Shown here: positions 1 through 64,000 of the stretch, piece by piece | How positions within the stretch are numbered: the first letter of the stretch is position 1 | How the letters are laid out: the number at the start of each line of letters is the position of its first letter | Assembly (NCBI RefSeq): GCF_964204645.1 | Contig: NC_134030.1 | Span: 15,376,110-15,440,109 of the forward strand | Length of the DNA stretch: 64,000 nt | Source: Tubulanus polymorphus | Taxonomy: Eukaryota; Animalia; Nemertea | Reading direction: 5' to 3' | Program-made: the position numbers and the translations under genes | Notes under the pieces: generated by a model | Told to the model about the DNA's origin: nothing | Databases searched by the model: none | What the model saw: the letters and a program-made list of their open reading frames with translations, nothing else

Positions 1-548
1 AATGAAATTTAACATTAATGATGTAATTATACATATTAAAAATATTGCATTTTCTAATGAAACAACATTTGAGTATGAAACAACAATAGATAAAGAAACT
101 TTAAATGTAGAAAAGATTACTAATTTAATAAGAGAATCTTTAGGATTTTATGAATTAGATGAAGATTTTATCATAGATGATATTAAAAACATATTAACCA
201 AAATATATGATAATCAGTAATGAAAAGTAGTAATGAAATAAATGTTGAATTAATCATCACTAAGATAACTAAATATTTTGAAGATAGTAATTTTTTTGAT
301 AAATAAATGAGTGATAATAAGTTGATAATAACTGGATTATATAATGGAGCATTACTATCAGTTGGAACTGTTGGTTATTCAATGGTATTAAAAAAGGTAT
401 TTAAAATGGGAAGTGTTAATGTTGATAGATTTGATATCAATGATATTTTAAAATTAACAGCAGTAACTAATCTAATTTAACAATTGATTATTTAGAAAAA
501 CAAAAATATATTCCTCCCATATAAATGTTTAATTATTTTACTAAATAA

Positions 549-971
549 ATGGCTTCTGCAGTTATAACTATTATAGGATCGGCAATTGTTAACGCTTTAG
601 CATTTACTGGGGACGGCTATTTATTTAAACATATTGATAAAAATGGTTCATTATCAGAACAAAAAAGACATAATTTAGTATTAGAGAAATACAATAAAGC
701 AGCAGAAGAATATAGAGAAAAGAGACAAAACTATGTGGATTATATTAACAAGGAATTATATGATCAGAAGATTTCACACAGAGATTTTCAATCAGTTGAT
801 GATGCAATGAGTTTATATAACGCGGTAACAAATAAAGAAAAATTACATCTACATAAACCTACAATATCAGATTATTATACCCCAAGTAATGAACAGAAGA
901 AATATGAAATAATTTGGATTTTAGGGGGAACAGTTATTGTTATATTTGTTGCTTATAAATTTACTAATTAG
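549..971 (+). CDS. Polinton ORF C, 140-aa membrane protein (copy 1)
   Basis: Hydrophobic N-terminus, helical middle, C-terminal TM (IIWILGGTVIVIFVAY); paralogs at 1886 and 18437. Confidence 0.75.
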   Translation: MASAVITIIGSAIVNALAFTGDGYLFKHIDKNGSLSEQKRHNLVLEKYNKAAEEYREKRQNYVDYINKELYDQKISHRDFQSVDDAMSLYNAVTNKEKLHLHKPTISDYYTPSNEQKKYEIIWILGGTVIVIFVAYKFTN

Positions 972-1282
972 TAATTTTTTTTGCTAAATAAATGGAAGAT
1001 AAAGTTGATAATATTGATATTATTCCTCATGATATCAGTAAAACTAAATTAGAAATATATTTAGAAAAACAAATATTAGAATTTGAAAGTGAAATGTTAA
1101 ACAATTTGGAACTCAAATAAATTATAATTTAACAGAATGTGATTTTAAACCTTGCATTCCTAAATTTAATAATTTTAAGTTAGAAGTAAGAAATCATAAT
1201 GGATACTTAATTGATTTAAATAACTTTCCTGTGATATATGAATTAGTTATAAGATGTAGAGAGTAATTTTTTCATTATATAA

Positions 1283-1639
1283 ATGAATATAACTGTTGGA
1301 TCGAGTATATGTTTTGGGTTTGATTTTAAACATGAGAAAGAAATGAAATTTAACATTAATGATGTAATTACACATATTAAAAATATTGCATTTTCTAATG
1401 AAACAACATTTGAGTATGAAACAACAATAGATAAAGAAACTTTAAATGTAGAAAAGATTACTAATTTAATTAGAGAATCTTTGAGATTTTATGAATTAGA
1501 TGAAGATTTTATCATCGATGATATTAAAAAAATGATAATTGAAATATATACCAATGAAACTAGTAATGAAATAAATGTTGAATTAATCATAAATAAGATA
1601 ACTAAATATTTTGAAGATAGTAATTTTTTTGATAAATAA
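1283..1639 (+). CDS. Polinton ORF A, 118-aa hypothetical protein
   Basis: Paralogs at 2-306 (broken) and 17827; TAAATG start. Confidence 0.7.
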   Translation: MNITVGSSICFGFDFKHEKEMKFNINDVITHIKNIAFSNETTFEYETTIDKETLNVEKITNLIRESLRFYELDEDFIIDDIKKMIIEIYTNETSNEINVELIINKITKYFEDSNFFDK

Positions 1640-1861
1640 ATGAGTGATAATAAGTGGATACTAACTGGATTATATAATGGAGCATTACTATCAGTTGGAA
1701 CTGTTGGTTATTCAATGGTATTGAAAAAAGTATTTAAAATGGGAAGTGTTAATGTTGATAGATTTGATATAAATGATATCTTAAAATTAACATTAGCAGT
1801 TACTTTATCTAATTTAACTATTGATTATATGGAAAAACAAACATATATTCCTCCCATATAA
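1640..1861 (+). CDS. Polinton ORF B, 73-aa small membrane protein
   Basis: Two hydrophobic segments; start abuts the upstream stop (TAA-ATG); broken paralogs at 307 and 18187. Confidence 0.7.
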   Translation: MSDNKWILTGLYNGALLSVGTVGYSMVLKKVFKMGSVNVDRFDINDILKLTLAVTLSNLTIDYMEKQTYIPPI

Positions 1862-1885
1862 ATGCGTAATTATTTTTCTAAATAA

Positions 1886-2308
1886 ATGGCTTCTGCAATT
1901 ATAACTATTATAGGATCGGCAATTGTTAACGCTTTAGCATTTACTGGTGGTGGATATTTATTTAAGCATATTGATAAAAATGGATCATTAACAGAACAAA
2001 AAAGACATAACTTAGCATTAGAAAAATACAATAAATCAGCAGAAGAATATAGAGAAAAGAGACAAAACTATATGGATTATATTAACAAAGAATTATATGA
2101 TCAGAAGATTTCACATAGAGATTTTCAATCAGTTGATGACGCAATCAGTTTATATAACGCAGTAACCAATAACGAAAAATTACATCTACATAAACCTACA
2201 ATATCAGATTATTATACCCCAAGTAAAGAACAACAGAAATATGAAATAATATGGATTTTAGGCGGAACAGTTATTGTTATATTTGTTGCTTATAAATTTA
2301 CTAATTAG
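1886..2308 (+). CDS. Polinton ORF C, 140-aa membrane protein (copy 2)
   Basis: Near-identical to 549-971 and 18437-18859. Confidence 0.75.
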   Translation: MASAIITIIGSAIVNALAFTGGGYLFKHIDKNGSLTEQKRHNLALEKYNKSAEEYREKRQNYMDYINKELYDQKISHRDFQSVDDAISLYNAVTNNEKLHLHKPTISDYYTPSKEQQKYEIIWILGGTVIVIFVAYKFTN

Positions 2309-2311
2309 TAA

Positions 2312-2736
2312 TTGATGATAATATTGATATTATTCCTCATGATATGAATAAAACTAAATTAAAAACATATTTAGAAAAACAAATATTAGAATTTGAAAGT
2401 GACTTAAAAGTTAAAAAGAAAAAATATTTAAAAAATTAAATTATATATTATTTGATTATAAGTGGTTCAGTTACAATTAGTTCTGTAATAACATTTCTAG
2501 CAATATTCAGCCCATTAACACCTTTAGCTATATCAATTGGCGTATTAGGATTAAGTTCAAGTGTTTTAACTGGTATAAGTTCAAAATTAAATATAAAAAG
2601 TAATAAAGAAAAAATTAAAACTAATATAAAAGAAATTAATAAATTAAAGAATACACTAGATTATGTACTAAGTTTAAATGGTCATATAACAGTTGAAGAA
2701 CAAGATAAATTATTAAAAGAATTAGTTAATTATTAA
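2312..2736 (+). pseudogene. Polinton ORF D, two-TM protein (start deleted, frameshifted)
   Basis: Hydrophobic hairpin in ORF 2452-2736; paralog 18879-19310. Confidence 0.6.
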
Positions 2737-2752
2737 TTTTTTAATTATATAA

Positions 2753-4059
2753 ATGGGGTTTCCAAGAGCTTTCCAATATAATAAATCAATGAGATATAAT
2801 ATTCCTGCAATAGATTTTAAAAAAAATATTACGTATAAAAATGTAGTTTTAAATTCATTAACTAATTTAGAAATTTATGTTACTGAATCACAGTTTTTTA
2901 TTTCTAAAATGGAAAATATATTTAATACATATGAAGTTACTTTTACTCGAGATGAATATCATATATATAAAGTAAAATCTAATATGAAATATTGGCAGAA
3001 CCAATTAGATTTTGCTGTTTATTGTGCAACAACTGGTTGCGGAATAAGTTGGAATGATCATTTAAATAACTTAGATAAAAATTTGAAGTATTCTGATTCA
3101 CACAATTCACACATTAATTCAGACAATATTTAGATTTCACACATATTTTCAAATCAGAATAATATTAAATGAATTAGAATGTCCTTTACCCGGGTCTAAA
3201 TATTTTAAAGAATTGGACAATAATATTAATCTATCTAAGTTTTATACAATATGTAATGAATTTAATATAAACATTAATTCCGATTTTAGAGCGCATGGTA
3301 AATTGCAAGGTGTTGGTGAAGAGTATGAAATAAAAAGAATTGATTATATGCATAGAATTGGAGCTTATCATAATTATAAAGTTGATAATAATAATGGTTG
3401 GGTTTATTTCATTTTAGAAAATACTGAAGGTTTTACTAAAGCTGGAATACAAAGAATAAATCAATCTATTAGAACTTATTTGATATGTATTCTAGGTGCG
3501 CAAGTTGAAACAAGATCCCCAATAATTGGAAATGATACCACTTCATTTGATGCGCAGAAACAATTCAAAGTATTATTTGAAGATTCCATTCATAATGATA
3601 AAAATAGATCGATTCCAGAAAACATTGTTAGATATCGAAATTATTTAGATAAATCACATATTAGATTAAATTATTGTATAGGCCCTAATCTATTAATTAT
3701 TTCTAATGATTTAGTATTAAAGATGGGAAATATAATTGGTTTTAATAATCTTATTAAAACTGCAACAATAAATAATTCATTTGGATTAAATGATATAAAT
3801 AAAAAGATTATTACTGCTCCAAAATTAATGGAAGGTGAAAAAAATAAAAAAACATATTCAATCAACAGAAACTAAAACTAATAATATGAAATTAAATAAT
3901 GATACTAAAATAAAAGATTACAATACATCAGAAGATATAAAAACTGATAATATTCAACATGAAATAATTAAACTAAATGATGATAATAAATCCCATGAAA
4001 ATGCTAAATTAGCTATAACTTGTATAGGAATTGTAATCGGAGGAATATTATATTTTTAA
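2753..4059 (+). pseudogene. Polinton ORF E (WQNQLxFAVYCATTGCG family) with C-terminal TM, split into three ORFs
   Basis: ORFs 2753-3133, 3213-3875 and 3835-4059 align collinearly with 19327-20708. Confidence 0.75.
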
Positions 4060-4080
4060 TTTTAATTTTTTATTATGTAA

Positions 4081-5551
4081 ATGGCAGAAGGTGGAGAAGA
4101 TATTCCATTGGATGGCATGGGGAATAATAATGAAGGATATATTGATGATGATTATAATGATGCAGGTGCTAATCTTAATGAAACTAATATTGATGATGAT
4201 AATTCATCAGCGCGTAATTCTAATTTAGCAGATAGTGGTTCTAAAGCCCCATCAACAGATGAATATATTAGAGGAGCTAAATCGAGAATATATACTGAAA
4301 ATGAAAATCCAGGTTTATTAAAGAAAAATTTAGAATATCATGAATCTATGTTTAAATTCCATCCTGTATTTGAAAGATCCGGATATAATATAAATGATAA
4401 AGATGCTGGCCGTTTAGTAGAAAATTTAAAACTTTTAGATGGTGAATATTATTATAAATTGAAACATGATTATTATATTAATATCTCTTATAAAAATCAA
4501 GACAAAATATTAGCGGAAAAAACTTTGGGAAAATTAGAACCAGATAGAATTAAAAGAATAAGTAATAGTAATGTAATAACTGATGTTACAAAACAAGAAT
4601 TAACTGATAAAAATAGAAGAGTATTTAAACAAAGAATTAATGAATTATTTGAAATAATCAAAAAGAAATCAGAAACAGAAATAACTTCTGAACAGAATAT
4701 AACTTCCAAAACTAGTAAACCTAATTCAAGAGGAGTTCAAACTGAAAAACTTTTACCGAATGGATTAAATGATGCAACAGATCAAGAATTAGAAGATTTG
4801 AATAATATATTTTCTGTCGAAGCAATTAGAGAAATTAAAAGTATAAGACTTGCATCTGATAAAATCGCGCATGATAAAAGTATAACAGATTTAAAAATTA
4901 GAACTTTAGAAGTTAAATTATTTAAATCAAGAAAAGAATCGGAACAACTAAAATTAGATTGAGATAATCAAGTTATTGAAGAAATTGAATTTTAAAAAAA
5001 GAAATGCATATTTAGAAAAAGAAATTGATGATTTAAAATATAATATAGAATTACAGAGAGAAGAAAGAAATATATTATTAAAAGAATATGGTAATAATTT
5101 TAAAAGGTTAAAAGATGTTTTTAAAAGATATCTAATAAAACCAAATTCTGAAATATCATTGAAAGATAGAATAAAATTATTATTTAAGTTAGAAGGAATA
5201 ACAATTCTTTCAATTCTAACAGCTGTAACTATGTTATTTACAAAAATTGGTTTAGCTATATCAAATTCTTTGAAATCTACTCCTACTCCCAATAAACCGG
5301 ATAAACCCCCGAATGATAATTCTATACAAGATAAAGTTAAAGATGGTTTAAAGAAATTAGCAAAATATTTATGGGAACTATCTAAAAAATCTGCTGCAGC
5401 ATTGCCAGGAGTTATTGCATCAATTGTTGGTTTTATATTGAAATCTGCAGGAAACATTATTAACTTTGCTGCTGAACATATTATTTTATTTTTAATTACA
5501 GTTGTAAGTGCAATTATTTTTGGGTTAGTAAACATGATAAAAAATAGATAA
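4081..5551 (+). pseudogene. Polinton ORF G, acidic N-terminus/coiled-coil/multi-TM protein, interrupted
   Basis: ORFs 4081-4962 and 4976-5551; C-terminal hydrophobic helices (AALPGVIASIVGFIL; IILFLITVVSAIIFGL); paralog 20732-22162. Confidence 0.7.
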
Positions 5552-5571
5552 TTAATTTTTTTGTTAAATAA

Positions 5572-6789
5572 ATGAGTGGGAGTAATATCAATCCTTATAA
5601 GAATCATAGAATATCTAATGCTATTAAAGCAGAAAGATCTCATCATATAATTACTCATAATCCTTCAAATATTAATCCCGATGAAACTTTATATGTTGGT
5701 ATTCCTCGATTAACACAAAAATACTTTTTATGTTCCAAATAGTATTTATTTATCAGCCGATATAAAAGTAATCGGTAATAATAATAATTATGTTGTTGAT
5801 AATGTTGGAAGATATTTGATTAAAAAATTAACAATAAAGATCGGTCCAGAAACAGTTTTCTCATTAGATGATTATAATTTATTTATGCATTATAAAGATT
5901 TATGACTAAAGAAAATAGAAATAATATGATACTTCAAGGAATCCAATCAGAAAACCAAAATAAATTAAGATCTGAAGGACATAATGCAATAATAACTAAT
6001 GCTATAGATAAATTGATAAAAAGTATATATGGAAGCAAATATAAAATTCCATTAGACTTTGAATTGATAAATAATAATGCACCTTTATATAAATACGCAA
6101 TTCAAGAAGATGTTATATTCGAAATAACATTTGCTCCTGTTAATGAAATTGTATTATCTAGCGTTGTTAAAGATATGGGATATAAATTATCGAATATATG
6201 TTTAGAATATGATACTAAATACAATCAAGGATTTTCATTATTATATGATTATATTGATAAATTTAAAACCGTAACTATTAATGCAAATGATGAAATAATT
6301 AATGAGAATATTAACTTCCCAAGAAGATCTATTAAAGGTATATTAATATTTTTTACCATTGCAACATATACTAATGGCGCAATAAATGTTGATAATTATT
6401 ATAATCCTGAAATAACAAAAGTAGAAATAACTATCGAAGGAATAGCAAATAAAATATTTTGTCAAGGAATGAGAATGATAGATCAATGGCCAGAAATTAG
6501 AAAACATTTTATGAATGAAAAAGTAAAATCATCTGAAAATTGTAATATTAATCAAATTGATTATTATACCGGTAATAAATATGCATTATGGTTAGATTTT
6601 AGAACAACAGAGGATAATTCATTACATGGTTCTGGGAAAAAACTACAGAACACTAAAGATGGAATACAATTATTCATGAAAAAGGAAAGAGGAGACTTTT
6701 TAGAGGAAAATTTTAAAATGCACATTTATATTATATCTGACGCGCAATTAAATATTGTAAATTCTCAATTAAATAGTGTTATGTATTAA
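5572..6789 (+). pseudogene. Major capsid protein, 5' part frameshifted
   Basis: Near-identical to the intact ORF at 22204-23451; TAAATG with ATG at 5572. Confidence 0.8.
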
Positions 6790-6821
6790 AATTTTAACTT
6801 TAATAAAAATTTATATGATAA

Positions 6822-7574
6822 ATGGAAGGAGGTAAAGTATATAAACATATTCCATACATCGATACACATGAAAATAATGATGGTTTATATTATGTAATAC
6901 CTTGTAATATAGCTTTGATATTTGATCCTATTTTCAAAATTTATAAAAATAAACTAATGGAAATCGATAATAATAAAAGTGGTGTTGTTGATAATTTAAG
7001 TAATGTAATTGATAATAATGTAATACCTTCTACATCTAATAATGTAATACCTTCTACATCTAATAATGTAATACCTTCTACATCTAATAATGTAATACCT
7101 TCTACATCTAATAATGTAATACCTTCTACATCTAATAATGAAATAATATTAAATATTAGTGAAAATAGAAATTATTGTGATTATTGTAAAGGTGAATTTT
7201 CAAACGTTCCATCAAATTGGAATAAACATATGAATACAAAGACACATATTACTAATGTAATAGAACGTGTTGGTTTAAGAGAATTTATAGAACACCCATT
7301 TAAATATGTTACAAAATTTGTTTCAAATAAAAAAGTAAATGGTAAAGAATTATATGAAGATTTATTATTAGCAACACCTAATAGAGATGAATTAGATTTA
7401 ACCGATGCTAATAAAATATTAGGAGCAAACACTAATAAAGATAATAATGAAAATATAGTTACAGATATTGATAATAAAGATTCTATGAAACTTAAAGTAG
7501 AAAATAATGATAAATTTGATTGGATGAATAAGCATAACAATGAAACAACTTTTAATCCATTAATAATAATTTAG
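6822..7574 (+). CDS. 250-aa protein with C2H2-like Zn finger and (NNVIPSTS)x5 repeat
   Basis: YCDYC...HMNTKTH motif; occupies the position held by integrase in the inner element. Confidence 0.65.
   Translation: MEGGKVYKHIPYIDTHENNDGLYYVIPCNIALIFDPIFKIYKNKLMEIDNNKSGVVDNLSNVIDNNVIPSTSNNVIPSTSNNVIPSTSNNVIPSTSNNVIPSTSNNEIILNISENRNYCDYCKGEFSNVPSNWNKHMNTKTHITNVIERVGLREFIEHPFKYVTKFVSNKKVNGKELYEDLLLATPNRDELDLTDANKILGANTNKDNNENIVTDIDNKDSMKLKVENNDKFDWMNKHNNETTFNPLIII
7014..7140 (+). repeat. 24-bp coding tandem repeat x5
   Basis: AATAATGTAATACCTTCTACATCT repeated exactly five times. Confidence 0.95.
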
Positions 7575-7582
7575 ATTTTGTT

Positions 7583-7927
7583 TCAATGGCTTTCAATGGC
7601 TTTATGATTTGACTTATTTTCTGGTATGATTGGTTTATTATCATTGGAATCTTTATCATGAGATTTGAATTTTGATTTATATATTACGCCGGATAATACA
7701 ATAATTGTGATTAACCCAATTGTAATATATAAGTAATTATTTCTTCCACTATTAGAAGAATTAGATGGATTATTATTTGAATTAATATCAGATAAAGTCT
7801 GTGATTCATTTATATCAGTTAATTTCTTTTTCTTAGCTTTTTTTAATTCTGAAGATCTTTTACCGAATTCTCTTGCCCATTTAATTTGTTTCTCGGATCT
7901 AACCTTTTTCTTAACGCCATCACTCAT
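7583..7927 (-). CDS. Polinton ORF I, basic N-terminus plus single TM
   Basis: RSEKQIKWAREFG matches RSQKQIEWSRQLG of 26054-26407 (opposite strand). Confidence 0.7.
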   Translation of the reverse strand: MSDGVKKKVRSEKQIKWAREFGKRSSELKKAKKKKLTDINESQTLSDINSNNNPSNSSNSGRNNYLYITIGLITIIVLSGVIYKSKFKSHDKDSNDNKPIIPENKSNHKAIESH

Positions 7928-8527
7928 TTATTTTAGTTAATTTTTGTTCTGATTCATTTTCTGTTTCGCCGTTTGGTTGTAGTACAGCGTCATCTGTTTT
8001 GTTCTTACCTGATTTATATTCCATAGGTATGATATTCGAAAATGTTATGACGCCAGTAGAAATTAATGTCATAACCGATCCTAATTGAAATGAAGCATAT
8101 CCGACCCATTTTTTAATTCAGTCATAACTAAGTAGTCATTTTTCAAATCACTATATAATTTATTTTCATCATCAATTGGTATTAACTGGTTACATAACTT
8201 AGAGTAACATTTTATAATACCATCACTTATAGAGTCGTTTATTCTAGCTAATCTAGCTTCTTCATAAATCTTAAAATATTTTATTACTTTATCGGGTTTC
8301 ATAGCATCTAATTCTTGAAAAGTTATTATTTTCCCGATAAACTGATTACATTTACCACTAGTAATTAATAATTCTAGATGGTGCTTACAATATAAATAGT
8401 ATTCATAATCAATATTACAATTAATATTATTTTCAATTTTGATTGGAATATCCTTATTATCACTAATACCTAAATCATCTAATGTTTTTTCAATATCAAT
8501 ACTATTCTTACTCGATTTCTTTGACAT
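7928..8527 (-). pseudogene. Polinton ORF H (YEYYLYCKH family), frameshifted near 3' end
   Basis: ORF 8081-8527 homologous to the broken gene at 25519-26053. Confidence 0.65.
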
Positions 8528-8772
8528 TTATATTAGAGAAATTTAATAAGAAAAATATTATAAGTATTATAAAATGATACCAGTATCTCTTTAGATTAAT
8601 ACTAGCTTAGTTAAAGGTAAATAATTTTAGTATTAGTTATTGTTTTTTAGTACTTTTTATTTGTGATATAAAGTATTCTTTTTGAAAAGAAAATATTAAA
8701 AAAACAATAACTAATACTAGCTAGTTGAAGATATGTAATTTTTAATACTTTTTATTTAAAATCTATTATTCT

Positions 8773-9438
8773 TTAACCACTCATTAAAGACTCAACGTAT
8801 TGTTCATTATTTGGATTATTGTTCCATTGATCAATAAATTTCTTTGCCTTTGTTAACTGTTCTAAATATAACTGTAAATCTAGTTTATTAGATTTGATTT
8901 GATTTTCTTTCTTTTCAAGAGGTCTTAAATTTTTCCAACCCCAAATAAGTTTTTTATTGTATTCATCATTCATGTTAAATTTAGATATTGGTAACACATG
9001 ATCAATATGGTAATAATCCCCATAATTATCTATGTTCATTTTATCGTCGAATTGAAATATAATCCATGATTTGAGAAATTCATCTGAACAACCCAACAAA
9101 TTAGATAATGTTTCTGAATGTGTTTCTTTGTTGAATAATTGTGTTAATCTAGATCTTAAGCATTGTTTCAATCTAAAATTAAGATCTGTTTGATATCTTT
9201 CTCTCATATATTCTGCCATATAATAATTATAATGTTCTATATCATCTTCTCGATATTGTTTGGTATATAGTTTAGTGCAAGTTTTGCAGCAATATTGAAA
9301 ACCATCTTTGCTAATCTTACGCTTACTAAATTCTGTAAATGGTTTATCTAATTCACATTTAGAACACTTCTTGTAGTATATATTTATAACACCAGTGTTA
9401 TTTGTAATATTGATAATTTGTGGTTGTTCTGGTTCCAT
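8773..9438 (-). CDS. Zn-finger/HNH (endonuclease VII-like) nuclease of the type common in large DNA viruses
   Basis: CSKC...CKTC Zn motif, LLGCS, HIDHVLP...WKNLRPL...N..K HNH-type core; intact 221 aa. Confidence 0.75.
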   Translation of the reverse strand: MEPEQPQIINITNNTGVINIYYKKCSKCELDKPFTEFSKRKISKDGFQYCCKTCTKLYTKQYREDDIEHYNYYMAEYMRERYQTDLNFRLKQCLRSRLTQLFNKETHSETLSNLLGCSDEFLKSWIIFQFDDKMNIDNYGDYYHIDHVLPISKFNMNDEYNKKLIWGWKNLRPLEKKENQIKSNKLDLQLYLEQLTKAKKFIDQWNNNPNNEQYVESLMSG

Positions 9439-9575
9439 TTATTATACGTATTTTTTTACTAAATTGGTTAATATTTTAGAATCCCCTTCCATTTCTTCGA
9501 CCAACGTCATCCTTTTTCATTCCTCGTTGCTTTTGATAAGTCGTTTCGATTCCTTGATATCTAAATCATACCACA

Positions 9576-9969
9576 AGGCAAAACCGCTCTTATAGCAGCG
9601 CTTTTGCTTAATGCGCATGCGCTAATCATAATTATATATTCATTCTGTAAATTCTGTAAAATAGAAACGACCGACATAAAATATCAAAACGTGTTCGCAT
9701 TAGGCAAAACCGCTCTTATAGGAGCGGTTTTGATCAATGCGCATGCGCTAATCATAATTGAAACGACTGAACATAAAATATCAAAACGTATTCGCATTAG
9801 GCAAAACCGCTCTTATAGGAGCGGTTTTGATCAATGCGCATGCGCTAATCATAATTGAAACGACTGAACATAAAATATCAAAACTTGTTCGCATTAGGCA
9901 AAACCGCTCTTATAGGAGCGGTTTTGATCAATGCGCATGCGCTTATCATAATTGAAACGACTGAACATA
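9576..9969. repeat. 97-bp tandem repeat x4 with internal hairpin and GCGCATGCGC palindrome
   Basis: Units start at 9576, 9702, 9799, 9896; CAAAACCGCTC-ttatag-GAGCGGTTTTG stem (degenerate in unit 1). Confidence 0.95.
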
Positions 9970-10684
9970 GAACATTCACCAAGTAGATTTACACAATACA
10001 TTATACAAGTATGTTCAGTCGTTTCTTCCAATACATCATTTGATTTCTATATATAAAATCTATAATTACAAACATTTTTTCAATTGCTGGTAAATATTTA
10101 ACGACATCAACAAATATTAAACTTAATCATTGGAGTCTTAATGTTTTTGAAATTCTTATATAGTTTATTCGTTGATCTTTTGTGATTCTTGTGGTTCTAC
10201 GCCAGTTTCTATTGGTTCGATATCCATTGCTGTTGATTCCTCCGTCAGAAAGAGTATCTTGAGTTTCTCTATCGCTTCTTGATGTGTGTGACGGTTTATT
10301 AATCTAAAAGATATTAGCGGCAACTCTAGCTATCTAAAAGATATACTAAATACACTTAAATATATATATAAAGGTTTCATATTTAATAGCCCTAATAACT
10401 ACAAAAAAACAGTACTCACATTTAGATTTAGAATTGAAACTATAAAATCCTAATTTCGTTTCGAGAGATAGAATATCCTAAGCGTTATGTTACAGCGTCT
10501 ATTCAGAATTCTAGAATTTTCTACGCGTTTTCAGTATTATGACTCATATGTCTCAGCGTTATAGTAACAACTGTGACAGCTGTGAATTTATAGATTTATT
10601 CCATAGCTCTTTAAATGGAATGTATATAGGCTCAAATATAATCATGCTCTAGTATAAACAGCTATGTATTATATCATGTATATA

Positions 10685-10766
10685 AGTAATTGGAAAAGTG
10701 GGGTTTCAGATCAGAGGGCGAGACACCACTCATCACCACAAGTAATTTTTTTCCCTAATAAATGGG
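10685..10766 (+). repeat. Left terminal inverted repeat
   Basis: Reverse complement of 26861-26950; includes the TAAATG start of pPolB. Confidence 0.93.
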
Positions 10767-13700
10767 GGAGAATGAACAACAGCCAGAAAATAATAATGTT
10801 AATAAAAATCAATATTATTGCACATATTGTAAAAAATACGTCGATACATCTCATAAAACACGACATGAAAAAACTGCAAATCATATAAATGTAATAGATT
10901 TTGAAACTTCAGAAAATTCCAATGAAAGAAAAGAACGATTAGAAAATATGAATGTGGATGAAATAAAATGTGAAGTTTGTAATGAATTCATAACAAAAAG
11001 GAATTATAATAGACATCTCGAATCACAAAAACACCACCAAAATTTGAGTAATAATGTTTTAGGAAAAGATTATTTTGATGATAAACCTCAAAAAGTAAAA
11101 AAAAAACAACTTCAAAAACTAAATCCATTTCAAATAAACCTTACATGGAAAATGTTAGAAATTATATTGATTCACTAGAAATAAAAGATACAATTGAAAT
11201 TTTAGAAACATTACATAGTAAAATTGGTCCTGCAGCTATTATATTTAGATTTTTTAAAGGTACAACAATAGAAGATTATAGTAAATTTAATGAAATAATA
11301 GAAAAAATACTAGATTTGATAACAGATGTTGAATATCCAAAAATTAGTATCTCTGGGAAAGTAAGTTTTATAAAGTCAGAAGAAAAAATGGATTATAATA
11401 TTCAAACACTCTCTGAAGAAATAATTTCAAAAACACAAATAAAAGAAGTTAGAAAAAATATTTAATGAATTTAAACGTCATATTGAAGAAAGATATTTTG
11501 AGGGTTCTAGCTTAACATTGAATGAAATTATATATTTAGATTTAAATGTTTACAATACAAAAAGGAATAAAACATCAAAAAGTAATAAAATGTTTAAAAA
11601 TGATTCAAACTTTACAACAGAAAAGGATATTAAAGCATCATCTTATATTAAATTACCATTTACAACAAAAGCAGTAATAAATGTTCAAAATGAAGATAAT
11701 AAATGTTTTCTATGGTCAATTATTAGTTGTTTACATCCAATACAGGAAAATGTTTGTAGAATAACAGATTATCGGAAATACGAAACATTATGTAAAATTG
11801 ATCAATATCCAGTAACTATAAAAATGATTCCTAAAATAGAAAAAGTTAATCATTTAAAAATAAATGTATTTGAATTAATGAAATTACCAAAGACAAAAGG
11901 TGAAAATATTAAAGATTATACATTGGAAGCTTTATATTTAACAGAATATTATGATGATGAAAATGCTATAGATTTGTTATATTACAAAAAAGATGAAAAT
12001 GAACATTATATGTGGTTAAAACAAATTGATTTATTCTTTAGAACAGAAAGTGATCACCATCATAAAATTTATCTATGTAGAAAATTTTTATCTAAATTTA
12101 TGACTGAGAATACATTATTAAAACATAAAGAATTATGTGATAATAAAGATTTTTGTAAATTAATAATGCCAACAGGAAAAAGATTATAAATTGAAATTTA
12201 CTAATCATAAATTTAAAAATATTGTTCCATTTGTAATTTATGGGGATTTTGAATCGTTGAATAAAGAATTAACTGATCAAGATAGAAAAGAAATATATAA
12301 CAAAAAGCAATTATTAAAATCAATGGATAAAGGAAATGAATTAAATGAAGACACAATACAAGACCCACCAATTATAAATACAATTAAAAAAGTTCATCAA
12401 AGAGCTGCTGGTTATGGAATTTATATAAAATCAAATTATCCCGAATTATATGAAAGTCAATATATTTCTTTAAGAGGTGAAGATGTAGTTAATGATTTTT
12501 GTGACAAAATGATTGAATTAGAAAGTGATTTTGCAAAATTATTAAACAAAAATAAAAGAATAGTTATGACAAAAGAAGATGAAATTGATTTTAATTATGC
12601 AACTCATTGTTGTTATTGTGAAAAACGTTTTTATTCATTTGATAAAAAAGTTAGAGATCATGATCATTTCAATTCAAAATATCGTGGAGCTGCTCATGAA
12701 GATTGCAATTTACAAGCTAAGAAAGTTAATTTCGTACCAATATTATTTCATAATTTATCAGGCTATGATACCCATCTATTTATAAAACAATTATCAAAGA
12801 ATTTGGGTACAATTAATCAAGAAATAGAAGAATATAATGCTATGAATGGTGTAAATGTAAGAAAATATGATATTATTATCCAAATGACCAAGATTTTAAA
12901 TTATTGAGATATAAAGGCGCAATTCCTTATTCATTTTATAAAACACACAATGATTTTAATGTAACAGAATTATTAAAAGATCAATTTTATGATCAATTAA
13001 AAGAGGAGTATGTGAAAGACGAAGTGTTTAATAGAACATTAAATACTTGGAACCATTTTAAGATGAAAAATCATGGCGAATTAGTTGATTTATATTTAAA
13101 ATCAGATGTTATGATATTAGCTGACATATTTGAAAAATTTAGAGAAGTTAATTTGAATCATTTTAATGTTGATCCTTGTTATTGCTACTCTAGTCCTGGT
13201 TTAACCTGGCAATGTGGTTTAAAATATACAAATGTAGAATTAGATTTATTAAAAGAACCAGATATGGTTCTATTATTTGAAAAATCAATTAGAGGTGGAA
13301 TTAGTGGTGTTATGGGAGATAGATATTTTAAAGCAAATGATGAATATAAATTATTATATATTGATGCCAATAATTTATATGGTTGGGCAATGATACAAAC
13401 CCAACCATACAAAAATTTTATATTAACAGAAGTTGAAAATGATAACAAAACTGATTGGGAAAGCGCAATTGCGAGTTTAAAAGATGAAGCACCAATTGGT
13501 TATTTCTTTGTAGTTGATTTAGAATATCCTGAAAATATAAAGTTTAAAACAAGAAACTTACCTTATTGCCCAGAACATTTAACTGTATATGATAGTTATT
13601 TAAGTGAATACCAGAAGAAAATAAAACCGAAAGATCATGTTTTTACAGAAAAATTAATACTTACTCAAAATAATAAATACAATTATATCGTTCATTATAG

Positions 13701-15690
13701 AATGTTAAAATTTTATCTAAAACAAGGAATGAAATTAAAGAAAGTACATAGATATATTGAATTTAATCAATCGAAGTGGTTAGAAAAATATATAGATTTC
13801 AATACTCAACAGAGAACAATATCAAAAACAGATTTTGAAAAAGATTTCTTCAAATTAATGAACAATAGTTTTTATGGTAAAACATGTGAAAATATTAGAA
13901 ATAGAAATGATATTGAATTAGTAAATAATTCTGAAAGATTAAGACATTTACAATCAAGTCCTAGACATTTAGGAAATAAAAGATTTGAAGATTATTTAAC
14001 AGCAGCTATTAAATTAAAAAGAACGTCAATGAAATTTAATAAACCTATATTCATTGGTTCAACTGTTTTAGAAGTATCAAAATTATTAATGTATGATTTT
14101 TATTATAATGTTTTACAACCACTTTTTGGGGAAAAGCATATTGAAATATTATACTTTGATTCTGTAACAGCTGACACCCCAATATTATTAAAATGTAATA
14201 ATAAAATATTGATAAGAAGAATTTCAGAAATAATTCCAAAACAAAATGAATGTTATATTTCATATGGTGAAAAAGAATTAATACAAATAAATGGTTTAAT
14301 GGATGTTTGGACAAGAAATGGATGGAAAATATTAAAGAATATTATTAGGCATAAAACAAATAAGAAAATCTATAGAGTTAGAACTAAATTAGGGTTTGTA
14401 GATGTTACAGAAGATCATAGTTTAATTACACGAAATGGCGATGAAATAAAACCAACTGATATAAAAATTGGAGATGAATTATTACATAAAAGATTTTTCC
14501 AAAGAATGAATCATATGTCATTTGATGAAATAATTGATAATATTTATAACATAGAACCCGAAACATTAGAAGAAAAAGAATATTTTATCAAAGGATTTTT
14601 CATGGGAGATGGTTCAGCAGGTGTGTATAATTATGTTAATCGCACTCAATATTGCTGGTATTTATGCAATCAAGACTTAAAATTATTAGAAAGAATAAAG
14701 AAATTCTGTGAAGAAGTTTATCCAAATAAAACATTTAAAATCATAGATGTTATGAAATCATCGCAATGTTATAGAATACATGTGAATAATCCTAAAGATT
14801 TTGCTATAAAATATAATGACGAATTCTATATTCATGCAATAGTGAAAAGTAATACTTCAACTAAAGAAAAGATAGTTCCAGATTATGTATTAAATGCAAA
14901 AAATAATTTAAGAAAATGGTTCTTCATTGGATTCTACGCAGCAGATGGTACTAAAAGTTTCAAAAACCGCAAAACAATATCTTTAGCTCAAAAAGGAAAA
15001 GTTGCTATATCAGGATTGAATATATTATGCAATTCATTAGGTTTTAATATGAATATTGGATTGATTAAATCTAAACCAAATTGCTTTAATTTAAGCCATG
15101 TAGAAAATGAGTTAACAGAAGAAGTTAAGGATTTATTTGAAATATATAACCCATCAGATTATGTTTATGATTTATCAACTGAAGATGGTACATTTAACTG
15201 TGGATTTCCATTAATAGCAGTCAATACTGACGCCTACATACTAAAAATCAAGACAAATGATATAACAAAAGACTTAAAAACATTAAAACATCATTTTGAT
15301 TTTAGCAATTATCCCAAAGATCATGAACTATTTAGCAATGATAATAAAAAGATTCCTGGTAAGTTTAAAGATGAATTAGGGGGTGATGAAATGATTGAAT
15401 TTGTTGGGATAAGAAGTAAAATGTATAGTTATAGAACAAAAGATCATGAAGCTAAAAAGTTATAAGGAATAACAAAACATGTGGTTGATAAACATATGGA
15501 ATTTCAAGATTATATAAAGTGTTTATATAAATCAATTGTAATGAAACACAAAATGAATTGTTTAAGATCAGAAGATCACGAGATGTACATTAATGTACAT
15601 TAATTAAGTTGAAAAACTAGTTTAAATCCATTTGATGATAAAAGGCATATTTTAGATGATGGAATAAAACGATTACCTTATGGTCATTAA
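10762..15690 (+). pseudogene. polB: Protein-primed family B DNA polymerase (N-terminal Zn fingers, vOTU-like region, EndoVII-like Zn module, exonuclease, polymerase) with intein; several frameshifts/stops
   Basis: NEDNKCFLWS...HY; YGDFES (ExoI); VRDHDH...YRGAAH..CN; FHNLSGYD (ExoII); YLKSDV (ExoIII); SIRGG; YIDANNLYG (A); KLMNNSFYGK (B); YFD/TD (C); KMY; terminal PYGH. Confidence 0.95.
14161..15225 (+). mobile_element. 355-aa intein with LAGLIDADG homing endonuclease in pPolB motif C
   Basis: YFD|SVTADTPILL...VTEDHSL (block B)...IKGFFMGDG...FIGFYAADG...YVYDLST (block F)...IAVN|TDA; removing it restores YFDTDA. Confidence 0.93.
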
Positions 15691-16332
15691 AACATAAAAT
15701 CAATATCATCATACTCGAAATCACTATTGGCTTCTTCATTTTCATTTAATTGTTTAGGTTCTTCTTCCATTTCATTTTTCTATTAAAACAAAGTTCTATC
15801 TTGTTCCACATTTCATCTCGCTCTGTTTGTTTGTTAATTCATCAAATGGAATTATAATATCTTATAAATTACAATCTTATTTAAAAAGAATTCATAATTT
15901 ATTGAATCTGTTATTCTATTTTCCAAATGATACATTAATATTTGTTTGAATATTTTTTTTATATTTTTCATATCTTCTTCTGTTAATTTAGATTTTTCAT
16001 AATAATCGTTAAATAATAAATATAAATACATTTTCTTTTGTTTTGTGTTAAATGTTGACGGAATAATTGTTTTTATAATATCTTTTTTAGTTATTTCACC
16101 ATTTTTATTTTCTATTATTTTCATTTTTTCAAGCCATTGCATATATTCTGGTGTATGATCTTCTATAGAAAATATTTTAAAAATTTCATCTAGATAATTT
16201 AATTTTGGATCTATGAGAAAATTTCTAGTTTTTTCTTCACTCCATAAATTCTTTTGCCATCCACATTCACTACAAAATAACACAGTACCTTCTTGTCTTA
16301 AGGTCGCATAACTACATTGTGGACATTTTCAT
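15687..16332 (-). pseudogene. Poxvirus late transcription factor VLTF3 (A2)-like protein, frameshifted
   Basis: Reconstructed MKCPQC..(11)..FCSEC Zn ribbon; KLTEEDMKNIKKIFKQILMYHLENRITDSINYEFFLNKI resembles, from memory, the vaccinia A2 segment ending TINYSFFLDKI; core ORF 15852-16283. Confidence 0.78.
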
Positions 16333-16985
16333 TTATAATTTATTGGTAATAGATCTTCATTGAGCTCTTGGTATTTTCTTACGTTTTCTTTATGTTTTCT
16401 TGTTCTATTATGTAGATTTGAATTACTTGTTGTAATAATCAATTTACAATATTTACAATAATATGTTTTTCTTGTTAATTCATTATATTGTTTTTCTAAC
16501 TTTTCAACTGTTTCTTTGTTATCTGGTAACGTTTTCTCATATTTTATTTTTTCTAATAAATTATGTTTTCTTTCGTTGAATTCAGTTTCAAATTTATTAG
16601 AAATTTTATCTATATGTGCGTTACGAAATTGATGATTCTCCCAATCTTCTATATTTTCAGGGCTATATTTTACTTGACAAGGCTCACAGATATGATCTTT
16701 TATATTATCCTTATCATAGAATAAGAAAGGTCTTTTCCAAATACCTTCAGGTTCAACTTCAACAGAATTACTATTACTTTCATAACTATCAACATTAGCC
16801 GTTGCGCCATTAATTTTACACTTCTCTGAATGTTTTTTAACATAATTTCTTGAGAATAATTTATTACATTTTGGGCAGTTTAGTTTAGGGGGTTTATAAT
16901 TTTCATCATGTTTTTTCATATGTCGAGCCATATTACTTTTTCTTAGAAGTTCACCACAAATTTCGCATGCTATCTTCTCATCCAT
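16329..16985 (-). CDS. Multi-zinc-finger protein, 218 aa
   Basis: CEIC..HMKKH, CPKC..H...C, CEPC..H....H, CKYC..HNRTRKH; its stop overlaps the VLTF3-like start (TAAATGA). Confidence 0.75.
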   Translation of the reverse strand: MDEKIACEICGELLRKSNMARHMKKHDENYKPPKLNCPKCNKLFSRNYVKKHSEKCKINGATANVDSYESNSNSVEVEPEGIWKRPFLFYDKDNIKDHICEPCQVKYSPENIEDWENHQFRNAHIDKISNKFETEFNERKHNLLEKIKYEKTLPDNKETVEKLEKQYNELTRKTYYCKYCKLIITTSNSNLHNRTRKHKENVRKYQELNEDLLPINYK

Positions 16986-17053
16986 TTATTAAGGAAAAAT
17001 TTTATTAAAATTAATTTTTAGTGACGAGCGGTAATTTTTTTATGTTATAAATA

Positions 17054-17810
17054 ATGGTAGAATTAAAAGAATACAGAATATTTGTTGATTCTAGAAAACT
17101 TACAAATTATAAAACTCATAATTTACTAGTACAATTAGATAGGGAATATAAAAATTGTGTAGATTTAAAATTAGTAAATATAATTTTATGTAATTCTTTT
17201 TATAATGTATCGGATAAAAGTCTAGAACATTTAATTTTTCAATCTTTTACAAAAAAAGGAATAAATGGTTTTTTTATATTTAAAACCAGGATTATATAAT
17301 TTAGATACATTAGCACAAGAAATTAATAGAAAAGCTCGAGCTAAATTAGGAAGTGATTCCGGATTTAGTATTAGAATTTTAAAAAGTGATAGTTCTAATA
17401 AAATAAAGATTAGGTTAGCTAATGACGAACAATTTAAATTTACAGTAAGAAAACCTTTAGGTAAACTGTTTGGAATTAACCCAGATATTGTTACAGCATA
17501 CGCAGAAGGTAGATCAAACTTAATACCTTTTACACATTTTTATATTTATTGCAATTTGATCGACCCAACAAAAACATTTGAAGCAACTAAAGATACAATT
17601 TGTAATTCTGGTTTATTAAATATTTTACCATTAAAAAATGTCAAACAATTTGGAACTCAAATAAATTATAATTTAACTGAATGTGATTTCAAACCTTGTA
17701 TTCCACATTTCAATAATTTTAAATTAGAAATAAGACATCATAATGGTTATTTAATTGATTTGAATAACTTTCCTGTAATTTATGAATTAGTTATAAGATG
17801 TAAAGAGTAA
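17054..17810 (+). pseudogene. Minor capsid protein (penton), one frameshift
   Basis: PGLYN, YIYCNLID, LLNILP, LEIRHHNGYLIDLNNFP..YEL pattern typical of Polinton pentons; ORFs 17054-17299 and 17265-17810. Confidence 0.75.
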
Positions 17811-17826
17811 TTTTTTCATTATATAA

Positions 17827-18186
17827 ATGAATATAACTGTTGGACCGAGTATATGTTTTGGATTTGATTTTAAACGTGAGAAAGAAATGAAATTTAACAT
17901 TAATGATGTAATTACACATATCAAAAATATTGCATTTTCTAATGAAACAACATTTGAGTATGAAAGAACAATAGATAAAGAAACTTTAAATGTAGAAAAG
18001 ATTACTAATTTAATTAGAGAATCTTTAAGATTTTATGAATTAGATGAAGATTTTATCATAGATGATATTAAAAACATATTAACCAAAATATATGATAATC
18101 ATAAAAGTAGTAATGAAATAAATGTTGAATTAATCATAAATAAGATAACGAAATATTTTGATGATAGTAATTTTTTTGATAAATAA
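17827..18186 (+). CDS. Polinton ORF A
   Basis: Paralog of 1283-1639. Confidence 0.7.
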   Translation: MNITVGPSICFGFDFKREKEMKFNINDVITHIKNIAFSNETTFEYERTIDKETLNVEKITNLIRESLRFYELDEDFIIDDIKNILTKIYDNHKSSNEINVELIINKITKYFDDSNFFDK

Positions 18187-18412
18187 ATGAGTGATAATAA
18201 GTGGATAATAACTGGATTATATAATGGAGCATTACTATTAGTTTGAACTGTTTAAAAATTTATAAAAAGTATTAAAAAAAGTATTCAAAATGGGAAGTTT
18301 TAATGTTGATAGATTTGATATAAATGATATCTTAAAATTAACGTTAGCAGTTACTTTATCTAATTTAACTATTGATTATTTAGAAAAACAAAAATATATT
18401 CCTCCCATATAA
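18187..18412 (+). pseudogene. Polinton ORF B, disrupted
   Basis: Aligns to 1640-1861; premature TGA near 18244. Confidence 0.65.
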
Positions 18413-18436
18413 ATGCGTAATTATTTTACTAAATAA

Positions 18437-18859
18437 ATGGCTTCTGCAATTAAAACTATTATAGGATCGGCAATTGTTAACGCTTTGGCATTTACTGGTG
18501 GTGGATATTTATTTAAACATATTGATAAAAATAGTTCATTAGGAGAACAAAGAAGACATATTTTAGCGTCAGAGAAATACAATAAAGCTGCAGAAGAATA
18601 TAGAGAAAAGAGACAAAACTATATGGATTACATCAATAAAGAATTATATGATCAGAAGATTTCACATAGAGATTTTCAATCAGTTGATGATGCAATGAGT
18701 TTATATAACGCGGTAACCAATAAAGAAAAATTACATCTATACAAACCTAAATTATCAGATTATTATACCCCAAGTAATGAACAACAGAAATATGAAATAA
18801 TTTGGATTTTAGGTGGAACAGTTATTGTTATATTTGTTGCTTATAAGTTTACTAATTAG
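18437..18859 (+). CDS. Polinton ORF C, 140-aa membrane protein
   Basis: Paralog of 549 and 1886 ORFs. Confidence 0.75.
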   Translation: MASAIKTIIGSAIVNALAFTGGGYLFKHIDKNSSLGEQRRHILASEKYNKAAEEYREKRQNYMDYINKELYDQKISHRDFQSVDDAMSLYNAVTNKEKLHLYKPKLSDYYTPSNEQQKYEIIWILGGTVIVIFVAYKFTN

Positions 18860-18878
18860 TAATTTTTTTTCTAAATAA

Positions 18879-19310
18879 ATGGAAGATAAAGTTGATAATA
18901 TTGATATTATTCCTCATGATATAAATAAAACTAAATTAAAAACATATTTAGAAAAACAAATATTAGAATTTGAAAGTGACTTAAAGATAAAAAAGAAAAA
19001 ATATTTATAAAGTAAAATTATATATCTTATTATCAGTGGTTCGGTTACAATTAGTTCTGTAATAACATTTCTAGCAATATTCAGTCCATTAACACCTTTA
19101 GCTATATCAATTGGTGTGTGAGGATTAAGTTCAAGTGTTTTAACTGGTATAAGTTCAAAATTAAACATAAAAAGTAATAAAGAAAAAATTAAAACTAATA
19201 TAAAAGAAATTAATAAATTAAAGAACACACTAGATTTAAAAATAGGTTTAAATGGTCATATAACAGTTGAAGAACAAGATAAATTATTAAAAGAATTAAT
19301 AAATTATTAA
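18879..19310 (+). pseudogene. Polinton ORF D, two-TM protein with in-frame stops
   Basis: TAAATG-GAAGAT start; aligns to 992-1092 and 2312-2736. Confidence 0.65.
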
Positions 19311-19326
19311 TTTTTTAATTATATAA

Positions 19327-20708
19327 ATGGTAGATAGTTTTCCAAAAGCTTTCCAATATAATAAATCAATTAAATATAATATTCCAGCAATAGATTTTAA
19401 TAAAGATATTACATATAGAAATGAAGTTTTAAATTCATTAATTGATTTAGAAATTTATGTTACTGAAACTAATAATTTTAATGCAAAGATGGAAAATATA
19501 TTTCATGTATATTTAATTAATTTTAAAAAATTGAAAGATGAAAAACAATGGTTATTAAAATCTAATATGAAGTATTGGCAGAACCAATTAAATTTTGCTG
19601 TTTATTGTGCAACAACAGGTTGTGGAATTAGTTGGAATGATCATTTGAATAATTCTAAATATAAATTAATTCAAAGTGTATTTAGATTTCATACATACTT
19701 TCAAATCAGAATAATATTAAATGAATTAGAGTGTGCTTTACCAGGATCTAGATATTTTAAAGAATTAGATAATAATATTAATTTATCAAAGTTTTATAAA
19801 ATTTGTAATGAATTTAATATAGATATAAAAAATTCTGATTTTAGAACAAAAATTGGAACAATAAGATCACTTCCTTGCCCTAGAAAGATTGCAGAATATT
19901 GTGCACTTCCCATACCATCTAATACTTTTTATAATAACTATAATAATAAATTAGGTTATGGTAAAATAGAAACAAAGGATTTAGAAACATTAAATTTCAA
20001 TAAATTACCGACTTTTTATGATAATTTAAAACAAGAAAACAATAATGGTTGGGTTTATTTCATTTTAGAAAATAATGAAGGTTTTACAAAATCAGGTATA
20101 CAAAGAATAAATCAATCTATTAGAACTTATTTGATATGTATTCTAGGTGCACAAGTTGAAAAAAGATCACCGATAATTGGAAATTTGAATACATCATTCG
20201 ATACACAAAAACAATTTAAAGTTTTATTTGAAGATTCCATACATAATGATAAAAATAGATCGATTCCAGACAACATTGTAAGATATCGAAATTATTTAGA
20301 TAAATCACATATTAGATTAAATTATTGTATAGGCCCTTATCTATTAATTATTTCTAATGATTTAGTATTAAAGATGGGAAATATAATTGGTTATAATAAT
20401 CTAATTAAAACTGCAACAATAAATAATTCATTTGGATTGAATGATATAGATAAAAAGATAATTACTGCTCCAAAATTAATGGAAGGTGAAAAAAATTAAA
20501 AACATATTCAATCAACTGAAACTAAAACTAATAATATTAAATTAAATAATGATTCTAAAATAAAAGATTATAATACATCAGAAGATATTAAAACTGATAT
20601 TATTCAACATGATATGATTAAAACTAATGATGATAATAAATCCCATGAAAATGCTAAATTAGCTTTAACTTGTATAGGAATTGTTATAGGAGGAATATTA
20701 TATTTTAA
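19327..20708 (+). pseudogene. Polinton ORF E, frameshift near 20495 separates the C-terminal TM
   Basis: 390-aa ORF 19327-20499 plus tail ending GIVIGGILYF. Confidence 0.75.
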
Positions 20709-20731
20709 ATTTTAATTTTTTTATTATATAA

Positions 20732-22162
20732 ATGGATGTAGAAGGTGGAGAAGATATTGGAATGGATAATTTTGATGAACCTGGTATAACTGATGAACAA
20801 CCACCTGATTTTGATGAAACAAGTTTTAATGATGGTAATGAGCCAGAATATAATAATAATTTGAATATACCTGATTATATTAAAAATGCGGAATCACAAT
20901 TAAATCCTGAAAATTTAGACCCAGATTTAGTAAAACAAGATTTAGATAATTTAAACAAAATACCTAAATTAGAAGATTTAATTGAAAAATCTAAACTTAA
21001 CATAAATGATGAAGACGTTGGACTTTTAGCAGATCAATTAAAATTTTTAGATAATGGTAAATGTTATTATCGTTTGAAAGATGATTATTATATTGATATC
21101 ACTTATTAAAAAAAAATAATAACAAAATGAACTTTGAGAAAATTAGATCCAGATAGAATTAAAAGAATAAGTAATAGTAATGTAATAACTGATGTTATAA
21201 AACAAGAATTAACTGATAATGATATAGACGTATTTAAACAAAGAATTAATGAATTATTTGAAATAATCAAAAAGAAATCAGAAACAGAAACAAGTTCTGA
21301 ACAGAATATAACTTCCAAAACTAGTAAACTTAAATCAAATAAAGTTTCAATTGAAAAACTTTTACCGAATGGATTAATTGATGCAACAGATCAACAATTA
21401 GAAGATTTAAATAATATATTTTCTGTTGAAGCAATTAGAGAAATTAAAAGTATAAGGCTTGCATCTGATGAAATTGCGCATGATAAAAGTATAAGAGATT
21501 TAAAAGTTAGAACTTTAGAAGATGAATTATTTAAATCAAGAAAAGAATCGGAACAACTAAAATTAGATTGAAGTTATTGAAGAAATTGAATTTAAAAAAA
21601 GAAATGCATATTTAGAAAAAGATGTTGATGATTTTAGAATATAACATAGAATTACAAAAAGAAGAAATTAAATTATTATTAAAATCATATGATTATAATA
21701 TTAATAGATTAAAAGTTATTTTTAAAGATTTATTGATAAAACCAAATTCTAAAATATCATTGAAAGATAGAATAAAGTTATTATTTAAATTAGAAGGAAT
21801 AACAATTCTTTCAATTCTAACAGCTGTAACTATGTTATTTACAACAATTGGTTTAGCAATATCAAATGCTTTTAAATCTACTCCTACTCTAAATAAACCG
21901 GATAAACCCCCGAATGATAATAATTCTATACAAGATAAAGTTAAAGATGGTTTAAAGAAATTAGCAAAATATTTATGGGAACTATCTAAAAATTATCTGC
22001 TGCAGCTTCACCAGGAATTATTGCATCAATTGTTGGTTTTATATTGAAATCTGCTGGGAATATTCTTAACTTTGCTGCTGAACATATTATTTTATTTTTA
22101 ATTACAGTTGTAAGTGCTATTATTTTTGGGTTAGTGAATATGATATCAAAAAATATCAAGTA
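20732..22162 (+). pseudogene. Polinton ORF G, fragmented
   Basis: ORFs 20732-21109, 21134-21571 and 21622-22047 collinear with 4081-5551. Confidence 0.7.
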
Positions 22163-22203
22163 AACATGATTAAAAATAAATAATTAATTTTTTTGTTAAA
22201 TAA

Positions 22204-23451
22204 ATGAGTGGGAGTTATATAAGTCCTTCTAAGATTTCTAGAATATCTAATGCTATTAAAGCAGAAAGATCACATCATATTATTACTCATAATCCTTCAA
22301 ATATTAATCCCGATGAAACTTTATATGTTAGAATCCCTCGATTAACACAAAATACTTTTTATGTTCCAAATAGTATTTATTTATCAGCTGATATAAAAGT
22401 AATTGGTCATGATAATAATTATGTTGTTGATAATGTTGGAAGATATTTGATTAAAAAATTAACTATAAAGATTGGTCCAGAAACAGTTTTCTCATTAGAT
22501 GATTATAATTTATTTATGCATTATAAAGATTTATGGTTAACTAAAGAAAATAGAAATAATATGATATTTCAGGGTATTCAATCGGAAAACCATAATAAAT
22601 TAAGATCAGGAGCTAATGACGCAATAGTAACTCGTGCCACAGATAATTTGATTAAAAAGATTTATGGAAGCAAATATAAAATTCCATTAGATTTTGAATT
22701 GATAAAAAATAATGCACCTTTATATAAATACGCAATTCAAGAAGATATTATATTTGAGATAACATTTGCTCCTGTAAATGAAATTGTATTATCTAGCGTT
22801 GTTAAAGATATGGGTTATAAATTATCGAATATATGTTTAGAATATGACACAGTAACTAATGAAAATATTGCTAGCACAATTCAAACTCAATACAATCAAG
22901 GATTTTCATTATTATATGATTATATTGATAAATTTAAAACTGTAACTATTAATGCAAATGATGAAATCATTAATGAGAATATTAACTTCCCAAGAAGATC
23001 TATTAAAGGTATATTAATATTTTTTACCATTGCAACATATTCTAATGGCGCAATAAAGGTAGATAATTATTATAATCCTGAAATAACAAAAGTAGAAATA
23101 ACCATTGAAGGAATAGCAAATAAAATATTTTGTCAAGGAATGAGATTGATAGATCAGTGGCCAGAAATTAGAAAACATTTTATGAATGAAAAAGTAAAAT
23201 CATTTGAAAATTGTAATATTAATCAAATTGATTATTATACCGGCAATAAATATGCATTATGGTTAGATTTTAGAACAACAGAGGATAATTCATTACATGG
23301 TTCTGGGAAAAAACTACAGAACACTAAAGATGGAATACAATTATTCATGAAAAAGAAAAGAGGAGACAAAAATTTTAAAATGCATATTTATATTATATCT
23401 GATGCACAATTAAATATTGTAAATTCACAATTAGATAGTATTCAATATTAG
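22204..23451 (+). CDS. Double jelly-roll major capsid protein, intact 415 aa
   Basis: Size, position next to integrase/ATPase, and motifs ITHNPS, N.GR..IKKL, YKDLW, RSIKGILIFF, KYALWLDFRT...LHGSG, DAQLNI recognised from invertebrate Polinton MCPs. Confidence 0.82.
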   Translation: MSGSYISPSKISRISNAIKAERSHHIITHNPSNINPDETLYVRIPRLTQNTFYVPNSIYLSADIKVIGHDNNYVVDNVGRYLIKKLTIKIGPETVFSLDDYNLFMHYKDLWLTKENRNNMIFQGIQSENHNKLRSGANDAIVTRATDNLIKKIYGSKYKIPLDFELIKNNAPLYKYAIQEDIIFEITFAPVNEIVLSSVVKDMGYKLSNICLEYDTVTNENIASTIQTQYNQGFSLLYDYIDKFKTVTINANDEIINENINFPRRSIKGILIFFTIATYSNGAIKVDNYYNPEITKVEITIEGIANKIFCQGMRLIDQWPEIRKHFMNEKVKSFENCNINQIDYYTGNKYALWLDFRTTEDNSLHGSGKKLQNTKDGIQLFMKKKRGDKNFKMHIYIISDAQLNIVNSQLDSIQY

Positions 23452-23481
23452 AAATATAAAGTTAAAATTAAGGATATATAA

Positions 23482-24610
23482 ATGGGTGGTAAAAAAAACT
23501 CCTAATACTAAAGAACAATATTTAAGAAATTTATATTACAACCCTGAGAGTTCGGTTGCTTATTCTTCTACCAAAAATATATGGCGTCAAGTGAAACAAG
23601 ATAAATTAGATAAGATAATCCCACAAAATTTAGTTAAATATAAAGATATAAATGAATTTAAGTTAGAACAACCAACATACACAACACATAAAAAAATTGT
23701 TAGAAAATATAAAACTCGTAAAACTATGGTAAGTTATGTAGATCAACAGTGGCAAGGAGATTTAATTGATATGAAAAATGTTAAGAAAGATAATGATGAT
23801 TATTGGTGGTTATTGAATATAATTGATATTTCAGTCGTTATGTATGGAGTTTCCCACTTTATAGAAAAGATGCTGTACAAACATCAAATGTTTTAAGAAA
23901 ATTTCTTTCGGATGATAAACTAAAACCAGAAAAAAATACAATTTGATGATGGAAAAGAGTTTGATAATTCACTTGTTCATGAACTCTTAGGTAATCATAA
24001 TATTAAATATTTTTCAACAAAATCGGATAAAAAAGCAGCAGTTGTTGAACGATTTAATAGAACATTAAGAACAAGAATGTGGAAATATTTTACAGCAAAT
24101 AATACTTTTAAATGGATTGATGTTTTACCAAAATTGATAGAAGGATATGATAATTCTTATCATTCTTCTATTGGAATGAAACCTATTGATGCTAGAAAAC
24201 CTGAAAATGCTGAAATTGTTTGGAATAATTTATATGGTGCATTTCTTGTAGATGATTTTGGTGAACCTAAATTTAAAGTTGGTCAAAATGTTAGAATATC
24301 TAAGTATAAAAAGATATTTGACAAAGGATACGATCGAAATTTTACTAGGGAAATATATAAAATAAAAAAGGTAATAACAACAAAACCATATGTCTATAAA
24401 TTAGAAGATTTAGATGGTGAAGAAGTTGATGGCTACTTTTACGAAGAAGAATTAAGTTTAACTACTGAAAATCTAGAACAAGAATATAAAATTGAAAAAG
24501 TATTAAAAACAAAAACTATTAAAAGAAAAAAATATTCTTTAGTAAAATGGGTTGGATGGCCAGATAAATTTAATGAATGGATATTATCGAGTAAAATTAA
24601 AAATATATAA
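23482..24610 (+). pseudogene. Retroviral-like (c-)integrase with C-terminal chromodomain, frameshifted
   Basis: LYYNP, WQGDLIDM, QFDDGKEF, KAAVVERFNRTL, YDNSYHSSIGMKP, chromodomain YKIEKVL...LVKWVGWPDKFNEWI. Confidence 0.92.
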
Positions 24611-25214
24611 ATGAATAAGGAATTATTTATATTTGAGCCTCATAATATGTTAATATCTGGCGTAACAAATTTTGGAAAAACTTATTTTATATTAAATTTA
24701 TTAGAAACTGTTTATGAAAACTATTTTGATAATATAGTATTATTTTGCCCAACATATGAATTTAATCAAACTTATGATAGAAATATTACTAGAAATAATA
24801 AATTTATTATATTAGATCCTAAAACAGTAAAAGAAAATTTAGATAATTGTATAAAAATAGCAATTGATATTTATAAAGGATCAAATACATAATTTATCAT
24901 AGATGATTGCGCAAATTTACATGATTCAAAGAGAAAGTGAGTTATGTTATCTAGCTTTCTCTGGGAGACATTTTGGGATAACAACATGGGTTTTAAATCA
25001 AAAATATAATTCAATTGTTAAAGACTTTAGAGAAAACATTAGATTTCTAGTTTTATTCGACAATAAAGATAGAAAATCGATGAAAAATGCACTTGAGGAA
25101 AATGATATTATTCCACATGATTTACATAATGAATATATGGATAAGTTGAAAAATATTAAAAGATCAAAATTACTATTTAGATTACAACACCCATTTAAAT
25201 ATGAATTTATTTAA
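24611..25214 (+). pseudogene. A32/FtsK-HerA family DNA packaging ATPase, stop plus frameshift
   Basis: Walker A GVTNFGKT, Walker B FIIDDC just after the stop at 24890, SGRH arginine finger, LNQ motif. Confidence 0.88.
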
Positions 25215-25216
25215 AT

Positions 25217-25490
25217 TCAACTAGCTTGTTAATCTAGTTGAATTCTAGTTACATTCTAGTTGAATTCTAGTTATTGGTAGTTGTAACAAAAATCAACTAG
25301 ATTTAACAATATTTTAACTAGCTTGTTAATCTAGTTTAATTCTAGTTACATTCTAGTTGAATTCTAGTTGTTAGTAGTTGAAACAAAAATCAGCTAGATT
25401 TAACAAGAAATAAACAAAAACAACAATATTTCAACTAGCTTGTTAATCTAGTTGAATTCTAGTTACATTCTAGTTGAATTCTAGTTGCAA
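25217..25490. repeat. Intergenic CTAG-rich repeat x3 built from 11-bp subunits
   Basis: AACTAGCTTGTTAATCTAGTT(G/T)AATTCTAGTTACATTCTAGTTGAATTCTAGTT at 25219, 25316, 25433. Confidence 0.92.
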
Positions 25491-25518
25491 CATCACAACT
25501 AATTTTTTTGTTATATAA

Positions 25519-26053
25519 ATGGTAGGTGAAAAGAAAGTAAAAACTAAAAATGGTGATGTTCCAATTGAAAAAACTTAAGATGATTTAGGAATAACAGAAA
25601 CAAAATTAACTCCAGATGATGGTGCTTTAAATAATGTTACAACAAATAATAATTATGAATATTATCTTTATTGTAAACATCAATTAGAAATATTAATAGC
25701 ATCTGGAAAATGTAAAAATTTTGTCGGTAAAAATTTAACTTATAATGAATTAGATACAATGAAATCAGATGAAATTATTAGATTATTTAAGATTTATGAA
25801 GCCGCGAGAACAGCTAGAATTAATGACGCGATATCAGAAAATGTAGTAAAAGGTTATAGTAAATTATGTAATTATACTACCAATTGAAGATGAAAATAGA
25901 TTATATTCCGATTTAAAAATGATTATTTAGTTATGACTGAATTAAATAAATGGATTGGATATTTATCATTTCAATTAGGTGGATTTATGACATTATTATC
26001 AACTGGGGTTATAACATTTTCAAATATTGAAAGTAAAAATATTTCTATAATAA
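25519..26053 (+). pseudogene. Polinton ORF H, disrupted
   Basis: YEYYLYCKHQLEILI.SGKC matches 8081-8527. Confidence 0.65.
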
Positions 26054-26407
26054 ATGAGCGAGGTGGAAGAAGTGAAGAAAAAACCGAGATCACAGAAACA
26101 AATTGAATGGTCTCGGCAATTAGGAATTAAATCACAAGAATATGAAAAAGCTGTAAAAGAAAAAATAAGTAATAAAAATGTTAATAAAAATGGTGAAAAT
26201 ATTGTTATTTCTACTCCTTCTAATAATAGAATATTTGATAAATGTCTATATTTTACAGTTGGATTTGTAATTGTATTCATTTTGAGTGGGTGTAATTGGT
26301 ATAAGAAATCAAATAAAATTCATGATATTAATAATTCTGAAACAACTGCTATCAAAAATGAAAATAATTCTGAAATTCCAAAATTGACAATTAAAAAAAT
26401 GGATTAA
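26054..26407 (+). CDS. Polinton ORF I, single-TM protein
   Basis: Homolog of 7583-7927. Confidence 0.7.
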   Translation: MSEVEEVKKKPRSQKQIEWSRQLGIKSQEYEKAVKEKISNKNVNKNGENIVISTPSNNRIFDKCLYFTVGFVIVFILSGCNWYKKSNKIHDINNSETTAIKNENNSEIPKLTIKKMD

Positions 26408-26568
26408 TATTTTAGAAAAAAAGCAAAAAAATAATTTTTTTTTAATTAATTGAATATTAATTGAATATCTCACTACATTTGTCTATCTATGCGGAGCAAT
26501 TAAATTGTCCAGATAAGTTATTTCGGATTCTTAATATTCATTATTTTTATTAATTTATTTTTTTTAAA

Positions 26569-26865
26569 TTAATCAACAATTTCTAAATCATGATGGCCAT
26601 CTTCATGGCAATCTTTTAATTCCTCTGTACTCAATGAAACCCATTTATCAGGTAAAAATACTTTAAATTCTCGCGATGTACTAACATTACAGTAGCTTGA
26701 ATTAGCTGATACTTTCTCTCCATATTTAGTTTTTATCTTTTCTAATTTCAATATTTTATGTTCAATTTCTTTTGTAACATCAACTAACTTTTTTATTTCA
26801 AATTGTTTTTTTGCTGGTTTTATTCTGTTATTTATTGTTGCTAAGAATGCTTTTCTATCTCCCAT
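26569..26865 (-). CDS. 98-aa hypothetical protein starting inside the right TIR
   Basis: TAAATG start supplied by the TIR. Confidence 0.6.
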   Translation of the reverse strand: MGDRKAFLATINNRIKPAKKQFEIKKLVDVTKEIEHKILKLEKIKTKYGEKVSANSSYCNVSTSREFKVFLPDKWVSLSTEELKDCHEDGHHDLEIVD

Positions 26866-26950
26866 TTATTAGGAAAATAAATTACTTGTGGTGATGAGTG
26901 GTGTCTCGCCCTCTCGCCCTCTGATCTGAAACCCCACTTTTCCAATTACT
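26861..26950 (-). repeat. Right terminal inverted repeat
   Basis: Reverse complement of 10685-10766 with a short CTCGCCCT duplication. Confidence 0.93.
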
Positions 26951-27159
26951 TATATATGAATTATTTCAATCATACTTTACTAACACTTTTAATGTTTAAA
27001 AATCTAACTCGTACAAATATAAATATTGAAATAATGTTTAAAATATATCTATATATCTATTCTATAAGAGCTCGTTAATTACTGGTTACTTTTAGATCGA
27101 ATAATCTATCAATTTATATGTTATTCATGTAAATTATGTTTATTTATGAATATTTTAAG

Positions 27160-27352
27160 AGTAATAGGGGTAATGGGCTTTCAGGTTAAAGGTTGAGAGG
27201 TTGAGAAATTTTCCAAATGTGAAATAATAATAATTTCTACTTGAATTAGGAGTGTACGCGACTAATTCAAATAGAAATTATTGTTATTTTCACATTTGGA
27301 AAATTTCTCGACCGTTCGACCTTTGACCTGAAAGCCCATTACCCCTATTACT
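27160..27352. repeat. 193-bp fold-back made of two Polinton-TIR-like arms
   Basis: AGTAATAGGGGTAATGGGCTTTCAG...CTGAAAGCCCATTACCCCTATTACT; ~90-bp arms, 12-nt spacer. Confidence 0.9.
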
Positions 27353-27449
27353 CGCGTTAACTAAACATTTTTGAACAGAACGGTTGAAGATGAGTGTATA
27401 GATCAATAGAATGCATCATATTTTGAAATAAAATGAAAAAGTGTCAGTT

Positions 27450-29910
27450 ACCCTTTAAGTTTCCATATCCCGAAAAGGCAGTTAATGCCATGCTGGCCTT
27501 AGGGGAGTCGCTGTTTCAGATAGGGTCCTTCCAGGATACGTGTTTGATAGCGATGCATGGAGAGCTGGAGGCGGTCAAGGACTCGGTTTCACAGGATAAT
27601 CCCGATTTGGATCACATGGCAGATCGGATCGCTACTTTGGAGCGACTGCTGCAGGCTATGAGCCGGGCTGTCTGCCATCAGGCTCCTCTGGCTATTTGGC
27701 TTCAGGCAAATTTAGCCCTGTCGGTCAGGCATAGAATACCGGGAACTAGCGAATCTGATTTTTTATTAGATTATAAAGGCATACTAGAAAAAATAAATCA
27801 TGAAAGAAAAGATATAATCATTGGGATGGACCAAAACTTGGACCTCTTCAAAACTGAAACCCACAGAAACACTGCTAGATTCCTTGATTTGAACCTCTCC
27901 TATGAAGTAATAGTTATCAATAATTAACTGAAGTTATTCCTATCCAGAGAGGTGATGATAAATCCCAAGCAACTAACTACAGGCCTGTCTTACTTTTACC
28001 CGTAATATCTAAAATACTAGAAAAAATAGTTCACAACAGGCTATATAACTTTTTTATTACGAACAACTTACTCTACAGCAGCCAATATGGGTGCAGAGAA
28101 AATCATTCAACTGCTCAAGCAATACTTGAATTACGTGGAAATATAATTAGTAGCTTCGACAATGGTAATAATACAATTGTAGTCTTCCTTGATCTGTCTA
28201 AAGCGTTTGACTCGCTCGATATCCCAACGTTAATATACGAATTAGATAAGTATGGAATAAGAGGAATTCCATTGCAATGGTTGAAAAGTTACCTCAGTGA
28301 GAATGTTTGTAAAGGTCAACGGAATTAAATCAAATCCAGCTTAAGTCGAATACGGAATTCCTCAAGGCTCTATACTCGGACCACTGCTTATTCTCATATA
28401 TGTTAACGATACCCATCAAGTTTTAAAATCCTGTAAAAGTATATTATTCGCAGACGACACTAGCATATATATTATCGGAAAGAATCTTAACACTATTTTA
28501 AATCTTTTGAAAGATGACCTATCTACGCTGATCGATTGGTTCCACGCTAACAAATTAACAGTCAATTTCAAGAAAACTAATTGCATGATTTTTAGGCCCA
28601 GAAGTAAAAGTTTCCAAACAGATTTTAAATCTTCTGAAAGATGACCTATCTACGCTGATCGATTGGTTCCATGCTAACAAATTAACAGTCAATTTCAAGA
28701 AAACTAATTGCATGATTTTTAGGCCCAGAAGTAAAAGTTTCCAAACAGATATAGATCTCATATTCGGCACTGAGATCACTAAGATCAGTAAAACAGTGTA
28801 AATTTCTAGGAGTACTTATTGATGAAAATCTATTTTGTGAACAACAATTCAAACAAACCTGTTCAAAAATCAAAAGAAACTTGTATTTATTACGAAGAAT
28901 AAAAAAATTTATACCTGCTTGGAGTAAGAAACTGCTGTATTATGGCTATATACATACACATTTATCCTATGCAGTGACATCATGGGGCATTCTTCTCTCA
29001 TAAAAGCAAATAGACAACATTTTCAAATTGCTAAAAAGGGCAATCAGATATATCGATAACAGCCGCTATAATGCCCCCACATCACATTTACATTCAAATT
29101 TAGACCTCGCAAAAATTGGCTACAAATACTTCGAAGGAAAATTTCCCACGCCGATAAGAGCATTGTTCCAATATAACCAAGTAAACCACACACATAACAC
29201 AAGATCAAGAAATTTTCCACAATCTGCCCGTCACAAAACGAATATGTTCAATAAATTGTTTCTTAACAAAGTTCCAGTCTTTTGGCAAACAATCGATAAC
29301 ACAATCAGAAAATCTCCATCAATTCATTCATTCACCAGGCTCTACAAAAAACAGCTCATCAATAGATATTGAATATTCATCCCGTCCCCCTAAAATATTC
29401 TATCATGGTATGTTTATGTCATATAATAGTTATTGTAGTATTACCATTATATGTTGTATGTTGTCTTGAAAATAGCTTACCATAGATAAGCCCTATAATA
29501 TTGACATTTGTATCATTGTCATCATCCATTTCATAGTCACCGGGGCTCGTCCACTCTGTCCAGAGCTACATCCTTCAGGCTCTGGACGAGTCCTTCATAG
29601 TTCATTGTGGTATTTTGTAACTACCCGATTGATTAAGACATGTCTCTATAGGGCTCCATTAGGAACCTCGGATCGCTTATTCTCGGGATGAGGTTCGAAA
29701 GCCTTCGAGCATGTCCAAAAAATGGAGGAATCTAGGGCTAAGCCCAATTTCAGGATTCCGAAAAAGAGTGTATCCAACAATAATACCCAGCGAGTAGGCC
29801 TCCCTTCGACAGGGGAACTACCCAGGGCGCAGTTTAGGAGACCAGGCTGGTCTGGGTCCGACTCTAAGAATACAAAAGGGCAACGAATTCGGTCTCGTGG
29901 TAAAGGGAAA
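27450..29910 (+). pseudogene. GC-richer gag-like (possibly DIRS) fragment split by a LINE (pieces ~27450-27730 and ~29645-29910)
   Basis: Composition shift on both sides of the LINE; helical segment then basic RSRGKGKG tail; family call tentative. Confidence 0.3.
27730..29640 (+). mobile_element. Degraded CR1/L2-type non-LTR retrotransposon (ORF2 fragments plus 3' UTR)
   Basis: IIIGMDQNLDL (APE), ISKILEK, SQYG, FLDLSKAFD, GIPQGSILGPL, LFADDT, KFLGVLIDENL; internal 127-bp tandem duplication 28496-28750. Confidence 0.85.
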
Positions 29911-30014
29911 GGGTGTCGAATGACAAGTTTTTTAATCAATGCGAGAGACAATTGACTATTGGCGATTTGAAACATTCAGTACTATGGTTCCGTTTTAATG
30001 TTGATAAGTATTTT

Positions 30015-31050
30015 CTTAGTAGTACTATGTACATGTATGACAAAAATTGATAAATCAGGTGAAGTGGATTTTAGTAGTGTTCTGTTTCGTTCCGCAAATT
30101 ACAGTTACCCCCTAGTGAAACTGTATTTCCCGGAACGGAACGGAACGAAGAAAATTAAATTATGTTCATGTATCAAGTATTAATAATTATCAATAGTATT
30201 AATAAATCGTCATCATTTGTGGGTATGACAGCAAATAAAGACATTTCTGATCCGATTACATTTTTACTTAACATGTATTTCATAGACGTTGTCGACATGT
30301 CCGGTTTTTTCCGTCAATTAACGTTCTCTCTACTTGGTGCTTACGACTTTATTTCGTCAATATTAGATATATTATAATAATTTACTTGTAAAAACTGAAT
30401 TTCTTTCGTCACTTTCCATACATTAAATGGTACGTAGGTAAGCCGTAAGGCAAGAATGGTTAGGTTGATCACGTTGCAGATGTGGAAATTGGAAATATCC
30501 AAACTTGCATATTCTCTTTATTCGTATCAAAATCGCCGGCCCTCAAATAATAATAATAATAATAATTAGTGCTTATATAGCGCCTTTCCAATGAATGCTC
30601 AAAGCGCTGTCACTCAATTATTACCCAGCTTCTGTTACCAATCCAGTACATTCTTACTCTCCCTGGGGAGATGCAACACCGATACGCTGCAGAGCGATCA
30701 AGGCGTCGTCAGCCAGTAGCAATTGTGAATTAATGCCTTGCCTAAGGACACTACAGCACAGTCGGGGTTCGAACACACAACCTCCCGATTGGGGGGCGAG
30801 CACTCTACCACTAAGCCACACTGCTCCACAAAGATGCGAATTAAGTAGAGTTAGTGTAGAGTAGAGAGTTAAAAGTAGAGACTGTAATAAGAATTTCTGG
30901 TTCCGTTCCGTTCCGCAAATTACAGTTACCACCAGTGAAACTGTATTTCCCGGAACGGAACGGAACAAAGAAAATAAAATTATGTTAATGAATATTTACT
31001 TAGTAGTACTATGTATGATGACTAAAATAAATCATCATATGTAAAAATGG
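30015..31050. repeat. Two dispersed copies of a short repeat with GTTCC/GGAAC inverted ends
   Basis: GTTCCGCAAATTACAGTTACC.C.AGTGAAACTGTATTTCCCGGAACGGAACGGAAC at ~30089-30146 and ~30910-30966; flanking segments also shared. Confidence 0.65.
30546..30827 (-). mobile_element. tRNA-derived SINE
   Basis: A box TGGCTTAGTGG, B box GTTCGAACC, CORE-like GTGTCCTTAGGCAAGGCA, 3' GCGCTATATAAG and (ATT)n tail. Confidence 0.85.
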
Positions 31051-32844
31051 AAGTGGTTTTAATAAGTAGGGTTACGGACTTTGGAATTGGCCTTGCTGTA
31101 GCTTCTCACATTCTGCTGTCTGTACCAAAATTCTCAAACATTCACCTTTTGATGAGCGAAAACGGTAAGATGTAATATCCAATATCAATATCCCATATAT
31201 TGTCTCTAAAGCTATAATGTATGTACATGCAACAGATTCTCGAACAAAAATGCCGTGACAAGGTCCTGACGACACATGGTGAATGAAGCCTGGACGATCA
31301 TGACAATAAATATCAACGGTCCGTTTATCTAAGGAACGCTGTGGAAAGAAAGCAGTAGGCTGAATTCATCGAAAATATAGATGCACAACGGCCTGCAATT
31401 TGTCGAATCTAGCTCGATTTGCTTTTTGAAAATTACAGAGATTTTGTTAATAACCTGAAGAGCACTAATAGTAATGTAAAAATCACAAAAACGACCGATT
31501 CAATAGCAGAAAATGAGCTCTTTTAAATCTGAGTGAAAAATTGACTTCCACACAAAATTGCTAAAGTTTGCACTTATCCTCACCCCTGTCCATATCGGAC
31601 AAAAAAACAATTAGCTTTGCTCTGGCTTAACAAAAGTAACCTGAATGAACAATGTCCGTAGAGAACATGGAATGATAGCCCAAATTGTTATCCATTAGTT
31701 TTGTCAATGATCACCTCTCCCCTTGAAGATGCATATAGAAATCCACCCTTGTCCGTAAAATTCCGAAGTTCCCAAAGCGGCTGCCTTTTATGAACAGCCC
31801 AATGGCAAGATCCGAAAACTGCAGACCAATTGCTTCTAATCCAATAGACTTTCTTTAAAGGTCATTGGCACATTGATTTTTATAAATTGGGTTTATGTGC
31901 TTATATGGTCCATATGCATATTTCAAACATTTCTCAATAGTTTTTAAACTGATATTCAAAATGTTTATTAAAAAAAACACTTTTATTGATTCGTGATGAT
32001 CTGTGTTCGTTTCGCGGTCCCGACGATAGGGAGCGCTAGTATCGCATGAGCGAGTGACGTCATTTGATTCGGAAGTGCACACTCGTTCTACACTCGTTCT
32101 ACTATTATACGGTTATTTTATTCTTCTTTTGTTACGTTTTACGGCTTCATAATGGTTTATTGTGTCGCCGGGAATTGAAAGAAGCATTCCTATAGCGTTC
32201 CGAGCGTGGAATCGTTTCACACGTTTCCTAAAGATATAAATTTTTAGCAAGTTTGTGGACGAAAGCGTGTGGACGAGAGAATTCATGGAAGCCGACTCCA
32301 TATTCTCGACTGTGCTGCGAGCACTTCGACATAGAGTGTTTTATCGTTCCATCGACGATAGCCACTTCGATTGGCTATGTGCCTGGACAACGCAGGCTAA
32401 AACCGGGTTCTATACCGACGATTTTTACTAGGAATCCTATACCAGGTGGAATTCAGAAGCCGAAAAACAAAAGGAAAACAACGTCGAGAGCTAAACGTGA
32501 ACGCGCATCGGTAAGTGGGGAAAATTAACTTTCGTAATTCAATGAGTTTTTCCAGTTTCTTCTATTTACATTTGTCTCTAGTGATTCTATAACCCTTTTC
32601 AAAACAAATAACCCGTGAAAATAATCCGCAGTAGTCAGTCTGTTTGGAAATGATAGTGTGGGACTCGAACTCGATCGTAATACACAGCTGGAAAAACCCA
32701 CACTGCTAATTGGTTCCGGGTTATATTTACCGACGATTATTGCGAATCCACCGGGTTCTGTCGTAACAAACTACGTTTTTGTAGACTACACTACAGAAAC
32801 GGCCTGTTATATAGTGTTTATTGGTTACTGAAGAGGGTTTTACC

Positions 32845-34450
32845 TGTAGCCGCGACGCCCGGAGCCTCCCTCGGAGAGGTGGGTGACTCAACGGAGAGGT
32901 GGCGCCAGGGTAGCGTTTACGGAATAAAGGATGGTACGATCTCAAAGTGTCCGAGTTCCAAGGCTTCTTCGTCAGGGCATGGCTACAAGGGTCCGCCTTC
33001 GTCGAACAATCCCGGGTAGTAGGACTGCAAAGGGGAAAAGTCATCCTCCGAAGGTTGATAAATGGACAGCGGCTGACTCAAGGGAAAAAGGGGTTCCACG
33101 AGGGCTAAAATAGTGTCAGAGGTGAGTGCGAATCGTACCCCACAACCCCATTGCTGGATGAATGGGTCACCAGACCAGTCAGGACGAGTGTCCGCCGTGT
33201 GATCAGTCAAGTCAGGGCCCTTGACAAGACGCGAGATCACACGGTCACCCGAGCACCGGCGCCTACTTCTCCTCTGGTATCCTCTGGTGTAAAGTGTCAT
33301 TCCAAGTGCCTCCAGCACGTAGCTCTCGCAACCGGCTTCTTTGGCTTGCCCCAGCTTACTATGGACTCATGTGACACACAAATTAGGGGAATAAAAGGGA
33401 CACAGGCCTCCTCCTCTACTCGCGACAGAGAAAACGAGAGTTTTAAAATTCAATATATATTAATAATATTTTCCAAATTTAACTCGTACGTTCATATAAA
33501 TGAAATGTATATTATATTCTATAATTAAACAGAATAAACTTTTAAAAATCAACGTAGAAAACTTGCTCTGATTCATTATTTTTAACAATCTAATAAATAA
33601 TCTAATTATTGCATTTGCCCGGAATTTAAAAAGGTCGAGCTTATTATGTCTACGGATATATACATAGATTAAGCTCAAAGATCATGTGTCAAGAAAAGAA
33701 TTGACAGAACCGGGTCGCCGAGTTGACCCCGATAACGTTGAACTGACGGCATCTCAGAATTTATATATAGGTCGCCACGTTGACCTATATAAAACGAGAT
33801 TTAATAGATCGCCAGGTTGATCTATTAAAGTCAAAAGGGAATCAAAGTGATTATAGGTCGCCAAGTTGACCCAGAGCACAAGATCATTAAGCAATAGTCT
33901 TCGTAACGAGGGTCCTACCCGACGCCAAGAGGACTCGGCGCCGGGTTGAACTACGTACCTCAGATAATTTGAGCGAACTCACTTTCTCAATTCAAAAAAA
34001 TGCAAGGTGACGTCACGCTGCACTCAGCGCTGATTGGCTGAGTGCCACAATGACGTCAGGAATGCGAGCAACGTGACGTCACATTACAACAAAATGGCGG
34101 ACATTAGAGCGAGAGGAGGTAATTTTTATATAAAACCTAATATAATTAAGTTATAAATGGACGGAACGATAAGAAAAATACGTGAAAACATTTTGATCCA
34201 AGGTTTATACATTCTGTACAAATTTCAAAGCGATACGATAATTTAAAGGTGTGGGAAATGATCGGACAAAATTGCAAAAAGGGGAGATTTAGAAAAGTTG
34301 CGCTAATTACCGCCCAAAACCGACCGACCATTTCCAACACCGGAAATACAAAACTATGATTTATAAAATCAACCACGCGCAGGGCGGCGGAGGAGCTTTG
34401 CAGAAGAAAACACCCCGAAAAACAACTACGGCAAGGGATTTTCCGCTACA
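32845..34450 (-). repeat. 3' LTR
   Basis: TGTAGC...GCTACA; about a dozen substitutions versus 40620-42225 by eye; G-rich PPT adjacent at ~34453-34470. Confidence 0.96.
34005..34135. promoter_or_regulatory. LTR promoter motif cluster (repeated at ~41780-41910)
   Basis: Three TGACGTCA (CRE-type) sites, ATTGG/CCAAT, AAAATGGCGG (YY1-type), TTTTATATAAAA. Confidence 0.55.
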
Positions 34451-34500
34451 AAGCCCCCCCACCAGCCCTGAACGTCCTCGTTCAGACGAGGCGACATAAC

Positions 34501-34574
34501 AAAACATACAGGTTATACAATATAGAAAACATACAGGTTATACAATATAGAAAACATACAGGTTATACAATATA
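34501..34574. repeat. 25-bp tandem repeat x3 in the Gypsy 3' UTR
   Basis: AAAACATACAGGTTATACAATATAG. Confidence 0.9.
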
Positions 34575-34595
34575 TATGAGGGAAACGACGACAGT

Positions 34596-35465
34596 TCACG
34601 ATACCAATTTTTGAATCATAGCGCTTTTCATCTCGTCTTGAATTTCGCAAAACTTGCAGGTGAATTTGTCTCCAGGCAAACCTTCTATTGAAATGACTCC
34701 GCCCCAGAGCTCATGACGATGGATAATGCGGTATGGTTTCCGAGGGTCGCTAACAGGTTCCGAAGGCTCGAGCGGTATCAGTTTGGGATAACTTTGCTTG
34801 GTCGCTGGAGCTTCTTCCGGTTGGTGAAGCTCAGGAAAAATTTTAAAAAGAGTGTCGTCGGCCATATCATCTAAAGTTAAAATTGGCATGTCGAGCGTAT
34901 CTACGAGCGACGGATCTCGCGTGATAATTTTGCGGGCCGGATCTTCTAATGATACATTAACGGTCGCCTCCGAAACGCAACTTGTCGACGGGTTACAGAC
35001 AATTTCGTTCGATTCCACGACGGACGGCGGTATGTTCTCACAATCGAGAAACGGCGTTGGTTTCTCAGCGGTCGATATCGTAGTATCGATATTTTCGGCG
35101 ATCGCGATGGTCGATTGTAACAGAGGCGGCTTCGACTCTTGATTTTTGATCAAACGGATGAGTCCGGTATACTTCTTCTTGTTTGATATGAACATCGCCT
35201 CATGTTCTTTTTCGATATGAGTCATAATGACTTCTCGATCCTCCGAGCCGACAGCGCACATCATGCAACGATAAAATCGTGCATAAGCATATTTCGATTC
35301 GCCGAATCGGTTCTTATACGCCTCGCAGTGTAGGAAGTGTCGTTCCCTCTTGTATTTTCGAGAGAATTTGTGCTGACAATACCGACAGTACCATTGGCCG
35401 TCTTTTCTCGCGCCAGCACGGCGCCCCTTCGATATACACGACAACGTCTGATGATCGACCTTCAT
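34596..35465 (-). CDS. Gypsy accessory ORF3, C2H2 zinc-finger protein
   Basis: CRYC..H...C, CMMC..HIEKEH, CKFC; ATG at 35465 directly follows a pyrimidine tract plus TAG acceptor. Confidence 0.7.
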   Translation of the reverse strand: MKVDHQTLSCISKGRRAGARKDGQWYCRYCQHKFSRKYKRERHFLHCEAYKNRFGESKYAYARFYRCMMCAVGSEDREVIMTHIEKEHEAMFISNKKKYTGLIRLIKNQESKPPLLQSTIAIAENIDTTISTAEKPTPFLDCENIPPSVVESNEIVCNPSTSCVSEATVNVSLEDPARKIITRDPSLVDTLDMPILTLDDMADDTLFKIFPELHQPEEAPATKQSYPKLIPLEPSEPVSDPRKPYRIIHRHELWGGVISIEGLPGDKFTCKFCEIQDEMKSAMIQKLVS

Positions 35466-35517
35466 ACTACAATGAAATAATAAAAACACAGTTTTTAATT
35501 ATGTGACATCGGTTTCG

Positions 35518-38500
35518 TCAGTCCCAACCTAAACGTCGTGGTGGGAATACAGGGCGCCCAGTGCGGGTCTGATAAGGCTGCGACTCTGTAACATCGGGGC
35601 CATCTTCAGATAAAAGAGGGTTTACATCACATCGGCTCAACATATAGGTCTTGAGCCTATCACCATGTACGCATTTCTCTTTCCAGGAGGGAAGTTTGAT
35701 GTGGAAAATAACATCGTTAAAGTTTTCTAAGACGTTACACGGGCCTGACCACAAGCACGACAGCTTCTTAGATTTACCCGATGGAACAGCAGGGGTGTAC
35801 AACCAGACAGTAGAACCTATTGGAAACTTCGGTAATTGAGATTTAATGTCGTATTGAATTTTATTTCTTTTAGCACGTTTAAGAGTTTGGTTGCGGACTT
35901 CGTGAAATGACTCGGAAAAACGGTGTTTCATCTCTATGACATATTGACTACTCAAGACAGGAATTTCGCTGCGAGGGCCGCCAGTGATTACGTCAATGGG
36001 TAAGTCTACCTCGCGACCTAACATCAATCGGTTAGGACTGAACCCAGTTGCATCGTGTTGGTCCCAGTCCCTCATATTTTCCTCAACTTTGATGGATAAA
36101 CACATTAGCAACGTCCGATTATAGCGTTCAATCATTCCGTTTGACTGCGGACGAAACGCTGTGCTCCTGGTCTTGTGTATCTGAAGTAATTCGCAGACTT
36201 CTGCCATTAATTTGGACTGAAAATTTCGTCCCTGGTCTGAGTGTATGATCCTTGGAACGCCGAACCGAGCAACAAATTCGTCTACAACTTTCCGAGCGCA
36301 AGTTATTGCTTCCTGGTTGGGAATTGCATATGCCTCGACCCATTTCGTAAAATAGTCGCCGACTACAAGTACGTATAAGTTTCCATCGTATGTTTCAGGC
36401 AATGGACCTAATATGTCCATCGAGACTCTTTCCATAGGCTGGCCTACGAGATAATTATTCATGGGTGCCTTCCGTCTATTTGAGGGTTTCTTTGAAGCGC
36501 ATTTATCGCAGAGTTTACAAAAATTCTTCACGTCGTCATGGATACCGTACCAAAAGAAACGGTCGTGTACCAAAAAGAGAGTCTTTTTGACACCGAAATG
36601 TCCCCCGACTGAAGATTAGTGGATATGAACAAGAACTTGTTTCCTGAACGTCTCAGGTAAGATTAATAAAGTAGAGTCAGGGTAACCCTTTCTTCTCTTG
36701 ATAATATATATGAGCCCCTCAATCATCTTCAGATCGTTCCAGTGGGTCCAATAAAATTTGCAGGCAACACCCTGTGAGGAAACTTGGTGCCATTTAGGCC
36801 GTTTGTCGTCGTCGACGTGTGTGAGGATCCACTCCAAGTCTCTCTCTTTCCTTTGTTCTTCTTTCATATTTTCGAGTGACCACTCAGTCGACGGTAAGAA
36901 CTCGCTGTAGGAATAAGGCATGTCGTTGTGAATTGTCATTTTCTTAACTACTCGATTCCTTACAGATACTGGTGTTTGTTTTTCAGAACAGATTCCATCG
37001 ATCCTCTCGCACTGACGACAGGGCATGCGCGATAGAGCATCCGCGTTACCATGGCTTCGACCCGGTCGGTGTATGATGTCGAACTGATATGCACTCAATA
37101 GAGATATCCAGCGAGCTACTTGTCCTTCGGGTTCTTTGAACGACATCAGCCATCTCAAGGACGAATGGTCGGTCCGGATAGTGAATTTCATGTCAGCGAG
37201 GTAATATTTGAACTGTTTTACAAAGGCTACGACAGCTAAAAGCTCTCTGCGGGTTACGCAATAGTTCCTCTCGGCCTTTGTCAAACAACGACTGGCACAG
37301 GCGATAATTCTTTCTTTTCCCTCTTGGACCTGGCTAACGACGCCTCCGATCGAAAATGCAGATGCATCGGTGTCAAGAATAAAAGGTAAACTTGGATCGG
37401 GGAAAGCCAGAACTGGTGAGTGGGTCAAAATCGACTTCAGCTCGCGGAAAGCTTCTTCGCATTGAGCATCCCATTTGAATTCTCTCCCCTTTTCCGTCAG
37501 ACGATGAAGAGGTTTTGCAGTTTCAGCAAACCCTTGACAAAACGACCGATAATACGATGCTAAACCGAGGAAAGATCGAGTCTCTGTAACATTCTTAGGA
37601 GTGGGCCAATTCTGGATTATTTCGATTTTGTTTTCCGAACATGATATACCATCAGCGGATATGTGGTGCCCAAGAGAATGGACTGATGTTCTAAACAGCT
37701 CACATTTCTTAGGTTTTAATTTTAGGTTCGCCTGTCGCAGACGATTGAAGACAGTACGCAGGTTGGTCATCATCCCAAGGAAACTGCCCGCATGAACAAT
37801 AACGTCGTCCAGGTAAACTAAAGCAATTTCCGGAATAAGACTTCTGAATACCTTTTCCATCAGCCTTTGAAATGTAGCACCACTATTCTTCAAGCCCATG
37901 GGCATCTTACGGAATTGATATAGGCCTTTCCCGCCCACAACGAAAGCTGTCTTTTCCTTAGAGTCTTTGTGAACCTTCACCTGCCAGTACCCTGATGCTA
38001 AATCGAGGGTACTGAGGTACTTCACGTCAGCTAGCGATCTGATAGTGTCGTTAATAAGGGGTAAAGGATAGCTATCTGCCTTGGTTAAAGCATTGACATC
38101 ACGATAATCTAAACACAGTCGAATACTATTATCTGGCTTACGAACCACAACAATACTGCTGCACCATGGACTATCAGATTCTTCAATTACGTGTGCTTTC
38201 AGCATGTCATCGACTAACTTATTAACTTCTTCTTGTGTTGCAAGGGGCAACCGCCGAAAGCGTTGTTTTGTCGGAACAGCGTTACCTACGTTGATGACGT
38301 GAGAAGTCTCCGAGGCTTCTCCAAGATCTAGGCTGGAGGAGGCGAAAACATCCGAATATTCAGATAATAGGTGTTTCACATCTCGACATTCTTCGGCGGA
38401 CAGACCTTCACAACTCCGGTGGTACAAATCTCTCAGAAATTCAGGTAATTGGTCATTCGACTTCGACGCATCTGATGTATTAGTTTCCGTATATATTTTC

Positions 38501-39270
38501 GAAATTTGTCCAATTACCCCTAAGGGTGTCCCCTTATGGATAATCTTCGGATGCGAACTAAGGTTCACCATTCGAACAGGAATACGACTACTATTTATAT
38601 TTACAACCTCTTTGGCGACCAGTACTTCCGGTCCTAGCCTCCAGTTGTTACTAGATTCTATTAAACCCCATTGTCCAGGTGGTAATGTCGTCTTTACGTG
38701 ACCCGACACCATGACTTCAGAATTCGGAGGTAAGACTATTTTCTCATCGTTACGTACATAGGCAGAATTCCGTTCGAGCTGGCCCGTCGGAATAGAAAAA
38801 GCTTGATTCCCTCGGCATGTCACAGTGCCGGTACCCGGATGGATATGGCAGTCATATGCGGTAAGGAAATCCATCCCTAGAATAGCATCATCTGTGATGT
38901 CAGCGACTATCACGTCCCACATTATATCAGAAGAAAAGAGACCTAACGGAACTCTAGCCGTCCCTGCGACATCCAGGGGGCTATTATCAGCAGTATATAA
39001 ATTATACTTTGTCTTCTTCAAGGTGAGTTTCTTCTTTAGATTGATTTCAGAAAATAATTTCTTACTCCACACTGTGAAGTGGGCGCCCGTGTCTACTAAA
39101 TACTTTGTGTCACGACCGAGAATTCTTGCAGATAAATGTATAGTTTCAGGTAAGATGTTCTCATATGAAAGAACCTTGATCTTTCCTGACTGATTAGATT
39201 TGATAGGTAGGTGAGGATGTGTCTGTCCGGGTGTTACCCCTTCCCTCTCAGGAGTAACGGCATCTAGTTT
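35518..39270 (-). pseudogene. pol: Gypsy pol (protease, RT, RNase H, integrase); one in-frame stop at 36616 and a small integrase deletion
   Basis: LVDTGA, YLDD, LDTDAS, HHCC, SMDILGP/HSDQGRNF/IERYN. Confidence 0.93.
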
Positions 39271-40325
39271 CCCTGCTTCTTCGCGTAATTCGGCTTGGGT
39301 TGTTCCCACGGTCTGTTGGGAGCCTGTCTTCGACCTCCGAGGAGGGGACAATTAATTCGGATGTGGCCTTGTTGGTCGCAGTTAAAACATCTTCGATTTT
39401 CTACAGAGGTCGGGTTCTGAGTTTTAATAGCCCGGACGTCGGCGGACAACCGGGTAACAGCATCCGTCAGTTGTCGGATAGCCCTGGAATCTTCAGAGTT
39501 CGCAGCAGGCGTTGAGGCGACCGCGTTTATTTGCGACCTGAAGTTCTCATGGTTACGAATGTTTTCCATTGCGTGAATGCTTTCTAATTCAAGTGCGTAG
39601 TTTACAAGTGCATCAAATGAGCATGTATCCTTCTGATACATGAGAATCCGGGTCTCGACTTCTGGGAGGGCTTCGATGAAATGGTTCCGACAGAGGCGTT
39701 CCCTCTGTTTTGGGGTCAAGTCAGGATAAGCTAGTCTTCCCATAGAAATGATCGTCTGACCAAGTTCCTTCAGTGATTCGCCTCGTTTGCGTCGACGAGA
39801 TCGTAATTCGGCAAGGTGAATCTCTGCTCTATGACTCGGTCCGAATCTGCTCTCCAGGGCTGTACATAATTGGAAATAATTCGTTATCTCATCGCTTGTC
39901 AAATTGCAAGCGAACTGCCTTGCAGCGCCACGTAGGTGTGAAAATAACATGTCAGCTTTGGTCTGCGAGTCCCATCCATTCAGACGAGACACCGTCTCGA
40001 ACGTTAAAAAGTAATCATTCCATGGTTCATCACCATTGTAACACTCAGGTTTCATTTTACAGGTCAAGATACGGGACATCTGACCTGAAACATCAGTGCG
40101 GGAAGATCGAGACCCATTCATCTCAACAGGTCGAGGAAACTCATCAATGACTGGAGCATCAGCGGGTCTAGGGACCCCGGCGTCAGGATAGTCTCCAGAA
40201 CTTCGGTTTACGAACTCAGCAGGCGACAAAGCTCGTTCTCCTACGACTAAACTCTCGGAGCTACGACTCCGAGTAACACTTCTAGACATCCTACGAGTTT
40301 TACGACGACTCATAATTGTGTTCAT
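39264..40325 (-). CDS. gag: Gypsy Gag with CCHC knuckle
   Basis: CFNCDQQGHIRINC; ends at G GGA AAC TAG, a -1 slippery heptamer overlapping pol. Confidence 0.92.
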   Translation of the reverse strand: MNTIMSRRKTRRMSRSVTRSRSSESLVVGERALSPAEFVNRSSGDYPDAGVPRPADAPVIDEFPRPVEMNGSRSSRTDVSGQMSRILTCKMKPECYNGDEPWNDYFLTFETVSRLNGWDSQTKADMLFSHLRGAARQFACNLTSDEITNYFQLCTALESRFGPSHRAEIHLAELRSRRRKRGESLKELGQTIISMGRLAYPDLTPKQRERLCRNHFIEALPEVETRILMYQKDTCSFDALVNYALELESIHAMENIRNHENFRSQINAVASTPAANSEDSRAIRQLTDAVTRLSADVRAIKTQNPTSVENRRCFNCDQQGHIRINCPLLGGRRQAPNRPWEQPKPNYAKKQGN

Positions 40326-40597
40326 AGTATTCTCGGACTATATGAAAACCTATCGTATTAGATAAGAGAAACGAGAGTCATTTCACGCGTCACGTCATTA
40401 AAATATGTTCCTACTTTATCTAATTATTTGTATGAATATTTAATTTAAACGCTGTCACGAGGAGGAGGCCTGCAAAAAAAAAAAAATAAAAAAAAATAAG
40501 GGAACCCAGGAGTCAGCCACCGAATAGTTGATCCTATCAATCCGTCACTCGTCATCAGCTAGCTTCAAGGATAGATACCACGTCAGTTTTATCACTG

Positions 40598-40615
40598 ATC
40601 CCACCGCTGCCACCA
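40598..40615 (-). other. Primer-binding site (tRNA-Leu type)
   Basis: TGGTGGCAGCGGTGGGAT 4 nt inside the 5' LTR boundary. Confidence 0.85.
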
Positions 40616-40619
40616 ATTT

Positions 40620-42225
40620 TGTAGCCGCGACGCCCGGAGCCTCCCTCGGAGAGGTGGGTGACTCAACGGAGAGGTGGCGCCAGGGTAGCGTTTACGGAAT
40701 AAAGGATGGTACGATCTCAAAGTGTCCGAGTTCCAAGGCTTCTTCGTCAGGGCATGGCTACAAGGGTCCGCCTTCGTCGAACAATCCCGGGTAGTAGGAC
40801 TGCAAAGGGGAAAAGTCATCCTCCGAAGGTTGATAAATGGACAGCGGCTGACTCAAGGGAAAAAGGGTTTCCACGAGAGCTAAAATAGTGTCAGAGGTGA
40901 GTGCGAATCGTACCCCACAACCCCATGGCTGGATGAATGGGTCCCCAGACCAGTCAGGACGAGTGTCCGCCGTGTGATCAGTCAAGTCAGGGCCCTTGAC
41001 AAGACGCGAGATCACACGGTCACCCGAGCACCGGCGCCTACTTCTACTCTGGTATCCTCTGGTGTAAAGTGTCATTCCAAGTGCCTCCAGCACGTAGCTC
41101 TCGCAACCGGCTTCTTTGGCTTGCCCCAGCTTACTATGGACTCATGTGACACACAAATTGGGGGAATAAAAGGGACACAGGCCTCCTCCTCTACTCGCGA
41201 CAGAGAAAACGAGAGTTTTAAAATTCAATATATATTAATAATATTTTCCAAATTTAACTCGTACGTTCATATAAATGAAATGTATATTATATTCTATAAT
41301 TAAACAGAATAAACTTTTAAAAATCAACGTAGAAAACTTGCTCTGATTCATTATTTTTAACAATCTAATAAATAATCTAATTATTGCATTTGCTCGGAAT
41401 TTAAAAAGGTCGAGCTTATTATGTCTACGGATATATACATAAATTAAGCTCAAAGATCATGTGTCAAGAAAAGAATTGACAGAACCGGGTCGCCGAGTTG
41501 ACCCCGATAACGTTGAACTGACGGCATTTCAGAATTTATATATAGGTCGCCACGTTGACCTATATAAAACGAGATTTAATAGATCGCCAGGTTGATCTAT
41601 TAAAGTCAAAAGGGAATCAAAGTGATTATAGGTCGCCAAGTTGACCCAGAGCACAAGATCATTAAGCAATAGTCTTCGTAACGAAGGTCCTACCCGACGC
41701 CAAGAGGACTCGGCGCCGGGTTGAACTACGTACCTCAGATAATTTGAGCGAACTCACTTTCTCAATTCAAAAAAATGCAAGGTGACGTCACGCTGCACTC
41801 AGCGCTGATTGGCTGAGTGCCACAATGACGTCAGGAATGCGAGCAACGTGACGTCACATTACAACAAAATGGCGGACATTAGAGCGAGAGGAGGTAATTT
41901 TTATATAAAACCTAATATAATTAAGTTATAAATGGACGGAACGATAAGAAAAATACGTGAAAACATTTTGATCCAAGGTTTATACATTCTGTACAAATTT
42001 CAAAGCGATACGATAATTTAAAGGTGTGGGAAATGATCGGACAAAATTGCAAAAAGGGGAGATTTAGAAAAGTTGCGCTAATTACCGCCCAAAACCGACC
42101 GACCATTTCCAACACCGGAAATACAAAACTATAATTTATAAAATCAACCACGCGCAGGGTGGCGGAGGAGCTTTGCAGAAGAAAACACCCCGAAAAACAA
42201 CTACGGCAAGGGATTTTCCGCTACA
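40620..42225 (-). repeat. 5' LTR
   Basis: Direct repeat of 32845-34450. Confidence 0.96.
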
Positions 42226-44680
42226 TACCGATGAAAATTGTGTGATTCATTTGACATTCGTTGACAGTCAGTAGTCATTTCATTAGGCCTACCCACCCAT
42301 CAATCGAATTTGTTCTAAGCGACAATGATTTAATATAGGATTTAATATATGTTTTTATAGCTGATGAAGGAACTTTTCCCCGAAAATGTGAATGAGGATG
42401 AAATGGACAGAAACGAAGATGTGACGGATGACGTAACGATTCCTGTTTCCTCAACTGTCGAGGAGGAGGAGGGTCCTTCGTTTTCAGACATACTAACAAG
42501 CACTCCGGTGAATCCTGCCAAACGGTCACGACCTAACAGCCCAGATATTTTCAGGCCTAACGATCAAAAATCTACATCAACATTGACAACAATGTTGAAT
42601 GTTGATGACAAAGCCCTGCCTTTTCGCACTCAATCGACTCAGATTTATATAGTTAGTGTGTTTTTGTGTTTGTACACTACTTTCCTATCAATACTTCGAT
42701 TTATTTGTGATATTTTTCCTTTGGATTAGGCACGGAGAATGGCGAGCATTCAGTGTAGCATAAAACCAGCACAATCATCCCAACAATGTCAGGCAACTCC
42801 GCGAACAATGGATGTCGGTGTTCAGTGTCTGCTTTTGGTGGGTGAAGATGACGATGACGACGACGACGACGATGATGATTACATGGATGCTGATGATTTT
42901 AGAAATGATCCCACTTGGATTGTCGGTGGTGAGGAGTAAGTACATAAAATCTTAGAGCTGTATCCAAAAAATGAATACCGGGTAGTCATTAAAATATTTT
43001 TCATTTCTAGGGATTCTTTCACGGATGATTTGAGCAATGAAGATGATGATTGGAATGATGTTATTCATGCAGAAAACACATGTCCATTAATGCAGGAACA
43101 GTATTTATGTTTCTTCAGCTGCATCCAGACTCTTTTTCAAATATGTACCATCTGTCTGGCTTCATGTGAAATCGTCAAGAAGCGTGTCTTAGGATCTTGT
43201 CTCTGTGTAGAAACTCGATGTAAAGGCCCTGAAAAACATCAGAAAACTTGGTTTTCTCAACCTATGCACGGAAGGATGCCGCTGGGGAATCTTTCAATGG
43301 CAGCCGCCATTTACTTAAGTGATATTTGGCCCGCACGATTTCTTATGTGTGCGAATTTCAATATTTGCATGATTAAGCAGAGAGCATATTCAGTGATGCA
43401 GACTGCATATCTCATCCCTGCAATCTCGAAACTGTGGAAATCAAAACAACAGTCCATGTTTAATGAACTTAAATCAAAAAATCTCACGCTTGGGGGAGAT
43501 GCCCGCTGTTGCTCTCCAGGACATACCGCCAAGTTTGGTTCGTATTCTCTAATGGACTTAGAAACAAACGTTCTAGACGTTCAGCTTGTCCAGGTGAATT
43601 ATTAACTTCCCATCCACCAGTATTTCTCAAGTGGGGTTTGATATACAAGATAGATGTAGACGTTTTATTTTATTTGCAGTCCAGTGAAGTCACGAATTCT
43701 AATGCGATGGAACTCGAAGGGCTCAAGCGGTCCATTGAATTTTTGAAAACGAATGGCATGAAAATCTCCTCACTCGTGACTGACAGGCACATCCAAATAA
43801 GAAAATACATTCGCAAAGACTTACCCGATATTAAACACTGGTTTGATGTCTGGCATGTTTCAAAAGGTTAATATTCATAATTTTGCTTTGATGTCTTATC
43901 AGTGTGTATGAGCTCTATATTTTACATCTATATTTTCATAAGGAATATACAAGAAAATTGTAAATTTGTCAATAAAGAAGAACTGCAGTGTTGCAGGTGA
44001 ACACCCGCCTAGTGAATGATATGAAGATTCTCTCTCCCGGTTAGCAGACATCGTCTGTCGAATCCTACCACAGAGTTGTGTGTTTCTTTGCCTCTAAATT
44101 TTTACATTACTTTTTTGATTCAATGCAAGCTAAGTATGTTTATTTTCAACTTCAAATCATAATTTATTTTTCATATTTTATAAGTTTGCAATGAAATGTT
44201 TGATTTTGAAATTTCAGATTGTTCTTATCAGTTTTGCATTTTAATGAGAATTCATCGAGAGATCAGGCAGTGAACAAGAAAACTGGTGAAGCGAGATGGA
44301 GTGTCTCCTACCCTAAATTCAAGGCTGGATTGCCCACCGCGAAAGAAGTAAAAACACCAGCAACATATGGCAAGTTTCTTCAGAAAACTTCAACAATGCA
44401 ATAGACACCAATGTTGGCTTCCATTTATCATGAAGTACATTTTTTACAGAATACATATTGGAATTAATGGACAATGTGTGGACTATCAGGCTCGAAACAG
44501 GGACACACAAAAATGCTATACGCATGCGGCAAACCATCCAAGCCTGTAAAGGTACTCTTACTGATGTCTACGAGAAAACTGCTGAAAAGGAAGACATAGT
44601 GTTGGCCCATCGTAGTCGATTTAACTTACCTACGGCAAGTATTGAAAATTTGAATAAAATAAGAATTCAACATATTCAAT

Positions 44681-45704
44681 TTATGAATCATTTAATGCTG
44701 GATATTGAAACCCCTTATACATATTATCTTGTGAGGGCCAGGTCATTCTTATTTTCGAAACAACACAAGATGGTAGAATCCGTCTATTCTCTTTGCCGAG
44801 TTTCTGCCACACCCACCGAACAAATCTCCTATATGCCACTAGTCTGTATAATCTGTAAAATAAACGCAAATTTTACAATTTTGTTTTGTTTATTTCCAGA
44901 ACTGACTGAAGAATCCAAATCTTGCGCTGAATTGTGTTTTACACATTGAATTAAAATGTTTATACATATGAATGTTGATTTATAATTTTCTAAAATAAAA
45001 TTTATTACAAATTATTTGAACCAACTTACTCGTGGACTGGTTCTTCATCTCCAATTGGTCCATTTAACTCACTATATTCATAGAATGACACCGTTAAAAC
45101 ATCTGCTTCAAGGCAGTTCACAATGAAGCCATGAGTTTCTGTAATACAGCTACAGTTCGACTTTTCCATGATATACTGCAGTATTGGTATTTCCCGACAA
45201 CAGATACACTCTTCAGCTGTCTGCATAGTACTGCATAAATACACTCGCGTTGTGCTGCATCTACAAGAGCACCTGAAAAATATTGTTGCATTGTTTATTA
45301 TTAGGTTTCGATCCACATTATAGTACCAACGGCGAAGTGCACCTTTTACAGAATCCGCACATTTCTCGGTCTATTAGTTCGGTTAATTCACTTTTTCCAC
45401 TATTTACTACTGTACGCTTCGTGTGATTTTTTGATTTGATAGCAATAGAATTTAAGTTAAAATATTACCAGTCAAGGTTATCAATCCTCAAAGAATGATC
45501 ATCTTCGCTTTCCGTAGATGAATCGGAATCGGTATCGGTCGGACCAGGAGTTTGTTCAGCATGTTCAGTACCGGTGCCGGTATTATCTTCTGGGCGCACG
45601 ACTGGTTCAAACTGATACGGCAATACTTCCCATTTGCGAATCGACACTTCAGGTATTGCATCATCATCTAAGTCGCTACTAGACGTGTTTTGATCGGACG
45701 ACAT
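44681..45704 (-). CDS. KolX (P2X7 cytoplasmic-ballast-like Cys-rich protein), 3 exons, ~216 aa
   Basis: Exons 45704-45469, 45272-45030, 44852-44681 with GT-AG sites join in frame; PYQFEP, WCSC, ECICCRE, CIT, YRLVAYRRF..W....LGK.NRR.LPSCVV..IR, YKGF. Confidence 0.8.
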
Positions 45705-46129
45705 TTTAAAATTACCGGGAAAATATGCCACGTGAAATGCGAATACACGATGGAGAGCTTGTTTGTTATGAACCACGCTTGCACTTCCGAATCAAATGAC
45801 GTCACTCGCAATAGGCTGCGTGGCGCCGCCTATCGGAACTCTGTAGAACTTACGTCATGTAAACATACGATTGAAAGCGACGGAAATATGAACACAAAAA
45901 TTAGAAAATATGTCGCATGCAGTGACATCTGAGAGATTTTAATGTTGCTATTATATATTTTAAACCTATATATTGACAATGAATGCACACAAAAATAACG
46001 TGCTAATGACCTTTAAGGACTCCTATACCATGTCAGATGTGGTGATTTCAGTTATACATGTACAGAGACTATGATAATCACAATCCCCTATATTGAAGCT
46101 TAGATTTCAATAAAGCAAGCTGCTGTACG

Positions 46130-47730
46130 TCAAGCGAAATACCTATCTTCAGTAGGGCATTCCAAAAGTACGGGTGTCTCTTCAGAAGGCAGTGCTTTGA
46201 AATGCAATAATAACGGGTGGCCATCTTGTTATAAGTTGGTACCATTGCTGTCGTACCGTCATCACGTTTTTCAGGTCTGTAATAACGCTCTTGATGTGAA
46301 ATGACAATGTTTGTAGGTGAGATAGCTTTTAGTGGAACCGAACATTTGCAACTTCGCAGACAGGATTTTTTTTCTTGATTTCCTTGTTCAACACTAAATG
46401 AAATGGTTCCTCATTATGCCAAATTTCCCTAAATAAAAATGGGCGTTGCACATTAAGGTCAACACTGCTGTTTGTACCACAAACTTCACTTGGTGCCTCA
46501 GTCACCATAATGGGTTGTGCAGAAACATTATTCTTTCCTCGTCTTCGTTTAGATCCCTTTTCTCCGACATAATTTGATTTTGGTTCAGTTGCATTTCTGT
46601 TTTGTATGTATAATTCGTTAATACGTACTGGAGCTCACCCCGAGATTCACTGGAGACTAGTACATGACAGCACAGTTTTATTTTGACGTACTCGCGACAG
46701 CTGCAAGTATAACTTTTGCCATGCTTGACGATGAAGGTTTTTCCGTTTTCAGGGACGATGGACACATCTTTATGTAATTTTTTTTCACTGCCAAGAATGA
46801 ACTCAGCACGATCCCAAATGGATCGAATGACATGAACAGCGACAACTTAGCTGGTCTACTTCTGATGGTTGAATAGACAATTTTTTTCTATTGTTTGCGT
46901 TATCACTCGGTAATTCAAATTTCATGTCCAATACTTTTTTTATATACCGCTGACGCTGGTGGCATGTCACCTGTTGCCACTTTGCTTCCGAGACTGCAAG
47001 ATGTTGGAAATCTGGAGAAAGTCTGTATTCACCTTGGCAATATAAGGTCTTCACCAACTCCTGCCTTTGAGGTTTCACAATGTTTTCATAAACATAGTCA
47101 AATAACATGCTTAGTTCTACTTTTGTCTTCCGACCGCCGACTTCAGAACATTATTGATGGCTTCAGCACGCTGATTACAAAACTTTGATGGAGGGTCACC
47201 TAATCCTGCGGCTATTCTTGCATCTTTGCCCATGTTCAAAAGTAATGTATCTTTCAGAGATCGAACCCGGAGATTTGTACTATTCATGTATTCTACAAAC
47301 TTATCTGGCCAAGTTGATGCCAATTTCTTAAACTCGCTTTCGAATTCCTGTTTATTACAATCAACCAGGCCTCCAACTCTCCGATCAGACTTTTCATCGC
47401 CCAATATTGATTTTATTATTTTTGACGCTTTGATGTCATCAATACCTAGTTTTTTTAATTCCGCAGCAAGATCTGAATGGACATAAACAAAGCACCGTAA
47501 TTTAATGCTTGTGCTGTTTCCGCTTATCGGGAACACTGACCCCATACCAGCTCTCCATCAGTCCCATAAATAAGGCTTTGTACTGCAGCAAAATGCTTAA
47601 GCTGGCTGGCCAAGTATGTGTAATCTTCTGTGGCCTTCGTAGTGCTGGTCATGCATGCTGCAAACGTGGTTGGATGAACTTCTGGCCGGTCCTTCTGGAC
47701 AAACATAGGGTGTCCATAACTGCACACCGT
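46130..47730 (-). pseudogene. Mutator-like (MULE) transposase fragment with SWIM finger
   Basis: YGTDGE...FP...LRCF..H, NQRAEAIN, YTCSC.EY....LCCHVL; many frameshifts. Confidence 0.65.
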
Positions 47731-47731
47731 A

Positions 47732-48595
47732 GTATATTATTATTATTATGTTTTATTTCAGACATATGTCCATATAACAAATTTTTTTACAAAAATATTA
47801 TAATGATAAATATACAAAATACATAGCACTGTTTTAAGGACACGACTTTATTATGTGTACAGTATCCTGTCCCATGTTTTAAATAGTGATGAAAAGTAGA
47901 ATGAAATTGAGCTAGAGATCGATCGAACAAGAGTGTTTGGATGAGACAGAATACCGGATTTAAAAGAGTAGACTATTTTGCGGTAAATCTCGCCGAAGCT
48001 TTTCACATGATTATTGAAAAACATTGCGGAAGCACTACACCCCGGTTCAAAATGATGCAGGCGCCTGAACGCATTATTGAAACACACACGTAAGCGGTTG
48101 TAAGTTTGTTTAGAAAAATTTGACCAAATAGGCATACTATAAAAAGACGTACAATAGCTAGAAAACAGTTTATTTTTCACAACATTGCTGCAGGAAGAAA
48201 ATTTACGGATAATAGAATTTGCACGGATGCAGAGCAATTTGGTTTGATAATTCATGTCTGCATCATCAGATAAAGCAAATGAAATGTAATATCCTAGATA
48301 TTTTAAAATCATTTACATATTTTATGAGGCAATTATTCATATACACTGGCGGCACAACATTGCCATAGAAAACGAAGCCAGATGGCTTAAAAACTATACA
48401 CTGAGTTTTATCTATATTAAATGTTATGTCATGCTGGCTTGCATAGTTATTACAAATATTGATTAGAGTTTGTAGACCCTTTGCAGACGGACAAAAAATG
48501 CAAATGTCGTCGGCATATATTAAATGATTTATTAGAGTACCATAGTTTATGCAGCCGATATTGAAAGAATTGAGTTTGACACTAAGGTCATTTGA
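47732..48595 (-). mobile_element. 5'-truncated non-LTR retrotransposon (RTEX-like)
   Basis: HLIYADDI, GLQTLINIC, FN..KT, KYLG, LFSSYCTSFY; AATAAA plus (TAA)n tail. Confidence 0.75.
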
Positions 48596-50172
48596 ATATT
48601 TAGATAATAATAAGAACGCAACTATCACAATCTTCGTGATGATAATGAGTTTATTTACATGTTCAAACGTTTCAATCGATTTCGACTCATCTCTTCGAGT
48701 CCTTTTCAAGAAATGACATGAAAAGATACAAACTATGTATAGTATACTGTTACTAATTACAGAGAATATCATGCAGGCGTGAAGTGGCCTAGTTTACAAA
48801 GTACAAATGGGTTATAAACATATCAAAATACGTTCAGTAAAAATGAGACACCATGTGTGGAAAGTTGTTTGTTAATACTTGGTTTTTTGGATTTTATATA
48901 TAATGCCTCTTTGATGGTGATTTCAAAGTCATTTTTTCCAGAATCAACGATTGAAAAGTTGTTTTTTAAAAATTTGATGCACAATTTATACATGATGTTA
49001 AATGTTCCTTAATTGCTGAAGGTGAAGTTCCATGCTCCTTTACCCTTTTGGCCAAATGTCGCATTGTTTTACCAATGTATGTGTTATTTGCATCACGCAA
49101 ACATTTAAATTTATAAATAACATTGGCCAACAAGGGTGAAGGAGTATGGGACTTAAGTGAAAAGTAGTTCCTAATTTTGAAAGAAGTAAAGACAATACGA
49201 ATATCCACGTTGAAATATTGTTTGAATAGACTCTTGAGTTTTCTGCTAAATATAATCGAAGGGAGGCCTATGTAAGGAACGAAAAAAAGTGTTTCGACCT
49301 TATCTTCCCTGACCATACTAGCGGGAGTAACATCACTACATTTGCTATTCAAAAATCTTCTAAGACACGAATTAAACAAATCTTGTGGGTAGCCATTTTT
49401 GTGGAAAACGTTTTTTAGGAAATCAATTTCTTGTGAAAAAACAAACCAACTACTGCTTATGGTATATGCTCTATGGAGCAGACATTGGATTAAACCAAAT
49501 TTCCATTTTTGAGGACACATAGCTGAAAAGTTTAGAATCAAGCTAGTGTAAGTTGATTTTCTAAATACATGAGAAGTGAAGGTACCATCATCCGTTGCTG
49601 GGAGCGAAATATACGTATCTAGAAATGGAAGTGTAGACGGCCCTATTTCTGAAGTAAATTTAAGATTAGGGTGTAGTGCATTTAGTTTCTCCAGGAAAGA
49701 TGCATGTATTGAATCACGTCTGAGTACACAGAAAATATCATCAACATAACGTAGGTATAACGATGGCGCGAAACTTTTCCCTGAACAATCATCTAGCAGC
49801 TTAGATTCAAAATAAGCCAAACAGAAATTAGCCATAGTGGGCCCTAGAGGGCTGCCCATTGTAACTCCATCTACCTGTCGAAAAATCTTTCGCGATACAT
49901 AAAGATTCCACTTGTTGCTATTTTCATAAGTTGTTTAAAGGTAGCCTTATCAAAATCTGGTTTAGTAGTCGATCCATAGATATGGTCTGCTATAATATTG
50001 ATAGTTTGTCCCAATGGTACATCAGTAAAAAGTGACACGATATCAAAGCTGATCAGTATATCAGTAGGTTTGAAATAGAATTGTTTCAATCGCTCCAAAA
50101 AACTGGAGGTACTGTCTAGCATGTAATTAGAAGGAATATGTGGTTTGATAATATTGTCAAGGTATTGATACA
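48596..50172 (-). mobile_element. Penelope-like element fragment (RT plus GIY-YIG)
   Basis: SFDIVSLFT, MGSPLGP, YLRYVDD, LPFLD, VIYKFKC....YIGKT.R.L..R..EH. Confidence 0.88.
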
Positions 50173-53109
50173 CCGGTCACAATCCTCTCTTTAATCGTTA
50201 TCTATTAAATACTTGAGTAAGGCCCTGGCGAGAGAACGTGTCCGTGCACAAATCCGAATGAATAAATTGAAATACCGGATGATAATATTGAAGATAATAT
50301 ATTTTATTTACCTTGAACAAAGAATGATTTTCCTAATCCCTATTGTATATGAATCCCTATCGTTCCGAAGCTTCTCCTGTCCTGCTGTCGACACTCGTCT
50401 TACTAAGGTACAGATTCTCCCGATTGACTGCTCTCTCAAGATGCGGGTCCTTTTTATAGAAAGAATCGGCATTCTTAAAATACCGACTCTCCCACTCGAC
50501 TTTTTGGCAAGGAGCAGCAACCTTACTGTCATGACTGTTTTGGTCATATAGAATTTGGCCTTAATGATTCGCTGATCTAAAATTATTTTCAAAACTGATT
50601 TGCTAAACTAACTTTTTCCTTCCAACCCTCCTGTCATGACGCGTTGTGATTTACTCACTCCTTGCTAGTCGTTGTTGAGAGAGCAGCTATTGTCTGTGAA
50701 TTACCAACGAGCGCATACAGACAACAGAAACTTCAGACAGCTAGTTTTAACATTTAACACAAATTAATTTTTCTAAAACATTAGCGATTATTAACAATTT
50801 GTTCTTTAACAACATCTAGATTACTCAAATTTAATATCTTTTCAAAACTTTGTTTTCTTTTCTAATTACAGTACAAATTCATTGTTTCTTTTTTAATTAT
50901 TATAATTAACTACGATTCGGAATACATTGTGATTGATTATCAATTCTTAAATTATTTGAAATACTTATACTAATTATTTTATCTACAATTTAACTAATTC
51001 TATTTTAATACAGGATAAGCAAAACAACCACATCTTCATAAACTTCCGGTTTTTCCTTTTACGGAAAATAGCCGGGAATATCATCAAGTATCAGCGTGAT
51101 CCCTTCACGAGCCTCATTATAAATACACTCCATTGTTACGACCCAACCAAATATGGTTCCAACTATTTAAAAGTTTTATATAAAGATTTTCTGAATGTTT
51201 GCCAGATCTCACAGCAGAAGAACCGAGAAAGAATTGTTGTTTATAGACTGATTTATGGTTTGCGTTGGTAGATGAAAGCATCAAACAAGAACTTTCGTAA
51301 TTCTTACTACTAGTACATTCTTGTCTGACGGCTTTAACGTAACCCCCACGCATACGGAAACAACATTAAGAACATTTCTAAATACTACGAACATTTTCAA
51401 ATACTACGAAAATCTATCTTTGGATCAACACTCCCTATCCAGTTTAAATTTCGTCCCGAAATTTTGAATTTAAACCAACTCGTGAATATCCCGCTGATAC
51501 CTCTAGAACAAATCCTGAAAAAGAACATTAGTAAACAATTCATTATAACGAGTAACTATTTCTTAGAGTTCGACACTACAACGCGTATTAAAGTTCATGA
51601 TATAGTTTATCATAAAACCGCATTTAAAGTTCTGGATACCCAATCGGAAAAAAGTTCATTCGAGACCGCTGTCCCCGCACACTAAACAGTCGAAAGTTAA
51701 GCACAAAACAGTTCACAGTTTGAGTTTTGAATTTACCGCGAAGTGACGCAACAGCTACCAGACACAACAAGGTACGTCATGGACGGACGAATGACGTCAT
51801 CCACCGCAGTTCCTCGCAGCGCGTACTGCTACGTTGATAGTACGGCAAAACGCATTTATGTTCAGCTGATACTTGCTCGCTATTCATAGACGCTATAGTA
51901 CTACGGTTACTATATCGGAGTCTTTTCTCCACAGTTAATATAGAAACGGAACAGTAATGTATTCGCATCTTACGGCTTGAGCGAACAACATTCCATCGAA
52001 TGTTGTATGTAACTACACGGGAGCCATCTTGAACACACTCGGCTTTACTCCGCTAAAATGTCTACGGAAATTATCACTTTTCTTCATATTTCGTATCGCG
52101 TTGGCCAGGTGTCTTTGTCCACCCTTCATCACTTAAGTTTGTGAGTATATAGCAAGTCTTCGAGAGTGACAAACACCACTACCAATGGCCAGAATCGCAT
52201 GACTAATCATGGAGCATGATTCCATCCCGTTGAAACGGCAACGCCCTAGATCGTTGTTGTAGGCTGTATATAGTTGTTCATTTTTCCTCGTTAATTGACG
52301 AATCGGTGAATTAATATCACCCATCTCGGCCAGAGCATACCAGTTGCTGGTTTTTCAAACTATCAGTTGCGACGAATAGAGTTTCAGGATACCTCCCAAC
52401 AAGTCCCCATCTCCATATGGTCACTATCAGGGGGGTACTCATCAACATCTATTGCGGTTGACAGAAGAAGGCATTCTTCCATCTTAGTGCTATCGTATCT
52501 TCGGCGGTCTCATTCCAACACATCCGATACGGGTATCCTACAATTAATATGGTAATAATACAGAGATTATTCAAACATATACGAATTAACAGTATTTATT
52601 CAAACAGTATTTGTTTCATTGTTATTATTAACAATAACTTCTTTTTTTTCGCAATAATAATTTATGACTTTTCTTTAAACTATCGATAATAAGTACCGGA
52701 TACTTTAATAGTCAGGCTAAAGCCGATGTCATGTCAATTACAATTATTAATATCAGCAATTGTCACGATTATCCTTATTTCCGTAACTCATGACCAGGCC
52801 ATGAGTTCACTAACGAACTAAGTATTATGATACTAAATTTTCATATTTCTTATGTAATGATATCTTAATCACTTACTACTATAAATCAAAACTTTCTGAT
52901 AATTCAACAGGACATACGCATCCTGATTCAACTATTAATTAGATTATACTTACGACTAATAATACAACTAATTCAATTTTGACACGGAGCGCACCCGGGC
53001 GCCCTCGTCATAATATTTGAATTTTAATTTCAATACAAATATGGATACAGTCTACTGGTATCAGCCAACATAGAATTCCTGGGAATTCCTACCGAATAAT
53101 CCGGAGGCA

Positions 53110-53520
53110 ATAAACACGTTCCCAAATGTTTTGATACTTTCTCAGTTTGTATCAAAAATATTGCCAATTTCTGGTCCTTGAGTCCTGAAAAATGATAAAT
53201 TTACAGCGCAAAATCGTACAAACGTGTCAATTATACTTCTAAACACTTTATTTGCGGACCAGTTTATGAATTGAGCGTGGGCCATAGAGCGCTATATCCG
53301 CCTGTGATCTCGACTTTCAATTTATTACGTAAGCTATTCGTGAACAAAATGCGGCCGGCGCACAATAGAAACTTCGCTCTATGTATTCTTTCATTACCGC
53401 CGACAAAGAGGACCGATATTTCGCAAATTGGATTCGGGAGGTTTAAACCTCCCAAGGTCAAATCACTAAAATTGTGACCTTCGTGGAAATTATCTAAAAA
53501 GCCGATGGTAATCAAATTTA
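53110..53520 (+). repeat. Diverged inverted copy of the 3' region of the env-Gypsy element (59100-59515)
   Basis: Shared CAAATGTTTTGATACTTTCTCAGTTTGTATCAAAAATATTGC and GGGAGGTTTAAACCTCCCAAGGTCAA. Confidence 0.85.
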
Positions 53521-56454
53521 GCAGAACCTTTTACCCAAACGTTCAATGGTTTGAAAATCTTTCAATGGCATTCCTAAGTATTTGATGAAAGTTGAGAAAT
53601 CATAAGATATTCATATAACCATGGACTCTAAAACCTAAATCATATAAGAGTCCCCGATATAAACAAAAAAACTTCGCATAACGAAGAAGCAAAAATTCGA
53701 ATCTGATTCATCTGTTTGGAATTGATTCTTATGAAATGGAAACAAATGCGTGAGCACTACTCATTCATTCAATTTACTTTGCGGCTTTACAACGGCTATT
53801 TCACTGGTTCTGCGTGATGAGATAATTCTGATTAAAGTTATTGTATTAATTTCTATATGTATATACGTAATGATACTCTTTCTGAATAAAGGATGCACGT
53901 TATTCGAATCCCCACCATTGTTCTCTACAATGTACGTTAATCAAACTCACGATAAAACCAGAGCCAAAACCATGGACTCAAAAACGAAGAATCCGTGGTC
54001 AAACATACAATTCTAATTTCCCCGTTAGTTCACTGATGCCGTCAGTTTCTATCGAATGCAAGGATTCTAGCCAATCAGAGAGGCGCATGTACACATCCAT
54101 TGGCATGTTAGTTATAGTACAACTTAGACAATAATCAAGGTTCGAGCCAATGTCAGTAACTAGAATATGTTCTTTCATCAAATACAAATAACTCAGCAGT
54201 AGTCAGTTAGTTGAGTTTGTTTGACTTGATTTGTATTTCATCAATCAATCTATTTCATTTTATTTTAAAGTACAAACTAAACGCTTGAATTGCTTATAAC
54301 ACGACCAGGTATGAATTAGAATAGATCGGCTTAATATTTCGAATGCAAATTTGGCGTTTAAGCAATCGGAAATTCGAAGTGCTTGAGAAATTTTTCAATA
54401 CGCACATTACTTCGAATAGCGATAAGTTCATTGACACATGTGACCATTGTTGTGTTACTTTCGATAGCGAGTCGAATAAGCTATGCGACAGCTAACGACA
54501 GCACAATCGCAATATCAACAGAAGTTCATTTTATCCTACATGATGAGGCTAAATTCAGTGAAATCGATCGTGTTCTGAAATATATATTTTCCTGGATACA
54601 TGTTGTTTATTGTAGCTATTCTATGCGGTTTTACATTAACCTGCTATAACATATTGACCGTTTTCAAGAACCCAAAAATTACAATTTTCTGGGTATCTGT
54701 TTTTTTTTCAAAAACAACCCAAACCCGAAATTGTGTACAGTTAGTACGCAGCGTATATACTGTCGGATTAGAGAATATTGAAAAAACTTAGAAAAAGTTC
54801 AGTGAAGGAAAATAAGCTCAGCAGTGACAAATTGTCATTTCATCCCCTGCACGTGATTAATTGATGTCCAAATATCTTCTACCGTGAAAACTCTGCATTT
54901 AGCGTCAAACGAATTTTTGTATACGTATCTCAGGATGCATGCTCTTCAAAAAGGTAGCCTATTAGGAAAAAACTTACCCGGTAAAATCCTAATTTGTCCT
55001 AAACGATATTCCAACTATTATTTTGTTAATTATTCAACTATCATCACTAACTGGGTAAGTTAGTTGAACTTACATAAAGATATTTCATTAGGGACACTTC
55101 AATTTCACACCATTCAATATCATAAGGGAACAAAATTCTTTGAAACTTGGTAGTTCTTAAGACTAGGTTTTGTTTCCGAAATTTACTAAATGTACCAATT
55201 CTAATAATTCACTCATTGAAGCTTCTATATATAAAAAGCGAAAGCTCGTGCGTCGGAATAAATAGTTAACCTTTAAACTACTACTCGTCTCTTCATTTAA
55301 ATTCAAATAATATAAGTCTTTATTGATTCTTTTTTGTTGAAATATGCATAACTTTATCTGGGCAAATTTCTATATTCTGTCAAGTCATGGACTCTAAAAC
55401 GATTTAGACATTAAAACGTTTTAGAGTCCATGGTCAAGGTATTTTGGCTATAACGAATATGACTAACTCCCTGGGGCAACGATGTGGGTGATGAAATGAT
55501 CTCTCCCATTGTAATCCCACCATTTAATTACTCATTGTATAACAACTCTCACAATTAAGCCTCGGACTCTTAAACGAATTATGAGTGCATGCTTTAGTAT
55601 AGGCTCTGATATAGAGCATATTGTCTTGATTTAGAACATGTATGCATAAACTCTAGGCTGCAAAGAAATACGTTTTCAGCGGCTCTAATCGAGTTAAATT
55701 TTTCGTGATAGATTAACACAGAAAGGCGACACCCAATCGCTGCTTATTGACATTAGGCACAAGTCACTGTTATGTTCATTAGTAAAACTAATATAGAATG
55801 AATAAGTGAGGAGGGGAAATGTATAAATTAAATTTATAAATGAATTTATAAGAATTTAGCATGCATCGGAGTGCACTTAAATTGGATTATTACAAAATAA
55901 CTCACTTCAAAATTTATGATATTGTTTCATTGATATTTATTACTTTAAAGCAATTCACTTTAAGAACTTTGGTCAACAATAAGTCTGACCTGCAAATCAA
56001 ATCATCGGGAGACAAAATACTGTTTCAAAAAATTATATTGCTAATACATGCCTAATCTTAACCTTTCGCCATAAACCTACTGGATTTAGAGCCTGGGGCA
56101 TTTTAGATGGTTGTAGGTAGAAATCCCCTAGGTAAAATCCTCACCTGACGATTTTTCAAGAACATTTGAAAGCACGATATTTATTCAAACATATTCCTCC
56201 ACAATACAACTGCAATATATTTGAACTGTGCATTGAACTATTTTGTTGAAATAAATCTTTAAATAAATTCATAGAATAAATGAAATTAATGAACTTTTTA
56301 TTCATACTACCTTTTCATATTTTTATTCATACTATCTTTTCATATTTTTATTCATACTATCTTTTAATTCGAAATAAATAACTCTTTTTTACTTGTGGTA
56401 TAGTATGCTTATGATATGGATTCGATTTACGTATCAATATGTTCATGTTGACAG

Positions 56455-56495
56455 GGGCCTGATGATGGCTAATAGCATTAGCCGAAACATTGCTC
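56455..56495 (+). ncRNA. Degenerate minimal hammerhead ribozyme motif (Penelope-type)
   Basis: GGGC-CTGATGA-T-GGCTAAT/agc/ATTAGCC-GAAAC-ATT-GCTC; stem III imperfect. Confidence 0.5.
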
Positions 56496-59490
56496 GTAGA
56501 ACATTTGATTTTTAGCTGAATTCATTGTGGGATTTGTCTCATTATTCACCATACACGGATATTGTGTATTTTCTTCTCATTTTCATGTTGGTTTTGAACA
56601 ACTTAAATTTTGCGATTCTAATACCTTATTAACTTTAGATGACAGTAATACCTTCAATTTACATTTAACATATGATCACTGCTGAAAGTGTAATAAGGAA
56701 TATATATTTACTCCAGTGACAATATTTTGATTCAAAGATTTAATTCAATCATCTAGTCTGAGTCTTTATGGTAAAACTTCTGGCTAACCAAGAGCTAACC
56801 GAATTCCGACAATAGAAGGTGGTCGCTTGAAAATTAGTTAATTTACGCAACAGGAATCTATCTTGATTTCAAGGGCACTTCAATTAATCGTTTCAATAGT
56901 GACCACTGTAAATTAGCCAGTAGTTTAAATGACCGAATTCAATCAACCGATTCGTATCCTAAGAATGAGAATTGTATCTAACCACAGTAGTTATTCCTCA
57001 TCAAACGTTCGGTCATCATATTATACATCTATACATCATTACTATCATCTTCAGTTAATAGAAGTGCAATAAAATCTAGAATCTATGAGTTGAGATTTTT
57101 TAAACATAATAAATTGTGTTGATTTTATGTTAGTTAAATCAAATATTGGGAATATTTTACCGGGGGATTTTCACTTTGGGGATAATAACCTAAATTATTT
57201 TATATCATCGGTTTTCATTAAGAAAAAAAAAACAACTATTAATCTTAACTACACTTATTTTATTCCTTTTGGAACATTAAGATTCTTTCATTGAATTTAA
57301 TATGTTATTTCGTACAATAGTTCATCACAGTGCGTCATTCACGCTTAAATGTACAAAACTTCTTTACAGAGTTCAAAATATAAACCAGCAATCTCATCTC
57401 AAGCATGTACTAGCGCTGACGCTATGGGATAAAACCAAGTCTCGATTCATTGCCTAAAATGTGGGTACATTCATTCAAATCAGGACTAAAATACGCTTAT
57501 ATGAATATCTTGCATGATATCATTTTACATTACGGGTGTCTCATAGGCCTGGTTTTACTTGTACATTGTCATCAATTAATTAAACATCCCAAGTAACTTC
57601 GTTATTTACTTATGGCTTAATCACTGGTATTCAATAGCTAGTCGGCTATAGAAAGACTAACCCGATAAAATTCCATTAACCGTTCGTCCAGGGTCGAACA
57701 CTCGCGGGTTAATTCGCAACGATTTTAAAGAAAGAAAATGATTGCATGAAATCTAGTTTTCGTATCAATCGGCGTCCAATCTCTTAAACCATCCTAAACA
57801 CAGTAGTTTAGTAGTTTGTGTCTATTTACTTTTGCTGATGTCATTTAACATAACAATGGAAATGTATTCGTTTATTTGGAAATTATATGAAGATATGGAG
57901 TAATCATGTGACAAATCAAATCATTACTGCAAGGCAAAACATAGCGCACTTCAGATATATGATATGGCCTTAAAGACTTTTCATATATTAACAGTCCAGT
58001 TTAACGTCTATTGATATGAATAGTTCAGTTTTGATATGACTGTCGCAACAGTTGGAATAAAACGTATGAAATCTAGGAGCATTTATCTCATGAAATTTAG
58101 ATTTGAGATAATTGTATTGTATTGTATGAGGATTAAACATTTCAATGGCTGGTGATTATTTGTGATGAAATAATCAGTGAGATGGACTGTTGATGTAGCC
58201 CTGATTGAGGCACTCGGGTCAAATAATATTTTTAGATACAACAGTGCATTTGTTAAAGCAGAACACATGATTTTAAACTAAATATAAGTAGCTAAACCGT
58301 TAATTTTCATTCCTAACTTTTTCATCACTCCCGATTATCAAAAATAATTCAACAGTTTGATTAACGGATAGTTGCAGTTAACAACATTTCTATCTGATAG
58401 AGAAGGTATACAGGTATACAGAGGAACAAGAAAAGAACATCCAACTAGACACTGAAAAATCTTTATTCGGGTTTTTTACCAGGGGCCTTTACCTTGGGGT
58501 ATATTTAACTAGGGGATTTTTACTGAAAGGGACCTTTACGGGGCGAGTTTTTACCCGATCACATCGATTATTGAATGACATGTTCGATAAAATCATGACA
58601 AAAACTGGTATCACTGGTACAATTTGCTAATTTTCGCTATTCGGGTGGTTCTGTAGATTATTGGCTATACCGTTGGTAACTGAATAGCTATTTGTATTAC
58701 TGATCGGACTGTGATGTGAAAATATAGCTTTGACAAAACCACAACGAGAAATGAATCAAATGCAATATTTGACTCGAAAACGAGCTTAACCATGGATTCA
58801 GTAACGTTTTTTTACAGTCCATGGCTGAAATGACGCTATTGAAAAAATCAATGAGAAATACTGCCTCCGATTTTTATGACGAAAATATAGGAATGAATTC
58901 CGAACAGAATCAAATCAGGTTGTTCTTATTGGTATTGTGTATACATTTCATTTATTAGATATTTCAAGTAATTCGTGTAATTAGGAAAAACTCGATCCAA
59001 TAATGGGTTTTTCTTTCGGTTTTAAGTAATTTACAACTTACCAAATATGGACTTCATGGTTTGACATTAAAACCAGTGAGCATTATGGTATCAAGTTCAA
59101 CCAAAATTGATTACGATCGGCCTTTCGTAGAATCTCCCTGAAGGTCACAATTTTAGTAAATTGACCTTGGGAGGTTTAAACCTCCCGAATCCAATTAGCA
59201 AAAAATCGGTCCTCTATGTCGGCGACAATAAAAGTACCCTGCGCGTAACTTTCTATTGTGCGCCTGCCGCGTTTTGGGCACGAGTAGCTTACGTAATCTT
59301 AATTGAAAGTTGAGATCACAGGCAGATATTGAGGTCTATGGCCCACACAAAACATCATAAATTGGTCAGGAAATAAAGTGTTTTGTGGTATAGATGACAC
59401 GTTTGTACGATTTTACACTGTAAATTTATCATTTTTCAGGACTTTCAGGACCTAAAATCAGCAATATTTTTGATACAAACTGAGAAAGTA

Positions 59491-60120
59491 TCAAAACATT
59501 TGAGAACGCGTTAATAGCCCATCACCAGGAGGAGCTGTGAGTGCCAGTACACCGGGCCCACGTTCAGTCTGGGCCTCATCATCTATTACTACGATCTCGG
59601 GCTCCACTGACGAAACTGTCAGCTGAGTCGCTTCTCGTAATTCAGTACTAAAAGAACGATACACCGCGACAACCACTACCTTACTCGGAACTGATACGAG
59701 CTGTCTCATCGTGAAAAGACTCGTGAAAAGACTAACCCGTAGGGGCACCGAGCAAGACGTCGGCAGATTGTACATCGTTCCTTGCGAACAAGTCAGTTGC
59801 TTAGTCTGCCAGGTTAAGTTCAAGCGGGCGACTCCACAAATGACCCGTAATGCAACCTTAGTGAGAGCTGGAGGTTCAAAACGACATCTCGTTTCACAAC
59901 CGGACAAGTCCAATGTCTGAATTCCATTCTTAAGTCTTATGGCTAACCTAACCGGATATTTCCCCGGTGAACAAGGTGCAGGCAAACAGTGTCGGCACCT
60001 GTAGCACATAGCACGCAATAAAGGTCTGAACACAATTATAACTATACCTACTACAATAACTAAGAACAGGACGACATCGACGCGCCCGCCGAGAGACCAA
60101 TAGCAAGCCAAGTGAGCCAC
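59491..60120 (-). CDS. 209-aa TM-containing ORF overlapping the env 3' end
   Basis: VVLFLVIVVGIVIIVF TM followed by CYRCRHC; separate ORF or frameshifted env tail. Confidence 0.5.
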   Translation of the reverse strand: MAHLACYWSLGGRVDVVLFLVIVVGIVIIVFRPLLRAMCYRCRHCLPAPCSPGKYPVRLAIRLKNGIQTLDLSGCETRCRFEPPALTKVALRVICGVARLNLTWQTKQLTCSQGTMYNLPTSCSVPLRVSLFTSLFTMRQLVSVPSKVVVVAVYRSFSTELREATQLTVSSVEPEIVVIDDEAQTERGPGVLALTAPPGDGLLTRSQMF

Positions 60121-61804
60121 CCTGTACCGGTTCCAGACGAAATAACAGGTTCAGAATGATCAAATAAAGCGTCTGCTTGCGATCGGTACAGTTTAGCGTC
60201 AGTTTGAACGGTTCTTGCTAACTTTTTGAAATCCATGCTAAATTTAGTGTCCACCGCAGCCACTTTTGACCAGTTATTAGCCTTGAAATCCAGACTAGGC
60301 AGCGGTGCGTATGGCGTTCCCTGGAACATTGTTGCTCCAGTAACGTTGGACACTACATTCTTTGAAAAGAAACTATGTAGGACCGGTAAATTAACAGCGT
60401 GCGCAATGGTCACCGTGTCTTGGTTAATACATTTGTTAATTCTACCGGGCACAAAAAATTTTGATCCACGCAATGCACATGCACACCCAATTTCTACCAA
60501 ACAAAAACGACATGCTTTTATTGCTTTTGGTGACTCGCCCTGCAGACCTCATACCGTATGTGGCATAATGCTAGCACCTGTGAGGGTTTATCGAAGAAAA
60601 GGCTACTCAGGCATGATTCTACGGTTGCTTCGCGCATGGACACGCGCTGCCGGCAAGTCATCACATCGGTTCCATGACAAGTAGCAAATATATCGTGACC
60701 CATTTCAGTGTAGTAACTACCGTCCCTAGTAGCGCCAAAATAAGGGGCTGTACCAACAATCATTGAAGTGTTATAGGACGTTGCGTTTATTGGCACTGGC
60801 ATTAAGACAACCGAGTATAAATCAAAATATGTCTGACTAGATTGCAAGGGGATTTTGATCGATATGTAAACAAATTTATCGGTCTTAGTAAAGCACACAT
60901 CCTTAACTATGTAATAATAGCCTACATCCCTATTAGCTATTGAAAACCCAGAATGCATCCTATTTAATTTTTCGGACACATCGTCAAGAACCTTCGAAAC
61001 CATTTTTGGATTAACCAGGGCTCTAGACAAATATCCCTCCAATAACTTTTCAACCCCCTGCAACCACTCACTGGAAACTGCCGTCAGTCGTACCACTAGG
61101 ATGATATTTCTTATTGTCATCTCAGACGCTAATGCTAGCATACTCGCATCGACACTTTGCTTTAGCAGTGTCGTTCGAATTGATTTAAGTTCTTTTGAAT
61201 TGGCCACGTATGCAGAGGTCAGGCTGCTGATTCGTTTGTCAGTCGCATTAATAAATGAAGAGAGTGTCCCCTGTATGTGGGTGATTTGATCCGAATTCAA
61301 CTTGACTATTTTTTCTACTTTTTTTACGTGATTTTCTACTTGCTGGACTTCATCTTCGGTAGCAGTACCGAACAAGGAAGACGAAATCGATCCGATAAAT
61401 GAAAGTGGTGCACGTTTGACCCTGCGCCCACTGGCGTGTCGTTTCTTTCGTGAGTCGGTATCTGCAGCATCGGGTATCATTTGTCTCATATCAGCCAATT
61501 GTCCCCTGATATGGGTCAACGTGTCTAACTGTAGGCGATGCGCCTCACGAAACATTTCCAAATAGCCGGAGCAGTGAGAACGAAGTTCTGGCTGGACAAG
61601 AGAACAGCGTAGCCGCAAGCCTTTACTCGGGGGGTCATTAACAACTAGCCATGGTATAGCGAACGTGTGAAACCAGGCACTGTCGCCATTATGGACTCCA
61701 CCAATCCGATGAAAGGCGACACCATAGTTTGGCCTCAAGACCGTCGAGGACATCAGACAATAGGCCGACGATCATATGGCCACCAAGATTACGACAATTT
61801 GCAT
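60060..61804 (-). pseudogene. env: Env, class I (baculovirus-F-like) fusion glycoprotein
   Basis: TTTTTCAG acceptor then signal peptide MQIVVILVAI*; furin site RRVKR followed by fusion peptide APLSFIGSISSSLFG; heptad region; Cys-rich CxCxL; frameshift near 60550. Confidence 0.85.
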
Positions 61805-61850
61805 CCTGAAAAATAGGGATAGCAATAATCAGTAATCTCGAAACCACGTA

Positions 61851-64000
61851 CTAGTCGTCTCTTTCTCGACGTCTCTTCTTATTTTTACGAGTTTTTCGCT
61901 TCACTTTAGCGGCATGGTCATCCCAATAGGCTCGAATGATTTCAGGAGGCAGGTTTTCGGCTGGCTCAAACGTGTTCTCATTATCGTCATAGCCAACCCA
62001 TTTTATAAGATATTTCAGAATGCCTTTCTCTTTTTTGTGACGAATCACTCGTTCTACGTAATAGATTGGCTCAACCGGATTCGCAGGCTTATTTTGATCG
62101 CCCGGATCATCCGGTGCGAGCACAGGCCTCTCCTCAGGTTTATCCCTGTCCTCCCTGTCAATAGGTGGATTCTCAGGTATGTCGTCCTCAAGCGGCCTAA
62201 TGTCCGTTGAAAAGAAATGCTTCATTCTATTACAATGTACTGGGACGGCCAACTCTTGATTCCTCTCATTCTCCAATATGAAAGATACAGAAGAAATCTG
62301 TCGGACAATTCGATAAGGGCCCGTCCATTGATGAAGCAATTTCTTACTTAGCCTCTTTATTTTCTTTGGAGTGAATAGCAACACTTGATCACCTACTGCG
62401 AAATTTGGAGGAACGGCAGTCCTGTCGAAACGTTCCTTCATCTTCTCCTGCGCCTTTTTGATATTAGCCTTGGCCAACTTTCTGGCCTCTTTCAACTTTG
62501 GCAACATTGCTTGGACAAAGCCTCCTGCATCAAAGTAAACGTCCCTCGGATTAAGTAAAGCAACGTCCATCGGCAACCTCGGTTCTCGGCCATACGTGAG
62601 GTAGAATGGCGAGTATTGCGACGTATCGGAAGCTGGACTTACCCGATATGCAAATAGAATGGGGTAAAGGTATTCGTCCCAATCGGTTTGGCGTTCATTG
62701 CAGTAAATGCTCAGAGCCTTGACAATCACAAGATTCATGTGCTCGACTTGTCCCTGAGTTTGTGGTCTATACGCACTGGACCGTGCCCGTGGCGTATTAC
62801 ATAGCCGCGAAACCTCGCTGACTAATTTACTCAGGAAATTTGTTCCGCGATCGCTCTGCAAGACAGAGGGCGCCCCATGGCGATAAATGATTTGTTCATA
62901 GAAGATCGTAGCGACCGTCGTGGCTTCTTGATTAGGCATAGCAAAAGCTTCAACCCACTTTGTAAGATAGTCGACAAAGACCAATATGTATTTATTTCCC
63001 GAGTCCGTTGTTGGAAAAGGACCACAGACATCCATTGAGACTCTATCCTACGGCCCTGTGACAGCTATGGGGTTAACCGGGGCCCTAATGGGCTTCCCTG
63101 GCTGATTCTTAGTCGCACAGTCCTTACAGGATTTAATCCAATTTTCAACGTCTCGATACATACCACGCCAGTAATACCTTGCTCGCAAGGTTTCGTAGGT
63201 CCGTTTGTGACCCAAGTGACCGCCAGTCATTGAATCATGACCAGCCTCTAACATTTCCGCATACATTCTTTTAGGTATGACCAACTGACGAGGCCCATCA
63301 GCCTATATTTTCTTTTTAGAGTCTACATGGTAAAGAACTCCATCATCATCAACAAAGAAGTAGTCTGACTGCAAGATAATTCTTCGGGCTTCCTTGTCAT
63401 CATCTGGCAAGGTACCATCAAGTAAATAGTCTATAAGACACACTAATTGTAAATCAGACCGCTGGAGCTCGCCCATGTTCACGGGCACAGGCCGTCATTG
63501 TCAGCCTCGAGAGCACACGTGTCAATAGTGTCTTCCATACTATCAGAAATGGGATACGGGCGACGAGAGAGCCCATCGGCGTTCCCGTTTGCCTTGCTGG
63601 ACGATGCGATATGGAGTAGTCAAATTGCTCTAAGTAGAGTGCAATACGGCCAACACGACCCGAAAGTGTTTTCATGGTCTGAAGATACCGTAAGCAACTG
63701 TGGTCTGTGATAATCTCAAAATGATATCCCCGTAAGCAGGGTTCAAACTTTTTGACTCCTGCTGCAACAGCTAAGAGTTCACGGTCCGTTGTAGAATAAG
63801 TTTTCTCCGCTTTATTCAATCCTCGCCCCGCATATGCAATTGCTCTTTCTTGCCCATCCTAGACCTGCGCCAGTACCATGCCGTTACCTTCATCGGAGGC
63901 ATCAGTATATAATAAAAATGGCGATGCCCCATAAATGGGGAAGGCCAATACTGGGGCTTCGAGCATCGCTTGCTTAAGGGTGTCGAAAGCCTGTTGACAA
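61851..64000 (-). pseudogene. pol: Gypsy pol 3' part (RNase H, integrase, chromodomain)
   Basis: HDSMTGGH..CKDC, MDVCGP, QSDRGTNF, WTGPY, YYVERVI...YLIKWVGYDDNENTFEP; stops and frameshifts. Confidence 0.9.

What the first reader, a model, noticed from the sequence alone, without database searches (positions are those of the whole stretch)
10685..26950. Endogenous polintovirus apparently wired for poxvirus-type late transcription (candidate pox hyperparasite or virophage-like defence element)
Seen: 15 of 16 gene starts in this element are exactly TAAATG (10762, 16332, 16985, 17827, 18187, 18437, 18879, 19327, 20732, 22204, 23482, 24611, 25519, 26054, 26865); the penton has TAAATAATG. Most are preceded by a T-run 5-10 nt upstream (e.g. 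TAATTTTTTCATTATATAAATG), on both strands, and usually the TAA is not the upstream stop codon. All 13 identifiable starts in the outer copy are also TAAATG. Genes are intronless and no RNA polymerase is encoded. Established: T-run + spacer + TAAATG is the poxvirus late promoter, and virophages share late promoters with their helper viruses. Inference: with the VLTF3-like gene, this points to an integrated virus that is silent until a pox-like virus infects the cell. Polinton-like viruses associated with entomopoxviruses have been reported, so novelty may lie in host lineage and detail.
Basis: partly seen in the sequence, partly recalled or inferred. Interest (0 to 1): 0.92.

Follow-up and report, generated by a model that had tools for sequence, protein, structure and literature searches.

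The report
Polinton clade with poxvirus-style gene starts
A broken, multi-copy endogenous virus (a Polinton) and its whole clade begin almost every gene with the TAAATG signal that poxviruses use for late genes, so it likely needs a co-infecting large DNA virus, possibly pox-like, to be switched on.

Summary
Observation confirmed. The 16.3-kb element (10685-26950; inverted ends, TATATA target duplication) is a decayed, multi-copy Polinton. 15 of 16 gene starts are TAAATG against 36 of 640 other ATGs, most with a T-run 5-7 nt upstream. The signal marks a clade: 54 of 64 ORF starts in 16 close relatives, GC-richer ones included, against 4 of 259 in 56 other Polinton loci, which mostly have a purine at -3. 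It fits the published vaccinia late consensus (10 of 15). TAAATG is not pox-specific, though: it heads 23-31% of ORFs in iridovirus-related giant viruses, and the polymerase carries an intein of giant-virus PolB type. Against such a helper, the clade lacks their 3' hairpins. The VLTF3 label is only weakly supported, the host is unresolved, and no RNA or helper was seen. Best reading: a virophage-like Polinton transcribed by a helper's RNA polymerase (about 0.65), pox-like about 0.4. Defence is untested. Three targeted literature searches and the scan's own notes showed no such Polinton motif; related AAA-ATG notes exist for giant-virus-like genomes.

The parts
10679..10684 (.). Left target-site duplication TATATA
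   Evidence: repeated at 26951-26956
10685..10769 (+). Left terminal inverted repeat, begins AG, holds the first T-run + TAAATG start
   Evidence: (I7, I8)
10762..15690 (+). [quoted passage not shown]
   Evidence: Pfam DNA_pol_B_2 E 1.8e-15; Endonuclease_7 below cut-off; tblastn to L023, L024, L028
14164..15210 (+). Intein with LAGLIDADG domain, inserted in polymerase motif C (YFD|S)
   Evidence: absent at this site in L006 and L034
15770..16332 (-). Zinc-ribbon gene, possibly VLTF3-like, broken; end approximate; TAAATG start without T-run
   Evidence: Atlas 0.93 to PF04947 clusters but recognition below the tool's threshold; no PF04947 hit; no BLAST support
16329..16985 (-). C2H2/U1 zinc-finger gene, open; T-run + TAAATG
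17054..17810 (+). Penton (minor capsid), frameshifted; start TAAATA|ATG
   Evidence: ortholog in L003 (41%) folds like mavirus penton, E 4e-8
17827..18186 (+). Conserved unknown gene, open; T-run + TAAATG
18187..18412 (+). Small hydrophobic conserved gene, broken; TAAATG whose TAA ends the upstream gene
18437..18859 (+). Conserved unknown gene, open; T-run + TAAATG
18879..19310 (+). Conserved unknown gene, broken; T-run + TAAATG
19327..20715 (+). Conserved Polinton gene of unknown function, broken near the 3' end; T-run + TAAATG
20732..22163 (+). Acidic / coiled-coil / hydrophobic gene, broken; T-run + TAAATG
22204..23451 (+). [quoted passage not shown]
   Evidence: AlphaFold pLDDT 87.8; Foldseek PBCV-1 and SGIV capsids E 3e-16, mavirus 7e-11
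23482..24610 (+). Retroviral-type integrase with chromodomain, broken; TAAATG with A-rich upstream
   Evidence: Chromo, below cut-off; ortholog in L001 has rve E 1.7e-9
24611..25214 (+). A32-like packaging ATPase, frameshifted; TAAATG whose TAA ends the integrase gene
   Evidence: Pox_A32 E 5e-6
25519..26106 (+). Conserved unknown gene, broken; T-run + TAAATG
26054..26407 (+). Conserved unknown basic gene, open; TAAATG
26569..26865 (-). Terminal gene starting in the right inverted repeat, open; T-run + TAAATG
26858..26950 (-). Right terminal inverted repeat, ends CT
26951..26956 (.). Right target-site duplication TATATA
1..9438 (.). Second, rearranged and decayed copy of a related Polinton; 13 TAAATG starts

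Best explanation
This is a decayed copy of an endogenous Polinton virus whose clade has T-run + TAAATG at nearly every gene start, a signal likely read by the RNA polymerase of a co-infecting large DNA virus, most likely a pox-like one, rather than by host polymerase II. Shown: Polinton gene set, motif, clade-wide conservation, no RNA polymerase gene found. Inferred: transcription starts inside the AAA, and slippage adds a 5' poly(A) leader that replaces the poor -3 T. All genes, replication and capsid alike, form one late class, so an intact copy would stay silent until the helper infects the cell, then copy itself with its polymerase, package in its own capsid and re-integrate. Helper dependence of any kind is about 0.65; the confidence given is for a pox-like helper. 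Any protective effect on the host is untested.
For: 15 of 16 starts against 36 of 640. 54 of 64 ORF starts in 16 close loci against 96 of 2323 other ATGs; 5 of 7 in the GC-richer L006/L007; 3 of 25 in AT-rich Polintons outside the clade, 2 of them in L036. The window lies in a 15-row capsid clade (SH-aLRT 99, quick tree) with the motif in 14 rows. The -3 base is T in 52 of 59 clade ORFs and a purine in 196 of 235 other Polinton ORFs. The T-core 5-7 nt before TAAAT matches the vaccinia late promoter as described in PMC5294985. The vaccinia group I core of PMC11423596 Table 1 is met by 10 of 15 inner and 23 of 54 clade starts, against 4 of 63 non-starts, 1 of 35 iridovirus-like and 16 of 84 other giant-virus starts. 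Strong 3' hairpins: 3 of 46 clade gene ends against 39 of 61 iridovirus-like and 26 of 84 other giant-virus ends. Precedent: mavirus and type 4 EMALEs share the CroV late motif (PMC8547959); PLVs occur in entomopoxvirus occlusion bodies (PMC11296320).
Against: TAAATG heads 35 of 112 ORFs in iridovirus-like loci and 84 of 370 in related giant-virus loci (background 3.5%). The capsid genes of L216 and G003 have a T-run followed by TAAAA|ATG. Among the 150 best intein relatives none matches the element's N-terminal polymerase part, 110 have a GD|SV junction, and 29 of 31 scanned carry PF00136. The best one is closest to polymerase delta among solved structures and resembles PolB of giant-virus bins G002/G003, which have an intein at the same site. 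The full consensus with its Y is met by only 4 of 15. No poxvirus DNA was compared directly, only a printed consensus. T5NT depletion was not specific. No helper was seen and the host is unresolved.
Confidence: 0.4

Rival explanations
1. Same virophage-like mechanism, but the helper is an iridovirus-related giant virus whose late initiator is also T-run + TAAA(A)ATG.
For: TAAATG at 31% and 23% of ORF starts in two sets of such loci. Capsids of L216 and G003 match SGIV capsid best and carry T-run + TAAAA|ATG. Intein shared with their PolB at motif C. Iridovirus-like particles are reported from marine invertebrates (PMC5923455). A deoxynucleoside kinase gene sits in relative L003.
Against: Their starts fit the element's layout poorly (consensus core 1 of 35 and 16 of 84; upstream TAA in 0-2 per locus). 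They often use AAAATG, which the clade does not. Their 3' hairpins are missing from the clade. Intein identities are only about 28-42%, so the exchange may be old.
Confidence: 0.25
2. The element is autonomous: host polymerase II, redirected by the element's own VLTF3-like factor or by a host factor, starts at TAAATG in the nucleus.
For: Possible VLTF3-like gene whose own start lacks the T-run. Small viruses with VLTF genes exist (10.64898/2026.06.19.733378). A prasinovirus-like locus, L137, has 3 of 9 TAAATG starts (that such viruses lack an RNA polymerase is recalled). The family is multi-copy in its host.
Against: A TATA-like word adjoining the ATG would place a polymerase II start about 25-30 nt inside the ORF (established knowledge). 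No separate early class of starts is visible. The VLTF3 identity is weak.
Confidence: 0.2
3. The motif is not a promoter but a translation context, a stop-start coupling, or the upstream gene's poly(A) signal (AATAAA inside AATAAATG).
For: 8 of 15 inner starts contain AATAAA at -5; 2 of 15 share the TAA with the upstream stop.
Against: The terminal and divergent genes (10762, 16985, 26865) have no upstream gene on their strand yet carry the full motif. 7 of 15 lack AATAAA. T at -3 opposes the purine seen in other Polintons. The fixed T-run and TAA at -19 need another explanation. No AG precedes the ATG, so it is not a splice acceptor.
Confidence: 0.1
4. Chance in AT-rich DNA, or biased picking of starts.
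For: The element is 24% GC; starts of broken genes were chosen by eye.
Against: p 3e-18. Mechanical first-ATG calls in relatives give 54 of 64, with TAG/TGA-ATG in 1 of 64. AT-rich Polintons outside the clade mostly lack it.
Confidence: 0.01

Closest known systems
Polintons/Mavericks (Polintoviricetes; adintoviruses)
   Same: pPolB, RVE integrase with chromodomain, double jelly-roll capsid, penton, A32 ATPase, inverted ends, 6-bp target duplication. VLTF3-like genes and homing-endonuclease insertions in pPolB are already reported (PMC11131425 section 8; PMC11161782 passage).
   Different: Uniform pox-late-type gene starts, not mentioned in the Polinton papers searched for 'promoter'. No Ulp1 protease found. 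The intein is of giant-virus PolB motif C type.
Mavirus and EMALE virophages of Cafeteria
   Same: Integrated, RVE + pPolB, one motif before the genes that can match a helper's late promoter (TCTA, CroV; PMC8547959).
   Different: Polinton-type capsid, different motif, probably an animal host, helper unknown, reactivation not shown.
Entomopoxvirus-associated PLVs (Barth et al. 2024, PMC11296320)
   Same: Polinton-related viruses linked to poxviruses.
   Different: They were found with the helper, encode a protease, and two lack an integrase. The main text has no occurrence of 'promoter' or 'TAAAT'.
Poxvirus late promoter (T-rich core, 5-7 bp, TAAAT(G))
   Same: Same word, overlap with ATG, same spacing; group I core met by 10 of 15.
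   Different: An extra conserved TAA at -19; used by all genes rather than one temporal class; start site and poly(A) leader not shown.
Yeast linear virus-like elements pGKL1/2 (PMC6211774)
   Same: pPolB elements with inverted ends and a TAAAN initiator that yields 5' poly(A) leaders; pGKL1 relying on the polymerase of pGKL2 is recalled.
   Different: Cytoplasmic plasmids without a capsid, with their own RNA polymerase and an upstream element like pox early promoters.

Membership tests
Polinton (Polintoviricetes) | Protein-primed PolB | tested here: met
   PF03175 E 1.8e-15, gene broken
Polinton (Polintoviricetes) | RVE integrase | tested here: met
   rve in ortholog L001, which maps to the window gene; the window frames gave only a sub-cut-off Chromo hit
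Polinton (Polintoviricetes) | [quoted passage not shown] | tested here: met
Polinton (Polintoviricetes) | Single jelly-roll penton | tested here: met
   folded on ortholog L003, mean pLDDT 69, mavirus penton E 4e-8
Polinton (Polintoviricetes) | A32-like packaging ATPase | tested here: met
   PF04665
Polinton (Polintoviricetes) | Ulp1-type cysteine protease | tested here: inconclusive
   no hit among 29 frames at E 0.01; several unknown genes were not folded
Polinton (Polintoviricetes) | Terminal inverted repeats and 6-bp target duplication | tested here: met
Poxvirus late promoter | TAAAT(G) overlapping the start codon | tested here: met
   15 of 16
Poxvirus late promoter | T-rich core 5-7 bp upstream | tested here: met
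   11 of 15 T-runs; group I core 10 of 15
Poxvirus late promoter | Start inside the AAA with a 5' poly(A) leader | not testable with these tools
   no RNA holder listed
Poxvirus late promoter | TAAATG at starts is diagnostic for poxviruses | tested here: not met
   also enriched 6-9 fold in iridovirus-related loci
Virophage lifestyle | No RNA polymerase of its own | tested here: met
   none among 29 frames
Virophage lifestyle | Promoter shared with an identified helper | tested here: inconclusive
   fits a printed pox consensus and, less well, iridovirus-related starts; a motif scan of viral contigs found no locus with a clade-like rate
Virophage lifestyle | Expression and replication only on co-infection; reduced helper yield | not testable with these tools
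   needs experiment
VLTF3 (PF04947) | Sequence match to the family | tested here: inconclusive
   no Pfam hit at E 5, no BLAST match to L244 or L137 VLTF3, no homologs; Atlas 0.93, 204 features shared, low recognition

The most novel reading that the evidence does not exclude
A widespread clade of integrated Polintons of marine animals are true virophages of undiscovered marine pox-like viruses, and each Polinton lineage carries its helper's late promoter as a readable tag (TAAATG here, TATA-type words in other clades). Helper dependence of animal Polintons, and the identity of unseen helpers, could then be read from genomes.
Probability: 0.3. Interest if true: 0.9.

Novelty: new variant of a known kind. 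Interest (0 to 1): 0.68.

Why it matters
How Polintons integrated in animal genomes are transcribed, and whether they need a helper virus, is open. A fixed, clade-wide late-type initiator gives a direct handle: a short promoter that can be put in a reporter and tested against poxvirus- and iridovirus-infected cells, and a tag for finding the helper in host sequence data. If the helper is pox-like it would point to unseen poxvirus relatives in marine invertebrates and extend virophage biology, so far shown in protists, to animals.

Tried and rejected
No genome is held for the window, so host gene starts and a helper in the same assembly could not be examined. No RNA holder listed; the one guessed-RNA run gave only 19-26 nt pieces, which is no evidence either way. 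Capsid searches of viral contigs found no relative; the prokaryote collection gave one 798-nt stray contig. The motif scan of viral contigs was a partial sample (6 of 64 parts) and gave 47 of 499 ORF starts, with no helper candidate. Host lineage: the Penelope-like RT search gave no useful names; Rfam found nothing. AATAAA is not depleted in any group, so it does not separate nuclear from cytoplasmic transcription. T5NT looked depleted in the closest relatives (7 against 19) but not in the window (12 against 16), and T and A runs are depleted generally, so it is inconclusive. No locus around the best intein-bearing PolB was found. The kinase of L003 gave one 37% viral hit, uninformative. Splice acceptor rejected: no AG before ATG. 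The tree is the quick one; 30 of 80 loci were left out as short or identical.
Full report
What is there. The element spans 10685-26950, is 24% GC against about 39% for the flank, has inverted ends reading AG...CT and a TATATA target duplication. It encodes a protein-primed PolB (PF03175), a double jelly-roll capsid (model pLDDT 87.8, best folds PBCV-1 and SGIV), a penton (ortholog folds like mavirus penton), an A32 ATPase and an integrase (rve in the L001 ortholog). No protease or RNA polymerase was found among 29 frames (one short frame left out). Most genes are interrupted; the capsid and five small genes are open. Raw reads of the same species label cover 9500-26500 at about 90-750 fold from 1.9 Gb, mostly at 90-99% identity, so it is a multi-copy family. 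A related, rearranged copy lies at 1-9438. The host is a eukaryote with Gypsy and other retroelements. A marine invertebrate is my inference; one search did not resolve it.

The observation. 15 of 16 starts are TAAATG against 36 of 640 other ATGs, on both strands and inside both inverted repeats. The full pattern is TAA at -19 (13 of 15), T-run to about -10 (11 of 15), a spacer, then ATAAATG. T-runs accompany 20 of 28 start TAAATG but 9 of 63 others. The TAA is an upstream stop in 2 of 15. The outer copy's 13 starts are largely orthologs and add little.

Is it a lineage trait? 80 loci were fetched by capsid (the best 80 of 312), and ORF starts were called mechanically (first ATG, 100 aa or more). 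In the 16 loci at 51% capsid identity or more, 54 of 64 starts are TAAATG (background 4.1%); some of these loci are near-duplicates. Of the other 64 loci, 8 give 21 of 23 and the remaining 56 give 4 of 259. GC-richer clade members keep the motif (5 of 7); AT-rich outsiders mostly lack it (3 of 25, two of them in L036). On a quick capsid tree of 51 rows the window sits in a 15-row clade (support 99) with the motif in 14 rows; two or three further lineages also have it, needing 2-5 changes. Other Polintons have a purine at -3 in 196 of 235 ORFs; this clade has T in 52 of 59. Composition and ordinary translation context do not explain it.

Which polymerase? PMC5294985 describes the vaccinia late promoter as a T-containing core 5-7 bp before TAAAT(G/A) (passages). 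PMC4542343 marks TAAATG on many fish poxvirus genes (table passages). The group I consensus in PMC11423596 Table 1, without its first Y, fits 10 of 15 inner starts and 23 of 54 clade starts but 4 of 63 non-starts. The word is not specific. In 31 non-redundant loci of 41 fetched with a phosphoesterase from L085, TAAATG heads 35 of 112 ORFs in an iridovirus-like set (label from Pfam content, and partly recalled) and 84 of 370 in a second set whose two tested capsids match SGIV best. Their layout fits the consensus less well (1 of 35, 16 of 84; p 3e-6 and 4e-4), although the capsid genes of L216 and G003 do show T-run + TAAAA|ATG. Strong 3' hairpins are found at 39 of 61 and 26 of 84 of their gene ends, but at 3 of 46 clade ends and 1 of 9 window ends. 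PMC5923455 cites hairpin-defined ends for invertebrate iridoviruses (reference title), and pox post-replicative ends are heterogeneous. That virophages tend to copy a helper's hairpin rule is recalled. These two tests favour pox. The intein points the other way: it sits in motif C, is absent there in L006 and L034, and its best 150 relatives lie almost all in RNA-primed PolB, 110 at a GD|SV junction. One short hit (P0272, 76%) looks by eye like another pPolB. Giant-virus bins G002 and G003 carry a related intein at the same site (28-29%). This suggests past DNA contact with giant viruses but does not date it.

VLTF3. The gene has an N-terminal zinc ribbon; Pfam, BLAST and the homolog search give no VLTF3 match, and the Atlas gives a lead below its own reliability line. 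VLTF3 in Polintons is known (PMC11131425 section 8) and occurs across giant viruses, so it would not point to pox in any case.

Mechanism. Shown: gene set, motif, conservation, absence of a detected RNA polymerase. Inferred: a viral multisubunit polymerase starts in the AAA and slips to add a poly(A) leader, as for vaccinia and yeast VLEs (PMC6211774 passages); one promoter class for all genes implies silence until a helper is present, as for mavirus-type EMALEs (PMC8547959 passages). I put helper dependence at about 0.65 (pox-like 0.4, iridovirus-related 0.25), autonomy with polymerase II at 0.2, and a non-promoter signal at 0.1. Nothing here bears on defence.

Novelty. Searches for polinton + TAAATG (3 papers, listings only, none on this topic), polinton + poxvirus + late promoter (6) and maverick + polinton + promoter motif (5 listed) showed no report of this motif in Polintons. 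The entomopoxvirus PLV paper has no occurrence of promoter or TAAAT in its main text (part 2 of 8 and passages read). 'Promoter' also had no occurrence in PMC8502044, PMC11131425, PMC11161782, PMC12220804, 10.1101/2024.03.23.586382 or two 2026 preprints (passages only). No supplements were read and most subscription papers are outside the library, so the motif may have been noted there. Promoter mimicry by virophages and pox-associated PLVs are both known; a Polinton clade with uniform pox-late-type starts appears to be a new variant. The scan's earlier notes held nothing on this element and several on AAA-ATG starts in giant-virus-like genomes, which I did not check.

Noticed in passing
window 14164-15210: LAGLIDADG intein in motif C of a protein-primed PolB whose best relatives are almost all in giant-virus-type RNA-primed PolB at the same motif; patchy among related Polintons.
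   Followed up: yes
L016/L018/L019; L022-L038 group; L033-L080 group: Polinton clades without TAAATG often have TATA within 16 nt before the ATG (14 of 25, 15 of 52, 38 of 125 against 4-8% background); L024/L025/L038 often end TAAAA|ATG. Possibly lineage-specific helper promoters.
   Followed up: partly
L203-L243: TAAATG and AAATG are strongly enriched at ORF starts of iridovirus-related viruses, and the iridovirus-like set has strong 3' hairpins (39 of 61).
   Followed up: partly
window 9440-10678 and 26957-27090: The left flank is high-copy with 97-nt tandem repeats, and a Polinton-like terminus may lie near 27090, so the element may be nested in the outer copy's right inverted repeat. The matching left end is outside the window.
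   Followed up: partly
window 1-2310: The outer copy holds a tandem duplication of about 1.3 kb covering three or four small genes.
   Followed up: no
window 6822-7574 and 8773-9438: Outer-copy genes absent from the inner copy: one with a 24-nt tandem repeat, one HNH-like; both start TAAATG.
   Followed up: partly
L003:10340-10981: A close relative carries a deoxynucleoside kinase gene with the same promoter, suggesting captured genes acquire the motif.
   Followed up: partly
L012:213-238, L013:242-267: Back-to-back TAAATG starts about 24 nt apart share one bidirectional AT core.
   Followed up: no
window 32700-41300: Near-intact Gypsy LTR retrotransposon with 99% identical LTRs (gag, RT, RNase H, integrase).
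   Followed up: partly
window 59491-63858: Second Gypsy-type element with a chromodomain integrase followed by an env-like ORF (60518-61771; label by eye, no Pfam hit).
   Followed up: no
window 27159-27353 and 25215-25490: MITE-like 66-nt inverted repeat just right of the element; a block of short CTAG-rich repeats after the ATPase gene.
   Followed up: no

Follow-up and report, generated by a model that had tools for sequence, protein, structure and literature searches.

A 64,000-nucleotide stretch of contig NC_134030.1 of the nemertean Tubulanus polymorphus (hereafter the window) contains a broken gene in which a series of zinc fingers is fused to a homologue of VLTF3, the late transcription factor known as A2 in poxviruses. 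The gene lies in a decayed Polinton, and the gene starts of this element match the poxvirus late promoter. The window copy of the fusion cannot act because it is broken. For the protein of active relatives, however, we see about an even chance that, during co-infection with a pox-like virus, it joins and steers the late-transcription complex of that virus. We propose more tentatively, with slightly less confidence than an even chance would imply, that this animal Polinton lineage consists of integrated virophages of an undiscovered pox-like virus, with all genes on the pox late promoter and a finger-armed VLTF3 that hijacks the helper complex.

The element spans 16.3 kb and is bounded by terminal inverted repeats (Table 1). 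An earlier note on this DNA, made from the letters alone, had placed the gene inside a Polinton, and this context was borne out by the repeats, by Pfam matches for the integrase and the A32-like ATPase, and by a weak match for the capsid protein. The integrase counterpart in L002, one of two related loci described below, matched Pfam rve at 1.5e-10. The gene that we take to be a family-B DNA polymerase (PolB) was assigned from its motifs; Pfam identified an intein and LAGLIDADG in this region and returned no DNA_pol_B match for the PolB pieces or the ORFs of the relatives. The minor capsid name is likewise our assumption, and Pfam gave no match for that gene. The fusion gene is oriented tail to tail with PolB, an arrangement also found in the relatives; the capsid-integrase-ATPase block lies head to head with it. 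The element is a fossil, since breaks also affect PolB, the integrase, the ATPase and further genes. Pfam gave no match to an adenoviral-type cysteine protease in 25 ORFs of the window or in 11 from the relatives, several of these ORFs having no assignment; no RNA polymerase gene was present among the ORFs scanned, and Rfam had no match in 9000-28000. The flank of the element presumably holds retroelements, which point to an animal host.

Table 1. Features of the fusion gene and of the Polinton that carries it (window positions).
Feature	Positions	Strand	Remarks
Left terminal inverted repeat	10679..10769	+	Carries PolB promoter and start; 89% over 99 nt versus right arm
Family-B DNA polymerase (presumed), at least six pieces, intein	10762..15684	+	58-83% identical to L001 PolB
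Broken multi-zinc-finger::VLTF3 fusion gene	15687..16985	-	Single gene in intact relatives
C-terminal VLTF3 residues, scattered in three frames	15790..15865	-	At least two frameshifts
VLTF3 domain: C4 zinc ribbon and helical domain, to NYxFFL motif	15855..16328	-	
In-frame stop within fusion gene	16329..16331	-	
N-terminal part: two C2H2-type and two further zinc fingers (one U1-type)	16332..16985	-	
Poxvirus-late-type promoter of fusion gene, A/T-run then TAAATG over start	16983..17010	-	Matrix score 19.1, among top 23
Putative minor capsid gene, broken	17054..17810	+	60% identical to L002 counterpart
Major capsid protein	22204..23451	+	Weak Pfam Capsid_N (0.0096); 76% identical to L002 counterpart
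Retroviral-type integrase with chromodomain, broken	23482..24610	+	Pfam
A32-like packaging ATPase, broken	24611..25214	+	Pfam Pox_A32 (5.1e-06)
Right terminal inverted repeat	26858..26956	-	Carries promoter and start of a 98-aa ORF

The motifs on which the earlier note was built are all present. KCPQC...FCSECG (from 16328), IFKQIL (at 15953) and SINYEFFLNKI (at 15905) share one minus-strand frame, while ERDEMWNKI (at 15823) lies in another. The frame of the zinc ribbon is also that of an upstream 218-aa zinc-finger ORF (16985-16329), in which Pfam recognized zf-U1 (2e-07) and zf-C2H2 (6.6e-05), and the stop alone parts the two. Comparison with P0001, an intact relative, shows the last ~40 residues of the protein scattered among all three frames from about 15865 to 15790. 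The gene therefore contains one stop and at least two frameshifts, and the repair by a single frameshift that had been suggested does not suffice. The window copy of the fusion gene is a pseudogene.

Searched with phmmer, 1.84 billion representatives yielded two matches, P0001 (697 aa, 47%) and P0002 (446 aa, 36%). Fingers and ribbon domain form a single ORF in P0002, in P0001 and in its cluster members P0004 and P0005, and P0001 shows the same residue spacing across the finger/VLTF3 junction as the window. Two loci, L001 and L002, are largely intact Polintons that share genes with the window element at 33-100% identity per piece; the intact L001 protein covered 16982-15864 of the window in one frame by tblastn. 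Word-indexed searches with the window piece and with the three-sequence domain alignment found no relatives, and the P0002 domain retrieved only P0002 itself. Scans of IMG/VR, for which P0002, the window piece, A1 and the capsid served as queries, and scans of GTDB found no relatives, nor did phage tblastn, which gave only weak matches to Streptococcus and Pseudomonas phages.

Further copies were visible in whole-genome shotgun reads of run X5, about 12% of which was read. The 5076 reads that lay on 15400-17400 were mostly 90-99% alike, with a depth of ~150-320 across the gene, and therefore indicate many diverged copies in the host. Inside the stop codon at 16329-16331, 161 of 181 reads differ. 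Length differences between reads cluster where the frames shift near the 3' end of the gene (15790-15865), and none was found at the stop junction among the rows listed. The break of the fusion gene is specific to the window copy. At the gene borders, reads continue into other sequence, 261 of them at 15665 and 342 at 17053, which suggests, as judged from this 2-kb stretch, that the fusion gene is optional cargo.

The vaccinia late promoter is described as TAAAT, usually followed by G, over the start codon; ten bases upstream lies a conserved T, surrounded by further Ts, that intermediate promoters are said to lack (PMC11980589). In L001 and L002, TAAATG starts 14 of the 15 ORFs of at least 100 aa (2/2 and 12/13, respectively), the single miss being an internal piece of a split integrase; TAA precedes about 8% of the full set of ATGs in these elements. 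The window ORFs start with TAAATG in 9/13 and 9/16 cases, compared to 1/21 ORFs of the flanks. Ten of the 11 misses in the window are internal pieces of broken genes and the remaining one is an antisense ORF, and the match at 17265 is incidental. A promoter matrix was built from 14 different gene starts, hand-picked from L001 and L002. All 14 have A at -18, T at -13 and A at -4, and 13 have T at -14 and -12; position -13 corresponds to the conserved T ten bases upstream in the vaccinia late consensus. When the matrix was run over both window strands, the top 23 scores were listed gene starts (23482 is listed by position only). A T at -13 was found at 23 of 27 listed window starts versus 15 of 62 other TAAATG sites (p 9e-8), in a check that shares ancestry and is not fully independent because the window genes are orthologous to the training genes. 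Gene packing was considered as a source of TAAATG and rejected, as the ATPase start alone directly follows an upstream stop in L002 and most starts are spaced or facing away. Several starts have TATA just before TAAATG, reminiscent of the asfarvirus late TATATA.

The VLTF3 homology of the window domain is secure. Reference sets comprised 37 chordopoxvirus A2 loci (two of them Pfam-checked) and 120 Megaviricetes loci picked by the NFLSYSYVLYK motif. After proteins of <230 aa had been dropped, 36 pox and 74 Megaviricetes distinct proteins were kept, and these were thinned to 16 and 19, respectively, for a 38-row alignment, profile scoring and a tree. With hhalign, the three Polinton domains matched 12 pox A2 sequences at 97.4% (E 1.4e-11, 190 columns, score 77) and 24 Megaviricetes sequences at 96.3% (E 1.7e-9, score 68), compared to merely 6.7% for the pox set against the Megaviricetes set; in profile-profile alignment, 15855-16328 of the minus strand aligned end to end with poxvirus A2. 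The chordopox A2 profile gave 28 bits on the window piece, 7 bits or fewer on 294 scored shuffles and -2 on the reversed sequence. PF04947 clusters made up 27 of 30 ESM Atlas matches both for the window piece (0.93) and for the P0002 domain (0.95), at a recognition value for the window piece (1819) that the tool rates as weak. All 38 rows have the four zinc-ribbon cysteines and, in the C-terminal region, F, Y and L without exception. A model of the L001 domain reached a pLDDT of 87, and its best named Foldseek matches were VLTF3 structures, but the model is not independent because it was folded with pox and Megaviricetes VLTF3 rows in the alignment; a single-sequence fold of P0002 gave a pLDDT of 36.

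The search against Pfam, which had been proposed as a check, did not recover the family: neither PF04947 nor PF08792 exceeded its gathering cut-off for the window piece, P0001 or P0002, versus 160 bits for the pox controls. NCBIfam and PHROG likewise yielded no VLTF3 match, either for the window piece or for its relatives. Searches of the PDB by sequence and by fold with the VLTF3 domain returned nothing significant (one search found zinc fingers only), and no solved structure of poxvirus A2 was found in the PDB. TFIIB, which also has an N-terminal zinc ribbon followed by helices, was rejected as the source of the domain; Foldseek probabilities to TFIIB chains were 0.09 or less with a TM of ~0.15, and the cyclin-fold repeats that follow the zinc ribbon in TFIIB were not found in the fusion domain by Foldseek or fold search.

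Within the VLTF3 family, the domain probably has its affinity with the poxviruses. The earlier note had judged it closer to poxvirus A2 than to the NFLSYSYVL form of other large DNA viruses, and profile, hhalign and Foldseek scores agree with this. The pox profile gave 25-28 bits on the three Polinton domains (shuffle maxima of 6-9) and the Megaviricetes profile 2.5-7 bits; reciprocally, the Polinton profile scored the 16 pox A2 proteins at 40-55 bits and the 19 Megaviricetes proteins at 0-25 bits. Foldseek ranked an entomopox VLTF3 1st, cowpox 2nd, entomopox MSV065 6th and ASFV B385R 28th for the L001 model, the top 11 E-values lying within less than 100-fold of each other. A shorter loop before the NY motif is common to the pox and Polinton proteins. 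Most of the pox advantage comes from the C-terminal motif: with this motif masked, the pox scores fell to 5-12 bits, close to the 6-9 bits that shuffles reached at most. The selection of the Megaviricetes set by a motif of its own likewise weighs against the pox affinity. The tree of the three groups gave a three-way split with branches of 3.6-7.8 changes per site. It was built without entomopox, asfar, egovirus, mriyavirus or other Polinton rows, the entomopox rows being absent because a pattern scan for entomopox genomes gave the same chordopox genomes.

Given the poxvirus late signature at nearly every gene start, the element probably relies on the transcription machinery of a pox-like helper. 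Presumably without an RNA polymerase of its own, it would use the enzyme of the helper, and initiation would be at TAAAT, as it is in vaccinia. There, late mRNAs begin inside TAAAT and acquire a 5' poly(A) leader, a feature that would account for the tolerance of T at -3, a poor Kozak base. Transcription by the polymerase and late factors of a pox-like virus would be the simplest reading by analogy with mavirus, all genes of which are reported to have the CroV late promoter (PMC6723459); Polinton-like viruses have been found in entomopoxvirus occlusion bodies (PMC11296320). The element would then be a virophage-like parasite that steers the helper late machinery with a VLTF3 fusion of its own. 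Because the late-type promoter of the fusion gene needs the late factors of the helper first, the protein would be a positive-feedback amplifier and not a trigger. The added fingers may supply nucleic-acid binding and thereby bias the complex to element DNA, and a loss of helper late transcription would be a side effect of this bias. The fusion gene appears to be accessory, since many host copies seem to be without the gene at that slot. The suggestion of the earlier note that the protein could redirect or jam a helper's late complex gains independent support from the poxvirus-type late promoter throughout the element. No helper virus was seen. A point against transcription by a helper is the access that a cytoplasmic polymerase would need to an integrated copy.

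Four other explanations were weighed against this one. The fusion could be a decoy that binds late factors or polymerase of the helper, jams late transcription and protects the host population as virophages do. An identity of about 20% to pox A2 and bulky N-terminal fingers would fit a nonproductive partner, and so would an accessory gene from whose borders reads run off, but all relatives retain the C-terminal motif and the cysteines of the zinc ribbon, and a general late block would silence the element too because its own genes use the same late promoter. We regard the decoy as unlikely. A similarly low probability is assigned to an autonomous nuclear element, in which host Pol II or an unrecognized system would read the motif, or the motif would serve as a translation or 3'-end signal, VLTF3 being cargo or acting with host factors. 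The chromodomain integrase, the DNA polymerase of the element and the many host copies suit such an element, as does the finding that 7 of the 14 starts contain AATAAA and the other 7 TATAAA. However, neither a TATA box nor a poly(A) signal can function by Pol II rules when it directly adjoins the ATG, and T at -3 is poor for Kozak initiation. Furthermore, the motif also precedes genes without a neighbor upstream, namely divergent and terminal ones, it is rare in the flanks, and its T ten bases upstream is exactly at the vaccinia position.

A real helper that is not a poxvirus (asfar-like, egovirus-like or unsampled) could have a similar late promoter, the pox likeness of the domain then reflecting ancestry or long branches. 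The neighboring hhalign scores for pox and Megaviricetes and the three-way tree leave room for such a virus, and asfarvirus late promoters are described as bipartite, like those of poxviruses (PMC5294985). The low Foldseek rank of ASFV B385R speaks against it, and the asfarvirus late motif TATATA and the late motifs of Mimivirus and CroV differ from the TAAATG pattern (PMC11788076, PMC5294985). In addition, TAAATG starts 153 of 375 ORFs in pox loci (those of 33 with GC <40%) versus 9 of 124 in 80 Megaviricetes loci, and we consider a nonpox helper improbable. The reading offered by the earlier note, a stand-alone A2-like gene that starts at 16332 and is translationally coupled to a separate zinc-finger gene, is largely refuted and retains very little probability. 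A TAAATG does lie at 16335-16330, and a single event would likewise explain the state of the junction. The site lacks a T-run, however, and scores -3.9 (rank 25 of 89 sites), and its ATG is out of frame with the VLTF3 domain. All relatives are fused, P0001 retains the junction spacing, and most reads differ in the stop, with no length difference there among the rows listed.

Our preferred reading, a Polinton transcribed by a pox-like helper, has parallels in known systems. Mavirus with CroV, Sputnik with Mimivirus and Gezel-14T with PgV are likewise small integrating double-stranded DNA viruses whose genes start with the motif of a large virus (PMC6723459, bioRxiv 10.1101/2022.07.28.501842). 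In contrast to these virophages, the window element has a poxvirus motif, probably an animal host, a late factor of its own and a putative dependence on a helper. The entomopoxvirus-associated Polinton-like viruses (Barth et al. 2024, PMC11296320) are relatives of Maverick-Polintons that were proposed to be poxvirus hyperparasites; in the main text of that article, the words "promoter," "VLTF" and "transcription factor" do not occur. VLTF3 in Polintons as such is already known, and its novelty was overrated in the earlier note: it has been published for stony-coral polintoviruses (PMC11131425, citing Krupovic and Koonin 2016) and also for MELD viruses (PMC8502044) and Zephyrvirus VC123/VC126 (bioRxiv 10.64898/2026.06.19.733378). 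VLTF2 and VLTF3 are still termed diagnostic of Nucleocytoviricota (PMC11253617). As in the window, VLTF3 in these published Polintons and Polinton-like viruses is patchy cargo of a capsid-encoding element of 15-25 kb. Unlike in the window, no zinc-finger fusion, pox affinity or promoter motif is mentioned in the descriptions by which they were compared, and among the papers listed by literature searches, no title or opening of an abstract reports a poxvirus late promoter in Polintons; the supplements of the coral and entomopox studies may bear on this point. What appears to be new is the finger fusion, the pox-like form of VLTF3 and a poxvirus late promoter throughout the element.

The late-promoter match makes the transcription of animal Polintons, and their possible need for a helper virus, directly testable, and it predicts a pox-like virus in the host. 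If the virophage reading is true, the promoter motif would serve as a sequence marker that tells which helper virus an animal Polinton belongs to, and the element itself would amount to a heritable defence against poxviruses. A finger-fused VLTF3 encoded by a parasite would, if confirmed, be a new route to seize the transcription of a large virus, and it would offer a handle on what A2 does. The Polinton domain shares with poxvirus A2 (PF04947 and PF08792; NCVOG0262) the C4 zinc ribbon, a colinear helical domain and the C-terminal Trp helix, as well as the [TS]-[IVL]-N-Y-x-F-[FY]-L motif after a loop of equal length. It differs in that it is only ~20% identical, falls below the Pfam cut-off, stands behind four zinc fingers and is carried by an element apparently without RNA polymerase. 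The promoters differ as well: that of the Polinton fusion is of the late type, whereas vaccinia A2 belongs to the intermediate genes (PMC11980589). The last of the N-terminal fingers is 41% identical to the N-terminal finger of the L001 PolB.

Reads from the WGS run X5 (about 12% of which was read) were placed on positions 15400 to 17400 of the window, and they departed from the assembly at both borders of the broken gene that fuses multiple zinc fingers to VLTF3. At these borders, 261 reads (position 15665) and 342 reads (position 17053) continued into other sequence, and the depth immediately outside was higher than the depth within. Other copies of the element are thus likely to carry a different cargo in the slot between PolB and the putative minor capsid gene. 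A further run-off of 168 reads was found at position 15477.

PolB of this decayed element (the first Polinton) is interrupted by an intein with a LAGLIDADG domain (14203-15210, plus strand; Pfam, 8.8e-07 and 2.9e-06). Sequence comparison showed that the intein is absent from the PolB of L001, a largely intact relative whose PolB is 58 to 83% identical to that of the window. Past the end of the L001 element (L001 6400-6508) lies sequence that, by its motif, resembles a RhoGAP exon, which suggests that this relative is likewise integrated in a eukaryote. In L002, the other largely intact relative with the fusion, the block of PolB and VLTF3 is located at the opposite end of the structural block from that in the window, and the fusion gene stands head to head with a deoxynucleoside kinase gene (L002 9287-9928, minus strand; PF01712, 1.7e-31).

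U1-type zinc fingers recurred in three genes of these elements (window 10762-11178, 6822-7574, and 16332-16985), and the finger that precedes the VLTF3 domain shared 41% identity with the N-terminal finger of PolB. Each terminal inverted repeat (TIR) of the first Polinton (10679-10769 and 26858-26956) takes in the entire promoter and the start codon of its terminal gene. The inverted repeat outside the right TIR (see the table) showed weak similarity to the L001 end.

Another Polinton copy, decayed and cut by the window start, occupies positions 1 to 9500. Its structural block is about 90% identical to that of the first Polinton, its promoter motif (TAAATG at the gene start with a T at -13) is the same, and it contains an internal duplication.

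Repeats and an additional ORF in and around the two Polintons
Feature	Position	Strand	Location
HNH-like ORF	8773-9438	-	second Polinton copy
24-nt tandem repeat	inside ORF 6822-7574		second Polinton copy
97-nt unit, three to four copies	9548-9975		between the two Polintons
Inverted repeat, 66-nt arms, 92% complementary	27159-27353		immediately outside right TIR

The flank holds several elements that were named from their translations and that indicate an animal as the host: presumably a Gypsy-like LTR retrotransposon (32845-40919), whose direct repeats are 99% identical, a reverse transcriptase fragment (48966-49934), and an LTR element (59491-63047) in which one ORF is env-like.

Follow-up and report, generated by a model that had tools for sequence, protein, structure and literature searches.

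In the window, which is the complete 64-kb stretch of DNA that was analysed, positions 14161–15225 of the plus strand encode a class 1 intein that is complete and includes a LAGLIDADG endonuclease; both protein splicing and DNA cutting are predicted for it. The intein interrupts the protein-primed PolB polymerase (pPolB) of an element that is classified as a decayed Polinton. We consider it probable that this is an intein of the pol-c site, with predicted splicing and homing, whose lineage entered Polintons once, long ago, from the polymerase of a giant virus.

The 355-residue translation extends from Ser1 to Asn355 and is preceded by the residues ILYFD and followed by TDAYIL. It consists of a Hint splicing domain in two halves, which surround an endonuclease with two LAGLIDADG motifs. 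Ser1, the N-terminal nucleophile of block A, is encoded at positions 14161–14163 of the plus strand, as are all the following elements. Block B contains the TEDH motif (T83–H86, 14407–14418), in which T83, D85 and H86 are invariant in an alignment of 42 rows. The first LAGLIDADG helix, block C, has the sequence FIKGFFMGD150G and includes Asp150 (14584–14616), and the second, block E, has the sequence FFIGFYAAD262G and includes Asp262 (14920–14949). Between them lies Lys237 of block D (14869–14871), which aligns with the lysine of PI-PkoII. Blocks F and G (15163–15225) provide Asp337 in the motif VYD337L, a GFPL signature, the penultimate Val354, and Asn355. The C-extein starts with Thr+1 (15226–15228), so that the intein lies within motif C of the polymerase, D/TD, where the slash marks the insertion point. 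All the residues of a class 1 intein are thus present (S1, T83xxH86, D337, N355, and T+1), and so are the features of an endonuclease, namely D150, D262, K237, an I-DmoI-like fold, and a match to the PF14528 profile above its cut-off. The penultimate residue of class 1 inteins is usually, but not universally, a histidine, and the Val of the window intein, neither His nor Lys, is a deviation that the first-pass annotation had left unmentioned. Among 281 relatives from which inteins were extracted, this position is occupied by Val in 3, His in 122, and Lys in 116; the counts of first and +1 residues in the same set are partly determined by the extraction rule and carry little weight. Given the base composition, 355 codons in a row without a stop have a probability of approximately 7e-17. 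The closest intein-less polymerases (P0294, P0400, P0295, P0297, and P0300) read YFD/TDS with nothing in between, and therefore the boundaries of the insert are exact.

The intein N-terminus profile TIGR01445 matches the translation with 32.4 bits (cut-off 24.5), and the Pfam profile LAGLIDADG_3 (PF14528) with 30.6 (cut-off 22.5). The score of the Pfam profile Intein_splicing (PF14890), 32.5 bits with an E of 9e-8, is slightly below its cut-off of 35.8. An AlphaFold model of the intein, calculated from the 42-row alignment, has a pLDDT of 88.5 and a pTM of 0.90. Its best match in the PDB is TliVMA (7qsu, E 1e-17, TM 0.66), and the other top matches are also inteins that contain endonucleases: PI-PkoII, PhoVMA, PI-PfuI, and PI-SceI (2cw7, 7qst, 1dq3, and 1vde). 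These are followed by I-DmoI (E 2e-7) and mini-inteins. The score of TIGR01445 and the similarity of the model to both full and mini-inteins indicate that the predicted protein has the Hint fold. The two-domain fold is shared over the whole length with the solved inteins 7qsu, 2cw7, 1dq3, and 1vde (TM 0.44–0.66); however, their sequences are only 12–18% identical to that of the window intein, they occupy other host genes or sites, and their DNA targets are different. Among viral structures, the best matches come from the polymerases of a phycodnavirus, a pandoravirus, a marseillevirus, and a megavirus.

The reading frame around the intein matches PF03175, the family of protein-primed PolBs, with an E of 2e-15. 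Comparison with the intact natural relative P0400 indicates that the pPolB gene spans approximately positions 10762–15684. Its N-terminal part is distributed over four overlapping frames (10762–12907, plus strand). The frame switches near 11.1, 11.45, 12.18, and 12.89 kb, and about 40 codons are missing at the fourth of these positions. The open part of the N-extein that matches PF03175 (12871–14160, plus strand) is 83–84% identical to the intein-less P0400 and P0294. The C-extein (15226–15684, plus strand) is interrupted by a nonsense stop at 15463–15465 and is again locally disrupted near 15.6 kb. With these six lesions, none of which is in the intein, the polymerase of this copy is probably dead, and because the upstream frameshifts make the production of a full-length precursor unlikely, the copy is probably a fossil. 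It had been pointed out in the first-pass annotation that the intein is open while its host gene is broken. The observation stands; however, the open frame of the intein continues over 1,290 bases upstream and 237 bases downstream of it, and the chance that none of six lesions falls into the 21.6% of the gene occupied by the intein is 0.23. Therefore, the open frame does not demonstrate special selection on this copy, and it was rejected as a sign of selection or activity. A weak match to HNH-type endonuclease VII is located within the polymerase gene at 12575–12715 (E 0.002; the corresponding value in P0142 is 1.5e-6), and the pPolB of the window may thus include two nucleases, one similar to endonuclease VII and one within the intein.

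The element that contains the polymerase gene is approximately 16 kb long, has a GC content of 22–25%, and is bracketed by inverted repeats (left arm 10679–10769, right arm 26858–26956; 89% identity over 99 nt). Polintons have terminal inverted repeats and a 6-bp target duplication; at either end of this element only the 99-nt inverted repeat was found, not the true termini or the target duplication. Three more genes, all on the plus strand, are typical of such elements. The open gene of the major capsid protein (22204–23451) encodes 415 residues and matches Pfam Capsid_N with an E of 0.01; its Atlas look-alikes at 0.97–0.98 include clusters of jelly-roll capsid proteins, with a recognition value under the threshold of the tool. 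An integrase-like gene in two frames (23435–24610) ends with a chromodomain (E 1.5e-4), and its core was recognised by eye and has no Pfam match. The gene of the A32-type packaging ATPase (24611–25214) is frameshifted, with a Walker A motif in the sequence and a match to Pox_A32 in the second piece (E 0.01). Several of these matches are weak, and the combination of pPolB, integrase-like, ATPase, and capsid genes is the reason for filing the element as a decayed Polinton; no ORF was assigned to a maturation protease in the gene annotation. The same set of genes, within approximately 16 kb between inverted repeats, is shared with Polintons, Mavericks, and adintoviruses (PMC8502044 and PMC11131425); by contrast, the ends and the target duplication of the copy in the window are eroded.

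The site of the insertion corresponds to the pol-c position of archaeal and giant-virus PolBs. According to a passage in PMC549080, the pol-c site of Mimivirus and archaea reads YGD/TDS, and the window conforms to the pattern YxD/TD in motif C. The inteins of archaea, Mimivirus (351 residues), and other giant viruses described there share with the window intein the site, Ser1, TxxH, two LAGLIDADG motifs, Asn, and Thr+1. Hundreds of homologs of the window intein are found in RNA-primed PolBs. However, pol-c inteins interrupt RNA-primed PolBs (PF00136), whereas that of the window resides in a protein-primed PF03175 polymerase of an integrating Polinton. All that the first-pass annotation had reported about the insert agrees with these results: 355 residues between YFD and TDA with Ser1, TEDH, two LAGLIDADG helices, block F, Asn, and Thr+1, each of which is legible in the translation; a full LAGLIDADG intein, as supported by the motifs, the Hint and LAGLIDADG profiles TIGR01445 and LAGLIDADG_3, and the model fold; and a pol-c position within the pPolB of a Polinton.

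In the class 1 pathway, the formation of an ester at Ser1 is helped by TxxH, the N-extein is transferred to Thr+1, and the asparagine cyclises. Splicing by the Ser1, Thr+1, and Asn355 route would restore the D-T-D motif of the polymerase. Because the insert splits the catalytic motif, it must be removed for the polymerase to function, and an intact element would be unable to replicate without splicing.

The intein of the window belongs to a family. A search of longer proteins provided 383 matches, of which the first six are pPolB-type proteins with an intein at the same site and 47–63% identity. In at least 14 other clusters, formed at 90% identity, the intein is combined with a pPolB extein (P0002–P0007, P0010, P0012, P0042, P0080, P0157, P0296, P0298, and P0299). 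The intein of P0157 is 76–79% identical to that of the window (76% over the C-terminal half). The other listed matches are mostly RNA-primed PolBs (PF00136), with a few in topoisomerase-type and other host genes. The residues before the site are YGD in 245 of the 281 extracted relatives; the Polinton family reads YFD, YMD, YSD, YLD, and others. The nine full-length Polinton inteins that were tested are 42–77% identical to each other, and all nine have the GFPL signature and both endonuclease aspartates. The best matches among viral contigs are giant-virus MAGs, with up to 41% identity. None of 37 viral loci and the best 80 of 130 metagenome loci exceeded 41% identity over the full length, and no Polinton-type intein DNA was identified among them; three pPolB DNA loci that were examined lack the intein. 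A prokaryotic source or contaminant was rejected, as the best matches in prokaryote genomes are 30–35% identical over the full length and fall outside the clade of Polinton inteins.

Related inteins occur in several other hosts. A protein named as the DNA polymerase delta catalytic subunit of Chloropicon primus (P0101) contains a related full intein at the same motif C site, and hence in a replicative polymerase of a cellular eukaryote. PolB inteins of a Promethearchaeota MAG (L118:3001–3984) and an unclassified archaeal MAG (L121:3001–4005) are approximately 35% identical to that of the window and group with virus-type inteins rather than with other archaeal pol-c inteins. Members of the intein family are also found in type II topoisomerases at the site DxD/TDG (P0091, P0115, P0117, P0121, P0319, and P0325), the resemblance of which to polymerase motif C hints at another jump through a shared short motif.

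Polinton polymerases with and without the intein are intermingled. In a polymerase tree of 30 rows (15 filled and 15 empty), from which P0301 and P0405 were left out because the site pattern was not found and P0006 because it does not align, the distribution of the intein requires eight changes, of which at least six are forced by supported branches. The presence of the intein is no more clustered than that of shuffled labels (61 of 500), which suggests that it has been repeatedly lost or regained. The nearest polymerase relatives of the window copy (84% identity) are empty, and its flanks match those of its own empty relatives at 15–17 of 18 residues; no conversion tract was detected at its site in this comparison.

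Filled and empty alleles can be compared directly within two clusters. The P0003 cluster has 136 members, of which 40 were read, on contigs of up to 1.0 Mb; among the 15 members listed, 7 are filled, 6 are empty, and 2 are fragments. Filled and empty polymerases of this cluster are 97–100% identical in all bins upstream of residue −10. By contrast, the ten residues on either side of the site are 58% and 60% identical; the value is 77–90% between +10 and +50 and 96% farther downstream. Three site haplotypes, 76% alike at the site, occur among the empty copies. The 18 flanking residues of filled copies match those of P0004 and P0005, whose polymerases are 65–72% alike, at 15–16 positions, compared with 10 in their own empty siblings. 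It is the pattern that homing or target escape would produce, either as the footprint of co-conversion or through the encounter of an old filled allele with resistant empty ones, and the data contain no direction. Since the distance between P0003 and P0005 is almost the same in the intein (69% identity) and the polymerase (72%), the replacement of an old filled allele by resistant empty ones fits as well as a new invasion. In the P0007 cluster (121 members, 15 listed), the filled P0139 and the empty P0142 have the same residue at 571 of 577 and at 169 of 169 positions, those of the flanks among them, and P0142 has the sequence of a plain empty target. The empty alleles P0128 and P0130 read YTD/CDS, with Cys in place of Thr between the catalytic aspartates, a change that possibly provides escape from the endonuclease. 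In these relatives, alleles of both kinds support the previously proposed spread of the intein among Polinton copies.

P0006, a single record on a 5.3-kb contig, has a PF03175 polymerase without BLAST similarity to the N-extein of the window (best E 3.8). Its intein is 47% identical to that of the window and belongs to the same clade, which suggests that the intein jumped once to an unrelated class of pPolB.

These observations can be connected by a homing cycle. The intein, once freed by splicing, would cut the empty motif C sequence in the polymerase gene of another Polinton, and homologous repair would copy the intein and some of its flank into the cut allele. Since translation of the polymerase is the only source of the endonuclease, homing would be most likely when Polinton genomes are expressed and replicated together in a nucleus. 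Empty alleles with recoded flanks would escape cutting. Closely related elements would lose and regain the intein in a long-lasting cycle, with a later single jump to the class of P0006; the copy in the window would be a fossil of that cycle. We put forward only tentatively, at somewhat less than even confidence, that such a cycle is live in animal genomes, with an intein derived from giant viruses that spreads between Polintons in nuclei, is escaped by recoding, and jumps between pPolB classes.

It is also conceivable, although rather unlikely, that the intein splices but no longer homes, that it came down together with the polymerase from a single ancestor and was independently lost many times, that recombination alone maintains filled and empty alleles, and that the divergent flanks only reflect a large indel by which exchange is prevented next to it. 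The identities of inteins and polymerases are correlated (Spearman 0.57 for 28 pairs of eight proteins, with 81 of 5,040 sampled permutations as high), the two trees display similar groups, and the intein appears to have largely co-diverged with the polymerase after its capture; inheritance with loss therefore explains much without frequent homing. The similar distances of P0003 and P0005 in both proteins and the lack of direction in the identity dip around the site are in line with this. However, all nine inteins have retained both endonuclease aspartates despite a divergence of more than 50%, the losses would have to be both repeated and precise, and the three site haplotypes among empty alleles that are otherwise 96–100% alike, as well as P0006, are left unexplained.

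The origin of the family was studied using two maximum-likelihood trees of 50 and 47 rows, chosen from the 281 extracted inteins and archaeal ones; the trees leave out the long-branch P0371, near-duplicates, and most of the 281 relatives, and L125 was also dropped for the AU test of the basal position. The nine full-length Polinton inteins form one clade with 100/100 support in both trees, and this clade is placed among the motif C inteins of virus-type RNA-primed PolBs, in line with the earlier assignment to the pol-c type. A single capture into Polintons is well supported by these sequences. The sister relationship of the Polinton clade to viral inteins of the GFPL type has 86/97 support in one tree and is an open fork in the other. 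The intein and the N-extein have the same GC content at third positions (0.155 and 0.142, respectively), and therefore the capture is old. A recent private capture by the element of the window was rejected on the basis of the shared clade and the codon composition, which is the same as that of the host gene. The first-pass annotation had suggested homing from a large DNA virus: the nearest non-Polinton relatives are indeed inteins of giant-virus-type PolBs; however, the capture is old and shared, and when the tree is rooted with distant archaeal pol-c inteins, the AU test does not reject the placement of the Polinton clade at the base (p 0.057). A giant-virus donor and the direction from virus to Polinton are thus favoured, not proven. 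The basal position would also be compatible with Polinton inteins that are an old sister group of the giant-virus pol-c inteins, or that were acquired from a protist Pol delta or an Asgard-type PolB, without any need for co-infection, and the inteins of Chloropicon and Promethearchaeota described above could be read in the same way. We regard this as unlikely, as the clade lies within the virus-type inteins in the best trees, a grouping of all 37 RNA-primed PolB inteins to the exclusion of the Polinton clade is rejected with the topoisomerase-type inteins as outgroup (AU p 0.007), and the C-terminal signature G-[FYTS]-P-L is common to a set that includes the giant-virus MAG contigs L001, L002, and L007.

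To the right of the Polinton, the window contains a LINE fragment and a Gypsy LTR retrotransposon (32845–42225, minus strand), with 1,606-bp LTRs that are 99.3% identical and one stop in pol before the integrase. Nine of the 120 listed relatives of the Gypsy protein are named by organism, and eight of these are animals, the ninth having the label of a bacterial MAG. Because of these neighbouring retroelements and the animal relatives, it is likely that the intein is located in an animal chromosome. That the contig is chimeric or the AT-rich element comes from a non-animal organism, as might be suspected from the rise in GC from 22–25% to 35–47% near 27 kb and from the fact that only retroelements and no host gene were identified in the rest of the 64-kb window, is very improbable given that the insertion recurs in 14 independent pPolB clusters, including the closely related P0157, that the intein and N-extein match in codon composition, and that the decayed element adjoins a second diverged copy in addition to the LINE and Gypsy sequences.

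The closest precedent comes from PMC10710043, according to which viral-like DNA polymerase genes that contain inteins lie on nuclear scaffolds of Klebsormidium, Tetrabaena, and Hondaea; there, too, the intein is part of a nuclear genome by way of an integrated virus. Those hosts are algae and a protist, whereas the host here is likely an animal and the intein is carried by a Polinton that exists in multiple copies, includes an integrase-like gene, and has relatives with empty sister alleles. PMC10748475, where the term intein does not occur, describes inserts of HNH and VSR nucleases in the pPolBs of Polintons. These are also nuclease domains that move between lineages of Polinton polymerases; however, the passages on them describe no splicing domain, and the insert in the window contains a complete Hint domain and divides the catalytic motif. 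According to one sentence in PMC11071308, endonuclease insertions in the pPolBs of Polintons might have arisen through invasion by inteins. The main texts of PMC11131425, PMC8502044, and 10.64898/2026.06.19.733378 do not contain the word intein, and PMC12220804, PMC3671162, PMC9939771, PMC4104785, and PMC13768754 mention inteins in other contexts. No splicing-type intein, with Hint and LAGLIDADG domains, was found in a pPolB in full-text searches of the literature; supplements, RepBase, and subscription journals may hold a mention. As far as literature searches reach, this is the first splicing-type intein in a protein-primed polymerase.

Inteins are stated to be absent from metazoan genomes in a passage of PMC5784728, which lists viral polymerase inteins, including those of Iridoviridae, and this absence is the assumption behind the use of intein inhibitors as antimicrobials. 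The family described here places a complete intein in a likely animal chromosome, although its immediate location is a virus-like element rather than a host gene, and suggests that inteins spread in animal genomes inside Polintons. The pol-c intein has gained a new class of host, in which it forms a Polinton-specific family with indications of a homing cycle. A passage of PMC549080 calls it implausible that homing could connect genes as far apart as the PolBs of archaea and Mimivirus. Judged from the sequences, distant homing through the short D/TD motif appears to have happened twice, from RNA-primed to protein-primed polymerases and then between pPolB classes, and two such jumps make the rules of distant homing testable. 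If the intein is common to both, it is a fossil mark from which it follows that Polintons and giant viruses shared cells. The retention of endonuclease residues and the polymorphism of the alleles would also indicate, indirectly, that Polinton genomes come into contact and recombine during their expression. If the homing cycle is live, protein splicing would be a required step of replication in some animal Polintons.

Other repeats were observed in the window, in which no tRNA genes were found. The second Polinton-like copy (1–9900) is 87–93% identical in DNA sequence to the region 17.6–23.5 kb and has an internal tandem duplication of 1.34 kb and a broken capsid gene; its polymerase lies outside the window. 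Two different 97-bp tandem arrays with internal palindromes are located near the ends of the two Polinton-like copies (9660–9969 and 25219–25406). Inverted repeats of approximately 450 bp (83% identity), 5.5 kb apart and without a long ORF between them, are positioned at 53106–59519 and are possibly a decayed DNA transposon. Just outside the inverted repeat of the Polinton, a 195-bp hairpin with 66-nt arms of 92% identity (27159–27353) starts with AGTA and ends with TACT, as Polinton termini do, and it may be a very small non-autonomous derivative or a junction formed end to end.
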